A DNA stretch of 64,000 nucleotides from positions 26,784,001-26,848,000 of the forward strand of contig CM069162.1 in the NCBI GenBank assembly GCA_035221665.1, given 5' to 3'. Source of the stretch: Okamejei kenojei (Eukaryota). Below are positions 1-64,000 of the stretch, piece after piece (position 1 is the stretch's first letter; each line of letters begins with the position of its first letter). The notes beneath the pieces are model-generated. The model saw only the letters and a program-made list of their open reading frames with translations. It did not search any database and was not told the DNA's origin. Position numbers and translations under genes: made by a program.

Positions 1-325
1 CAAGACAGAGTACAGGAAGGAGATAGAGAACTTAGTAACGTGGTGTCAGGGCAATAACCTCTCCCTCAATGTCAGCAAGATGAAAGAGCTAGTTATTGAC
101 TTCAGGAAGAATGTTCCAATTAGTATCAATGGTGGCTAAGTGGAACTACTTGAGAGCTTCACATTCCTTACTGTTAATATTGCCAATGACCTGTCGTGGA
201 TCAACCACATTGATGTGGCAGCCACCAATGCACACCAACACCTCTGCATTCTCAGGAGACTGGGGAAATTCGGCATGTATCCAATGGCTGTTACAAACTT
301 CTACATATTCAACATAGAAAGCATT

Positions 326-562
326 TTGTAGAAACAAGGAACTGCAGATGCTGGTTTACACTTCTTCTTCTTGCGTATGGCGTGCACAGCTTTAAGTTGT
401 ATGAAACAGGGCGGACCACGTGAAGGTTGCAATCTTCCACCCCCTGGTTTACACAAAAGGACACAAAGTGCTGGAGAAACTCAGCAGATCAGGCAGCAGA
501 TCTAGACAACATGGATAGGTGGTGTTTCAGGCGGAGACCCTTCTTCAGACCGTTCTTTTTTT
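326..562 (-). mobile_element. Penelope-derived short element (half copy) with 12-bp TSD
   Basis: GGAACTGCAGATGCTGG...GCTGGAGAAACTCAGC...CCCTTCTTCAGAC family sequence, flanked by ATAGAAAGCATT at 314-325 and 563-574. Confidence 0.65.
362..443 (-). mobile_element. Short (GAA)n-tailed retroelement, internally deleted copy
   Basis: Reverse complement matches the copies at 9303-9424 and 28427-28574; TSD CTGGTTTACAC at 351-361 and 444-454. Confidence 0.7.
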
Positions 563-1339
563 ATAGAAAGCATTCTGTCAGGTTACATCACAGCTTGCTT
601 TAAGAACAGCTCTGCTCAAGACTGCAAGAAATTGCAGAGAGTTGTAGATGTAGCCTAGTCCAGACCAGACTTCAACCATTGCCTGCATCCATACTTCACA
701 CTGCAGAGGAAAAATGCCAACAAATTGAAATACTTGTCCCATCCCAGGCATTCCTTCTTAACCCTGCTCCCATCCGGCAGAAGGTACAAAAGCTTGAAAG
801 AAAGCGACACCAGACTCGGGAACAGCATCTTCCCCTCTGTTATCAGGCGTCTCAATGTCCTTCCATAATCTACAGCACCGTCCAATTCTCCTCTACCCCA
901 TTATGGACATTGGACTTTTTCTATGAACTGATGTGCTACAATACTGAGCACTATATTCTGCACTCTGTATCTTCCCCTTTGCTTGATCGATTGTACATGA
1001 GTTTAACTAAATTGTATTTATGTATAGTATTATCTGATCTGTTTGGATAGTATGCAAAACCCTTTGCTGTAAATCGGTACTTGTGACTATAATAAACCTA
1101 AAACAAACATTCAGTCAAACTCATCTCGCATTTATTACAATACAATTTGATCAAGATACATAAGGCAAATTGGCTCATGAGAAAAAAATGGTACACCTAT
1201 GTTGGATCTTGATGACTGGTGAATACATGAGGAATAATTAGAGAGAATAAGAGCTTGAAAAAATGAGTATAAAAATTAATAATTTTTATTGAATACTTAG
1301 TAGAAAAATACTTCACACCGACACTTCAACCAGCACACC

Positions 1340-1960
1340 AACGCCTCTCCCAGTACACCAACGCCTCTACCACCACACCAACATCTATACTTTCTATGAA
1401 GGCTTAGGAAGTTCGGCATGTCCCCAATAACCTTAACTAACCTACAGAAACACTGTAGATAGCTTGTTATCGGATGCATTACAGCCTGCTTTGGGAACAA
1501 CACCATCCAAGACCCCAAGCAATTGCAGAGCCGAGACCATCACCCAAACCTCCTTTACATTGACTCCATCTGCACCTCATGCTGCCTAGACAAGGCCACC
1601 AGCATAATCAAGGACTAGTCACACCCCAGTCACTCCCTCTGCTCCCATCTCCCATTGGGTGGGAGGTACAGAAGTTTGAAAATGCATCTCTCCAGATTCA
1701 GGGATTGTTTCTTCCCAGCTGTTATCAAGCAACTGAGCGGTCCTCTCGTCAGATAGATTGTGGTCCTGACTTCCCATCTACCTCTGGAGAATGTTTAACT
1801 ATCTTTAATCGAGCTTTATCTTGCACTAGATGTTGTATCCTTTATCTCTGCACTGTGGATGACTTGAATGTAATCATGTATAGCCATGTATAGTCTTTCC
1901 TTTGACTGCACAGCACGCAAACATAAACTTTTCATTGTACCTTGGTACATGTGACAATAA
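1340..1960 (+). mobile_element. Rex1/Babar-like LINE 3' fragment
   Basis: Homologous by eye to 200-1100 (YFLRRLRKFG-like segment, HPSHSLxxPLPxGRRYR-like segment); 3' end GGTACATGTGACAATAA. Confidence 0.6.
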
Positions 1961-3018
1961 TACACTAAGCTAAAAAATGTGATCCTATAAAAAGTGATAA
2001 TGTGAATATTGAAAAGAAAGTGAAATATGTTGAGCCAATATTTACAGTAAAACAGGAATCAAGTGAGATCAGAGACAGAGAGAGACTCACCAAAATTAAT
2101 ATCAGCAAAATTACAGAAATGAAGGCAATAATAGCACTCATGTGTACTGGTCCCAAGGACTATGTGTTTCCATCCCCAGAATTTATGAGTATTAAATTAG
2201 AACATTGCAGATATCCACCCAAATTTCTCGACGTAAAAACTGTTATCTTACATTGGACATGAGACAAAAGCAAGCATCTGGAGTTAGGTTGCAGAATAGG
2301 TATAATTTAATTTTCTGCTGAAACAGACTGAAGGTTCTAAATGCACAACTCCTGCTCCTATCCTCCTAATCTTCAAATACATATTGTTTAATCACTCCCA
2401 ATTACAAATAGCGCTGAATTGTATTTTTTATCAAACATTTTCTGACAAACATCACAAACCAGAGTAGCTGCAGCAGGGTGGAAAACGTTTTAATAACTTC
2501 CAGTTGCTTTTTTTCTCATCCACCTTCTATTGCTCCGATTTTATAACTCTGAATGATTTGTTTTTCTTCCTTTTCGGTCCATATCTTCATCTAAGCCTAG
2601 TCCCCCCCCCCCCACCACCTTCTGACAGGGTCAGCTTGCATGTGGCAGGCTCTACATTCTAGCTTGTAACCGGTTCTGAACCTGAACTGTCATTTGCCAA
2701 CACACTCAACTCTATACTGCTAATAATTACTTATCATCCTTGGAACTCCACATTTCACTAAAATATTTCCCTAAATTGAATTGATAATTTCCTTTAACTG
2801 TCAAAGAGACCGGAAACGCAACTTTGGAATTGTTTGCTGTACTGGGATCTGTTGCTCAACTATTTGTATTAAATGTTATGAAATCTTTTGCCAAATCCAC
2901 ATGCAATTACCATGACCATACTTACTCAATCATGAACTTTCTACCGGAGTGAACAAAACATCTCGGATAGTGAATACTTTGCATAACTGGAACTTATAAG
3001 GCGATTTCTCCTAACCCT

Positions 3019-3106
3019 TTATCTCTAGTCTAGTGACGGAACGAGCCTGATTTAATTCTAGGATAACAATCCTCGGCCACGTGACGTCAGCCCGGGAAGG
3101 ATAAAA
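3019..3106 (+). promoter_or_regulatory. Proximal promoter of distal natriuretic-peptide gene: GATA site, E-box/[14 protein letters not shown]-like box
   Basis: TTATCT 3019-3024, CACGTG 3078-3083 overlapping perfect CRE TGACGTCA 3082-3089, GATAAAA 3100-3106, about 95 nt upstream of ATG 3201. The same CRE-TATA module is present in the paralog. Confidence 0.7.
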
Positions 3107-3200
3107 GTCTCGGGAAAAGAATTGGAGTCAGAAACCGATCTCTGAGGAGAGAAGACGAACAGACGAGGCATCGACGAGAAAGCAGACAGATAGATAGAAG

Positions 3201-3290
3201 ATGGGCATCTACACAGCTCACTGCTGCGGGCTCTTGCTTGTCTTTCTCCTCCAGGTCCACGCCAGACCCAATGCCCAGCAAAACCTCCAG
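3201..3290 (+). CDS. Distal NP gene coding exon 1 (signal peptide + start of propeptide)
   Basis: 90 nt, ATG to phase-0 GT donor at 3291; same length as exon 1 of the proximal CNP. Confidence 0.9.
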
Positions 3291-4712
3291 GTAAGAGAGA
3301 GCACTCACTCCTGCTATAAGATTCATTGTTCGTAATATTCACTCTTTCGCTTTGAGCCTTGTGCTATGGTAAAACGTGGATAGTGCAGCGACTGTTCTGT
3401 AGCAATGAACTAACTGCAATTTTATTCAATGTTTTCAACATTCGTCAAAGATATGGAGGGGTTACTGTGATTGTTATCTCACTGGCCAGCGTCTTGGTGA
3501 AGGGTTAGTTCGGAGCTTGAAGGCTGGGTCACCAGCGCTGGGGGCCGAGCAGAGCATTGGGCTGTGTAATGCTCAGTCTACGGTGAGAAAACGGTGGTCT
3601 TATTGACAAGTATTGGCAGATTTCAGCCCAATCTACCCGGTACCGCTGTGGCCGTGCTCTTTCCAGAGATCACGGGGTGTGCTCTGCCCCCCCCCCCCCC
3701 CGTCCGTCTGAAACTGTCCTACTTTCCACAACAACAAAAAAAGTTATAGCCAGAAATACTCTTTGGTATTTTCAGTAAAATATGTCATTGTCAATTCTTC
3801 TGTCAGAAGTCAAGGACCAATTCTTAAGAGTGGGTCAGAAGGACTCTCCCGCGACAAGAGACGCGCTGGCCCATTGCTTTCATCCAACTCACCTGTACTT
3901 TAGAAAGTAGCCTTCTTAACCGCCCATCCCAATAAGGTCTGTCTGTGTATGGCGATCGTTTTCTTGGACGTTCATCTTTGAGTATCACGGCATGTACTTA
4001 CCATTTGACCATAGCTGAACTATAAGTCTGGCCGTCAGGTGAAAACTGTAGTTGCTCAATCGTGATTTACAACCGAATTTGAAAAAAAGAAAAGGTTTTG
4101 AGAGGATTTCAACATATTACATTTCCTATCCAAAAATAGAGATAGTATCAATTTAAGATGAATATTTCAAAAAGTCTTACTTAAAAAGTTCTACATTGGC
4201 GGTCATTAAACATCCATATTGAATAACTACATGGTAGTGGGGATAACCCCATTTGATAGATATATTTCAACAGACTCGCCCTACGTTGTTCTGTCATGAA
4301 TCCATATCCAGTTCTATAATTTATTTCCATGCACTTAATTTAGGTTGTTTAACAAGTTTACGAAGTTGACTCTCCTCATTCCTGTAATTTGCAGGCTTTG
4401 ACTCAACGACTGGAGGACGTTGAGCGCTTACTGGCTAATGAAGAGGCCGCCGCCGAAGCAGACGACACATCGCCGATCGACACCTCGTTCCATCTGCAAG
4501 ATGGCCAACGTGAACTGGAAGGACGATGGGACAGGAACTCGCAGGACCTCGAAAGCAGACACACCGTTTCTGATGGTTCCCTGCTTAGAATCCTCCAAGA
4601 CATTGCCAACGGTCCTCTCAGATCCAGGAGCAGAAGTAAGAAAGGGTCAACACGAGGCTGCTTTGGAATGAAGATGGATAGAATTGGTGCAATGAGTAGC
4701 CTGGGATGTTGA
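3201..4712 (+). CDS. Natriuretic peptide precursor, CNP-type, divergent distal paralog (135 aa); coding exons 3201-3290 and 4395-4712
   Basis: Exon 1 MGIYTAHCCGLLLVFLLQVHARPNAQQNLQ (signal peptide) ends CAG/GTAAGA. Exon 2 starts after TTTGCAG and runs ALTQRLED...RSKK-GSTRGCFGMKMDRIGAMSSLGC-stop. 17-residue Cys ring CFGxxxDRIxxxSxLGC, no C-terminal tail. Confidence 0.95.
4395..4712 (+). CDS. Distal NP gene coding exon 2 (propeptide + mature 22-mer)
   Basis: AG acceptor 4393-4394; stop TGA ends 4712; donor AG/GTAAGA at 4727, 14 nt after the stop. Confidence 0.95.
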   Translation, partial: ALTQRLEDVERLLANEEAAAEADDTSPIDTSFHLQDGQRELEGRWDRNSQDLESRHTVSDGSLLRILQDIANGPLRSRSRSKKGSTRGCFGMKMDRIGAMSSLGC

Positions 4713-5296
4713 TCGTGTCACTTTAGGTAAGAGATTTCTAACTGGGCAAGTACCACTCTTCACCGATCACTTTTACTTTACGTTTAAGATGAAAACAGTT
4801 ACTGGTTGGATGTAATTAACGAAAATTTTGGTTAAAAAAAAAAGGTTACATTTACATCATGTAAAATAAATTTAGTTTCGCAAATTATTAACAGTGGGCC
4901 AACTATTGGGAAGTCTAGAATAAAAGTAGGAATATCATAGATCCTGGTACTCCAATCAATTACGTTTGCAACTTGAAGTTGGCTGAAAACAACAGAGAAG
5001 GTCGCAGACTCTGGATATAACTGACATTTCACTCCCAACTCAAAGAAAGCTTTCTTCAATGGCAAAGAATGATGTTTATTTCATTAATTCCATTGTTGTC
5101 CAGATGCAGAAAGTGAAAGGAGTACACGCAAACGTGCATTTTGTGAAAGGAATGTAAAAGGGAGGTTAAAATACAGTTTTCCCAATTATGCACATGAATT
5201 AAAAACCCACTCTATTTGAATCAAATCACGATTAAAACAATCATTCGGTTTTAAATCTGAGGCACATGTGAAATTCACTTTCTCTCTTTTTACCAG

Positions 5297-5860
5297 GGCT
5301 TCAGTGAAAGCGCGGGACTGCGAGAACAACGCACTTTCCACACGTCAAAGTTTACTTCCACAACAGCTCTTTCGACTCGTTTTCTGCCAACCTATTGTAC
5401 CAGCTCTAGTGACACCGTAGGATGTTTACAAGTTTGATTTTGCTGGCAACCATCCTTAATAGGATCGTGTAAAATGTTTCCGAATTTAATTTGTGTTTGT
5501 ATGAACAGCTATTTATATTAATTTAAGAGAAATGTATTTATTTTAAACTCATCTGTGTGATGTTCGTCTAACTGTTGGAACGCGAAGTTGGTGCAATTGA
5601 TGTGGAAGTCAAAATAAGTCAGTAGTTGTAAAATTAACAAGGATACGTTAACACTACATTATTTATTTTATTTGTACTTTTCCATCGATGCTGAATTTTG
5701 TTCATGACATCTTCGGCGTGTGAGATATGAAAACAACCTTCATTTACTTTTGGCAAATCGTTACCATTGAAAATCAATGTTGTTTCATGAGGGTGCGGGA
5801 TAAAGATCAATAGCTTTCCATTTTAAGGTGAGCGTACAATAAAAGCACAAAGCAAAAGAA
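5297..5860 (+). other. Non-coding exon 3 (3'UTR) of distal NP gene
   Basis: Acceptor TTCTCTCTTTTTACCAG ends 5296; ATTTA clusters 5484-5670; AATAAA 5838-5843. End position is approximate. Confidence 0.7.
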
Positions 5861-8800
5861 GGGGTTGATAAAACGTCACCAGTAACAATTGAAACCACGT
5901 TATAAATGATAATACTTCCATCCCGGCACCTTAGAAAGTTATGAAGATGCATCGAGCTTGTTGAGGCGACTGCATCTGTGCTTCACGCTGCCTCGGGAAA
6001 TCAGCCAACATAAGCAATGACCACGCATACATACCACGGTCAATTCCACCTGACAGAAGTCACAGAAGCACCTACCACCAAATTCAAGAAAAGCTCCTTC
6101 CCGCCGTTATCAGACTGGTGGACGGACCTCTTCCATGCTGAGGATGTATTCCCGATCTCCCGACCTACCTCGTCGCGGCCCTTGCACTTTTTACCAGTAC
6201 TTTCTCTGTAGCTGTAACACTATATTCTGCACTCTGTTTCCTTTCTCTTTTTGCACTACCTGTTGTACTCGTGTATGATGTGATTAACCTGGATAGCACT
6301 CAGAACAAAGTTTTTCACTGTATCTCAGTACGTTGACAATAAAAAAAACCAATGCCAAAAAATTGACGTGTTGGTTATGTTGTTTTGCATTCCATGTTTG
6401 TGAGATAATTAAAGTCCAGCAACAAAAGTAGAGCTTTAGGAACGATTGGTTGTTGGGCACAACATTGCTGACAATGTTATTTATGCTTTGTGCATCTCAT
6501 ATGACTAAATATAATTCAAATATCTCTGTTTATTGGAAGGGGATAGACAAAGAATTTGGAACAATCTCATCCATCAGCAATGGGGCAGAACCTTTCTTGT
6601 TGCAATGGTCACTAAATTTGGAACCAGCATTGAAATCTTCATTTGAAAGGAACTTAGAAATACGCTGAGCTCCCGGGGCATTCCTCTTTGCTTTTTATTC
6701 TTTAGTAATTAGGTCATCGGTGATAGGAGCAGAATTAGGCCATTTGACACATCAAGTCTACTCCGCCATTCAATCATGGCTGATCTATCCCTCCTAACCC
6801 CATTCTCCTGCCTTCTCCCCATAACCCCTGACACCCTAATTCCAGATGCACAACAACTAAAGAGCCTTTGGAATATGAGAAATACTTAATTGGCTATGGA
6901 AATATATGTTCCATTCCCTTTCATTTACATATATTAAATGGTCCCATCCAGGAGGAATTAAAATTGTACAAAGCCACAAATTGTGTCCAATAAAGTTACG
7001 CAATCGTGTCCTGCAACATATTTGTTGTTGCAATCTATGATTTCAGACCCACCTGCTTGCTCAGAATTAGATTATACGCTTTTAAAACTCAATATAGATA
7101 CCAGACTTTATCTAATGGGGGCAGAGGTGTGATCTGATTCCAACATTAAATGCCTGCTGACAGGGCAAAAATTTGCAACAGATTACATCATCTAATGCAT
7201 TTCCCAAATAATCTGGGGCGGAATGTGGTGATTATGTAATGCCCATGGCCACGCATAATGGTCATTCCTCAATATAACACTGGGGAAATTTCTTGCTCGT
7301 ATAATGATGTTGGCACATTAACCGAATCATTATATTATTGAAGTTTATGACCATATAAGCCATTCAGTGACTGCGAACATTGCAGGCGAAAGGAACTGCA
7401 TAATTCCATTAGCCTAGCTTTCTCCTCACAACCTTCCTAGGCCATGGACATCAAGTGTTCAACTCAACACTTGTTGAGTTGATAACCGTTTACTACCCTT
7501 TCCTTCCTTTTCATATTTAGTTCTAGGCCGTTTCCTCCACTGGGTGAAAACATTGTCTTCCATTACCTGTACAATCTGTGCATTTTAGGTATTGACTCCA
7601 TTGGTGAAGGGAATAGTTATTTCCTGTTAACTCTACCTAGATTCAAACTCTGGTTCATTATGATTAAACATTTCCCCGCCCTCCTTTGCACTGAAATTTT
7701 GAAGTGCAGCAAACAGTAAAGGGGACATTAATCTACCACTCGTCTGCCCATTGACCAAATCTATCCATTTGATCTAAGAACAAATTATATTTGACATTTG
7801 TTCAAAGACCAAATTATATTTATATTATGTAACAAATTAATATACCAAATTATATTTGTTCTACCACTTGTCTATCCATTCTGATTAAATTGATCAGAAT
7901 GGGCAGACTATGGTAGAACAATTGGATAGATTGGTTGAATGGGCAGACCAGTGGAAGAATAAATTAATACCTAGAGTGAAGTTGGAGTAGCATGTTGGAT
8001 TCTAGAGACACAAGGAACCGCAGATGGTGGAATCTTGAGCAAAACACAAAGTGTTGCTACAACTCAGCAGTTCAGGCAGCATTTGTGGAGAACACCATCA
8101 GATGATGCTTCGTGTCGGGACCCTTGTTCAGACTGATTCTGGGATGCATAAAAAGAGGCAGAAAGTAAAGGAAAAGGAAAAAGGGAATCATGACGAACCC
8201 CCTATAAACAGAGGTTTAGCAGTGACTGGAATAACTTGGATATATCATTATGGAAATCTTAAGGATATTGAACTCCTTAAGAGCGTGCAAAACTGTTTAA
8301 CCAGATTGAGTTCATGCGTGAGATATTTCAGCAATGGGTGTTAGAATAGAAAAGCTGGCAAAGAAGGTTGAAAGGAAATATGATAAAGGTATACAGGTGT
8401 AATGGTTGGTTGAGCGTAAACATAGGGAAGCTGGTCCTATTGATGATGCCCAAGGATAACATAATGTACCAAACAAATAGATTTAAAGTTTGGCCGAAGT
8501 TTTGATTATTCAGCAGATCATAAAGGCCTGGAAATTGCCATCTGTTAGAGTGGTGTAACAATATGAACCAATGTTTATAAAAGGGGATAGGATAAAAACT
8601 TGTAAAATAATAATTTTCAAGGCAATGAAAACAAAGTTGGGCGATGGTGCTGTTGTACACTGGTACTGCCATGTGTTTCATGGGCCAATTGACCCTTGTT
8701 TGTGCTGTTACAGTTTAACGATTCATTCAAGAAAATGGCATTGGCCTGATGGATGTGTCATTACTGCAAATTTCCATTCATGGAAACACACTTCCACATT

Positions 8801-9302
8801 TCTTCCATACCCCAATGCTATCTGGTGATCTACAAAGTAGCCATCTTATTTTACCAATGTCAGTGATCTGTGGGTACATTCAAAGTCCCAATTTTCCCTG
8901 AATAGTATTCCAGTTATGGTTATCATACTGTGTTATATGATTCTAGTTATATGGAGTATCCTGTGTGTCCTCTAATTTATCTTATTGTTTGTCTATCTTT
9001 TTCTGTGATTCCATAAGCTTCTATTATCTGATCATCTCCCACATGTGAATTTGCCAAATTGGTTACATTACTTTGAGAGAGATTCTATTCAAGATGATAG
9101 GGGAGAGAGGGTGGTTGCTAATATTCAAATTTATAAATTCAACCTCTAGGTTTTTCAGTACTCTGGTTTGGGAAATCTTCAACAGAAATACAGGCCCCTC
9201 ATGTTCCAGACCCAGTGCTGAGAAAACAAAAAACATTGAGGTTGGGCAACAGACATGATTGCCTACGTGTGCAAGGAGAATGGGGTTGGTTCAATGATAA
9301 TG

Positions 9303-9424
9303 GGGTGGGAGATTGTGGTCCACCCTGCTTCAACAAATGCAATCAACCTGGCGGGCACAAACAGAAGATCAGAACAGGTTGTCTTACAACTTTAGACTGT
9401 GTACACCATACGCAAGAAGAAGAA
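9303..9424 (+). mobile_element. Short (GAA)n-tailed retroelement
   Basis: GGGTGGGAGATTG...CCATACGCAAGAAGAAGAA; TSD GTTCAATGATAATG at 9289-9302 and 9425-9438. Confidence 0.7.
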
Positions 9425-10325
9425 GTTCAATGATAATGACAACATTTCCTAAACTAAAGCAAAGTGGATTTTTGAAAGCATTTCTCCACTCAAGTATATC
9501 AGACTACACAAAAATGACTGTGTGTTTTAACTGCCTGACTCATATATGCATAACCGAGAATATGAATTCTAATCCTAACTAAAAGCAGGAAAGAAATGTT
9601 CGGTTACAAATGCCCTGACCTGACCTACTGACAGCAAATATAATTCAATTGTCACAGGAGTGCAATGGAGGTCAGCAATGCCAGATTCAGTTCTTTATCT
9701 CTGATACAGATGCCATTTTAGTTCTATAGTGCCATCCAATCTTTATATGTGCACGTGATATCTAGAAGCCATATAGGTGAGGATATTGCCTTTTTCTGCA
9801 ATATGGAAGTATGCAAACGAGAGAACTCATAATATCCATAACTGTTTAATGTGAAGTGATCATCTGAGTCCTTCCCAACAGGATTTCTACATCCTTGACC
9901 TCAGGAGAGCTGCAAACAGTACTGTCCTTACCTATTGCCTTGACCGTAAGCTCCTTATGCCTGTGTATCATGTGTTAATCGTACCTCCAAGATAACTTCT
10001 AAATTATATTCACTTATAGTATCTGATCTGGTAACTGGGTGCATAAAACTGAGTGACGATATTTTTTCATGTTAACTTTCTTGTTTTTTTACATCAAATG
10101 ATTGCCACTCTCTATCCATAGAAAGGAAAAGCATAATAGTAAGCTTGAGATGTGAGAATATGAAATAAAATGTGAACATAAATGCTGTAAATCAGAATAG
10201 ATTACAGGATGAGGATGTCAGGATATGAGAAGTAGGAATAGACGTGATGAAGCTGTCCTCTCCAATATATTCTGCATCACCGCTGACCTCTGTGGCAGCC
10301 ACCTCAATAATGGATATAACTCTCA

Positions 10326-11325
10326 TAGAAACATGGACAATAGGTGCAGGAGTAGGCCATTCGGCCCTTCGAGCCTGCACAGCCATTCAATATGATCATG
10401 GCTGACTATCCAAAATCAGTACCCCATTCCGGCTTTTTCCCCATATCCCTTGATTCCTTCAGCCCTAAGAGCTAAATCTAACTCTCTTGAAAACATCCAG
10501 AGATTGGCCTCCACTGACTTCTGTGGCAGAGAATTCCACAGATTCACAACTCTCTGGGTGAAAAAGTTTTTCCTCATCTCAGCCCTAAATGGCCAATCCC
10601 TTATTCTTAAACTGTGACCCCTGGTTCTGGACTCCCCCAACCTTGGGAACATTTTTCCTGCATCTGCTCTGTCCAATCCTCTAAGGTCTCACCAGGGCCC
10701 TGTACAACTGCAGTAGGACCTCCTTGCTCCTAAACTCAAATCCTCTCACTATGGAGGCCGACATGCCATTAGCTTTCTTCACTGCCTGCTGTACCTGCAT
10801 GCTTACTTTCAGTGACTGATGCACAAGCACACCCAGGTCTCGTTGCACCTCCCCTTCTCATTATATGACATCATTCAGATAATAATCTGCCTTCCTATTC
10901 TTGCCACCAAAGTGGATAACCTCACATTTATCTACATTATACTGCATCTGCCATGCTTCTTCCCACTCACCCAACCTATCCACGTCACCCTGCAGCCTCA
11001 TAGCATCCTCCTCGCAGCTCACACTGCCACCCAGCTTTGTGTATTCCGCAAACTTAGAGATATTATATTTAATTCCCTTGTCTAAATCATTAATATATAT
11101 TGTAAACAACTGGGGTCCCAGCACCGAACCTTGCGGCACCCCAGCAGTCACTGCCTGCCATTCTGAAAAGGACCCGTTAATTCCTACTCTTTGCTTCCTG
11201 TCTGCCAACCAGTTCTCTATCCACGTTAATACCCTTCCCCCAATACCATGTGCTCTAATTTTGCACACTAATCTTTTGTGTGGGACCTTGTCAAATGTTT
11301 TGTTTTTAAGTCCAGATACTCTCCT
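10326..11325 (-). mobile_element. CR1-clade LINE 3' fragment (RT remnant), internally deleted
   Basis: ORF 10861-11268 has GVPQGSVLGPQLFTIYINDLD...KFAEYTKLGG (degenerate FADD); ORF 10416-10676 has the RTRGHSL...[16 protein letters not shown]1 C-terminus. Confidence 0.85.
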
Positions 11326-11731
11326 CTAACATTAAGCCAATGAAGCCAATAAGCATCGCCATTCTGTTGTTGCTATTGGTGACCGTGTCACATTATCCTC
11401 GATGGGAAGGTTCGTGGAATGTGTTCGTGTCATTTGTATTCAATGACTGGGGTCTGTGTGAAATGAGACGCGGGTACAACTGTTGGCATTGTGGTAGGGG
11501 TGAGAGGACTTGGCTGGGCTACAGGAATGTTTGGAATGTCATGGTTTATGAAGATTATTATTCACAAAATGGGGGATTAAACATGTAATATTATGCCCAG
11601 CAACTCTTCCAGTTGTTTGGAGGTGGGATGTGCTACATCTCCACTGACTTTTCATTCTCAGGTGAGATTATTAAAGTGTTTCTTCCATGCCGTGGGCACC
11701 ACCCCCACAGAGCAACTATTACCATGGGTTA

Positions 11732-11998
11732 TGCCCCTGTCCCACTTAGGAAACCTGAACGGAAACCTCTGGAGACTTTGCGCCCCACCCAAGGTTTCCG
11801 TGCGGTTCCCGGAGGTCCCCGGAGGTTTTTGTCAGGTTCCCGGAGGTTTTTTCCATTTTTTGAAATAATCGCCGGAACGTAGAAGAAGCTGAAACCACTT
11901 TCGACCATTAGGGAGACTGACAAAAACCTCCGGGAACCGCACGGAAACCTTGGGTGGGGCGCAAAGTCTCCAGAGGTTTCCTAAGTGGGACAGGGGCA
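11732..11998. mobile_element. MITE-like non-autonomous DNA transposon with long terminal inverted repeats
   Basis: TGCCCCTGTCCCACTTAGGAAACCT...GCGGTTCCCGGAGGT is inverted to ACCTCCGGGAACCGC...AGGTTTCCTAAGTGGGACAGGGGCA; TA on both flanks. Confidence 0.8.
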
Positions 11999-12404
11999 TA
12001 ATTGTCATGGTGGATCTGAAGAGTTCTTTCTTTCTCTTACACTGCAACATCCCAAACCCCATCTGAACATTGATGTTGCCCATGAACTTTAGAATGGTTT
12101 CTAGTCGGGGTTGTTAGCAAGGTCATATTTTCTTTAGTTGCAGGTACACCTTAATAAACGTTTGCCTCACTTAAACTCATTTCACGGCGCTTATACGGGT
12201 ATGTGATGAATAAAACTGACTGATTGATATTTGCTCAGAAGACACTTTGCAACTGCTGTTCTGGTGAACATGCCCTGCCAGGTTGATGATGGCTGAAGCC
12301 AAGGCAACAGTCGTGAAAATAAGCCCCCAGCAATTTCGGATGGGATCTACTTCGGGTCAAAGTGGCGAAAGTCATTCCATTATTACAATTCAATTCCCCG
12401 CCTT

Positions 12405-12720
12405 CGGGCACGGAGTGGCGCAGCAGGTGGAGCTGCTGCTGCCTCACAGCGCCTGAGTCCCGGGTTTGATTTTGCCTGTGTGGAGTTTGCACGTTCTCCT
12501 TGTGGCCACGTAGGTTTCCTCTGAGTGCTCCGGTTTCCTCCCTCGTCCCAATGACGTGCGAGTTAATTGTCCTCTGTAAATCGCCCCCTGGCATGTATAA
12601 GAAGTGAGTGATACAGTTGGATAACATAGAACTAGTGTGAACTAGGGTGATCAATAGTCAGCGTGGACTCGGTGGGCCGAAGGAGATTGTTTCCATGCTG
12701 CATCTCTCAACTAAACCCTC
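12405..12720 (+). mobile_element. tRNA-derived SINE (V-SINE/HE1-like)
   Basis: GTGGCGCAGCAGG A-box-like head, CCCGGGTTTGAT B-box-like, TGTGTGGAGTTTGCACGTTCTCC V-domain, CR1-like tail GTGGGCCGAAGG. Confidence 0.7.
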
Positions 12721-13139
12721 GTCAGTCTATTCCATGCTGCATCTAAACCCTCGCCAGTCTATTCAGTCTGAAGAAGGTCCCGACCCTTCGCAGATTCTGC
12801 CTGGCCCGCTGAGTTCCTCCAGCACATTGTTTTTTTGGCCAGGATTCCAGCATCTGCAGTTCTTTGTGTCTCCAAATAACATTATTGCTTTATTCGACGG
12901 CAAATCACACAAACATGATATCGGAAACAACCCGGACATCCCAAATTTGTCCCCGAATCCCCCGGCACCACTCATCTCCCACCTCCCCTCTTGCCTCCAT
13001 TCGGTTCTGAGCCAATGTTGCCACACGAGCTTAAAAAGTACAGGCTATAGAAGCGTCCCATCCCCATCCTTCCTCATTCCCGTTCTTCTGGAAATGAAAA
13101 CGGTTCTTACCAACGAGAATACCTCTTACCCACGAGAGG

Positions 13140-13720
13140 TACAAGACATTGGCGGGGCCACGTTTGAGGTATTGTGTTAAGTTTTGGTCACTCTGTTTTG
13201 CTGGACTAGACTGCCCGCGTTACAGGGAGATTTGTGCAGGCTAGGGCTTTATAACATGAAGCGCAGGAGGACGAGGGCTGATCTTATGAAGGTGTATAAG
13301 ATCATCAGAGGAATAGATAAGGAATATGCACAGAGCCTTTTACCCAGAGTAGGGGAATTAAGGACCAGAGGACATCGGTTTAAGACGAGGGGCGAGAGAT
13401 TTAATAGGAAGCTGAGGGGCAACATTTTACTCAAAGTGTGGTAGGTCTATGGAACGAGCTGCCGGAGGAGGTAATTGAGGCAGGTACTATCACAATGTTT
13501 AAAAAAACATTTGGACCGGTACAAGGATAGGATAGGTTTAGAAGGATGTGGGCTAAAAGAATAACGGCCTGGCTCGCCTCAACGGAGCTGCAGGTCTAAA
13601 AGTCATAGGACAGAAGAAGAAGACTAAAAATATGCAGGTGGGATCAATGTAGATAGGGCATGTTGGTCGGCGTGGGCAAGTTGAGCCGACGGACCTGTTT
13701 CCACTCTGTATGACTCTCTA
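13140..13720 (+). mobile_element. CR1-clade LINE 3' fragment
   Basis: RRRTRADLMKVYKIIRGIDK...RTRGHRFK...ERFNRKLRGN translation; CR1 3'UTR-like end. Confidence 0.75.
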
Positions 13721-14654
13721 TGGGAATCGATCAATGTCTATATAAAGTAGTCTGGCCAAAATATTTCCTAGTTTGGATGTAATTTTTAAAAAAAATCAGG
13801 TCACAGGTGCCGAGTTGGATGATGTGAAGTTACCAATAAGTTTTTGTTTCTCCAGAAAAAACATTAGATACGATGAGGTCGAAAAGATGGCAAGAAGTCT
13901 GCGTTGCCCCCATTGCTGCAGATAACACACATTGACCCCGCATACTCCAACACCCCCGTTCAAATCTCCCAGCCAGACACCAGAATATTGCGCATTTATT
14001 TAAAATTAAGAACATTAAGATGCGACACAAACATAACCCACTATCAAACCGCTCAATTGGGCCGTGAACTAAAATCCACTGATATTAATTGAAGTAAACT
14101 TTATTCAATAGAAAAATAGAATTCTAAATAAAGTTTCTTTGAGTGTAGCGTTTGGTAGAATTATAATGAAGGGGAGCATGGGAGACTGCACAGAACATTG
14201 GTTATCAGCGCTGGCCATCCAATTATCCCCTGTCACGGAGCTGCAGTGTGAATCTACCAAGTTGTGACACAACTCCCGAGACATTCCAACGCGGCTCAGA
14301 CTTCCACTGTCAATTCTTTAAAAGGTTACAGCGACTGTACGGACTTCCATTGTCACAACTCAAAGTCATTCCACTTATGTGCCTGGTTTAATGAATCCTG
14401 GCGCGTCACCCAAACTCGGGTTATCGCACCATCGGCTTATCATCTCGCTAATGAGCCTGGTTTAAATCGCCCTTGCTGGTTCAAAGCCACATGAGTAAAT
14501 CGCACACTTATTGAGTCTGAAGAAGGGTCCCCCACCCGAAATGTCACCTATCCATGTCCTCCAGAGATGGTGCCTGGCCCACCGAGTTACTCCAACACTT
14601 TGTGTAATACACAAACTTCATATAGACGATGGAGCGTATTGAAAGAAAGAGTGA

Positions 14655-14831
14655 TTGAGAAGGAACTGCAGTTGCTGGAAAATCGAAGGTAGACAAAAGT
14701 GCTGGAGAAACTCAGCGGGTGCAACAGCATGAAGTCCGAAGAAGGGGTTCTGCCCGAAACTTAGCCTATTCCCTTCGCTCCATAGATGCTGTTGCACCCG
14801 CTGAGTTTCTCCAGCACGTTTGTCTACCTTC
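14655..14831. mobile_element. Palindromic Penelope-derived element with 14-bp TSD
   Basis: Inverted arms GAAGGTAGACAAAAGTGCTGGAGAAACTCAGCGGGTGCA; TSD GAAAGAAAGAGTGA at 14641-14654 and 14832-14845. Confidence 0.75.
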
Positions 14832-16135
14832 GAAAGAAAGAGTGAGTCTGATTGGTACATGATTTTCACAACCGTGGTGTATCCCAAAGAGCATCACGAT
14901 CATTTGTTTGTATTTTCTATCCGTGGCACTTGTAAATACAGACAGGTCAAATCCATACCGAAAACATATTAACGTGGTTCACCAGACTGCAGATGTTGGG
15001 ATTTGGAGCAAAAAGAAAGGAGAAAACTGCTGGAAGACCAAGTGAAGGGTCCCCTGAAATGTCGATTTCTCCCTCCACTGATACTACTTGACCTACTGAG
15101 TCCATCCACCAGCTCTCCTTTTAGTTACTATGTTACACATGTTGACACTATCCACTGTCCCTGTTAGTCCAGATGCCAAATAACATGCCGGGGCGGAGGG
15201 AATTTGATTACGACCAATCATTCCCGATCGCTGGTTAAATAAAAATGTTTTTCTTGTGCTGTGTGAAGGGGGTAAAAAGTTCATGCGATAGGAGCAGAAT
15301 CAGGTCTACTTCGCCATTCAATCATGGCTGATCTATCTTTCCCTCTTAACCCCATTCTCCTGCTTTCTCTCCATAGCCCCTGCCACGCGTACTAATCCAG
15401 AATCGATCTATCTCTGCCTTAAAAATATCAATTGACGGTCTCCACAGCCTTCTGTGGCAATGGATTCCACAGGTTCACCACCCTCTGACTAAAGAGCCCG
15501 TCACGCGTTGAATTTCTGTGACATCTGTCCCAACTGTTCCTACTACTACACCTGAACGCGGAAAGTGCCGATTTTACACTTTGAACGAGCCTAAAGGTTG
15601 AGCATTACTAATGCCTGAGCATAGACAGTGGGCAAAGTTAGCTGATAGTGGGGAATTCCGAGCATGTTGCATTACAATGTAAGAGATACTGGATCCACTA
15701 GTGACTAATTGCTGCCTACCTTGTAAGTATTTTGTATTATGAAAACAGCTCAGGTATGTCGAGTTAATTCAACTCCCGAGTAACTTCTCTTAATGAACAA
15801 CAAAAAATGTCCCTGTGGTAATCGGCGGTCAGGTGAGCATTGAGCCAAGCAATGCGTTCACTTCGACTCACATTTGTCAGGACAGCCCAAAGATCTGGCA
15901 TTCGCTTGTCCACGATACTCAAAGTGAATTGATTTTAAAGTCTGCTTAAAATGACAATGCTCGCACCTCAGATGGCATCAACTGGCATCGCCACATAAAC
16001 TAACTCACGTTCATACCATTTCAACTAATGGCAAATGGAAATGTTACCACATTTTCTCTCAGAGAAGTGACGGGGGGGGGGGGGGGGGGGGGGGTGAAGC
16101 TTTATTAATAACCAGGGTGGTAATTCGCGGTGGGA

Positions 16136-16161
16136 TGACGTCAGCCAGGAGAGCAATAAAA
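16136..16161 (+). promoter_or_regulatory. Proximal promoter of CNP gene: CRE + TATA-like AATAAAA
   Basis: TGACGTCA 16136-16143 and AATAAAA 16155-16161, about 90 nt upstream of ATG 16251; aligns with 3082-3106. Confidence 0.7.
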
Positions 16162-16250
16162 GGGACCGAGTCTCAGCACAGAACCAGAGCAAAGAGACAG
16201 CGAGCGGAGAGTTTGAAGCGCCGAGATCCAATCCAATCAGAAGCTCAGAG

Positions 16251-16340
16251 ATGAGCGGAAACGTGAACTTCTACTGCGGACTCTTGCTTCTGCTCCTCTT
16301 CCAGGTTCACGGCAGACCCAGATCCGATGACAGTCTACAG
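16251..16340 (+). CDS. NPPC: CNP coding exon 1
   Basis: 90 nt; CAG/GTAAGA donor at 16341. Confidence 0.93.
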
Positions 16341-17410
16341 GTAAGATGTCCAACAGTATCTAGGGAACAACAGAGCAAACCAAACTCTGGCCATTGAATC
16401 AGTTCCAATGGCTACAGCGGTCTAGACCTCTCCGTAATGGGCGATCCGTGAGATTGGACAAAGCGAGGCCAGTGATGTATTTCGTGCCTCACTGACTGTT
16501 GGTGACTAGGTAAAAAACGCCACATTTCAACTGTTGGTCTTGTGCGAGTGAGATTTCGGCAAATCCCTTTCCTATGAACGGAACCGTCTCTCGTAGTAGT
16601 GGTCGAGCAGACAGCAATCGTGAACCGATTTCTAGTTAGGAACTGGTGCTTAGGGGGTCGCTTCACACCTAATGAATCGCGACTGAGTTAATCGGCGTTT
16701 CAGTGATTTCCAGGTTTTGGAAACTTCAGCTACCTCTCCAGGTAGACGCCATACTTGATATAAATTCCAAGACAAGTCGCAATAGCTTTCCCCTGAGATG
16801 GGTAAAGTTTAACGGAGATGTGCGGTGTAAGTTTTTTTAATACAGAGGGTGGTGGGTTGCTGGGACCCGCGGTCAGGGGCGGTGGTGGAGGTAGGTATGA
16901 TAGTGGTGTTTAAGAGGCACGAAGATGTGCGGAAAATGAGGGATATGTATAACATGCAGGCAGAGGAGATTAGTTTAACTTGGCATCATACGCGGCACAG
17001 GCATTGTGGCCAAATGACATGTTTCTGTTCAGTTTTATATTCAACGCGTACAGTGAACAATTAAATCCGGCCTCTCAATCCTTCCTGTTTTCTCTTGTTC
17101 CCAGGCTCTGACCAGACTGCTGGAAGATGAATACGGTCACTACTTCACCTCCGAGGACCTGAATAATGAAGCACCCGAGACACCGCCAGCCGCGTCCCTG
17201 TCCGATCTCAACGCTGACCAGTCCGATTTGGATCTCCCCTGGGACCGCGAATCCCGGGAGATTGCCAGCCGCCCCATCCTCGCACGAATCCTCCAAGACA
17301 TCAGCAGCAACCCCCTCCGATTTCGAGGCAGAAGCAAAAAGGGACCATCTCGGGGCTGCTTTGGAGTGAAACTGGATCGAATCGGGGCCATGAGCGGCCT
17401 GGGCTGTTAG
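16251..17410 (+). CDS. NPPC: C-type natriuretic peptide precursor, classical elasmobranch CNP (CNP3 lineage by synteny; 131 aa); coding exons 16251-16340 and 17105-17410
   Basis: [30 protein letters not shown] + [25 protein letters not shown]...[28 protein letters not shown]-stop. Closely resembles known shark prepro-CNP; canonical GT/AG. Confidence 0.97.
17105..17410 (+). CDS. NPPC: CNP coding exon 2
   Basis: Polypyrimidine tract + CCAG acceptor ends 17104; TAG ends 17410; donor AG/GTAAGT at 17425, 14 nt after the stop. Confidence 0.96.
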
Positions 17411-17934
17411 CGACTTGCGTAGAGGTAAGTGGGGCACTGCGAGATATCCTCGGGAAGCATGTCGCCAATTGGGAAAGCAAATATACGCCGTTCAGTGTAA
17501 ATAAGTTGGCTGTTTTCCGGCTACAGCGGGAAAGGATCGCTTAAATTATTTAACTTGAACTGCAGCTCTTTAGTAATGTACAACTGGTTTACGAAAGAGT
17601 GTGCCGCTCTCGTCTCATTTGAAGGGCATTCAATCAATGAATTTTCAGTAAATAATCACAATTTATTCCCCACAATTCGGAGCAAAACATTGCAAACCTA
17701 CCTTAAACTTCCATTTCAGCACCTTGGACACATCCCTTCAGCCTGTCCGACCCCCGTTTCCCGCTTCCCACCCACGATCACCACCGCCCATTCCCTCATA
17801 TCCTCTCCTAACGCATCGCCTGATTACTTTTAATTCGTAAATATTCTTTACCTGAAGGATAGAAGCCCTGGCAAAACAACCTCCATTAAAAGTAACACTT
17901 TCTTGAACCGCCTGCTACCTACTACTAATCCTAC

Positions 17935-17939
<5 letters not shown>

Positions 17940-17982
<43 letters not shown>
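17940..17982. repeat. (CT)n microsatellite in CNP intron 2
   Basis: About 21 perfect CT units. Confidence 0.95.
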
Positions 17983-17984
<2 letters not shown>

Positions 17985-18125
17985 TCGTACAATCTGCTTA
18001 TTATTGCTATCCTTAATGACATAACCAGTTCCCTCTCACTTAGTGTAGATACAAGAAACTTTAAATGCTGACTTTTAGTGGGAAAGAAAGCTTATCCCAG
18101 TGAATCCCATCACCTATTAACACAA

Positions 18126-18324
18126 GACAAAAAATACTGGAGAAACTCAGCGGGTGAGGCAGCATCTATGGAGCGAAGGAATGGGTGACGTTTCGGGTCT
18201 GAAGAAGTGTCTAGACCCCAAACGTCACCTATCCCTTCGCTCCATGGACGCTGCCACACACGCTGAGTTTTTCCAGCATTTTTGTCTACCTTCGATTGTT
18301 CCAGCATCTGCAGTTCCTTCTTAA
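18126..18324. mobile_element. Palindromic Penelope-derived element in CNP intron 2
   Basis: Inverted arms around GTCTGAAGAAGTGTCTAGACCCCAAACGTC; imperfect TSD ACCTATTAA(C/T)ACAA. Confidence 0.7.
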
Positions 18325-18446
18325 ACCTATTAATACAAAGTTGCTAAATCAATATTAGTATGGTGCGTGTTAATTCCTATGTTAGATTTGTACTGTGGGC
18401 ATTGGCTCCTTAACTCACACAGTTGACTTTTCTCTCCCATTCCCAG

Positions 18447-18835
18447 GGTCTGACTCCAAGAGCAACACTGCCGGCACCGCCTGCTCATCAATCTCCCCGC
18501 ATTCAGTTCACTCTTCCGACCTTTTGCTCCACTATCTCCGACCGATGGCGAGTAGCTTCCCACCTGTAGACTGTTTACAAGCTGGGATTTAATCCTTAAT
18601 GTACATACAGTGTCAGCTGCTATTTAAACAATATTTAATTCTATTTATATTAATTATGAAACTATTTATTTGTAACGTGTTTGATTTTCTGTTGCTATGG
18701 CACTGACGGTCAGTCACTTGCTGCGAGCTCTGGTGCAGATTAAACAAAGCCATCAGTTGAGTTGTTCGTTTCAGTCAATGTTGACACAGTGTGCGTGGAA
18801 CCCATTGCAGAATAAAATTTAAAGGAAACTTGCTC
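18447..18835 (+). other. NPPC: Non-coding exon 3 (3'UTR) of CNP gene
   Basis: Acceptor TTTTCTCTCCCATTCCCAG ends 18446; ATTTA clusters; AATAAA 18811-18816. End position is approximate. Confidence 0.75.
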
Positions 18836-19629
18836 TTGGATTATTTTTAGTCTGTCATTTCAAGTGCTTAACCTCCTCAGGATTCCGTTTCAGATTATTT
18901 CACACTTTTGCCTTTTCGTCAATTGTAAATGTCAGCACCTTGGCATTACATTTCCTGCCACTTTAGTTCACAAAGTAAAGCTGTGAGACAAAGTGCTGGA
19001 GTAACTCGGCGGGCCAGGCAGCATGGGTGGAGGAATGGATAGGGGACGTTTTGCGTTGTGACTGAAGCTACTGGGTTCCTTACTCAAGGCCCGACCCGCG
19101 GGGTCCATCCGGCTTGTTACCTCGCCAAATGCGCGGGCAACTGCGGGCCGGGCCTGCAAAGGGGAGCGCTGGACCGGTTGGGAGGGAGAGCTCTGCTCCT
19201 GCCCCGGGAGAAGGCTCCGACCCCGACACCGAGAGGACATGGGCTGCGGGCCGGGCTCGCAGGGAGGAGCCAGCCCCACGACGTGTCCATGAATGAGTCC
19301 CAGAACATGATGAATGGTTGTCCACTTTGCTTTGTACCTTCTGACCCTTGGTCACAAGTCCTGGACGTTACCGACGCCCCGGACTCAAGGCGCCCACTGA
19401 CCAGACACCGGCCTCACTTCGCACAGCTGCCGGCCACACGGCCCCGCGGCCCCGCCCGCGAACCCGAGCCCATCGTGTTTCCCGCCTCCCAGTCACCTTT
19501 TGATTCCCACCAACATCTCTGCAAATCCTCTGCTCGATTCCCACTGACTGTGGTGCAACAGGCCGTTGTGCAGCGAGTCATAACCACATCGCCATATAAA
19601 GCTGGACCATTAAAATAAAATGCTCTCGG

Positions 19630-19920
19630 CCTCCGCCAGTTGGTGGAGCCGTTGCCTCACAGCGCCAGAGACCCGGGGTCGATCCGGACTGACCTCGGTC
19701 GCTGTCGGTGTGGAGTTTGTACTTTCTCCCTGTGACAGCGTGGGTTTCCTCCCACATCCCAAAGACGGGCGAGTTTGCAGGTTAATTGGCTTCGGTAAAT
19801 TGCTCCATGGAGTGGATAAGAAAGCGGGAGAACCTAAAACTACTGTGAGCAGGTGATCGATGGTCAGCGTGGACTCGGTGGGTCGAAGGGCCCGTTTCCG
19901 GTCTGCATCGTTCAATCAGT
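19630..19920 (+). mobile_element. tRNA-derived SINE (V-SINE/HE1-like)
   Basis: GCCTCACAGCGCCAGAGACCCGGGGTCGATCC...GTGTGGAGTTTGTAC...GTGGGTTTCCTCCCACATCCCAAAGAC; same family as 12405. Confidence 0.7.
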
Positions 19921-19959
19921 CAAGTCCAGCCAACATCTGTTGAACATCGCACGTCTGCC

Positions 19960-21000
19960 AACTGTGGTGGCCAATACTGAAAGCAATATTCATACATAGC
20001 TTACACTATATTCCATAATAACGGTGTCTTACATTTTTGGCCCCAGCCAGTGAAGCTAACATCTCAGTTGCCTTATTCAACACCCAATCTACATTTGCTG
20101 TAACTTTCCTGAACTTGCTCATTAAGGTCCCCTCTGTTCCTCAATGCTCCTAAGATTTTACTATTAATTTATGCATACCTTGCCATTACTAATCCTTCCC
20201 AAAGGATTACATTTGTATCCACCTTTAAAGATATATCAACTGCCTCTTGCAACAATGATCCTGGTCGCTATTATATCAACACCACCAATTTTTTTTATCT
20301 CCTCAGCACCTTCAATTTAATACAAATGTACAAAACATACATAAAAAAATCAGAATTGAATGTAAAAGCATATTCCTGTGGTACACCACTGGCAACAGGC
20401 TTCCCATCACCAAGTCAATTTTGTATCCAATTTACCAACTTGCTCTGGACCACATGGTCTTTAACCTTTTGTACCAGTCTTTAATCGTGGACTTTGTGAA
20501 AGGGGCCCTATGAATTCCATGTGAGTTATAACAGCACTGATTTCATCAAGACATTTATTACGTCAAATTGAGCAAACAATTTGACTGCCCTAACAAAGTC
20601 AGGCTATCATTGATGAAACCCTGTCTTTCCCAGCGTGGACTAATCCTACCCATCAGTAATTCATCAACTACTTATTTTGGCAGTGAGTTCCATGTACCCA
20701 CCATCCTCTGTGAATCTTTCCCCTCATTAAATCAATGCCCTTGGTTCTTGATTATCCTCCTCTGGAAAAAAAAGTGTGCACTCACTATTTATTCCCCTCA
20801 TGATTTTGTACACCTCTATAACATCACCCTTTACCCTCCTGCACTCCAAGGAATAAAGTCCTAGCCTGTCCAGCTTTTCCCACTAGCTCATATCCTCAAT
20901 CTTCTTAAATGATCTCTGTAATCTTTACAGCTTCATGGCATCTTTCCGACAGCAGGGTGACCAAAACTGAAGACAACACTCCAACTTCAGCCCCACTACT
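19960..21000 (-). mobile_element. Degenerate CR1-like LINE fragments
   Basis: TCCAAGGAATAAAGTCCTAGCCTG and CAGGGTGACCAAAACTG segments shared with the other minus-strand CR1 pieces (23380-24290, 49200-49820). Confidence 0.5.
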
Positions 21001-23379
21001 CTGAGTGCTGTCATTTGAAGAGAGCAGAAATATGGTGTTCAAACCAAGACTGGATCAGCCCCGATCTTAAGGAATGGTGGAGCCGGCTCAAGGAACTACC
21101 ATGTGTACTTCTGCTGAGTTCTTAACATATTTACAAATGGCTTGGATGAAGAAATAGAGTTGTATATTCATCTTTGCAGGTTGCACTTTTTAACAGTAAT
21201 AAAGAAGGAGTTGCATACAAGTCAGAGTACATAAGAATAACAGACTGGCTTCCAAAGGACACGAGTGAACAAGGTTTGTTTTTTAATTAATAACCCACTA
21301 GTTTTGTAGATTCCAGATTAACTGAATTTAGATTGAAAGTTCACCATGGTGGGTATTGGATGTCTGATTCTCAATCCAGTCGTCCGTATTACGAGCCTGG
21401 CAAATTAAGGAAAATGTTTAAAAGAGAACATGGGATTCTGGGTGTCATAAATGTAGGTAGAGCTCATGAGCAAAGTCAACATGAGCCTTCACCAACTACT
21501 AATTTAACCAGAATTGGAGATGTTTTTTGCAATCTTCTGAACTCCAAGAGCAATCATGTAGAGTTTATGCTATTTGTACGGTCCAAGGAACTAGAGTATC
21601 TAGAAATCCCTATAACATCCACTCAATACTTCAGAAATCCTCGATGTGTGGAAAATAAAAATTCTGAACCGACACCCCCAACACCACAAATGGGAATGTT
21701 TTATTTTACTGTCACCTAATCTTAAAAATAAAAGATACGATCAGAACATTTAAAAACATGGAATAAAAAAAAAGAGAATTACATTAGACTTCAGAAGCAT
21801 TCTGATGTGAAACAATTAATGCATAAAATAATAAGTGCAAACACAACAATATAATATTCTGGTGGCAGCAACTTAATATCCATCATTCTGAGTATTCAAG
21901 GCTTTACAGATAATTGTAACATGGGTAGAGTAAGGAACCCAGGGCTGCCTTACTCACCAGGAAGTCATTTTTTGCATTCTTTGAAATGCTGCAAACCTGA
22001 AGATTCAGGAACCGTTTTCAGCCATTGCAAATGTTAATGAATTACTGGAACCTGGCATGAAGACACATTCGATTCCAGTGCTACGTGGTAAGTGAATGGA
22101 TGGAGGGTAGGTGATGCCGTCAATGGGGGCAACAGTTAGACAATCCAAAGTTATGCTGCAACTTTGGGTGTCTGTGAAAATTAGGGGGATTTTGTGGAGG
22201 GGTGTTGTAACTAGGTGCTGACATGACAAATCTATAGAAAGTAGATCCAGCCTAATTTAAGCATCTCAAAACAGTGTTAAAAATAAAGTTATTCTCTGGC
22301 TCAGAAACCAGGCTGGGATTCACCCAAATAACCCAGGTTCCAAGCAGGACACTGGTATTCTACATTGCCCCATATCAAAAAACAGAACTGCTTTGTAATA
22401 AGCAGCAGTAATCATCCGGACCCATTATTAATGATATTTTGCTTTTGATTCTTGCAGATGGCCCAAAGCTCACACACCATAAGTATATCTGAAACATGAA
22501 AATGTAAATACTGTTGGTACCAATGGCTATTTTTACACGGTACAGATCCCATAAGGACCACACAATAAACTTGTATCAAAATGATGATAGGTGACAATCA
22601 TGTCAGATTAAGTGCAATGAACATACTGAAAATAAAACTTAAGACTTCTAATAAAAACACATAAAGGTCCCAAATTACTATTAAATTTCTATAATCAAAG
22701 ACAAAAAAACCCTATTTAAAAAAAACAGAATTTAAAAAGGAATTGAGAACAATAACCTTTGTGTGGCATCTCAAATTTTCCCTTTCATTTTATGATCCAG
22801 CAGCTCAGAGGTTTCCTTTGTGTGGTTTAACCTTTCATTGGTCCAGTTAATTTTTCAATTGGCATTGTCTTTCAGTTGTAGAAAACAGAAGAATAGCCCT
22901 GCCTCGATACTCTCGCAAACCTCACTTCCCTTAAACTAATGGAGGTGATTGTGGAGGCTCAGCTCAAACAGTAGCACCAGCCAAGACAGAGTGGCAGAGA
23001 TGGTCGAAGCACTAGCTTCCTTCACACAAAACATCAACCAGCAGCTCCCTTTTCTCACTTATTTCCAGCAATTTTAGTTGTATTATTTAGCACATTAACA
23101 GTTAATTTATCTTCCATCACCTTAGCCCCTCTTCTCCTTCACGGCAAAGGAGAACTCTGTTACAATTACAACTATAACCAAAAATAATAAATTAATTCCA
23201 ATGTAGTGCTAAAATGCAAGACTTTACTTGCATGTATTATGTTATAACTTGATGTCCAGCTCCACCAACTGCTTGACCATGGAAATTACAGTAATCTGTC
23301 ATGGTAACTAACAAAATAAATTTATCCGACCACAATTTTAATATATTAAAATCATGAGGCCCTTTGGCCAAACACATCC

Positions 23380-24290
23380 AAGCCAACCAAGAGCCCCATC
23401 TAAGCTAGTTCCATTCACCCACGTTTGGATTATTTCCCTCTAAACCTTTCCAATCCATGTATCTGTTTAAATGTATTTTAAATATTATGGTATCTGTCCC
23501 AACTGTTTCCTCTTGCAGCTCATTCCATATATCTACCCACTCTGTATGAAAAACATTGCCCCTCAGGTTCTTAGTAAATATTCCCCCTCACCTTAAACCT
23601 AAGCCCTATGTTCTTGATTTCCACAACTCTCAGGGAAAAACTGTGCATTCACCCAGTATGTTCCCCTCATGATAAGATCACCCCTTAAAGCTCCAAGAAA
23701 TAAACTCCTAGCCTGCATTACGTCTCCCTAGTCCTGGCAACATCCTCACAAATCTTTTCTGCACTCTTTCCAGCTAAATTATGTATTTTCTAAAGCAGGG
23801 GTATCAAAACTAAACACAATACTTCATGTGCAGTCTCACCGACACATTGTACAACTAAAACAACTTCTATCCTCACTACCCTAACTGATGAAGGCCAATA
23901 TTTGTCAATAGACAATAAACAATAGACAATAGGTGCAGGAGTAGGCCATTTGGTCCTTCGAGCCAGCACCGCCATTTAATGTGATCATGGCTGATCATCA
24001 ACAATCAGTACCCCATTTGTCACCACCCTATCTACCTGTGATGCCACTTTCAGGGATCTATGTACTTATACACCTGGATCGCTCAGCACTGCAACAATCC
24101 CCAGAGCCCTACTGTTCACTGTGAAGGAAGGGCCCAGGTTCGATTTCCCAAACTGCAACACCTCACACTTATCTGAAATAAACTCCATTTGCCATTCCTT
24201 AACCCACTTGCACAGCTGATCAAGATCCTGCTGTAACTCTTAATCCCCACCATCACTGTCTAAGATTTCATCTACTTTAGTATCATTTGC
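23380..24290 (-). mobile_element. CR1-like LINE 3' fragment with nested CR1/SINE tail (~23905-24015)
   Basis: Homologous by eye to 49200-49820; nested ATAGACAATAGGTGCAGGAGTAGGCCATT tail. Confidence 0.55.
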
Positions 24291-26029
24291 AACCTGTCAC
24301 TTCTTTGGCCAGATTTCAGTAATGGCTCTAACGTCCCAGCCACACCGAGTTCATCTTCCTTAACCGTCAGGCCCCTGCATTGAAATAAATGCAATTTAAT
24401 CCAACAGTTTTTCATCGTTCCCTGCCTTGCTCCTGTTTATCTTGTCCACTGATCTTGCCTTCTGTATTGACTTCCAGCCTCCCACCTGCCTCACTACTGC
24501 ATTGGACCTATCCCCGTGCCAATCTAGTTTAAACCTTCCCAAGTAGCTCTAATAAACTAGCCCACAAGGATATTGGTCCCCTTCCAGTTAAGGTGCAACC
24601 CATCCTTGTGCAGGTTACCTTTGCCCCCAAAGTGAGCCCAATGGTCTAAAAATCTAATCCCGTTCCAACTCCTCAGCTACATATACATCTGACCTATCTT
24701 TCCAATCCTACCCTCAATGGCACGTGGCACTGGGAGTAATCTGGAAATCACTGCACTTGTCTTTTTTAATCCTTTGCTTAGTTCTCTATATTCAATCTAC
24801 CCATTTCATATCTTTTCCTACCCATGTAATTTGTCAAATTTACACAGTAGTTTCTGCCTACTCCTTTTACATCCACTTGCTGTCTGTACCCAATGCATGA
24901 CCACCTCATCATAACACCTACCAAATATGTTCTAATTCTCCTAGATAATAGTGAGGTTGTCCAGTAACAGCTCCAGACCCAAAAGTGTGGTCCTCAGAGA
25001 TACCGTAAGTTTCCCTGACTTCCAACATCCTGCAGGAGGAGCATATGTGCCCTAAATGCCATATCTACTGTACTAACAAGGAAGAGTTACACAAAATATA
25101 ACATTGTGCACTGTCTTGCCGACAGCCTCTCCTCAGCCTCCTCACAGAAGCCTCACAAGTCAATACCTTCAACAAATCATTGCACCTCAACACAGCCTCT
25201 CCCATTATGGCCACTCCGCGAGTACCTGCCTTCCTTTTATACACCACTAGGAGCAGTCACTCCAGGATGTTGACTGCTGCCTTTTAAAATTCCTGTGCTG
25301 TTCCACCTCCTCTCAGCTGCTCAAATGAAACGTGCGTTGAGGGATTTTCTTAAAATCTTAGCCAAATGACTAGCTAATTCGCTCACCCTCGTCAGAACAG
25401 AACAGAACATAAAACTTGCCATTTAAAATCCCTTAATAACAGGGGCCAAGAATCACAAAAATCCAGCCATAGTTTTTATTGATCTCAATAGTGTTAAAAC
25501 TCTTGGCAGGATGGGGGTTGATATGAACATGGATACTTTTATTGAACATGCAAAAATTAGGACTGGGAGCATTCTTATTTAGGGTGAAGCAGGGTGACCC
25601 ACTTTCCTCCATGTTATTTAATATTGTTATGACATTATATTATGCTCTTGGAATACAGATGGCTCAGGTTTGAACCTTGGGTCAGAGAATATCTTCAATA
25701 ATGCCCGTACTTTCGCTGGTGTTGTCGCCCTTGTGAGTGATTCTCACAAGGGCATGGAGAACCCTGGAGAATGTTAACAGAAAGACAGTCCTAAGGTAAA
25801 TATCAATAAGACATCCACTTTTTACATGGTCAACTCTCGCTCCATTTAACTGGAAACTGTATTACGAGAATTTACTGTCTGTGTTTTATTATAAACCTAA
25901 CCCCTGAGACTGTGCAAGCGACAAATTTATCAGAAGTACATTATTCAGTTAATTCACAAATTTAGTGTTAAAAACAAACTGACAGAAATATCAATCTATT
26001 TCTCAATAATTCCATTAGCAAATTGTTGA

Positions 26030-26260
26030 AAACACAAATTGCTGGAGGGACTCAGTGGGCCAGGCAGCATCTGTGGAGGGGATGTCCAGGCAATGTTTCA
26101 GTTCGGGACCCTTCTTCAGACTGGAGACCAAAGTCTAAAGAAGTGTCCTGACCCAAAATGTTGCCTGTCCATTCTCTCCACAGATGCTGCCTGACCCAGA
26201 GATCCTCCAGCACTTTGTGTTTTGCACATTATTCCAGATTCTGCAGTTCCTTGTGTTTCC
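26030..26260. mobile_element. Palindromic Penelope-derived element (older copy)
   Basis: GCTGGAGGGACTCAGTGGGCCAGGCAGCATCTG...CCCTTCTTCAGACTG...CAGATGCTGCCTGACCC inverted arms. Confidence 0.65.
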
Positions 26261-26867
26261 ATTAGTAAATTACTGTATAGTGCTTCATGTTTTGAGACAT
26301 CCTTTTGATACTATTGACTATGAGAAAATGCAGCGTCAACCATCTCCCAAATACCACAGTGTTCAATTGACTGCCCTTGTGACAAAATTTTCAGGCCTGA
26401 GGGAGGTCCAAACTGTAGTAATTTACCTCAGAACAAATCATTCCCTTTCACTGCTGCCTGCCTCACTTGAGAACAAACTAGCTCCACAATAACATTCAGC
26501 CATGGAAACATTTAGTGATCATGACAGAAGCCTCCTTGTGGCAATCCCTGGAAGCGACGACGTGATGCACTCTGTGACACATCGGGCGACAATTCTGTCA
26601 ACATGTTGGACGACGACTGAAGCCAACAGCGAGCTACGTCGTCTGACACACGAGCGAACGAACGAGCCACGGACTGAACAGATAAGCAATGCTGCAAACT
26701 ATATAGGCTAACGACTGGGGACCTAAACCCTTCAGCAATTGTTCATGAACAGATGGATGAGAGGACTGATGCCAAAGAATGTCCTGCCTTTTCAGGTGGC
26801 CTTGAAAATCATTGCCTTTGCAATGCGAGGCAGAGGCGTCGTAAATGTTGCACCATGAAGGCGAGAA

Positions 26868-26948
26868 TTAGATTGTCATGTTGTGGTGTCGCAGTTTCAT
26901 CAATAGAAAATCGTGGCTCAAATTATGTCTTGTGATGATTCCAACAAT
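26868..26948 (-). CDS. CLCN6: CLCN6 exon 23 (last coding)
   Basis: [29 protein letters not shown]. Confidence 0.93.
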   Translation of the reverse strand: MVGIITRHNLSHDFLLMKLRHHNMTI

Positions 26949-29900
26949 CTAAAGGAAAGAAAAATTGAAATTTTGGTAAGATTTCTAACTGCTCAAGCAC
27001 ACACAAAGTTGCAGAAACTGCCTTGCCTCTCATCTTCCCTTTCTTTATCCAGTGAGATTCTTTAAAAAAAAAAACATATTTTTCTTTTAAACACATGCCT
27101 ATTTGCATAATCTTGTAAACTGATATCCTTAAGGTCGCTTGAGGAAATACCCCAACATTCTACCCAAATTCCTGTAGGAAATTTGAGGAAAACCAATGAT
27201 TGTGTCCTTTCAGAGTGGGATTTCAGCATCTCCATAGACAAATGGACATACCTCCACTGAAATCTCTCAGACCACTCACCCAGTTGCCTTCCCCAAATGC
27301 TGAACCACTAAACACCACCAATCTTTAGCTTCACCCGACCCCCTAACTGACCCATTTCCCAGTACAATTCCCACCGATCCTACATATAATCAGGAAACCC
27401 ATTGTCCCCAACTCACCTCTCCTACAGCATTGACCACTGGTAGGTGCCTCAGTCCCATGGTACGAAACAGGTTGAAGACCTGAGACACGTGTGTGCTTGG
27501 CGAGACTGTATATGGACAAGGATTCATGTACGGTGTGATATCCTATTGCAGAGAAGATAACTAGTTCAAAATAGATATCTGACAATCAGGGACAGCCATT
27601 TGTAAACCGTTGTCCAACATATTACCAGCTTTGGCACAAGATGCAAACCTGCTACTGTTCCAACTCATGTTATGACTTTTTAAACAACCATTAACCCAAA
27701 AAAAAAAACTCTGCTGGAGGAACTCAGTGCGTCCAGCAGAATCTTTGGTGGGAGCGGGGGTGGAAAAGAAGGAATTGTTGATATTGACATTCTGCAAGAG
27801 GGAAGGATGCCTGGTTATAGAGATTAACTAAAATATCTCAAGGAAGTTTTCTTGCCCAAAGGGATTAAGAGATCCAACACAAAATGATGTTGAGGATTAG
27901 ATGGGTAGATCTGATAAATCAACAAGGATCCTGGTGGATAAGACAATGCCATTCAATGTGACTGTAGCCATTCCATGGCAGATTAATTTCACAAGTCCTG
28001 ACCATGACAGGAGGAAAGGAGGGCTCCACCAGCGCCAGGAGGGGAGAGAAAGGTTACAGAGCATGCATATCTGAGCTGAAATGACTATGCATTACTGGGA
28101 GAGCCATGAAAAGGGAATTACCTACTTCCCCAATAGGTCAGACTTTGTGCTAATCATATGATGGGGACCACAGCATTCTTAAACACGAGGGGTAATTTAC
28201 AGAGGCCAATTAACCAACAAACCCACACATCTTTGGGATGAGGGAGGAAACCGGAGCATCCGGAAGAAACCCATATGGTTACAGGGAAAACATACAAACT
28301 CTACTGAAAATCAGAATCAAACCTGGGTGTCTGGCATTGTGAGGCAGCAGCTTCACTAGCTGAACCAAGGATGCTGAAGCAGGGTACAAATGTTCTGGTT
28401 GATTACATTCTCATAGAGATTAACAAGGGGGTGGGAGATTGCAACTTCACGTGGTCCGCCCTGTTTCGACAAATGCAATCAACCCGGCGTGCACAATCAA
28501 ACAAGATCAAATAGAACAAGTTGTCCGACAACTTTAGGCTGTGCACGCCATACGCAAGAAGAAGAAGAAGAAGAAGAGATTAACAATAAAGATGGGTGGA
28601 TAGGAGTGATGTCAGAATGAGGTCCCAGCAGCCATTTTCAACCAATCTATTGTTTCTTACAAGCTCATCTCTCCCCACACTTTTGTAAAATATTTTTATT
28701 AGAAGTAATTACATATTAAGAAAAAATATAAAGTCAAAGAGAAACAAAAATAAATTATTATCGTCACATACATTCTTAATATTTTTAAAATTTACAATCA
28801 ATCTTATTTGTACTTCTATAATTTTTTTATTTTATAACAGTAGGAAATAAAGATAGATAGTAAAAAGAAAAAGAGGGAAAAAAAGAGATAAACTAATTGA
28901 GTGGAATATTAAGTAAGATAGTCTTCATTGGAGATATATTCATGATCTATTGTATATAATTTTTCATCTATTCCTTCATTCAGGCTTCAGTCATGGCCTC
29001 GAACCGGACCATCTTAACCCTTTAAATATTCAATAAATGGAGACCATATTCCTCTGAATTGATCTAACCTGTCCATTAGGACAAGTCTTAATCGTTCCAG
29101 ATGAAGTGTCTCCGACATTTCTGTAATCCACATTTTGATTGTAGGGAATATGGGACCTTTCCAAAATCTTAATATTAATTTTTTACCAATTATTAAACTA
29201 TAACCAATAAAAATTATTGTTGTGTTGTTAGTATCTGATCCGTTTCTAATATTCCCAATATAATTAATTTTGAGTCTGGAATTAAATTTGCATTAACTAC
29301 ATTTGAGATTATCTTAAAAATTTCTATCCAAAAATGAGTAATTTTTATACATTTTGTGAATGAATGCATTAAATTAGCTTCTAATTGTTGACACATCACA
29401 TATTGCGGACATATTTGAGAAAATTCTATTTAATTTGGACTTTGAGAGATGTAATCTATGTATAACTTTAAATTGTATCAAGGAGTGTCTAGCATTTAAT
29501 GAACAGTGGTGTATATATTGTAAACTTTCATTCCATACTTCTCTATTGATTACTTGACCTAGTTCATTTTCCCATGCTTGTCTATATTTATCCTTATTTG
29601 GTAAATCATTTTCCAATAAAATATTATAAATATATATTAATTGTTCTGTATTCGGATGTTTATTTAAACATTCATCTAAAATTTCTGTCTTTCTATTCCT
29701 AAAATCTAGTGTATTTGATTTAACATAATCTCTAATTTGTAGATATCGAAAATATTCCTTAAAATGTAATCCATAATTTTGTCGTTGTTCCTGAAATGGG
29801 AGAAATAAATTTTCCCTGTAGAGATCACCAATCTTATTTATTCCATAGTTCTTCCATTTTAAGAAACCTTTGTCCATCAATGAAGGTTTAAAAGAAATAT

Positions 29901-32900
29901 TATTTACTATTGGAAGAGCTAGTGGTGCATTCTGTAATTTTAATGTTTTTTTTATAATTGTTTCCAAATACGTATTCCACTTTCTATTATTGGGTTTCCT
30001 CTATAAGTTTTCTTATGTATTGTAGTATTAGCAAATACAATCAAACTAATTTCAAAAGGTAAACAGTCTTCTTTTTCAATTTTTAACCAATTTGGTTGTT
30101 TATCTAGTTCTCCCAACCAGAAATTCATATTTTTTATATTAACTGCCCAATAATAAAACATAAATTTAGGCAATGCAAAGCCACCATTTATTTTTGATTT
30201 ACATAAATGCTTTTTAATTATTCTATGATTCTTATAATCCTAAATAAAATTGGTAACCATAAAGTACAGTTTCTTAAAAAAAAATTTAGGAAGATATATC
30301 GGGATCATTTGAAACAAATATAGTAATTGTGGAAGAAAATTCATTTTTATCGCATTAATCTTACCTAGCATTGAAATAGGTAATGTTTTCCAATATTGAA
30401 TATTCTTAGATAATTTATTCAATAATGGTAGAAAATTAGATTTAAATAAAGAATCATATCTTTTTGATACATAAATTCAAAGATATTTATTTTTTTCATT
30501 TGCAATCTTAAAAGGACATTGTTGTAATATATGTAAATTATTTCCCATTATTGGCATAAGTTCACTTTTATTCCAATTAATTCTATATCCTGAAAACGAT
30601 CCAAATTGAATTATTAAATCTAACAAGTTAGGGATACTAATTTCTGGTTTTGTGATATAAAGTAATACATCATCTGCGTACAAAGAGATTTTATTTTCAG
30701 TTTCCTTAGTTTCATATCCATATATTTCAGGGTGTGATCTCACAGATTTTGCTAATGGTTCTATTGCAAGTGCAAACAATAGTGAAGATAAAGGGCAACC
30801 TTGTCTGCAGCCTCGGAATAAGTTAAATTTAGTTGTTAGCACTTGGTTTATTAATATTCTAGCTGTTGGCCTAGTATATAGTAATTTAACCCATGTTATA
30901 AAGTTCTCTCCCAATTGAAAAAATTCCATAACCGAAAATAAATAAGACCATTCAATCTGATCAAAAGCTTTCTCTGCATCCAACAGAATAATTGATAAAT
31001 CCTTATTAATGTTTCTTTTCAAATATATAATATTAAATAATCATCTCAGATTGTTTGAAGAGTATCATTTTGGTATAAATCCTGTTTGATCTGAATGAAT
31101 TAGTTTATTAATCACTTTGTTTAGTCTTTGTGCTAATATTTTTGTTAATATTTTTTGATCAGTATTTAAAAGAGATATAGCTCTATATGACCCTGGGTCG
31201 TCAAGATTTTGATCTAATTTAGGTATAAGGGTTATAATAGATTCATTGAATGATTCTGGTAATTTCTGTTGTGTATAAATGTGTTCATATAGTGTCTTCA
31301 AACGTGGAGCTATCCTATCATAAAATATTTTATAAAATTCTGCTCCAATACCATCTGGCCCTGGAGTTTTACCATTTTTTAATGATCTAATAGTTTCTTC
31401 AATTTCTTTAGTAGTTATTTCGACATTTAATAATTCCCTATCTTCTAAATCCAATCCATTTAGATTACAATTTTTTTTAAATGTTTCTACTCCTATTCGA
31501 TTTTCTTTTGTTTTAGCTGAATATAATTTTTTATAATGGCATTCTCTGTATCTAATTGTTTAATCTCTCTTTCCAATGCCTGTTGTACCTTCCGATTCTC
31601 TTTATTATAAAATGCTTGAGAAGACATCAAAATTCCCCGAACATACGCCTTAAAAGTTTCCCATAAGAGGGATGATGATATTTCTGGTGTATCGTTTGTT
31701 TCAAAGAACATCTTAATCTGTTTTGTAATATATTCTTGAGTTATTTTGTCCTTTAATATTTGTGGATTAAATCTCCATTGACCTTGTTTTTCCATTTTAC
31801 CCGTTATTTTCATCTTAAAAGTTAAAGGTGCATGATCTGAAATTATAATATTATGATATTTTGGATTATACGTAAGTGGGATAAGTTTTAAATCTACCAG
31901 AAAATAATCTATTCTTGAATAAGTTTTATGCACGGCTGAGTAAAATGAGTATTCTCGTCCTGTTGGATTTTGCAATCTCCATACATCTTTAATATTACTG
32001 GTGTCTATATATGCATTTATTAACTCACTGGAATGTGATTTAAGTTTTCGTTGTTTTGATGATCTATCCAAATAAGGATCAAGTGTGCAGTTTAAATCTC
32101 CTCCAATTATTAGATTGTGTTGTGATAATTTAGGGATTGTATTAAATAATTTTTTTTTAAACCGCGGACTATCAAAATTTGGGCCGTATACATTGACAAA
32201 AATCACTTTTTGTGTATATAATTCTCCTATTACAATAATATATCTACCGTCACTATCAGTTATTATTGAAGTATGTTTAAATGCAGAGCCTTTACGAATT
32301 AATATTGCTACACCTCTAGATTTGTGTGTAAAAGAGTGATATACTTTATCAATCCATTTGGCTTTTAATCTATGTTCTGCCTCTTTTTTAAGCATGTATC
32401 TTGGATAAACGCAACATCTATTTTAAGTGCTTTTAAATGTGCTAATACCTTACCTCGCTTAATTGATTCATTAATTCCTTTAACATTCCAGCTCCCCACA
32501 CTTTTGAAAGCAATTTCTTGTCACAGATGCATAAAAGTAAACCACCAATATCAGGGACAGCTGTTGATTAATGCTTTATTTGAAACAACAACGTGAACAA
32601 ACACTTACCACAATCATACGAGGATTGAGGAGAGTCAGATCAAGGTCATGAACATCAGGATATCGTGGATAATCTTCGGTCATTTCAGAGTATGATAGCC
32701 GTGGTTGCGTTGAACTCTGAAAAGCAGAGAGAACAAGACTGAGACAAGTAGCCCAGAAACACAACAGAGAAAATACTAAAACAGATAATTAAAGATGAGA
32801 ATGATTTATTTCCTATATTTTTCATCACCTAACTATAATAATTCCTATTTCTACACTGTTGCTGCTACTGTTTCTCAAGTAAATCCTACTGATGCAGAAT

Positions 32901-35900
32901 GAACTCTGTGTAAATGGCACAAAAGGTGGGTCCAAACTCTAACTGACCCATTTATGGCTATCTGCTGGTTTGAGTTTTGGCATATTCCCCATTTCTCAGG
33001 CCACTCCACTTTCTCTATTTGGATTAATAGTAGATACCTCCTTCCAACGCTCGAAACACAAAGCTTTTCATCATACAGCCCATGACTCAGGAGATCAGCC
33101 TTTGTTTCCTCAGCATTATAATGGTCGTGGAGAACGCTGCCCCATTTAATATGTTCTCTACTGTAATTTTTGCCAGGTGGTTAAATATTATTTGTGCATT
33201 CTGTGTATTCCACCAAACGGGGCATTCATATCTTTATTATTTCAGTACCATTGATGGAGTCTGTGGTCTTTCACTATTTTTATGCATGTTTAATGTTAAT
33301 CCTTTGAAATGTTGCATTTTCCTTTGCCTAACATACAACTGAACAAACCTCCCCAGTAACTACATTGCTTCTTCATAATTGTCGCAATACAAATTCAAAG
33401 AAATTGCAAAATAACTTTACCTAGCCCACTATATATCAGCCCTAGCAACTAGTGATGTTTAACTCTAAGAGAAGATCCATCGCTCAAAACATTCTATTAA
33501 AAGTTATAAACATTTCCTAAGAATATTTCTTAAAATTCAGCGTTTTATTAAATAGAAGTACAAGAGTTTTCTCGTGCACTTACTGAATGGGTCTCTAAGT
33601 AGCAAACCCCACGCACTAGCAAGGTAACCAGCTGCGATCTCCGAATAAGGCCATGAAAAGTTAACGGTCGAAAGCGCTCCTCCATTGTCCAGTCCTCACT
33701 CGGAGACTGGTCAGGGTAGAGATTTGGATACGGGACGTGTCTGCACAAACAGGAAGGCAGGCAGTAACTGAGCGAGTACACTTAAAGTCTGTGCAGGACA
33801 ATTACAAAACATACTCATGTTTAAAATAATCTCTGTGGACATGGTGCAAAAATGCTGATACATTTCAGAGAACATCACCATCATTCCAAAACCCCTTTAC
33901 TACACTAGAAACCCATTATACAAAATTCTAAGACAGCCCATGACATGATCTTGAGTCCATACTAAAAAAATAAATAACATTTCTTCAAAAGCTACTTTAA
34001 AATGTGTAATTTATTGGCCTTGGACTACCAGACAGCACATGGCACCACATTGAACAACAGTGAAAGATGCCCACCTGGCATTTCTCATTTATATTATCAC
34101 TCGAGTCTTCCTGCACCCGGGCATCCTGTCAAGGATTGTAACCAATAAGGAACTAACCCATTTGTTGCATATATATATATATATATAAACATGACTAAAA
34201 CTCTATCACATTAGGTCACTTTAGAGTTGACAGGATGCATAAACATCAGGCCTTCTATTCACCGTCAATAATTTATATAAAAATTAAAAACCTACCTCTA
34301 ATTCTTTAAATTAGTAAGATCAGTCCAGATCCATTATCAAACCTCCCAAGATTTAGTATTACAAACATTCAGGCACAGCATAGTCTACTCAGTCATTTAC
34401 CCAGCAAGATATTGGTCAAAATGTTTAAGTAATTTAGTTGTCGTGAGAATGTGGGCTCCAAAAGAAATGACTGGTGAATCAACCACACCAACCTACGCTC
34501 CAGCATCTGTTGTAAAATGTCCTCTCTGTCCTCAGCGACCTCTGTGTTCACCAGTTCTTCGCAAACATTCCTCAGCTCACTTGATGGGTAAGATTTCATT
34601 GACTGGCTCCGCTTGTATTGTTCTCCAGCTCGAGTCAATATACTTGATTTCTATAATGACGAAACAGACTGTGAACCTCACACACAAAAATGTAAAAACA
34701 AGTCTTTACAACTAATGATGTCAACTCTGACTATATCTTGATTGTGGCTAACAGTCCTAATTCTTGCATAATCCCTTACAAAGCAAGAATCATTCATTAA
34801 CACCAAGGTAGACTTTTCATTCAAGGGCAACATAGACCAAATTCACCTGGACCAGATCCAACAACCACAACTCATCTTGATCAGATGTAGCGAACTTATC
34901 CTGCTCATCCTCTGCATCTTAGAGCCAGTCAGCCGATACAGTGGAGGCTCCACTTGCAGAATCTGACAGGTTTTGACAGATGAATATGCAATGGCTAAAA
35001 CCCAGCATCCTCTCAATAACTTAACTTTAATATATTAAAGCACGTGAAAATACTTGGAAATAATTTAAAATGTGAAAATAAAGTAATTTATGCCTCATAA
35101 TTCAGAGGCCAGGAATTCCTATTGAAATGAACAAATTCTTCGATCCTACTTGGCATTGGATTGGAAATGTGATTTTGCAGCATAATACTTGGAAGGCCAG
35201 TAAGGCTGGACTCGACCTCAGGATTCCATCCAGAGAATGGAATGTTCAACGCAACAACTTGAATTTATTGAACATTTTAACATGCAAAGAGAAACAATAT
35301 CAAAGATAATTCAGTCAGATAAGGAGATATTAAGACTGAATGTGTTCCTGGCCAGCTTTACATATCATAAAACGTGGAAAAACAAAGATTTAAGGACTAC
35401 AGGAAGCTCTGCTGTAACACGGCAGCTGCAATCCTGAGAAATCTCATCTTATAGAGAATCAAGTTACAACATAATAGTAACTTAATAATTAAGTTACAAA
35501 TAATCAATGGGGAAAAGGGGGTTATGGGCCAGAGAGTTTCAGACTTGCATAAGTTATTTCCCCATTTTCAAAAATAAAGGTAATTTTAATACCATTTTTA
35601 GCTTGCAGAAACAAAAATAAGCCATGGGCTCCATGTTACATTGGTTAATAGAATATCATTGCATGAATGCCAAAAGAAGCTTGTCAATTTCATAGCTTCC
35701 TTGGTGAAAGTAGCAGCTGTAATATTATAGTGTCTGATTAAAGAGAAAATAAAGCCTATAATTCACGTGGTCTCACAACACACAAGCAATTATCAAGTAA
35801 ACGTCAAGAAGGTGAAAGTTGATAGAAACTTCAATTAGGGCACTATTGGATCAAAAGCGCACTCTAGTGGCTACAACCACTACTACACAGAATTTAATGA

Positions 35901-38900
35901 AATCACAGAAATCTCAGGCACAGGTGATGGCCATTTGGCCCATATTGTCTTTGTCATACTCAAAAGTTGTCTATCCTCTTCCCTTTTCCCTCTTCTTGAT
36001 TTGCAGTTACAGATTTGACATTTAAAAAAAAAAATTGGACCACAAAAATGTTGGAATAACACAGCAAGTAATCTTACATCTGTGAGCAGAGAAACAGGGT
36101 TAAAAATGCAGTTGATCTGCTGCAAATGTCCAGAATTTTGTGTCTTGTTTTAAGATTTCCAGCACTAGCAATTATTTTGATGTTCATCTGTCAAAATGAT
36201 TTCTGTTTCTACTACCTGATAACATCTAGCTTTAAGGTAGACAAAAGTGCTGGAGAAGCTCAGCGGGTGCAGCAGCATCTATGGAGTGAAGGAAATAGGC
36301 AACGTTTTGGGCCGAAACGTTGCCTATTTCCTTCGCTCCATAGATGCTGCTGCACCCGCTGAGTTTCTCCAGCACTTTTGTCTACCTTCGATTTTCCAGC
36401 ATCTGCAGTTCCTTCTTAAACATCTAGCTTTAACCTGCTCCATCTTCTGGTTGAAAAGGATCATTAGCTCCGCTCTAATCCTTTAACCAATTATCCAGTT
36501 GTGGGTCGCTCTACTAATGGGAAATAAGTTCAATATGAAGGTTCTATAGATTTGGCATGGATTTACTTGGAAGTAGCTATTTCTAGCCATTTATGCCAAA
36601 TCATGTCTTTGTAAAACTAGCCTTTCCCCATTTGAGAAATTTTGCCTCTTTCTTAAACTCACCCCTATTTTCTGCCTTCAAAGATCTATTCCTAATTTCA
36701 TATTTACCTCCCTTTCTTTTGAAATTGCAGTTATACAAGTTAGTGAAAGACATGTACTGACATTACAGGTTTGATTTTGGCATCAGTGAAGCAGCAGCCA
36801 TTCAGAATCAGATTACTACAATTGATCATCACACATGAAAGAACTGTGGTTAACCTTGTCAGCTGGAATAAGTGTTTATGATTCAATGGCATCAAAACCA
36901 ATCACTTCAAAATTCATTTTGTTTCTGTTTTGTGGGAACGTGCCATGTGTAATGATGAATTTCCAAAGATCTTCTACCGCTGCACCATCGAGAGCATCCT
37001 TACCAACTGACCGGAAAGCACTGCAGAGGGTGGTAAAAACTACCCAACGCATCACCGGTTCCTCACTCCCCTCCATGGAGTCTGTCCATAGCAAGCGAAG
37101 GGCGCGTAGCATCGTTAAGGACTGCTCTCACCCCAGCCACAGACTGTTTACCCTCGTCCCATCCGGGAGACGCTACAGGTCCCTCCGTTGCCGGACCAGC
37201 AGGTTCAGGAACAGATTCTTCCCTGCGGCTGTTACAATACTTAACTCTGCACCTCGGTGATTGCCAGTCACCCCCCCTGGACACTCCTTCCCCCAGTATA
37301 ATTGCACTACTGATACTGTTTGTACATATATATATTTTACCGTTCATTATTCTAAGTTTGCTCTTCTGGGGGGATGCTAACTGCATTTCGTTGTCTCTGT
37401 ATTGTACACTGCACAATGACAATTAAAGATTGAATTGAATTGAAAAAAAAAAGATATCCTATGATATGCATAGGAAATGCTGTTCTTTAAACTACATTAT
37501 CAGGCTCTCAAATCATCCCGCACAACCCCAACCATAAACCTACCTCAAGACCAAACTAATATGGAGTTTGTACAGGTTGCACTAAGCATTTCAGTTTACA
37601 CTACTATTGTTTGGTTACCTAGAATGTCTAATAAATATACAACCACTAATTATTCGTTGTGTTGTTGCATTAATGTGCCTGTAAAGTTTCAGCAAGTAAG
37701 AATTTCATTATTTGCCTCCCAGTGCATATAAAAATTAAACACTTGACATCACACTAATACAAGTTTACCTTAAACCTAATATTGTTGCTGATGAGGATGT
37801 TTCCCTTCATGAATTCCTTCTCATTCCCTCTATTTTCCGTGACGACAGGGTATGCATGATGTGCTGTGGTGCGCAAAATACTGACCAATGATTGGATCCG
37901 GGTATGAGGATAGACGTAGGTTAGATTTGGTTCCATGATATCACTGGCTGTCAACCTGAGATACATGAAATTAAATTTCATTCTTTCAAACTATGGGGTT
38001 TATTTTACAATGTATTCCCATGAGCCTCATCAAATATCCACTGGAGCCACTGTACCGCCCCACCTGCTACAATATGCTCAATGTGAATGGGAAATCTGAA
38101 ATCAGAGAGGTACCCCCGATACACCCATCATATTACTCTGCAAGAACCCAAACATCTGGTGCATCAGCAACTACCACTCCCCTGGATTTCTTCCTCCCTT
38201 CTTCTGATTGATTGCAGTAGAGATAGCAGGAAANNNNNNNNNNNNNNNNNNNNNNNNNNNNNNNNNNNNNNNNNNNNNNNNNNNNNNNNNNNNNNNNNNN
38301 NNNNNNNNNNNNNNNNNNNNNNNNNNNNNNNNNNNNNNNNNNNNNNNNNNNNNNNNNNNNNNNNNNNNNNNNNNNNNNNNNNNNNNNNNNNNNNNNNNNN
38401 NNNNNNNNNNNNNNNNNNNNNNNGTTCAGGGAAAGGGAGGTGTTTGTAGAAGTAACCTAAATTTGAAGAATTCAGTTCAATTATGAGAATGTTTAAAACA
38501 ATGTTCAAATAGGGGAAATGAAATTGGCGTTATGTGCATCGGTCAAATAGGCAAACCATGATTTTAAATCAAACCCAACCAATTGCTAATTCATTAATTG
38601 ATCACATGGGTTAACTATCTGACATGCAAAGATCCTGCTCGCTATAGGATCTTTGCTGACAAGAGTCTTAGACGTTTAACACCTACTTATCCATTTCAGC
38701 CTCAGTCTCCCATTCAAGCAACGGGACACCCCGAAGTGCCACATGCAAGTCATAAATTCCTTTATTGAAGAAATCTCCAGTCCACTTTGCCACCTGGAGA
38801 AACATGAAGCGAAAAGGATGAAAATCTTTGAAAAAACAATTTAACTGAAGCCAAAAGTTAGAAGCATTTGATACTTTGCAGATTGTATTAAAAACAAGTC

Positions 38901-41900
38901 TAATTGTTATTAAGCATCAGTCTCATGACTCCACAGCCCATAAGGCAGCTCAGAGGTACTGAAACCATAGCTCCAGATATTTTACCAACTATTTAGTAAG
39001 TGCAGCTGCAATTGGTAATGCATATAGCTACAGCTAATTCTGACACTGCCAATATTGCAGCCTGACACTTACCATTTATGAACATTGCCATTCAGAAGGA
39101 TAAGGCGCTCAGCATTCAATAAGATCAAGACTGATCTGATTTTTACTTCCACCCCATAATATTGCCTATTGTTTGTAACCCTTTACCCTTATGTCCATCA
39201 ATAATCCATCTACCTCTCCTTTAAAATTATTCAAAGCCTTTGAGGAAGATGGTTCCAAAGACTGATGACCCTTTGGAGGGGAAAACTTCAACTCATCTGT
39301 CTAAAATAGGCACCCACTTATTTTTAAACATTGGCATCAAATTGTTGATTTTCCCACAATAGGAAAGATCCTCACTACATCCAAACAATCAAAATCCCTC
39401 AGGGTCTTAAGTATTTCAGTCAAATCATTTAGTTTTCTAAATTCCATAGTCAAACCGAGCACAGCCTGTCCAACTCTTCCTCAATAATACAATTGCAAGA
39501 TTATTCGAGCGTTCCATTAATTTGCACCAGTGCAGAAAATCAATTCCCAACCTTCATACCAACCCCACCGAACGGACCTACCATCAATGTGACCATGATG
39601 GGCAATCCATATGTGATTTCATTGGTTGATTCAATGAGAATGACAGTGAGACTGATGGTCATACGAACCACACCCCCAAGGAATGCAGCAGCTCCCACTA
39701 AAGCAAAAGTTCCAGAATAGATGTGAGACATCCCGATGTACCTGGGGCAGTTTAAAAGAAAAAATCTCTTGAAAGCAATTACATCTAATATATCACAATA
39801 CCACAGGGTATGAACTGAAAACGTCACCTGTCCATCAATACCCGCCACAGATGCTGCCTGGCCTGCTGAGTTCCTCCAGCATTTGGTATTTTGAACCACC
39901 CAACTTTTGTCTGCAATGTAACCACATTTGTTGTTTTTTAAATCCCTTCCCTTATCCTTAGATGTGAAATATATACTTGTGATGCCTGTTCCTCTGCATG
40001 TAATCAGATGCTTGTTGTAATTAATTGCACATCCACATTTGCATTAATCATGAAATAACAGCAGTCACCACAGACACAGATTGCACTCAACTTATCCAAA
40101 CAACACTCACGTTTTCAGAATGTTTGCCACAAGTCGACCATAGGCAGCACCGCACAGCAGCGAGGGCACAAAGAGTCCACTGGGGACAGATAAACCATAC
40201 GTCCAACAGGCCAGAATAAAGTAAAGAACAAAGAAAATGCTCAGAGTGACAGGACTGAAGGTTCCTGTGGGAACAAAAGCAGTTGAACAGTTGATATTAG
40301 AAAAGAGCAAATTCCTATACTCGATCCAACATTAAACAATGCATGCCACATTGGATAGGCCAGTCTGTATAGACACCTGGATCAGATGAATAATTTTAAC
40401 TATCAACTAATCTGTGGCATCTGTTCTCTTTATTTATGAGCAATAAAATTGCCAGCGAATTGGGACCAGTCGTCTGTGAGAGTACAGAACTAGAAAACAT
40501 TTAGCCATCTCAAGTCTGCTGTATCACTCAGATCTTTATTCAATTTACCGATCTCTTTAACTTGCCTGCAACAAAAATATCACATTTTCCTGCCCTCCCC
40601 CTCCACCCCCCCCCCCCCCTCTCCCTTACAAGCAGACATTTACATGGAGCCAAAATAAATGCAAATTATATCACCAAATTTGCTGCAACTCACCATCTTG
40701 GTGGAATAGTTGGAGTATGGCAGTCTCTTGTGGGTTGAAGAACAAAGTAGCCATGTCATTATAGGTATTATTGCGACAGAAAAGGGTTTTGATGCTGGAA
40801 TTCACATCCTCCTCAGCTGGCTGAGGGAAATTAAATTGAAGTATTTTACAACAGATTGCAAAGTAGCAGGATTAATTCAGCTACGGGAGCTGCTGTTTGT
40901 GAACCAGTGAATCCATCCAAAAACAAAACATTGCCAGAAATTTAAACAAAGAGCAGAAAATGCTGGAAATCCAACACTAGCATCTGCCCATATTATATGG
41001 TCTACCCAACACTAGGGAAACCAATCAGAGAGTGAGTGATCACAAGAGTGGCCCCAACCTTTCAGTTGCCATCATTTTAATTAAGCTTCATTTTTTTTTA
41101 AATTGTAAAAGGAACTCACAAAATGCTTAAGTCTGATGACGTCAGAACACAGAGAGTGGTGAGTCTCTGGAACTCTCTGTCACAGAGGGTAGTTGAGGCC
41201 AGTTCATTGGCTATATTTAAGAGTGAATAAGGGGCTATGATACTGGTTGGATGATCAGCCATGATCATATTGACAGGCTCGAAGAATGGCCTACTCCTGC
41301 ACCTAAACTATGCTAACAATTTTGAACACGTACACCTTAAATAAAAGCCCTTTCTTACTTTGCTTAAAAATTAGTTTGCTATTGCCAATATGATTTTCAT
41401 TGAAAATGCTGACAGCAACAACTGTTGGTAGGATGGAAATAAAACAAATGGTGTCCGCTAAAATCATCAAGATAACAGTGAACCTAAAACATTTCCTCTC
41501 CCCCAAAATTATTGCAAACAACCCAGTTTCCCCAAGAATACAAGACTGTGAATGAAAGTAAAATCATGCACATGACACTCACCTGCTGTGTTACATTGTT
41601 GCCGTGTGTGTGTGAAGGGATCTCCCTACACTCTCCCAAAGTCACAGAGGCTATAAAAACGACCATCGTTGTAACCATAGCAACTAACAGACTCTCCAGG
41701 ATCCTGAAGATGAAGACAGAGGCTGTGATGAAAAACTTTCACATGATGCTTCAACTTATTTTGTACAGATTTTTTATGCCCAACTGTTTCAGCATTTTCA
41801 TCACGAGGACCAGATTTTAAATAATACTCAAGAAATGTGTGGTTTACACCCATCTCTCAAGAAGTTTGTATTGCACGCCACAGCAAAAATTGAGTAGGGC

Positions 41901-44900
41901 AAGATCGAGTGACCAAAAAAAACCCACATAGATATTCTGAACTAATAATAACAGGTTGGAAGATGTAAATTGAAAAAGGATGTCACGGTAGAACTTGTTT
42001 TTTAATGTCTTTCACAGAAGGTAGCCTGGTGATATTCAGTCTCCGTGAAATCTCATTCCAGCACATCCCTCACACCACCATCTTCAAGCTAAGAACATCC
42101 AAGCTAGTTCACAAGTGCAAAATGACCTGCTGGGAAGTCCACGAGTCAACAGCCTAGTGACCTGCAATGCAGGACTATTTGCATGCCAAACAGAAACCAT
42201 GTCCTTAGCAGAACTATTAAATCTTGTAACCAATGGATCAGATTGTTGTTCTGCAGTCCTACCATGTCTAGGTAGGACTGTAGATGCGGCGGCACGCGAG
42301 ACTCACTTTGCAGCGGCCCCTACAGCCTGTCTGTCTTTTTTTATTTTTTGTCTAGTTAAATGTAGTTGTTCGTGTTTTGTTTGTACTGTTTATAACTGTG
42401 TACATGTGGGGGGTGGAGGGGGGAGGGGGAAACTTTTAAAATCTCTTCCCTGCACGGGAGACCTGACTTTTTCCCTGTCGGGTCTCCGTTCTCGTTGGGG
42501 CCTAGTACCGTGGAGCGGCCTCCGACCGGGACGACCTAGGGGCTCCAGTCACAGAGCCTGCGGAGCTGCGGACTTACCATTGTGGGGCTGGTCGGCCTCG
42601 GAGCGTGGGGAGCGGTGGTGGCTCGCCGCTGCGGCCCGACTCCAGGGCTCCAGATCCAGCTGCGGCCCGACTCCGGAGCTCCAGCCCGACTGTCAGGATG
42701 TCGGGAGCTCGCGGGTCCGGGTGGGAGACCACTCTCCGGAGCTCCCACAACACAACTTCTCCAGCCCGTGTCGCGGGGTTGGAACGACCCAGAGCGGGGC
42801 CGTACATCGCCCGGCGCGGCCTTGATGGCCGCGGGACATTCCAGCACCCGCCGGGGCTCCATATTTGTGATTTTTGGGCCTGGAGCGGGGCCGTACATTG
42901 CCCGGCGCGGCCTCAATGGCCGTGGGACTTGGCACCGCCCGCCTGGGGCTTCGACATCGGGGGAGAAGTGGTGCGGGGGAGAGAGAAGGACTTTGCCTTC
43001 CATCACAGTGAGGAGGAGATTCACTGTGATGGATGGCTGTGTGAATTGAATTGTTTGTGTGTTTTTTTTATGAATTGCATGGTAGAAACAGAATTTAGTT
43101 TGTTCGAGATTTTTCTCTGAGATTCGAATGACAAGTAATAAAATCTAATCTAATCTAGTTGTGAATAGCAGTGGGCAATTAAATACCTAATGGGAGAAGA
43201 CTCCATAAAACATCCCCATCCTCACCAATGTTAGGACTCAGCATGTGGGTGCTAAAGAGTCTGCAATTGCAAACATAGAAGTGTCAAATAGAGAAACACC
43301 TCAGAACTCCACCATCACAAATGCAAGTTTCCTCTTAATTCAATTTGTTTTAAGTGATGTAAGCAGTAGCTGAGAACACTAGATATTGAAAAGGCAGCCA
43401 AAAAATATGCTAGCTGAAGAATCAAAGACCTACTCTGCAGATTGAAGAGCCTCCAACAGAGCTGTTCCAGTACAGTTCCAACACTGGCATCTACCACACA
43501 ATGTGGAACATTGCCATGCTCTGTCCTGTCCATAAAAGGCAGAACACCAAATACAAATAATTTCTGTCTGTTTAAGTCTATTTACCAAAATTGCAGAATA
43601 AATCATTGATAGTGCTATCTAGCAATATTTACACAGTAAAATGTTGGTTTAGCCAGAACCACAATGCTCCAGATTGAGCACCGCCTTAGTCTGAATATGG
43701 ACAAGAAGCTGAATTCTGGAGGGGTGAGAGTGACTGTCTTTGACTTCAGACAGAAATTGACCAGGTATGGAATATATGCCCAGGTAAAACTGAAGCCAAT
43801 AAGCAGAATGAAAACACTTCAGTGTTTGGAGTCACAGCTCACACAAAGAAAGAGTACTTGATTGTTGGGGCAGCACACCATTGCAACGGTAGAGTTACTG
43901 CCTTACAGAGACCCGGGTTCAATCCTGACTACAGGTGCTATCTGCATGGAGTCTGTACGTTCTCCTTGTGACCGTGTGGGTTTCCTCCCACATTCCAAGA
44001 TGCACAAGTTTGTAGGTTAATTGGCTTCTGTACATTGTCCCTAGTGTGTAAGATAGACCTTGTGTTTGGGTGATTGCTGGTCGCCGAGGACTCAGTGGGC
44101 CTGCATCCACATTGTATTTCTAAACTAAACTAAATTGACCCAGCCACAAGGCATAACTACAGGAATTCCTCAGTGCATTGCTTTAGGCCAAACCACCATC
44201 AGTTGTTTCATTAATGATCTTCCAGGCATCAAAAGGCCACAAGTATTTACGATTGCCCTTGTTCACCACTCCTCAGCAAAAGTATTAACCTGTCTCTGCA
44301 TGCAGCAAAAGCCAGACAAAATTTAAGCACGTGCTGATTAGTGACAAGTAACATTCATGCCAATGTACCAGGCAATGCCCATCTTCAACATCAGTCTAAT
44401 CACCTACTCTTTATATTTATTGTAAGTAGTAACACACATAATCAATGTCTTTGTAAGCCAAAACATTGTAAGCCAAAGTATTGGTCAAACCAGGCATAAA
44501 TTCCATAATGATGAACAGGCCAAAAGTTGGCTATCCTGCAGCATGTGACTCACCAACCGACATACCAAGGCCTTTAAGACACAATTCAAGAACTTGGTGT
44601 ACATTTGCTTGGATGAACGTAGCACCAACAACTCACAAGAAGCATGTTACCATCCAAGACGAAGCAGCCCGCTTAATTGCCCCCCCGGAGCCGAAACATT
44701 CATGCCTTCCACCAGCAGTGCACAATGACTGCAGGGAGTACCATCAAGAAAATGTACCACTTTTACTTGCCTAGGCTACTCCAGCAGAATTTAGCAAATC
44801 CATGACCTCTCCCACCAAGAAGGATAAAGGCAGAAGGTGCATAGATACACCACCATCTGGATGTTTTCCTCCAAGTTGCACCATCCTGACTGGGAAGTAC

Positions 44901-47900
44901 CTGGTTTCTAAATCGTTGTGGCTAAATCTTGGAACTCCCTCCCCAACATCACCATGGAAGTATCTTCAGGTTGGAGGACTGCAGCGCCACCTTCTCATGG
45001 ACTATTAGGGACGGGCAACAAATGCTGGCCTTGCTAGCAAAACCCAGATCCTGAAAATGAATAATAAACAAGTAGAAGATTGGGGCACTGGGGGCAACCA
45101 GCACCTGTGCAACTCTACTCTGGCCAAATACAGCATAATCAGGAGTAGTCTGAATAAGGTTAAAAGATTAATAATTCGGAATAGGGTCAAAGTTTGTGAA
45201 ACTCTAAAATGTCAAGAACTTTCTCAGTGACCATTGCTTACCGGACAAACTTAGCCTTTGGGTGTACATTTCGCATCCGGTACTTTGCCAACCTTCTATT
45301 CAAACAGTTAAACAATGCTCCCAGAAGTCCACCGATCAAGCCCATGATAATGAAGAATGCTAGATCCACCGCCGTCCACAAATGGCACTTCTTGTCTCCA
45401 TCTGCACACTTAAAGACAATGGCCGTAGCAACAAGTCAAATATCGAAACTGAGAATCAATAAACCTTTGAAAGACATTCACAATCCAGCTCACATGTACA
45501 ACGAACAGCGTGACCACCAACACAAATTTCAATAGGTTTACCAAGAGTCAAGCATTAGTACTTGAAATATCGAAAACACCATGCAACAGATCGAGAAAAC
45601 ATGCACATCATAGCCATTGATGTTATGAAAATAAATCCGAAACATCTAACCATCAGGCTTAACTTAGGACTATGGTAGTGTGTGAAAATATGCCAGAGAG
45701 CAAGCAAGCACATGAACGCCCCAACAAGGGGGCGCCGATGAACTCTGCCTAGCCAACGGTCTGTCTGTCTTTTCTTTCTGTTTTGTTATTTTAAGTATGT
45801 GTTAAAACTATGTTTTGGTGTTTCTTGGTTTGTTTTGTGTGGGGGTGGGGAGGAGGGTTTGGAGGAAACTTTTTTCAATCTCTTACCTCGACGGAGATGC
45901 GATTTTTTCCGTGTCGTATCTCCGTCCCCCATTGTGGCCTAACATCATGGAGCAGTGCGGCCTTTCCTGGAGACCGACCCGGCGCTTCAGCACAGGTGCG
46001 GCGCGGACTTGCCATCATGGAGCTGCGATCCCCTTGCCGGGATCAACTGCGGGAGCTCCAACCATGGCCCTGTGGACTTTAACATCTTGGAGCCCGGTTT
46101 AAACATCACGGTCCCTGGTTAGAGACTGAGTCGGGGCTCCAATCTGTGGTAAGTTTCAACCGTCCCGACGAGGGAATTCCATCACCCCGACGCAAGGGCC
46201 TCAGATCGCCGGCTGCAGGAGCTTTGATGGCCCCGACCGAGGATGGTTCGACAGCCCCGACCGCAGAGAAGAAAGAGGGAGAGATTGGACTTCCATCACA
46301 GTGAGGAATGTGGGGAGCCGCTGTGATGGATGTTTATGTTTAATTTTATTATATGTGGTTGTGTGTCTTACTGCTTTTCACTTGGTGTGGCCGTATGGTA
46401 ACTCAAATTTCACTGTACCTTATGGTACATGTGACAATAAACCCATCTTGAATCTTGAACAAGGTAAGTGGATAGAGCATAATCCATGTGCAGGGGAACA
46501 GAAACAGAGCAAAGACAAACATGGGAATGGATGGATAGACAGATGTGCAATTTGAATCTTTCACGCCCTTAAAAATCTCACAACAGAAATGAAGATAACC
46601 AGAATATCTGTTCTTAGTAATTTTGGTTAGGGACAAGTGAAATAGAGAAATCCTTTTTCCAAACCCTGGGATCCCTCTTGGCCAACCAAGGCTGCCACAA
46701 CATTTTGATTTAATCTCTCATCCAAAAAATAGCACATTTGACAATAACATGCAATCACTTAAATACTACACTGGACTGTCAATCTCAACTTTGTGCTCAA
46801 ATTTCGGAAGAGAGTCTTGATCCTAACTTTTGGTTTGACTCCAAGGTGAAAGCACTATTTATTGAGGCTATTCTACTTCAATAAGTAAACTTTCAAATAT
46901 CTTTAAATTATTGACAAATTGGACAAAATGTTTCAGATACTAAGTTAAGGCTGTTATGAAAAATAATCAAATAAACAAAATACCTTGAATTCACCAAAGT
47001 TAAGCAGCCCTGGCAGTTGGAAGGAGCCCCAGCTTCCGTAGCGGATACCTGATCGGAACAGATTCAGCGTGAAGGTGGCAGACATTGAGCAGAAGAGCTA
47101 GAAAATGGAGAAGAGTAAATGGTCAAAATATAGGACCATGACTTACCACAGAATTCCAGCCAAAATACTACAGCTCTGCATTGAGCATGCCCCATTAAAA
47201 CAAACATCATATTCCAAAGAAGGGTCCCGACCCAAAACGTCGCCTATCCATGTCTCCAGAAATCTACTTGACCTGCTGTTACTCCAGCACTTTGACGCAC
47301 GCTCAAGATTCCAGTATCTGTAGTGCCTTGTATCTACAAACACCACGGTCACATACTTTCGCCTCCCAAAAACCTGGCAATGCAAACTATTGTATCACCT
47401 GCAACTCACAAAGAATACCAACATCCCATCTTGCACCCCAGCCTGCGAATGACCCAGCAAAAACATTCTATGAAAACTTGAACATTTTTCCCCTTGCTAT
47501 CTTGCTTCTGGCAGTAACCAGTCTCACTCACCACTTTCCAGGTTAGGGCCTGGTTCCAGAAAGAGGATCCTTCCTCCAGACTGAAGAGTGTCCCACCAAT
47601 CGGAGCCCCAAAGGCTGCAGCAACTCCTGCTGCTGTCCCTGCCGAGACAAAGTCTCGCTTGTCCCTGTGAAGCCAACATAGCCTGTAAGTGTCAGTTTCA
47701 TAGGATCCCACATTAGTGGAGAATCCAACCAAAGACAACATCATCCAACTAAAGGAGAGAGTTTTAATTCACTGCTTCGTGAAAGTGGGCAATCTGACCC
47801 CAAATTGCCTCCACTATGGCTTCATTGAGCTCAATCAGGAGCAACTTGGAGGCAGATCTATACTCCATCTATATCTGTAATAATGAGATATAAGATTCCC

Positions 47901-50900
47901 CATTAATCAAAGTCCATTGAATGTAATAAGGGTGCCACTTTGAAGTGGCATTGCAGAGTTGGATCATGCACAATCAGAAAATGTTAGTTTTATTTTAAGG
48001 TGATGGACGATAATCCCTGGTTCAAACAGCAAATGTGCAACATGCACCTCAATCTGTTCTATTGACATTGTGATGTTAGCCAAAGATATGCAAAGGCTCG
48101 CCTCAGAGGAAATTTTAGCCTCATCTTGCACTTCATTGGAAGCTGTGAATTTGCTCCACATAACACAATATTCTGTATCAACATGCTTATTGAACAGGGT
48201 GCCACCTCCCCATCGCTCTCAATGGTTGTGTATACATCAGTGTCCACCTTGAGACCCCACAGCAATGTTCCATTGCTAAAATACACTATGTACATGAAAT
48301 CATAATGAAATACAACTTTTATCATTCAGCGCTACACAGAATTGGGCTAGTTTACCGAGCATTTAACATAAACATTTTCCTGAAATTCTTCAGAAGGACT
48401 TTTGAAACCAATGCAAAATTATTTACTGACAAGATTAAAAGGGCCATTCATTTCTAGCAATTAAGTTAAATTTGGTTCCATAAGATGCAATTCCAAATTT
48501 AGCCCTTATTCCCCCAGAGTAAAATACCACAAATCATGAATGTTTAAGGTCTAGCCATAACCCTTCAAGGTTACAGCAACAAACTTACAATATTGAGGTT
48601 TTATTTCACATTACCTCAAATGCATAAATTAATTAAATAGCTAACAATTCTATACTTTTCTTCAAGCCTTGATCTAACGAAATTCTTCACTAAACACGGA
48701 ACAAAACAGATTTTCACAGCAGTGACAACAAGAGCACATTACATTTTTATTCTACAATATGGCTAATAACAGCTTAACAGACAACAATCAAATGACTGAG
48801 TTCTCAATAAGAATGGTTGAAAACAGTGGAGAGATTTGTAGCTCTGCAAGCTTAAACGAATAGAAATATTTTGTATTTCAATAACAATTCCGATTTTGGA
48901 GACGAGGATTCCTACCTGTCACTGCGGAAATAAGGGAAGTTGAACTGGATCTTGCGGAAAGTGATGCTCTGAAACTGTACCAGAAGAGGCAAAAAAGCGA
49001 AGCAAGCATCAGATACAAAGCAAAACACGGCAAGAGCCTGAAAACCACTCCATCCACCTCACTCTGCACCACAACACACAGCACCCCCAATCCTAATGCT
49101 CTGCCACACCTCCACAGCCCACACAGTTCAATATTTCCTCTCGGTCCACACTTCACCATATTCAATCAATACCCCCTGGCCAGGTTAATTAACGTAGAGT
49201 CATTATAACACACAAACAGGCCCTTCAATCCAATTTGCCCTTGTCCACCAAGATCCCCCATCTACACTAGTCCCACTTGCTCACATTTGGAAAAAAAATC
49301 ACTAACCCTTTTCTATCTATGTACCTGTTCAAATGTCTTCTAAATGTTTTCAATAGTATATCATTCAACTACCTCCTCTGGCCCCAACACCCACTGTGTA
49401 GAAAAAGCTGCCCCTCAGATTTCCATTAAATCTTTTCCCTCTTACCTTAAACCTACATTTCTCGTTCTTGATTCCCCTACTCTGGGTATAAGACTGCACA
49501 TTCACCCTACCTATTTCCCTCATGATTTTATACATAAGATCATCCCTCAGTTCCCTGTGCTCCAAGGAATAAAGTCCTAGCCTGCCCAGCTTCTCCCTTT
49601 AACTCAGGGCTCCAGGTCCTGGCAACATCCTCATAAACCTTCTCTATAGTCTTTCCAGCTTAACAACATCCTTCCTATACGGTGACCGTAACTGGACACA
49701 TTGCCCCAAATACAGCCTCACCAACGTCTTATACAACTGTAACATAACAACTTAACCTCTATACTCAATACCCTGACTGATGGACAATGTACCAAAAGCC
49801 TCTTGACCACTATCTACCTAAAATCTCAATAGGCCCTAGTGAGATTTGATCATACGCCCCCTGGTTTACAAAACCAGTGCTCCAACCCCTGATCTACGGA
49901 GCCAAACTTCATTTTTGTACAAAAAACAGAATCTGATAATTTTCCTTTTTCTCCAGTCAAAGAATATCATAAATTAAACACTATCACAAACACTAAAGTA
50001 CATTTACAGAACTGCTGTCGCACACCAAGACACTGGACAGATACCGAAGTCCAGAAGAAAAGTGTTAATACTCAAAACTCGCAAATTATCACTGCTGTAT
50101 TCCCATGTTATTCTGCAATAGACAACATGCTTCTTGCAACATGCTTCTTGAGTCCTGCAGTTGAATTCCTTTTGGCAGTGGCTGAACCATGTGCTGATTA
50201 GTGTTCTAGATAATGACATGTATCCAGCATTAGCTCAACTGAAGACAAAGACAAACCAGATCCCACCCACTCATCACTTTACTCATTTTCCAAGTAGAAA
50301 TCAGTAAACACACTGAAACAGTTACCCAAATCAATCACAAGGAGGGCAACGTCTGATCATATATACAATGATTTTAATGTAACACCAAAAATGACTGGGG
50401 GTGGGGTGTGGCGTGTCATAACATGCAAGACGATTCTGTAATTCACCAATAGAAATGTTAGTAGATGAATCCAATTAAAAAAAGACATGGGCAATTAAGA
50501 TGTTTAAGAAAGAACTGCAGATGCAGGAAAAATCGAAGGTATACAAAAAGCTGGAGAAACTCAGCGGGTGAGGCAGCATCTATGGAGCGAAGGAATGGGT
50601 GACGTTTCGGGTCGAGACCCTTCTTCAGACTGATGTGGGGGTGGGTGGAAGAAGATTTAAGAAGGACATTTAAGATGATCATCAGGGGGGTGAAACCGTA
50701 TAATGTGCCAAATATATTACATGTAAATTAGATTAAATGTCAGAGGTATCTTTCCTTATTTACCTGAGGTAGCCCTGCTCCCACCACAGCTCCACTGTGA
50801 ATCATTGGGCCCTCCTTCCCCACAAATAATCCTGGAAAGTAAAGAAATCTGTAAATTTATACAGGCAGCAACTAATACCCACTAATATGGAAGCATTCTC

Positions 50901-53900
50901 ACTAAAGGAAACAAATCAACTCAAACTACAGAAGGAGAGGACAAAGTGTCCTCTCATATCAGAACATGGGTAAAAATATTTTGTGCTATGAGTCATGCAA
51001 TATTTAATCCCCCAGCCCCCCAGTTTTCCAGGTCCAGTAAAAAATAGTGTGCCATCAGACCAATGAAGTATCCTATTTATCAGGATTTTTTTTATATAAA
51101 TTATGTTGTAAATTAAAATGCTCCTCAGTATTAACATTATTTGCTCTTCAGCTTGCACATGAAATGAGTAACACTCAGGAGGAGTAAATGACCCACCAGA
51201 AACAAAGTAAAACCCAACCAGTCATCACTTCGCCAAATCACATGCAACCCTTCTGTTATTTGCAGAGAGCTCCATGAAAAATTAAGTCAACACCTCAGCA
51301 AGTATATAATAAATGCATTGTGGAGACAGAAGTTGAAACCGATCCAAAAGCACAGGAGTTTATTTGACACGAGTTACTGAGTTATGGGTTAATTCCTAAA
51401 CACATGCAATTTTACCACCTGAACTATTTAATAATTTACTTTGGCAGAGGTCTGGACTCCATTAGTGCCAAATTAAGCAGATTACAAGACAACTGATTGA
51501 CACAGTGCTGTTTGTACATAAAGCTGTATCACTAAAAATCAGTAGCAGTTCTGGGGTTTACACACACAAGAACAGAATATTTAATTGATAATTCCATCCA
51601 AAATATTGTTATCCATGTGTCTTCATCCTGATTAACCCTCTGCGTATAATCTGTAGCGTTTCATTTTCTTTAGCTTCCGGTAATCATAATGAGACTTGGC
51701 ATATTTCAGCTCTGCTTGTATCTGATAAAGAAACAAATGTTCTTTACCTCCGGACACACAAAAGAGCACACCCAGTGCTTTGCAGACCAGGGTCCGCAGC
51801 CTGACAATCCCAGGAATCTTCACCCCATTTAGATAGCATTTGATTTCAGGAATTCCAGATCCAGCTGCAATGGGCTGTGAAGCAAACAGATATCTTTCAA
51901 AATAACATCCTTCCCAGGGCAGATAATAAAGTCAAAGTTCAGAATATCCTTTTGTAAACTGTACAAAACTACCTTTAATCTTTTCTGAAGGAAAACTGAG
52001 ATATGTAACCCCCGTGAGCATTCAGCAACAGAAAATAAACAATATACAAGTATCCACTGGACATGAAGCATCAAGTGCATTGCTACCTCATATAGTTTAA
52101 GTTTCCTATTTGATGCAAAGCATTTAGCAAGTCACCGTGTGTTGGGAACATGTTTGCAATTTTTTTACCTCAATCAGCACCAGCAGGCTGGCCAAGAAGA
52201 CGAAACCAATGTTGAATGCCAGAATTTCAAGGAGGGAGAGCACAAGACAGCCTCCCTCGCTGCAATCTTCCACCGCTGAAGAGCAAGAAGTCAAGGAAAA
52301 TGCATAGCCATCAGCAATCAAAACACCTTCAAGATCACAGTTTCTTTCTACAATTGGATTCACTGAATCAATGAAGCACACTAACAAAAGCAGAGCAGGG
52401 AAGCTTATCGTCACACGGCGATACAATCAGACAACAGTACCTGGAAATTTTGAGAAGCACAGCTTTTAAAGAATGCAGCAAGGCTGTCTTCCAGAGGGCA
52501 ATTTATAGCATGTGGAAGGTATGTGGAAGGTTTAAAAATCACCATCAGTCACATTTTTAAAATTCATTCATTCTTAGGATGCAGATGTTGTTTGCCGGTT
52601 CAGTATGATGTGCAGTGTTTATCCTCCAGTCATGACATTACCATAAGTTAAATAGACAATAGACAATCGGTGCAGGAATAGGCCATTTGGCCCTCCGAGC
52701 CAGCACCACCATTCAATGTGATCATGGCTGGTCATCCCCATAAAGGATACATCGCCCAATAATTTGGAACTTGAGACTTTGGAAGAGATGAACAAAGTAA
52801 TCGATAAAGAGCCCAACCTAAAACAATGAGACAGAAACAGTCTTTCAAAATAACTTAATGAAATATGACAACGAAGTGATGACTGACAGTTTATTAACTG
52901 TCAAATACATTTTTGTGGTTTTCCCGGTTAACTTTTCTATTAAATCAGTATCGATTAGTTGGTAGCACTCCTGTCACGATCTTGGTTTCAAGCATCATTA
53001 CAGCATGTGAACACGTAATCTAGTCCAAATGGCATTGCACAAGGGGATCTGCACATTTTGAGCACCATCTTTCAGATGAGGCAGAAATTCGGCAAGTGAG
53101 GATCCCAAGCAATCCACTCAATGGACCAGAGAACATTTTTCTCACTACCTTCAGCTTCAAATAGTAATCGTCATTCAGCTCACAACCCTGAATTGGATCT
53201 TGTTCTGTGTCATCACATACACCTGAACTCAAAGTAACTCAGTTTATGAAGTACTCACTTTAAGATTTGAAGGACAAAGTTTAGGCTAACTTCCAGATAG
53301 CCATTTATATTCCAGAGGACAAGGACAAAAAGGGACAATTTTTTTTTACAGACAAAGGTGGGCACCTGGAACACGATGCCAGGAGTGGTGGTGGGAGGCA
53401 GAAACAACAATGGTGTTTAAGAGGCTTTTAGATAGGCACATGGATATGCAGGGAACGGAGGGTGTGGATCACAAGTAGGCAGATGAGATCAGTGTATCTT
53501 TACAACATGTTCAGCACAGAAATTGTGGGCTGAAGGCCCTGCTCCTGTACCATTCTTGTTGTATGTAGAATAAGCCACTATATAAAAATCCACATTCTTT
53601 GGGCAATATGACTTTCGAAATGGATGGCATAGTTAGACCACACATGGAATGGGATGGGGTAATATACTGACATGGATTGAGAATTGGTTATTGGATAAAA
53701 AGCAACTTTTAGGAATAAATAAACAGACCCTTCGGGTTGGCAGGCTGCTAATGGGGTAATACAAGCATCAGTGCTCAAATCTCAGCTATTAATAATCTAC
53801 ACAATGAGTTTTGCAAAAGGGACAAATGCTTCTCGACTGCCAAACTAAATGGTTTGCTGACTATGCCAAGCTAGTTTGGTTTCTAAGTGCAGAGGAAACC

Positions 53901-56900
53901 CTAAAGAGGCTTCAAGAGGATTTAGGAAAACTGAATGAGCAAGAGCAAGAGCAAAAGCAAAGTGTTTTGGAAGTGTGAAAGACTAGAATCTGGAAGCCAC
54001 TGAAAGCCAACATGCAGGTCCAATGAGTGATTAAGAAGGCAAATAGTCCATTTGCCTTTGTTATGAATATACGGCAATTGAAAAAGGGAGCGGGGGGGGG
54101 GGGGGGGGGGGGGTGGTAGTCAGTGGATGTGTTACATTTGGATTTCGGAAAGGGTTTCAATCAGGTTCGAGATAGGAGGATGATCAACAGGGTTACATAC
54201 AGAACGCTGAATTGAGGACAAAATATTGACCTAGCAAACCCATCTAGTCAGCAAACATGGAGTAATGATAATTGGATCCCTCACCAAAAGTTGATGATGT
54301 ACATTGTGAATAGCTGGGCCCAAAGTACCAATTCCCCTTGTAGTTCACGAGTATTGGCATGCCAACCTGGAGCATCTTTTTATTCCCACACTTCTGGAAC
54401 AGAACAAGTTTAGGTCTTGTTGACAAAAAATTTACAGGTTTAGACCGATTGGATGTAGTAAGAAACTTTTCTCTGCTTCTGAAGTTCAGAAGCAAAGGTC
54501 AAAATATGCAATTAAGGAATAGACTGTTTAGGATGAAGTTAAGGAGAGGTTTCTTCATTCAGAGGGTGGTGAACATATGAAATTTGCTACACCCAAGACT
54601 GAGGAGATACAGGTTCATTCAAAACTGAGATCAAAAGATTTCTGGATATTGGAGGAAACCTAGGTATCTGGCAATAGTCCAGTAATAATTGTCCCAAGGT
54701 AGAAGACCAGCCATGATTTTGTTCCTGCCCCAACATTTATCCTGTAGATATGTTATATTTTTCAAAAAATAAATTTGGTGATCATGGAGGAGCTGAAGGG
54801 GTTAGTCATAGAGGGACTTCTCGCTTGGAAGTACAATAATGTCCCCCCTATTGCCATTATCACAGGGGAAAACAGATACCAAGTTGAAGTAGATGCTTTT
54901 GTGCTAGACAAATATAGGAGCAAAATTTAAAAAACACAGACAAAAATAAACAATTCTGAACAATTAACCAATAATCTGTAGAATCAATAAACAAAACCTA
55001 AAATGGGAAGGTATAATAATTGACAGCTGAATTAAGGCAGGTCAAAGCAGGATAAAGATTTACAATTGCATAACGGTGGAAAGATAAGGCTCATTGTGAT
55101 AATTACCAAGGGTTAGTAGTTTAGCACTTGCACTCTGAATGCACAATATCACAGCTGTCCCAGTTGCTCCTTGATACCAAGGGTCAATCAACTGTCCAGG
55201 AATAATAAGGAGAGCTACCCTATTCATCAGTAATACAGAAATCTCAGGAGCAGACCCTGAATTTGTCAGTTTTGCTTATTTTATGTTAAACACAAACCAA
55301 CATATACTATGATCAAGAATTCACTAACCAAACCAGTGCAGACTCCAATACAAAATACCAATATCCATTTCACCGTCTCATATCTCCTGACTCTCTGTTC
55401 AAATGAAACAAAGATAATGCACACAGATCAGATAAACCAAAGAAATAGAAACACACACTCTGATTAAAGCAAACACACTGGAATTAACAGTGGAGATGTG
55501 GTGTAGAATGGTTGAGCTGTGACAAATTTGAAGTATTTGTCTAATTATAGTTTGGAACAAAACCACAAAATGCTAAAAAAAAACCAAGAGTCAGCAAATG
55601 TGAAAGTGAAAGAGCTCTGGTGTGTGTACATTGCAGGTTTCGTATCCTGTTTGCTCACCACAGGTGCTGATTGACATCTTGAGTATTTCAATTTTATTTT
55701 AATTGTTTATTTTCAATTTGGTAATATTTAATTCAATAATATTAAATCAGTTATGTTACAAAGGATTTTTCACAGTAAAAATAGTAGAAATATGCAATTC
55801 CCTTCCCCCAATAAGCGACTGGCCTTCTTTGTATTTGAAGGTGGGCAGTTGAGTGACAGGATGTGGAATTAATTGATAGTATTTCTTAAAATAAGGCATA
55901 AAAGATTTAAGAAACCAAACAAGCAAACGGGTTGTGTTATAGATCAGCAGTGACATAATTAACCTTGATCCACCAAGCGATAATGGGATCCTGTTTCTAG
56001 GTTATAAATATTTATAGCACAGTTGACTGGATGTACCCTGGGAAATTATGTGTCTTGCAATCATGTCGAGCTGCACACTCCAAATTCAACTCAAGATTAT
56101 GAAAAATCGATCCACATTCAGGTTTGTGTGTGAGGAACAGCCTTCCAATTTAAAAAAAATGTTGAAAGGAATTATAAACCCAAAAGTTTCTGTGGATAAA
56201 GTTAAGTATTATTGTGTAATATATCATTTAAAGTTTTTCCTAACATTGATTATAAACTTATATTCAATTACATAAGTTGCTTTTACTCAGAAAAAAAGTG
56301 CAAGTCAATCTTCTGGAGGAGTGATTTTATAATAATGTAACATTCACAACCTCAGGTTTCCCTTGAGTGTTTCACAGTGTGGTGCAAGGAAAAATACAGA
56401 TAATATTCTCATAGAAAGATTTTGCATGATAATCATTCTTAGAGGTATGTTGACGAGTGAATGTCAAACTAGACCGGACAGCTTTCCTAATCTTTTTAAG
56501 ATATTGAGATAGGATCAGCTGTTCATATCTGGTGCAATGGGCATGGACTTAACATCTCATTCAAGTAATTCTACCTCCAACATTCTTTTAATATTAGAGT
56601 ATCAGCTTAGTTTCTGTACTCAAGTTTCTGAGGGTCGGGCTGGGATGTTTCAATCCAATTCAGAAAATCACGAGTGCTCAGTTGTCAAAGATCATCTCCA
56701 CAGGAGTGGCTCAACACCCACTTTTGACATTCATTGCCATTACCATCGACATCCCGTGGGAGACAACAAGCTGTTTTTTTTGTGCGACATACAGGACACT
56801 CAAGATTTTCAAAAGCCAAGAAAAATGTTAAAGACAGGCAAATTAACCTATGTTCACCAGATTTACACACAGATCAGAAATAGTGAATGTGCTCATATAC

Positions 56901-59900
56901 CATTAATGTGCAAAAATACATTGTCTGTTGAAAATCTAGTAACCCTTCAACCTATATTTTGTCACTGTTTTCCCTTTATTAACTCCTATGTCCCCAATTA
57001 GAATAGAAACCTTTACTATTTAGAATGTTAGCCTTTTGAATTTATTTTTTCCAAGATCTTTACCTGCTTCTGAGAAAGTAATGGTGACAAGAAAAAAGGT
57101 ATAACAACTGTTGCTTTACACACCTTGTTATCCAGTGTTTCCAGCACCTCCAAATATGGCTCATTGATGCACTTATCATAATCCAAACTCTGCCAAAAGA
57201 ACATAAAATTATAAGAAACAGTGGCACTGCAAATTAATGCAATCTTGGTTAATCCACAAAGCAAGCTCTATTTCTCCAGCTTGATTCCCCACCCAAAGTT
57301 TTATTCTATTAAGGGCCCAACATTCTAACGATGTGACCCCAGATTATATTCAACAACTGAGTTTCCTCACCTCTTCGGAATTGCAAACAAAATGTATCTC
57401 CTAAACTGCTCATGCCGATATCATGCTCCATTATGTTTAAGAAGGAACTGCAGATGCTGGAAAATCGAAGGTAGACAAAAATGCTGGAGAAACTCAGCAA
57501 GTGAGGCAGCATCTATGGAGCGAAGGAAATAGGCGACGTTTCGTGTCTGAAGAAGGGTCTCGACCCGAAACGTCGCCTATTTCCTTCGCTCCATAGATGC
57601 TGCCTCACCCGCTGAGTTTCTCCAGCATTTCTATCTACCTTCATGCTCCATTATACTCTCTTGCAAAAGGAAACTGGTTCTCAGCGTCCATCCGTCAAGT
57701 ATTTGACTTGTTTTTCAATGAGATTACCCACCCTTTTATTCTTCCTCTAATTCTGAACTTTAAACAATTTTCATCCATATTAATATATTTTCACTCTTGT
57801 CTTGAAGAAACCTTTCCTGTGGCACATTATTGAAAACTGTTGGAATATCTAATTGTGGTAATGCCAGTACTTTCCCTGCATTTACCCTTCCACTTACATT
57901 CTTTACATGTATCAATTCCAGTCCATAAATTTATGATGGCTGTCTAATAATTATATTTTGTTTTGAAATACATTTACTTCTATTTTAAAATTTGATTTTC
58001 CTGACAATTTATATCAGATTAATAAATCTGCAGTTCTCCATCTTTTCTTCCTTCTTCGAATAGGCAGAGTTGCATCCGCTTCCTTTAATCTGATGGCATT
58101 GTTCCAGTTTGAGAATTATCAGCATTGAACGTCTCTGCAACTTTTTTTAATTAACTAATTTTGATTCTTTTAAGTTCCTCAGTTTCCCTGGACCCTGGTT
58201 CCCCACTATTCCTCATATGTACTTAGTGTTTTTATTTTTAATAATAGGCAGAACAAAATAGTTATTTCATATTTCAGCTAATAGGGAACAAACTGGGCAT
58301 AAGTGCAATAAAATTACAAATCCAATGCATTGCGTTATCATTAAACTGTCCGCCATTAACTGCAATCATGAAACGTGCAGTGAAGCATACAACAAAAGAA
58401 CAATTAATTAAAAGATGAACTGTGATGTACATGGAATGTAGAAAATTAGCATCAAAGTAACAGTGATATGCATGTAACAGTGATATGCCTAGAAACTAAC
58501 AACTCACTTAAAAGTTATAATTTATTATCCTTAGGGTTCAAGTCATTTACAAATCTGTTGATAGCCTGAACAATTGCTAACTGAGCCCATTGCTTGGTAG
58601 TTATTCTGTACATAAACCACACAAACTCAATTGGATTTCTGCGTGTAATTCACACCAATACATTATTCTGTGCAATAACTAATCAATTCCCATAGTTAAA
58701 TTCCAGTCTGCATCTCACTCTTTGGTATTAAATTAGAGAATTACAAGAAAGCTATTTGAAGGGTATATAGTGCTGTAGAGTCTGGTTAGGTGATAAATCT
58801 GACAGGCCAGGCCAATCACCGCATCCCGGCCACTCACAGGCCGGGCCTACAGCCGAAAATTCCTTGTTTTTACAAGTCTGATAGGATCAGGTCTCAAATT
58901 TTTTTTGAGACTAAGGAGGTTTAATTATAATAGTAACCATCTCTCCAGCTTCTGGATGGATAACACCAATATATACATACAATATATACAAACTGGAAGA
59001 TCAAAAACCTAGTATTCCCTCCAATCCATTTGCTACCCCATCAAAATGGGATGTGGCTATGAATCACGTACCAGCCTGAGAGCAAAAAAAGACCACAGGT
59101 CTGGATTGGATTGAAGCTGTGATTTTATCAGGTTGAGTTATAATGTTATGCTGTAGCAGACTTCTACACTGCTACATGATAAAGATGTACCAATCTATTC
59201 TGACTCCCTATTGCTGCTTTTGAAATCACTGTCATTCTATTGACCACGTGACTGCTGAAGGTAATGTTCAGGGGGATTTTCAGCAATAACAGACCAGTTG
59301 GAGTATGTATCACACGCTTGCACTTTAATCATTATAAAGAACTCTCTTTAAAGAGAGTTTCATGGTTACAATAATATACAATGTATATTAATATACAATA
59401 ATGTATATTATTGTATATACAAGGTGCAACATCTATTCAGGTGAAAACTATTCCTCCGAATGTAGGGAAAAAATAATTTGAGCAAAGGTGGAGTAATTAA
59501 ATTATTTAAATAAACAGATGGCCTACTACAGTTCATAAACCTTACCTAAAGACATCTGTGGCACCAAAGAAATATACAAGCAGTTTCTCTGCTCAACTCC
59601 CAGCTTGTGGAGTGTAGGAAGGAATTGCAGATGCTGGTTTAAATCAAAGAGAGACACAAAAAGCTGAAGTAACTCAGCGGGTCAGACTATTCAGACTCTG
59701 AAGAAGGATCTCGATCCAAAACATCACTTATTCCTTTTATCCAGAGATGCTGTCTGACCCGCTGAGTTACTCCAGCTTTTAGAGTCTATCCCAGCTTGTG
59801 GAGTATGGTTGAGGAAATTAAAAAGTAACGAGAAAATGAGGGATGGAGGGCACACATTGCACCATTGCCTGTTTCACTCCTTCCCTGGAGTATTATATGT

Positions 59901-62900
59901 AGCAGGTGTGCAGTGGACAGGAACAAGTGAAAATTGAATGCACCTTTACACCAGGGTATTGTATACCTCATAATCTTTGCGTGGCAAAATTTCATCCTCT
60001 TCCTCGTGTGTCTCTCCCAGAATAGTCTGTCACGAAAATAGAATATTGCATTAATTCCAGCTCATTTAGATAACACAATCAAAAGTCCAAAAATTGACAA
60101 AACCCTTGTCAACCTCGACACAAACAGTTGCAGAGAAACAAGGTTTCACAAAGAATGAATAGCCAACGCAACAATCTATTACACTAGGTCCATACAAGAC
60201 ATCACTCTATGCTGCAGTTGAATTAAATTTGCATGGTGGAAGCTTTTGGGAAGGGTACCAAGGAGCACATAGAACTGAAAATTTGAGTGGAGGTGGAGAT
60301 TTGCCATGATCTAAACGAATAAACGAGGACTAAATGGTTCCATCTTCCTGTTAACATGTAATGTTAACTTTTATCATTATTTATTCCATTTTTATTGACA
60401 ATAAACTAAACTCAGAATGATTACAGCTTCATAGTAGCCAAACCTCAACTGGTCAAGAATCTCACGAGAGTGTGCACTTAGGGAGGGGTAAAGGACAACA
60501 ATCACTAACTCCTCAACCCTATTGGCTTACCAGATGCTGTCCACCGTCATCCATGCACTGGGGACTAAAACCCTACGATACTGCTCATTACCTCAACCCT
60601 TGGAAACTGTTGTAATGATTTACAATTTTCCTGCAATAAATCCATCCCACCAGCAAGTCCAAAAATAATGGAACGATTCAGGCCCTAGAGACAATGTTGA
60701 ATATCATAATTACACATTCTCAGAGTTTCATCGTTGTTACAGTGAAATCATTGGGCAAAGCGAAGCAAGGACTAAAGACAAAGCGGGGTGCATACAACCC
60801 TTTAAGTGTGAACTACTTCTAAATGTATTTCTTATTGCAGCAGAGCTTCAACATTAACTCCACTTAAGCGAGTATATTTAAGGTTTTGGTAAAGGATTCA
60901 TTTCATTTACCTCAGGTTGATCTGGATCTGGAACAAAATCTTTGAAAGGCATAAAATTTGGAATGAAAAGTTTTTGAACCGTAACCGGAGACTAAATACC
61001 GAAAGATGTAAAGTGGGATTTGCCTACGCAACCGATTATTAATTGATATAGACACACAAGGCCAAAAGCCTTCTTGCTATCCTGTAAATTTTATGATTCT
61101 GACATTACGGACTGATCTTCATATTCTTCCAATATCCAAAAATCTATTGACCTGGTTTAAACACATCATATGAACAACCAGAGTCCTCCACAAAAGAATT
61201 CCAAACATCAAGTCTTCTCGACCATTCAATCATGGCTAATCTATCTTCCCTCTCAACCCCATTCTCCTGCCTTCTCCCCATAACCCCTTGCACCCGTACT
61301 AATCAAGAATCTATCAATCTCTGCCTTAAAGACTTGGCCTCAGCACCCTCCAGTGGCAATGAATTCCACAGATTCACCACTCTGAAAAAATAAATTCCTC
61401 CTCATCTACTTTCTAAAGGCACTCTGAGACTATGGACACTGGTCCTAGACGCTCCCACTAGTGGAAACATCCTTTCCACATCCACTCTATCCAGACCTTT
61501 CAATATTCAGTAAGATTCAATGAGGTCCTCCCTCATCCTTCTAAACTCCAACGAGTACAGGCCCAGTGCCGTTAAACGCTCATCGTATGTTAACCCAATC
61601 AGTTCTAGGATCACTCTCGTAAGCCTCCTCTGGACCCTCTCCAATGCCAGCACATCCTTCCTCAGATATGGAGCCCCGAAGACTTGAAGGGATAGCGGCA
61701 TCACACTGCCAAGTGAGACCAGATTTGTGACAATACTTGGTCAACATGGATGAGTTGGGCCAAAGGGTCTGTTTCTGTGGACACAAGCAACTACAGATGC
61801 TGGATTCTTGAATCAAACACAAAGTGTTTGAGTAACTCAGTGGTCAAGCAGCATCTTGGGTGAAGATTGATAGGCAGCTTACAACCCTGCATTATGAATA
61901 TTGATTTATCTAACTTCGAGTAACCCTTGCTTTCCCTCTCTCTCAGTCCCTCCCCCACCCTAGTTCTCTGACTAATTCTACTGTCCTGATTAAATATTAC
62001 TGATTGTATACCTCGTTGTCACCTTCCCCTCAGCTAACAATGAACTATTCTACATTTCCTTCTCATCATCTGCTTTGATCTGTCATTTTCAAACCTTACT
62101 GTTCCATATCCCTGGACTTCCTCTCCCCTGACTCTCAGTCTGAAGAAGGATCTTGACCCAAAATATTACCCATTCCTTCTGAGATGCTGCCTGTCCCACT
62201 GAATATTCTTGTTTTTTGTGTCTATCTTTATGGGTACGCGACAGTTAGGGTTGGGTCCCTTTTTCATACTGTGTCTGTGCTGTATAGCTCTATGAATCAT
62301 GACACATTCAGTCCACAGAAATCTAATTATTCAAGTTATATTTTACACTAAGTTATTCAATCTTTATATGGCAAAACCTTTACAATAAGAAAAGGATACA
62401 ATTTGATTATCCTTGCCTGTAATACAAACTTTGTGAGTAGCATACAAAGTCCCCAAATTCCTTTCAACACCAGCATCCACTCGCCTTTCAATAGATGTTC
62501 TCCTTTTCTGTTCCCGCTACCCATTGTGAACAATTTCATACTTCCATACACCATCTGCCCCCTCTTTTGCCCAGTCATTCTCCATCAATTTGACGTCCAC
62601 AATAATCTACTAGCCACAACCTGTGACACCGAAAGGGCCCACTTATTCATTTTAGGACTTTGCAATGATACAGCCCACGGTAGACGGAAGGGCGAGGGGG
62701 GGAGGGGACACCCGGTGTGGATGAGGGGAAGACGAGACGCCTGGGAGTTACAGAGCCCGGGGGCGGAGCAGGTGTCGCCCCGGGAGTTTCTGCTTATCTC
62801 CAGTGCGGGGATTGCTTTGTGTGAGCCACGCACACACACATATATCTATATACACAGCAGTGACAGCCGGCTGCCACTCACCAGCTCCTCTGGACTGCGG

Positions 62901-64000: not shown

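Follow-up and report, generated by a model that had tools for sequence, protein, structure and literature searches.

We identified a predicted target site of the miR-30 microRNA family in the 3'UTRs of two tandem CNP genes of the skate Okamejei kenojei, within a 64,000-nt stretch of contig CM069162.1 (hereafter, the window). We consider it fairly likely that the element is a canonical miR-30 family site that is older than the duplication of the CNP genes and has been kept in both. The sequence of the site, its location in spliced RNA contigs and its retention in the paralog are direct observations.

The two CNP genes (3201-5860 and 16251-18835; Table 1), here termed gene A and gene B, encode precursors with 51% protein identity. 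The stop codon of gene A (TGA, 4710-4712) leaves 14 nt of UTR before the last junction, and that of gene B is TAG at 17408-17410. The closest named proteins to gene A exon 2 are the 'CNP-like' proteins of skates (89-90%), and the gene A protein shows 74% identity to sawfish and 62-65% to shark sequences (9 hits from 13 candidates). The gene B protein is 79% identical to Squalus and 89% to Trygonorrhina CNP; judged by these proteins, gene B is the orthologue of the elasmobranch cardiac CNP (Squalus ANFC and its relatives), with gene A standing apart from it as a tandem paralog. A tree was built from 29 rows (27 of 49 proteins, picked to cover the named cartilaginous fish and eight outgroups, plus both window genes, with lineages assigned by hand); sharks and batoids were found within both lineages, with support of 99/94 for A and 88/89 for B, indicating that the duplication predates the split between sharks and rays. 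A chimaera protein grouped with gene B in the same tree, without firm support. Gene A was found across sharks and rays, where it is annotated merely as 'CNP-like', and its mature peptide is divergent. To our knowledge, older work recorded a single natriuretic peptide in elasmobranchs. We additionally observed, at about 39500-47800 on the minus strand, CLC chloride channel exons that probably belong to CLCN6 and converge on the natriuretic genes. CLCN6 adjoins NPPA and NPPB, and the CLC/CNP arrangement in the window recalls that.

Table 1. Features of the two CNP genes and their 3'UTRs (positions in the window).
Feature	Position	Strand	Details
Gene A (CNP-like paralog, 135 aa), coding exon 1, signal peptide	3201-3290	+	
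Gene A exon 2, remainder of precursor and natriuretic ring	4395-4726	+	Pfam ANP, E 4.7e-14
Gene A exon 3, wholly 3'UTR	5297-5860	+	AATAAA at 5838; end approximate
Strongly conserved middle of gene A 3'UTR, holding the site and AU-rich blocks	5389-5683	+	
Possible pairing to miR-30 3' end	5402-5410	+	AGCT 5402-5405 aligned in gene B
miR-30b/c-complementary 14-mer, gene A 3'UTR	5417-5430	+	8mer seed site 5423-5430; nt 9-14 pairing 5417-5422
9-nt block common to gene B	5452-5460	+	18592-18600 in gene B
AU-rich blocks common to gene B	5509-5543	+	15-nt exact match 5509/18641; TATTTAT at 5510, 5535
Gene B, classical elasmobranch CNP (131 aa)	16251-17424	+	exon 1 16251-16340, exon 2 17105-17424
Gene B exon 3 (3'UTR)	18447-18835	+	AATAAA at 18811; predicted from sequence and paralog alignment
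Homologous miR-30 site, gene B 3'UTR	18566-18579	+	8mer 18572-18579, mismatches opposite nt 9-10

For gene A, a reading of the sequence alone (the sequence-only reading) had claimed a perfect 14-nt miR-30b/c complement in the distal 3'UTR of a natriuretic peptide gene. The complement was confirmed as an exact 14-mer, GTAGGATGTTTACA at 5417-5430 (+), which is the reverse complement of miR-30b-5p nt 1-14 and the sole exact copy on both strands of the 64-kb window; the lone further match with 2 mismatches in the window (12/14) is at 18566-18579. The site does lie in the natriuretic peptide 3'UTR, but it lies 135 nt past the stop and about 410 nt ahead of the AATAAA at 5838, placing it in the proximal part of the UTR, and 'distal' fits solely in the sense of the natriuretic peptide gene farther from the CLC gene. 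The miR-30b-5p sequence is printed for cattle (PMC11764194), miR-30b in small-RNA reads from bamboo shark liver is identical to it (PMC3789328), and the start of turtle miR-30c matches miR-30b over nt 1-14 (PMC6048248). All miR-30 family members share nt 1-11, and the others pair less far with the gene A site, miR-30d to nt 11 and miR-30a/30e to nt 12. The sites of both genes are Watson-Crick complementary to nt 2-8, with an A facing nt 1, so that the gene A site is an 8mer with additional pairing to nt 9-14. By chance, GTAGGATGTTTACA is expected 2-4e-6 times in gene A exon 3. Assuming 250 mature microRNAs, any microRNA 14-mer is expected 6-9e-4 times in the exon and 0.13-0.21 times in the whole window on both strands; thus, in so large a scan, little weight attaches to the 14-mer by itself. 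As the sequence-only reading had been free to pick any microRNA, an independent test of the match was needed.

We investigated transcript evidence in contigs assembled from 4 of 11 listed runs, with X1, X3, X5 and X8 among them; all 11 were available as assembled contigs, and none is recorded as RNA. The GT..AG joint from 4726 to 5297 was present in both RNA-type contig sets (X1 and X3), whose RNA-type status is a guess that the splice joint supports. The X1 contig spans 5295-5960 with six substitutions and one gap, none of them in the site, and X3 stops at 5366, short of it. The spliced joint and the covering X1 contig together place the gene A site in spliced RNA. Its presence in the mature mRNA, on which the sequence-only reading depended, was thereby borne out, the site lying within spliced exon 3. 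We additionally noted that the X1 contig extends beyond the AATAAA at 5838 by 120 nt or more and carries another 273 letters, a hint of a longer 3' end or of read-through; more polyadenylation-type signals are found downstream of gene A at 6338 and 6408.

The comparison of the two paralogs is independent of the microRNA chosen in that reading, and provides the main support for the predicted miR-30 site. The 8mer stands 126 nt into exon 3 in gene A and 125 nt in gene B, corresponding to 140 and 139 nt past the respective stops. When the genes are aligned, all 8 positions of the 8mer agree, as do the 4 opposite nt 11-14, but neither of the 2 opposite nt 9-10; elsewhere in exon 3, identity amounts to 47/104 upstream, 58/94 over the 115 nt that follow the site and 83/162 farther downstream. 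The miR-30 8mer is kept above background in the paralog: given a background paralog identity of 45-62%, a match of 8/8 has P about 0.002-0.02 (hand calculation). When gene B exon 3 was shuffled 20000 times, the 8mer occurred in 1.9% of shuffles, at most 20 nt from the homologous offset in 0.2%, and near that offset with at least 4/6 upstream matches in 0.04%. The gene B site also pairs to nt 11-15 of miR-30b/c at 18565-18569, an extra pairing whose energy does not reach significance (P 0.06-0.08 for miR-30b/c). Since the 8mer and the bases opposite nt 11-14 are kept and those opposite nt 9-10 differ, what the two genes share is a canonical miR-30 8mer together with limited pairing beyond it. 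Most simply, the full 1-14 match in gene A is the shared 12/14 site with two central matches added, for which selection is unneeded, the chance of two such matches on the shared 12 bases being about 1 in 16; equally possibly, gene B decayed from a perfect ancestral site. The proposal that a natriuretic peptide 3'UTR carries a miR-30 target site is therefore supported, on the strength of paralog evidence that had been left unused when it was made.

Other blocks are common to the two UTRs. The word ATCCTTAAT (5452-5460, 18592-18600) is present in both, about 12-21 nt past the miR-30 site, and a 15-nt word shared by the AU-rich blocks is reached in 0.05% of shuffles; a 10-nt shared word is found somewhere in 24% of shuffled A/B pairs, with position unconstrained. 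Because some of these blocks are as long as the site or longer, its retention may have a cause other than miR-30. Pairing of 5402-5410 to the miR-30 3' end is not significant alone (P 0.09-0.38). The context of the two sites favours targeting only to a moderate degree: they are predicted to be of medium to low accessibility (43rd and 23rd percentile), and AU content of their flanks is modest (0.40-0.67).

Among skates, the X5 and X8 contigs each cover the gene A stretch in one piece, and comparison with them rests on 40 listed of 81 substitution rows, with 7 indel rows left out. No substitution falls in the 14-mer among 38 listed of 55 for X5 and 38 listed of 64 for X8, an outcome with P 0.51 for zero change across 14 nt. 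Shared substitutions among the listed rows number 1 in the 295 nt of 5389-5683 and 27 in 555 nt of intron, a depletion with Poisson P 9e-6 for these rows and for a stretch picked after viewing the data. The middle of the gene A 3'UTR is thus under strong constraint, extending far wider than the miR-30 site, and because the whole of it is nearly frozen, conservation among skates says little about the 14-mer itself. The constraint agrees with the title of a 2006 paper, which reportedly announced that elasmobranch CNP mRNAs are very highly conserved in their UTRs.

The same data bear on whether the extended pairing has a function of its own. The sequence-only reading had described the match as far beyond a seed match and possibly slicing, such that gene A would have turned an old seed site into a miR-30b/c Argonaute2 slicing site, cut between 5420 and 5421. 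We regard this as quite unlikely, although gene A shows unbroken pairing across nt 1-14, including nt 9-12 with miR-30b/c, and miR-30c pairs with it in register at 18/21 positions. Duplex energy as in gene A was reached in 0.15-0.9% of background draws given the 8mer, a figure that is not independent since the site was selected by that reading. Defective slicing by fish Ago2 is described as confined to teleosts (PMC7765534), so that the skate enzyme may be competent. However, pairing in gene A breaks at nt 15 and 16, and so does not extend to at least nt 16; by a yardstick that concerns 16-bp and not 14-bp targets, slicing is efficient only given strong pairing at nt 9-12 (PMC11100590), and the central pairing of miR-30b/c is intermediate (-2.7, versus -5.0 for GCGG and -0.3 for UUCA). 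Gene B, mismatched at nt 9-10, lacks continuous pairing across nt 9-12. In shark liver, miR-30d, which pairs just to nt 11, accounts for 73432 reads versus 5338 for miR-30b (PMC3789328). With pairing that ends at nt 14 and is moderate in the centre, slicing is not favoured, and the earlier claim was not supported: the paralogs differ opposite nt 9-10, and the sequence preceding the 14-mer pairs with the microRNA no more strongly than background does (P 0.11-0.95). We accordingly give little credence to a scenario in which, after duplication, one microRNA family came to act by two mechanisms, cutting in A and ordinary repression in B. Were it true, the gene pair would be a natural experiment on the origin of vertebrate slicing sites.

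A function apart from miR-30 is unlikely, but less so than slicing: the block might have been kept as an RNA-binding-protein element or as a forkhead site in an exonic enhancer. The core fits RYAAAYA, the forkhead core consensus, on the minus strand of both genes, the entire mid-UTR is constrained, and miR-30 accounts neither for the AG 3' of the 8mer nor for the downstream 9-nt block, both of which are also common to A and B. Against this, forkhead cores are frequent (6 and 4 copies in the two exon 3s, 144 in the window), a forkhead site leaves the 4/4 match opposite nt 11-14 unexplained (alone P about 0.04-0.15), and folding predicted no stable RNA structure for the two sites (z -0.92 to 0.46). 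The predicted folds also lacked an AGGATG/CATCCT stem that gene A might form. We find it very unlikely that the CNP mRNAs act back on miR-30, as a degradation trigger or sponge pairing with the seed and the 3' end. In its favour, the AGCT upstream of the site, aligned in both genes, complements the four bases that end miR-30b; 8 of nt 15-23 of miR-30e can pair in gene A, and nt 18-23 in gene B; and the Serpine1 trigger is known to act on miR-30b/c (PMC6081425). The criteria given for triggers are at least 7 consecutive 3' pairs, a bulge of 2-8 nt and an energy ratio of at least 0.7 (PMC8887481), whereas consecutive 3' pairs number at most 5 in gene A and 6 in gene B with microRNA sequences of 21-23 nt. 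By energy ratio (computed with RNAduplex in place of RNAhybrid), gene A reaches 0.82-0.93 but is centrally paired, and gene B has an open centre but a ratio of 0.56-0.64; pairing of the 3' half has P 0.04-0.38 over six tests. Pure chance, with the word under no selection, is a reading to which we attach almost no weight: some microRNA 14-mer would be expected at the per-window rate given above, under the same assumption of 250 microRNAs, but 12/14 bases are retained collinearly in an old paralog. A copy of a mir-30 gene on the minus strand was also considered and rejected, as no Rfam mir-30 match was found up to E 10 and no hairpin was detected (z 0.32 and -0.62); Rfam gave neither mir-30 nor any other credible family at the site.

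We return to canonical repression, and consider an ancient miR-30 repression of both CNP mRNAs by the ordinary mechanism to be probable from the shared site. Argonaute loaded with miR-30 would bind the 8mer, which would be open to every family member, with miR-30b/c gaining slight extra pairing beyond it. Such binding would lower the stability and translation of the CNP mRNAs, and miR-30 may act alongside the AU-rich elements 80-120 nt downstream. Binding, repression and co-expression of miR-30 in the skate heart are what we infer here. The class concerned is the canonical conserved 8mer site with 3'-supplementary pairing. Like members of that class, the skate sites match nt 2-8 with an A at nt 1, lie in a 3'UTR and have been long kept, and gene B is typical in leaving nt 9-10 unpaired before pairing at nt 11-15. 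In contrast, gene A is paired through the centre (nt 9-14) and covers just nt 13-14 of the usual supplementary region of 13-16. The microRNA seed rule follows PMC10899785.

We found no report of a miR-30 site in CNP or other natriuretic peptide mRNA in the literature searched, which included few subscription papers. In the miR-30a/b/c rows excerpted from a human prediction table, NPR3 is present and NPPA, NPPB and NPPC are absent (PMC4848958), and no miR-30 is among the microRNAs shown in the excerpt of a study on human NPPC (PMC13204929). In mammals, miR-30 is expressed in the healthy and suppressed in the failing heart, miR-425 represses NPPA and miR-100 represses NPR3, and miR-30 affects proBNP glycosylation indirectly via GALNT1/2 (PMC5766980). 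The putative skate site resembles the miR-425/NPPA and miR-100/NPR3 pairs in placing the natriuretic peptide system under microRNA restraint via a 3'UTR, but involves another microRNA and other genes, and is common to two ancient paralogs. With GALNT1/2 it would share an effect of the miR-30 family on cardiac natriuretic peptide output, which in mammals is indirect, through glycosyltransferases, whereas the predicted skate site lies directly in the hormone mRNA. With the Serpine1 trigger it shares extended miR-30b/c complementarity in an mRNA 3'UTR (PMC6081425, PMC10899785); however, triggers pair the microRNA 3' end and leave the centre open, and gene A does the reverse (PMC10899785).

We additionally observed other features in the window. 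In intron 2 of gene B, 17715-17731 (+) matches 16/17 positions of an RE1/NRSE consensus, with no such match in gene A; matches at up to 2 mismatches were found in 9/100 shuffles. REST controls mammalian NPPA and NPPB. Both promoters contain an 11-nt block with the perfect CRE palindrome TGACGTCA (3082-3092 and 16136-16146), about 8 nt ahead of a TATA-like box, which in gene A reads GATAAAA and is reminiscent of the GATA-type TATA box found in mammalian BNP. At 29377-32422 (-), several pieces of open frame were recognised by eye as similar to LINE endonuclease and reverse transcriptase. A tRNA-derived repeat probably accounts for a weak match (35 bits) to tRNA at 49831-49903 (-), and an assembly gap of 190 N occupies 38234-38423. 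The sole locus from a metagenome scan (L001, 1-2078) is a fish-like CNP gene, most likely from host DNA; it is distant (45% over 61 residues) and was rejected as an orthologue, and no miR-30 seed site was found in its contig.

The proposed repression is itself an ordinary mechanism; to a microRNA specialist, the one surprise would be slicing in gene A. The shark rectal gland is driven to secrete salt by CNP that the heart releases (PMC11000733). If our reading is true, miR-30 would provide a direct post-transcriptional brake on CNP that has been in place since before sharks and rays parted, and its site would be a candidate reason for part of the long-noted conservation of these UTRs.
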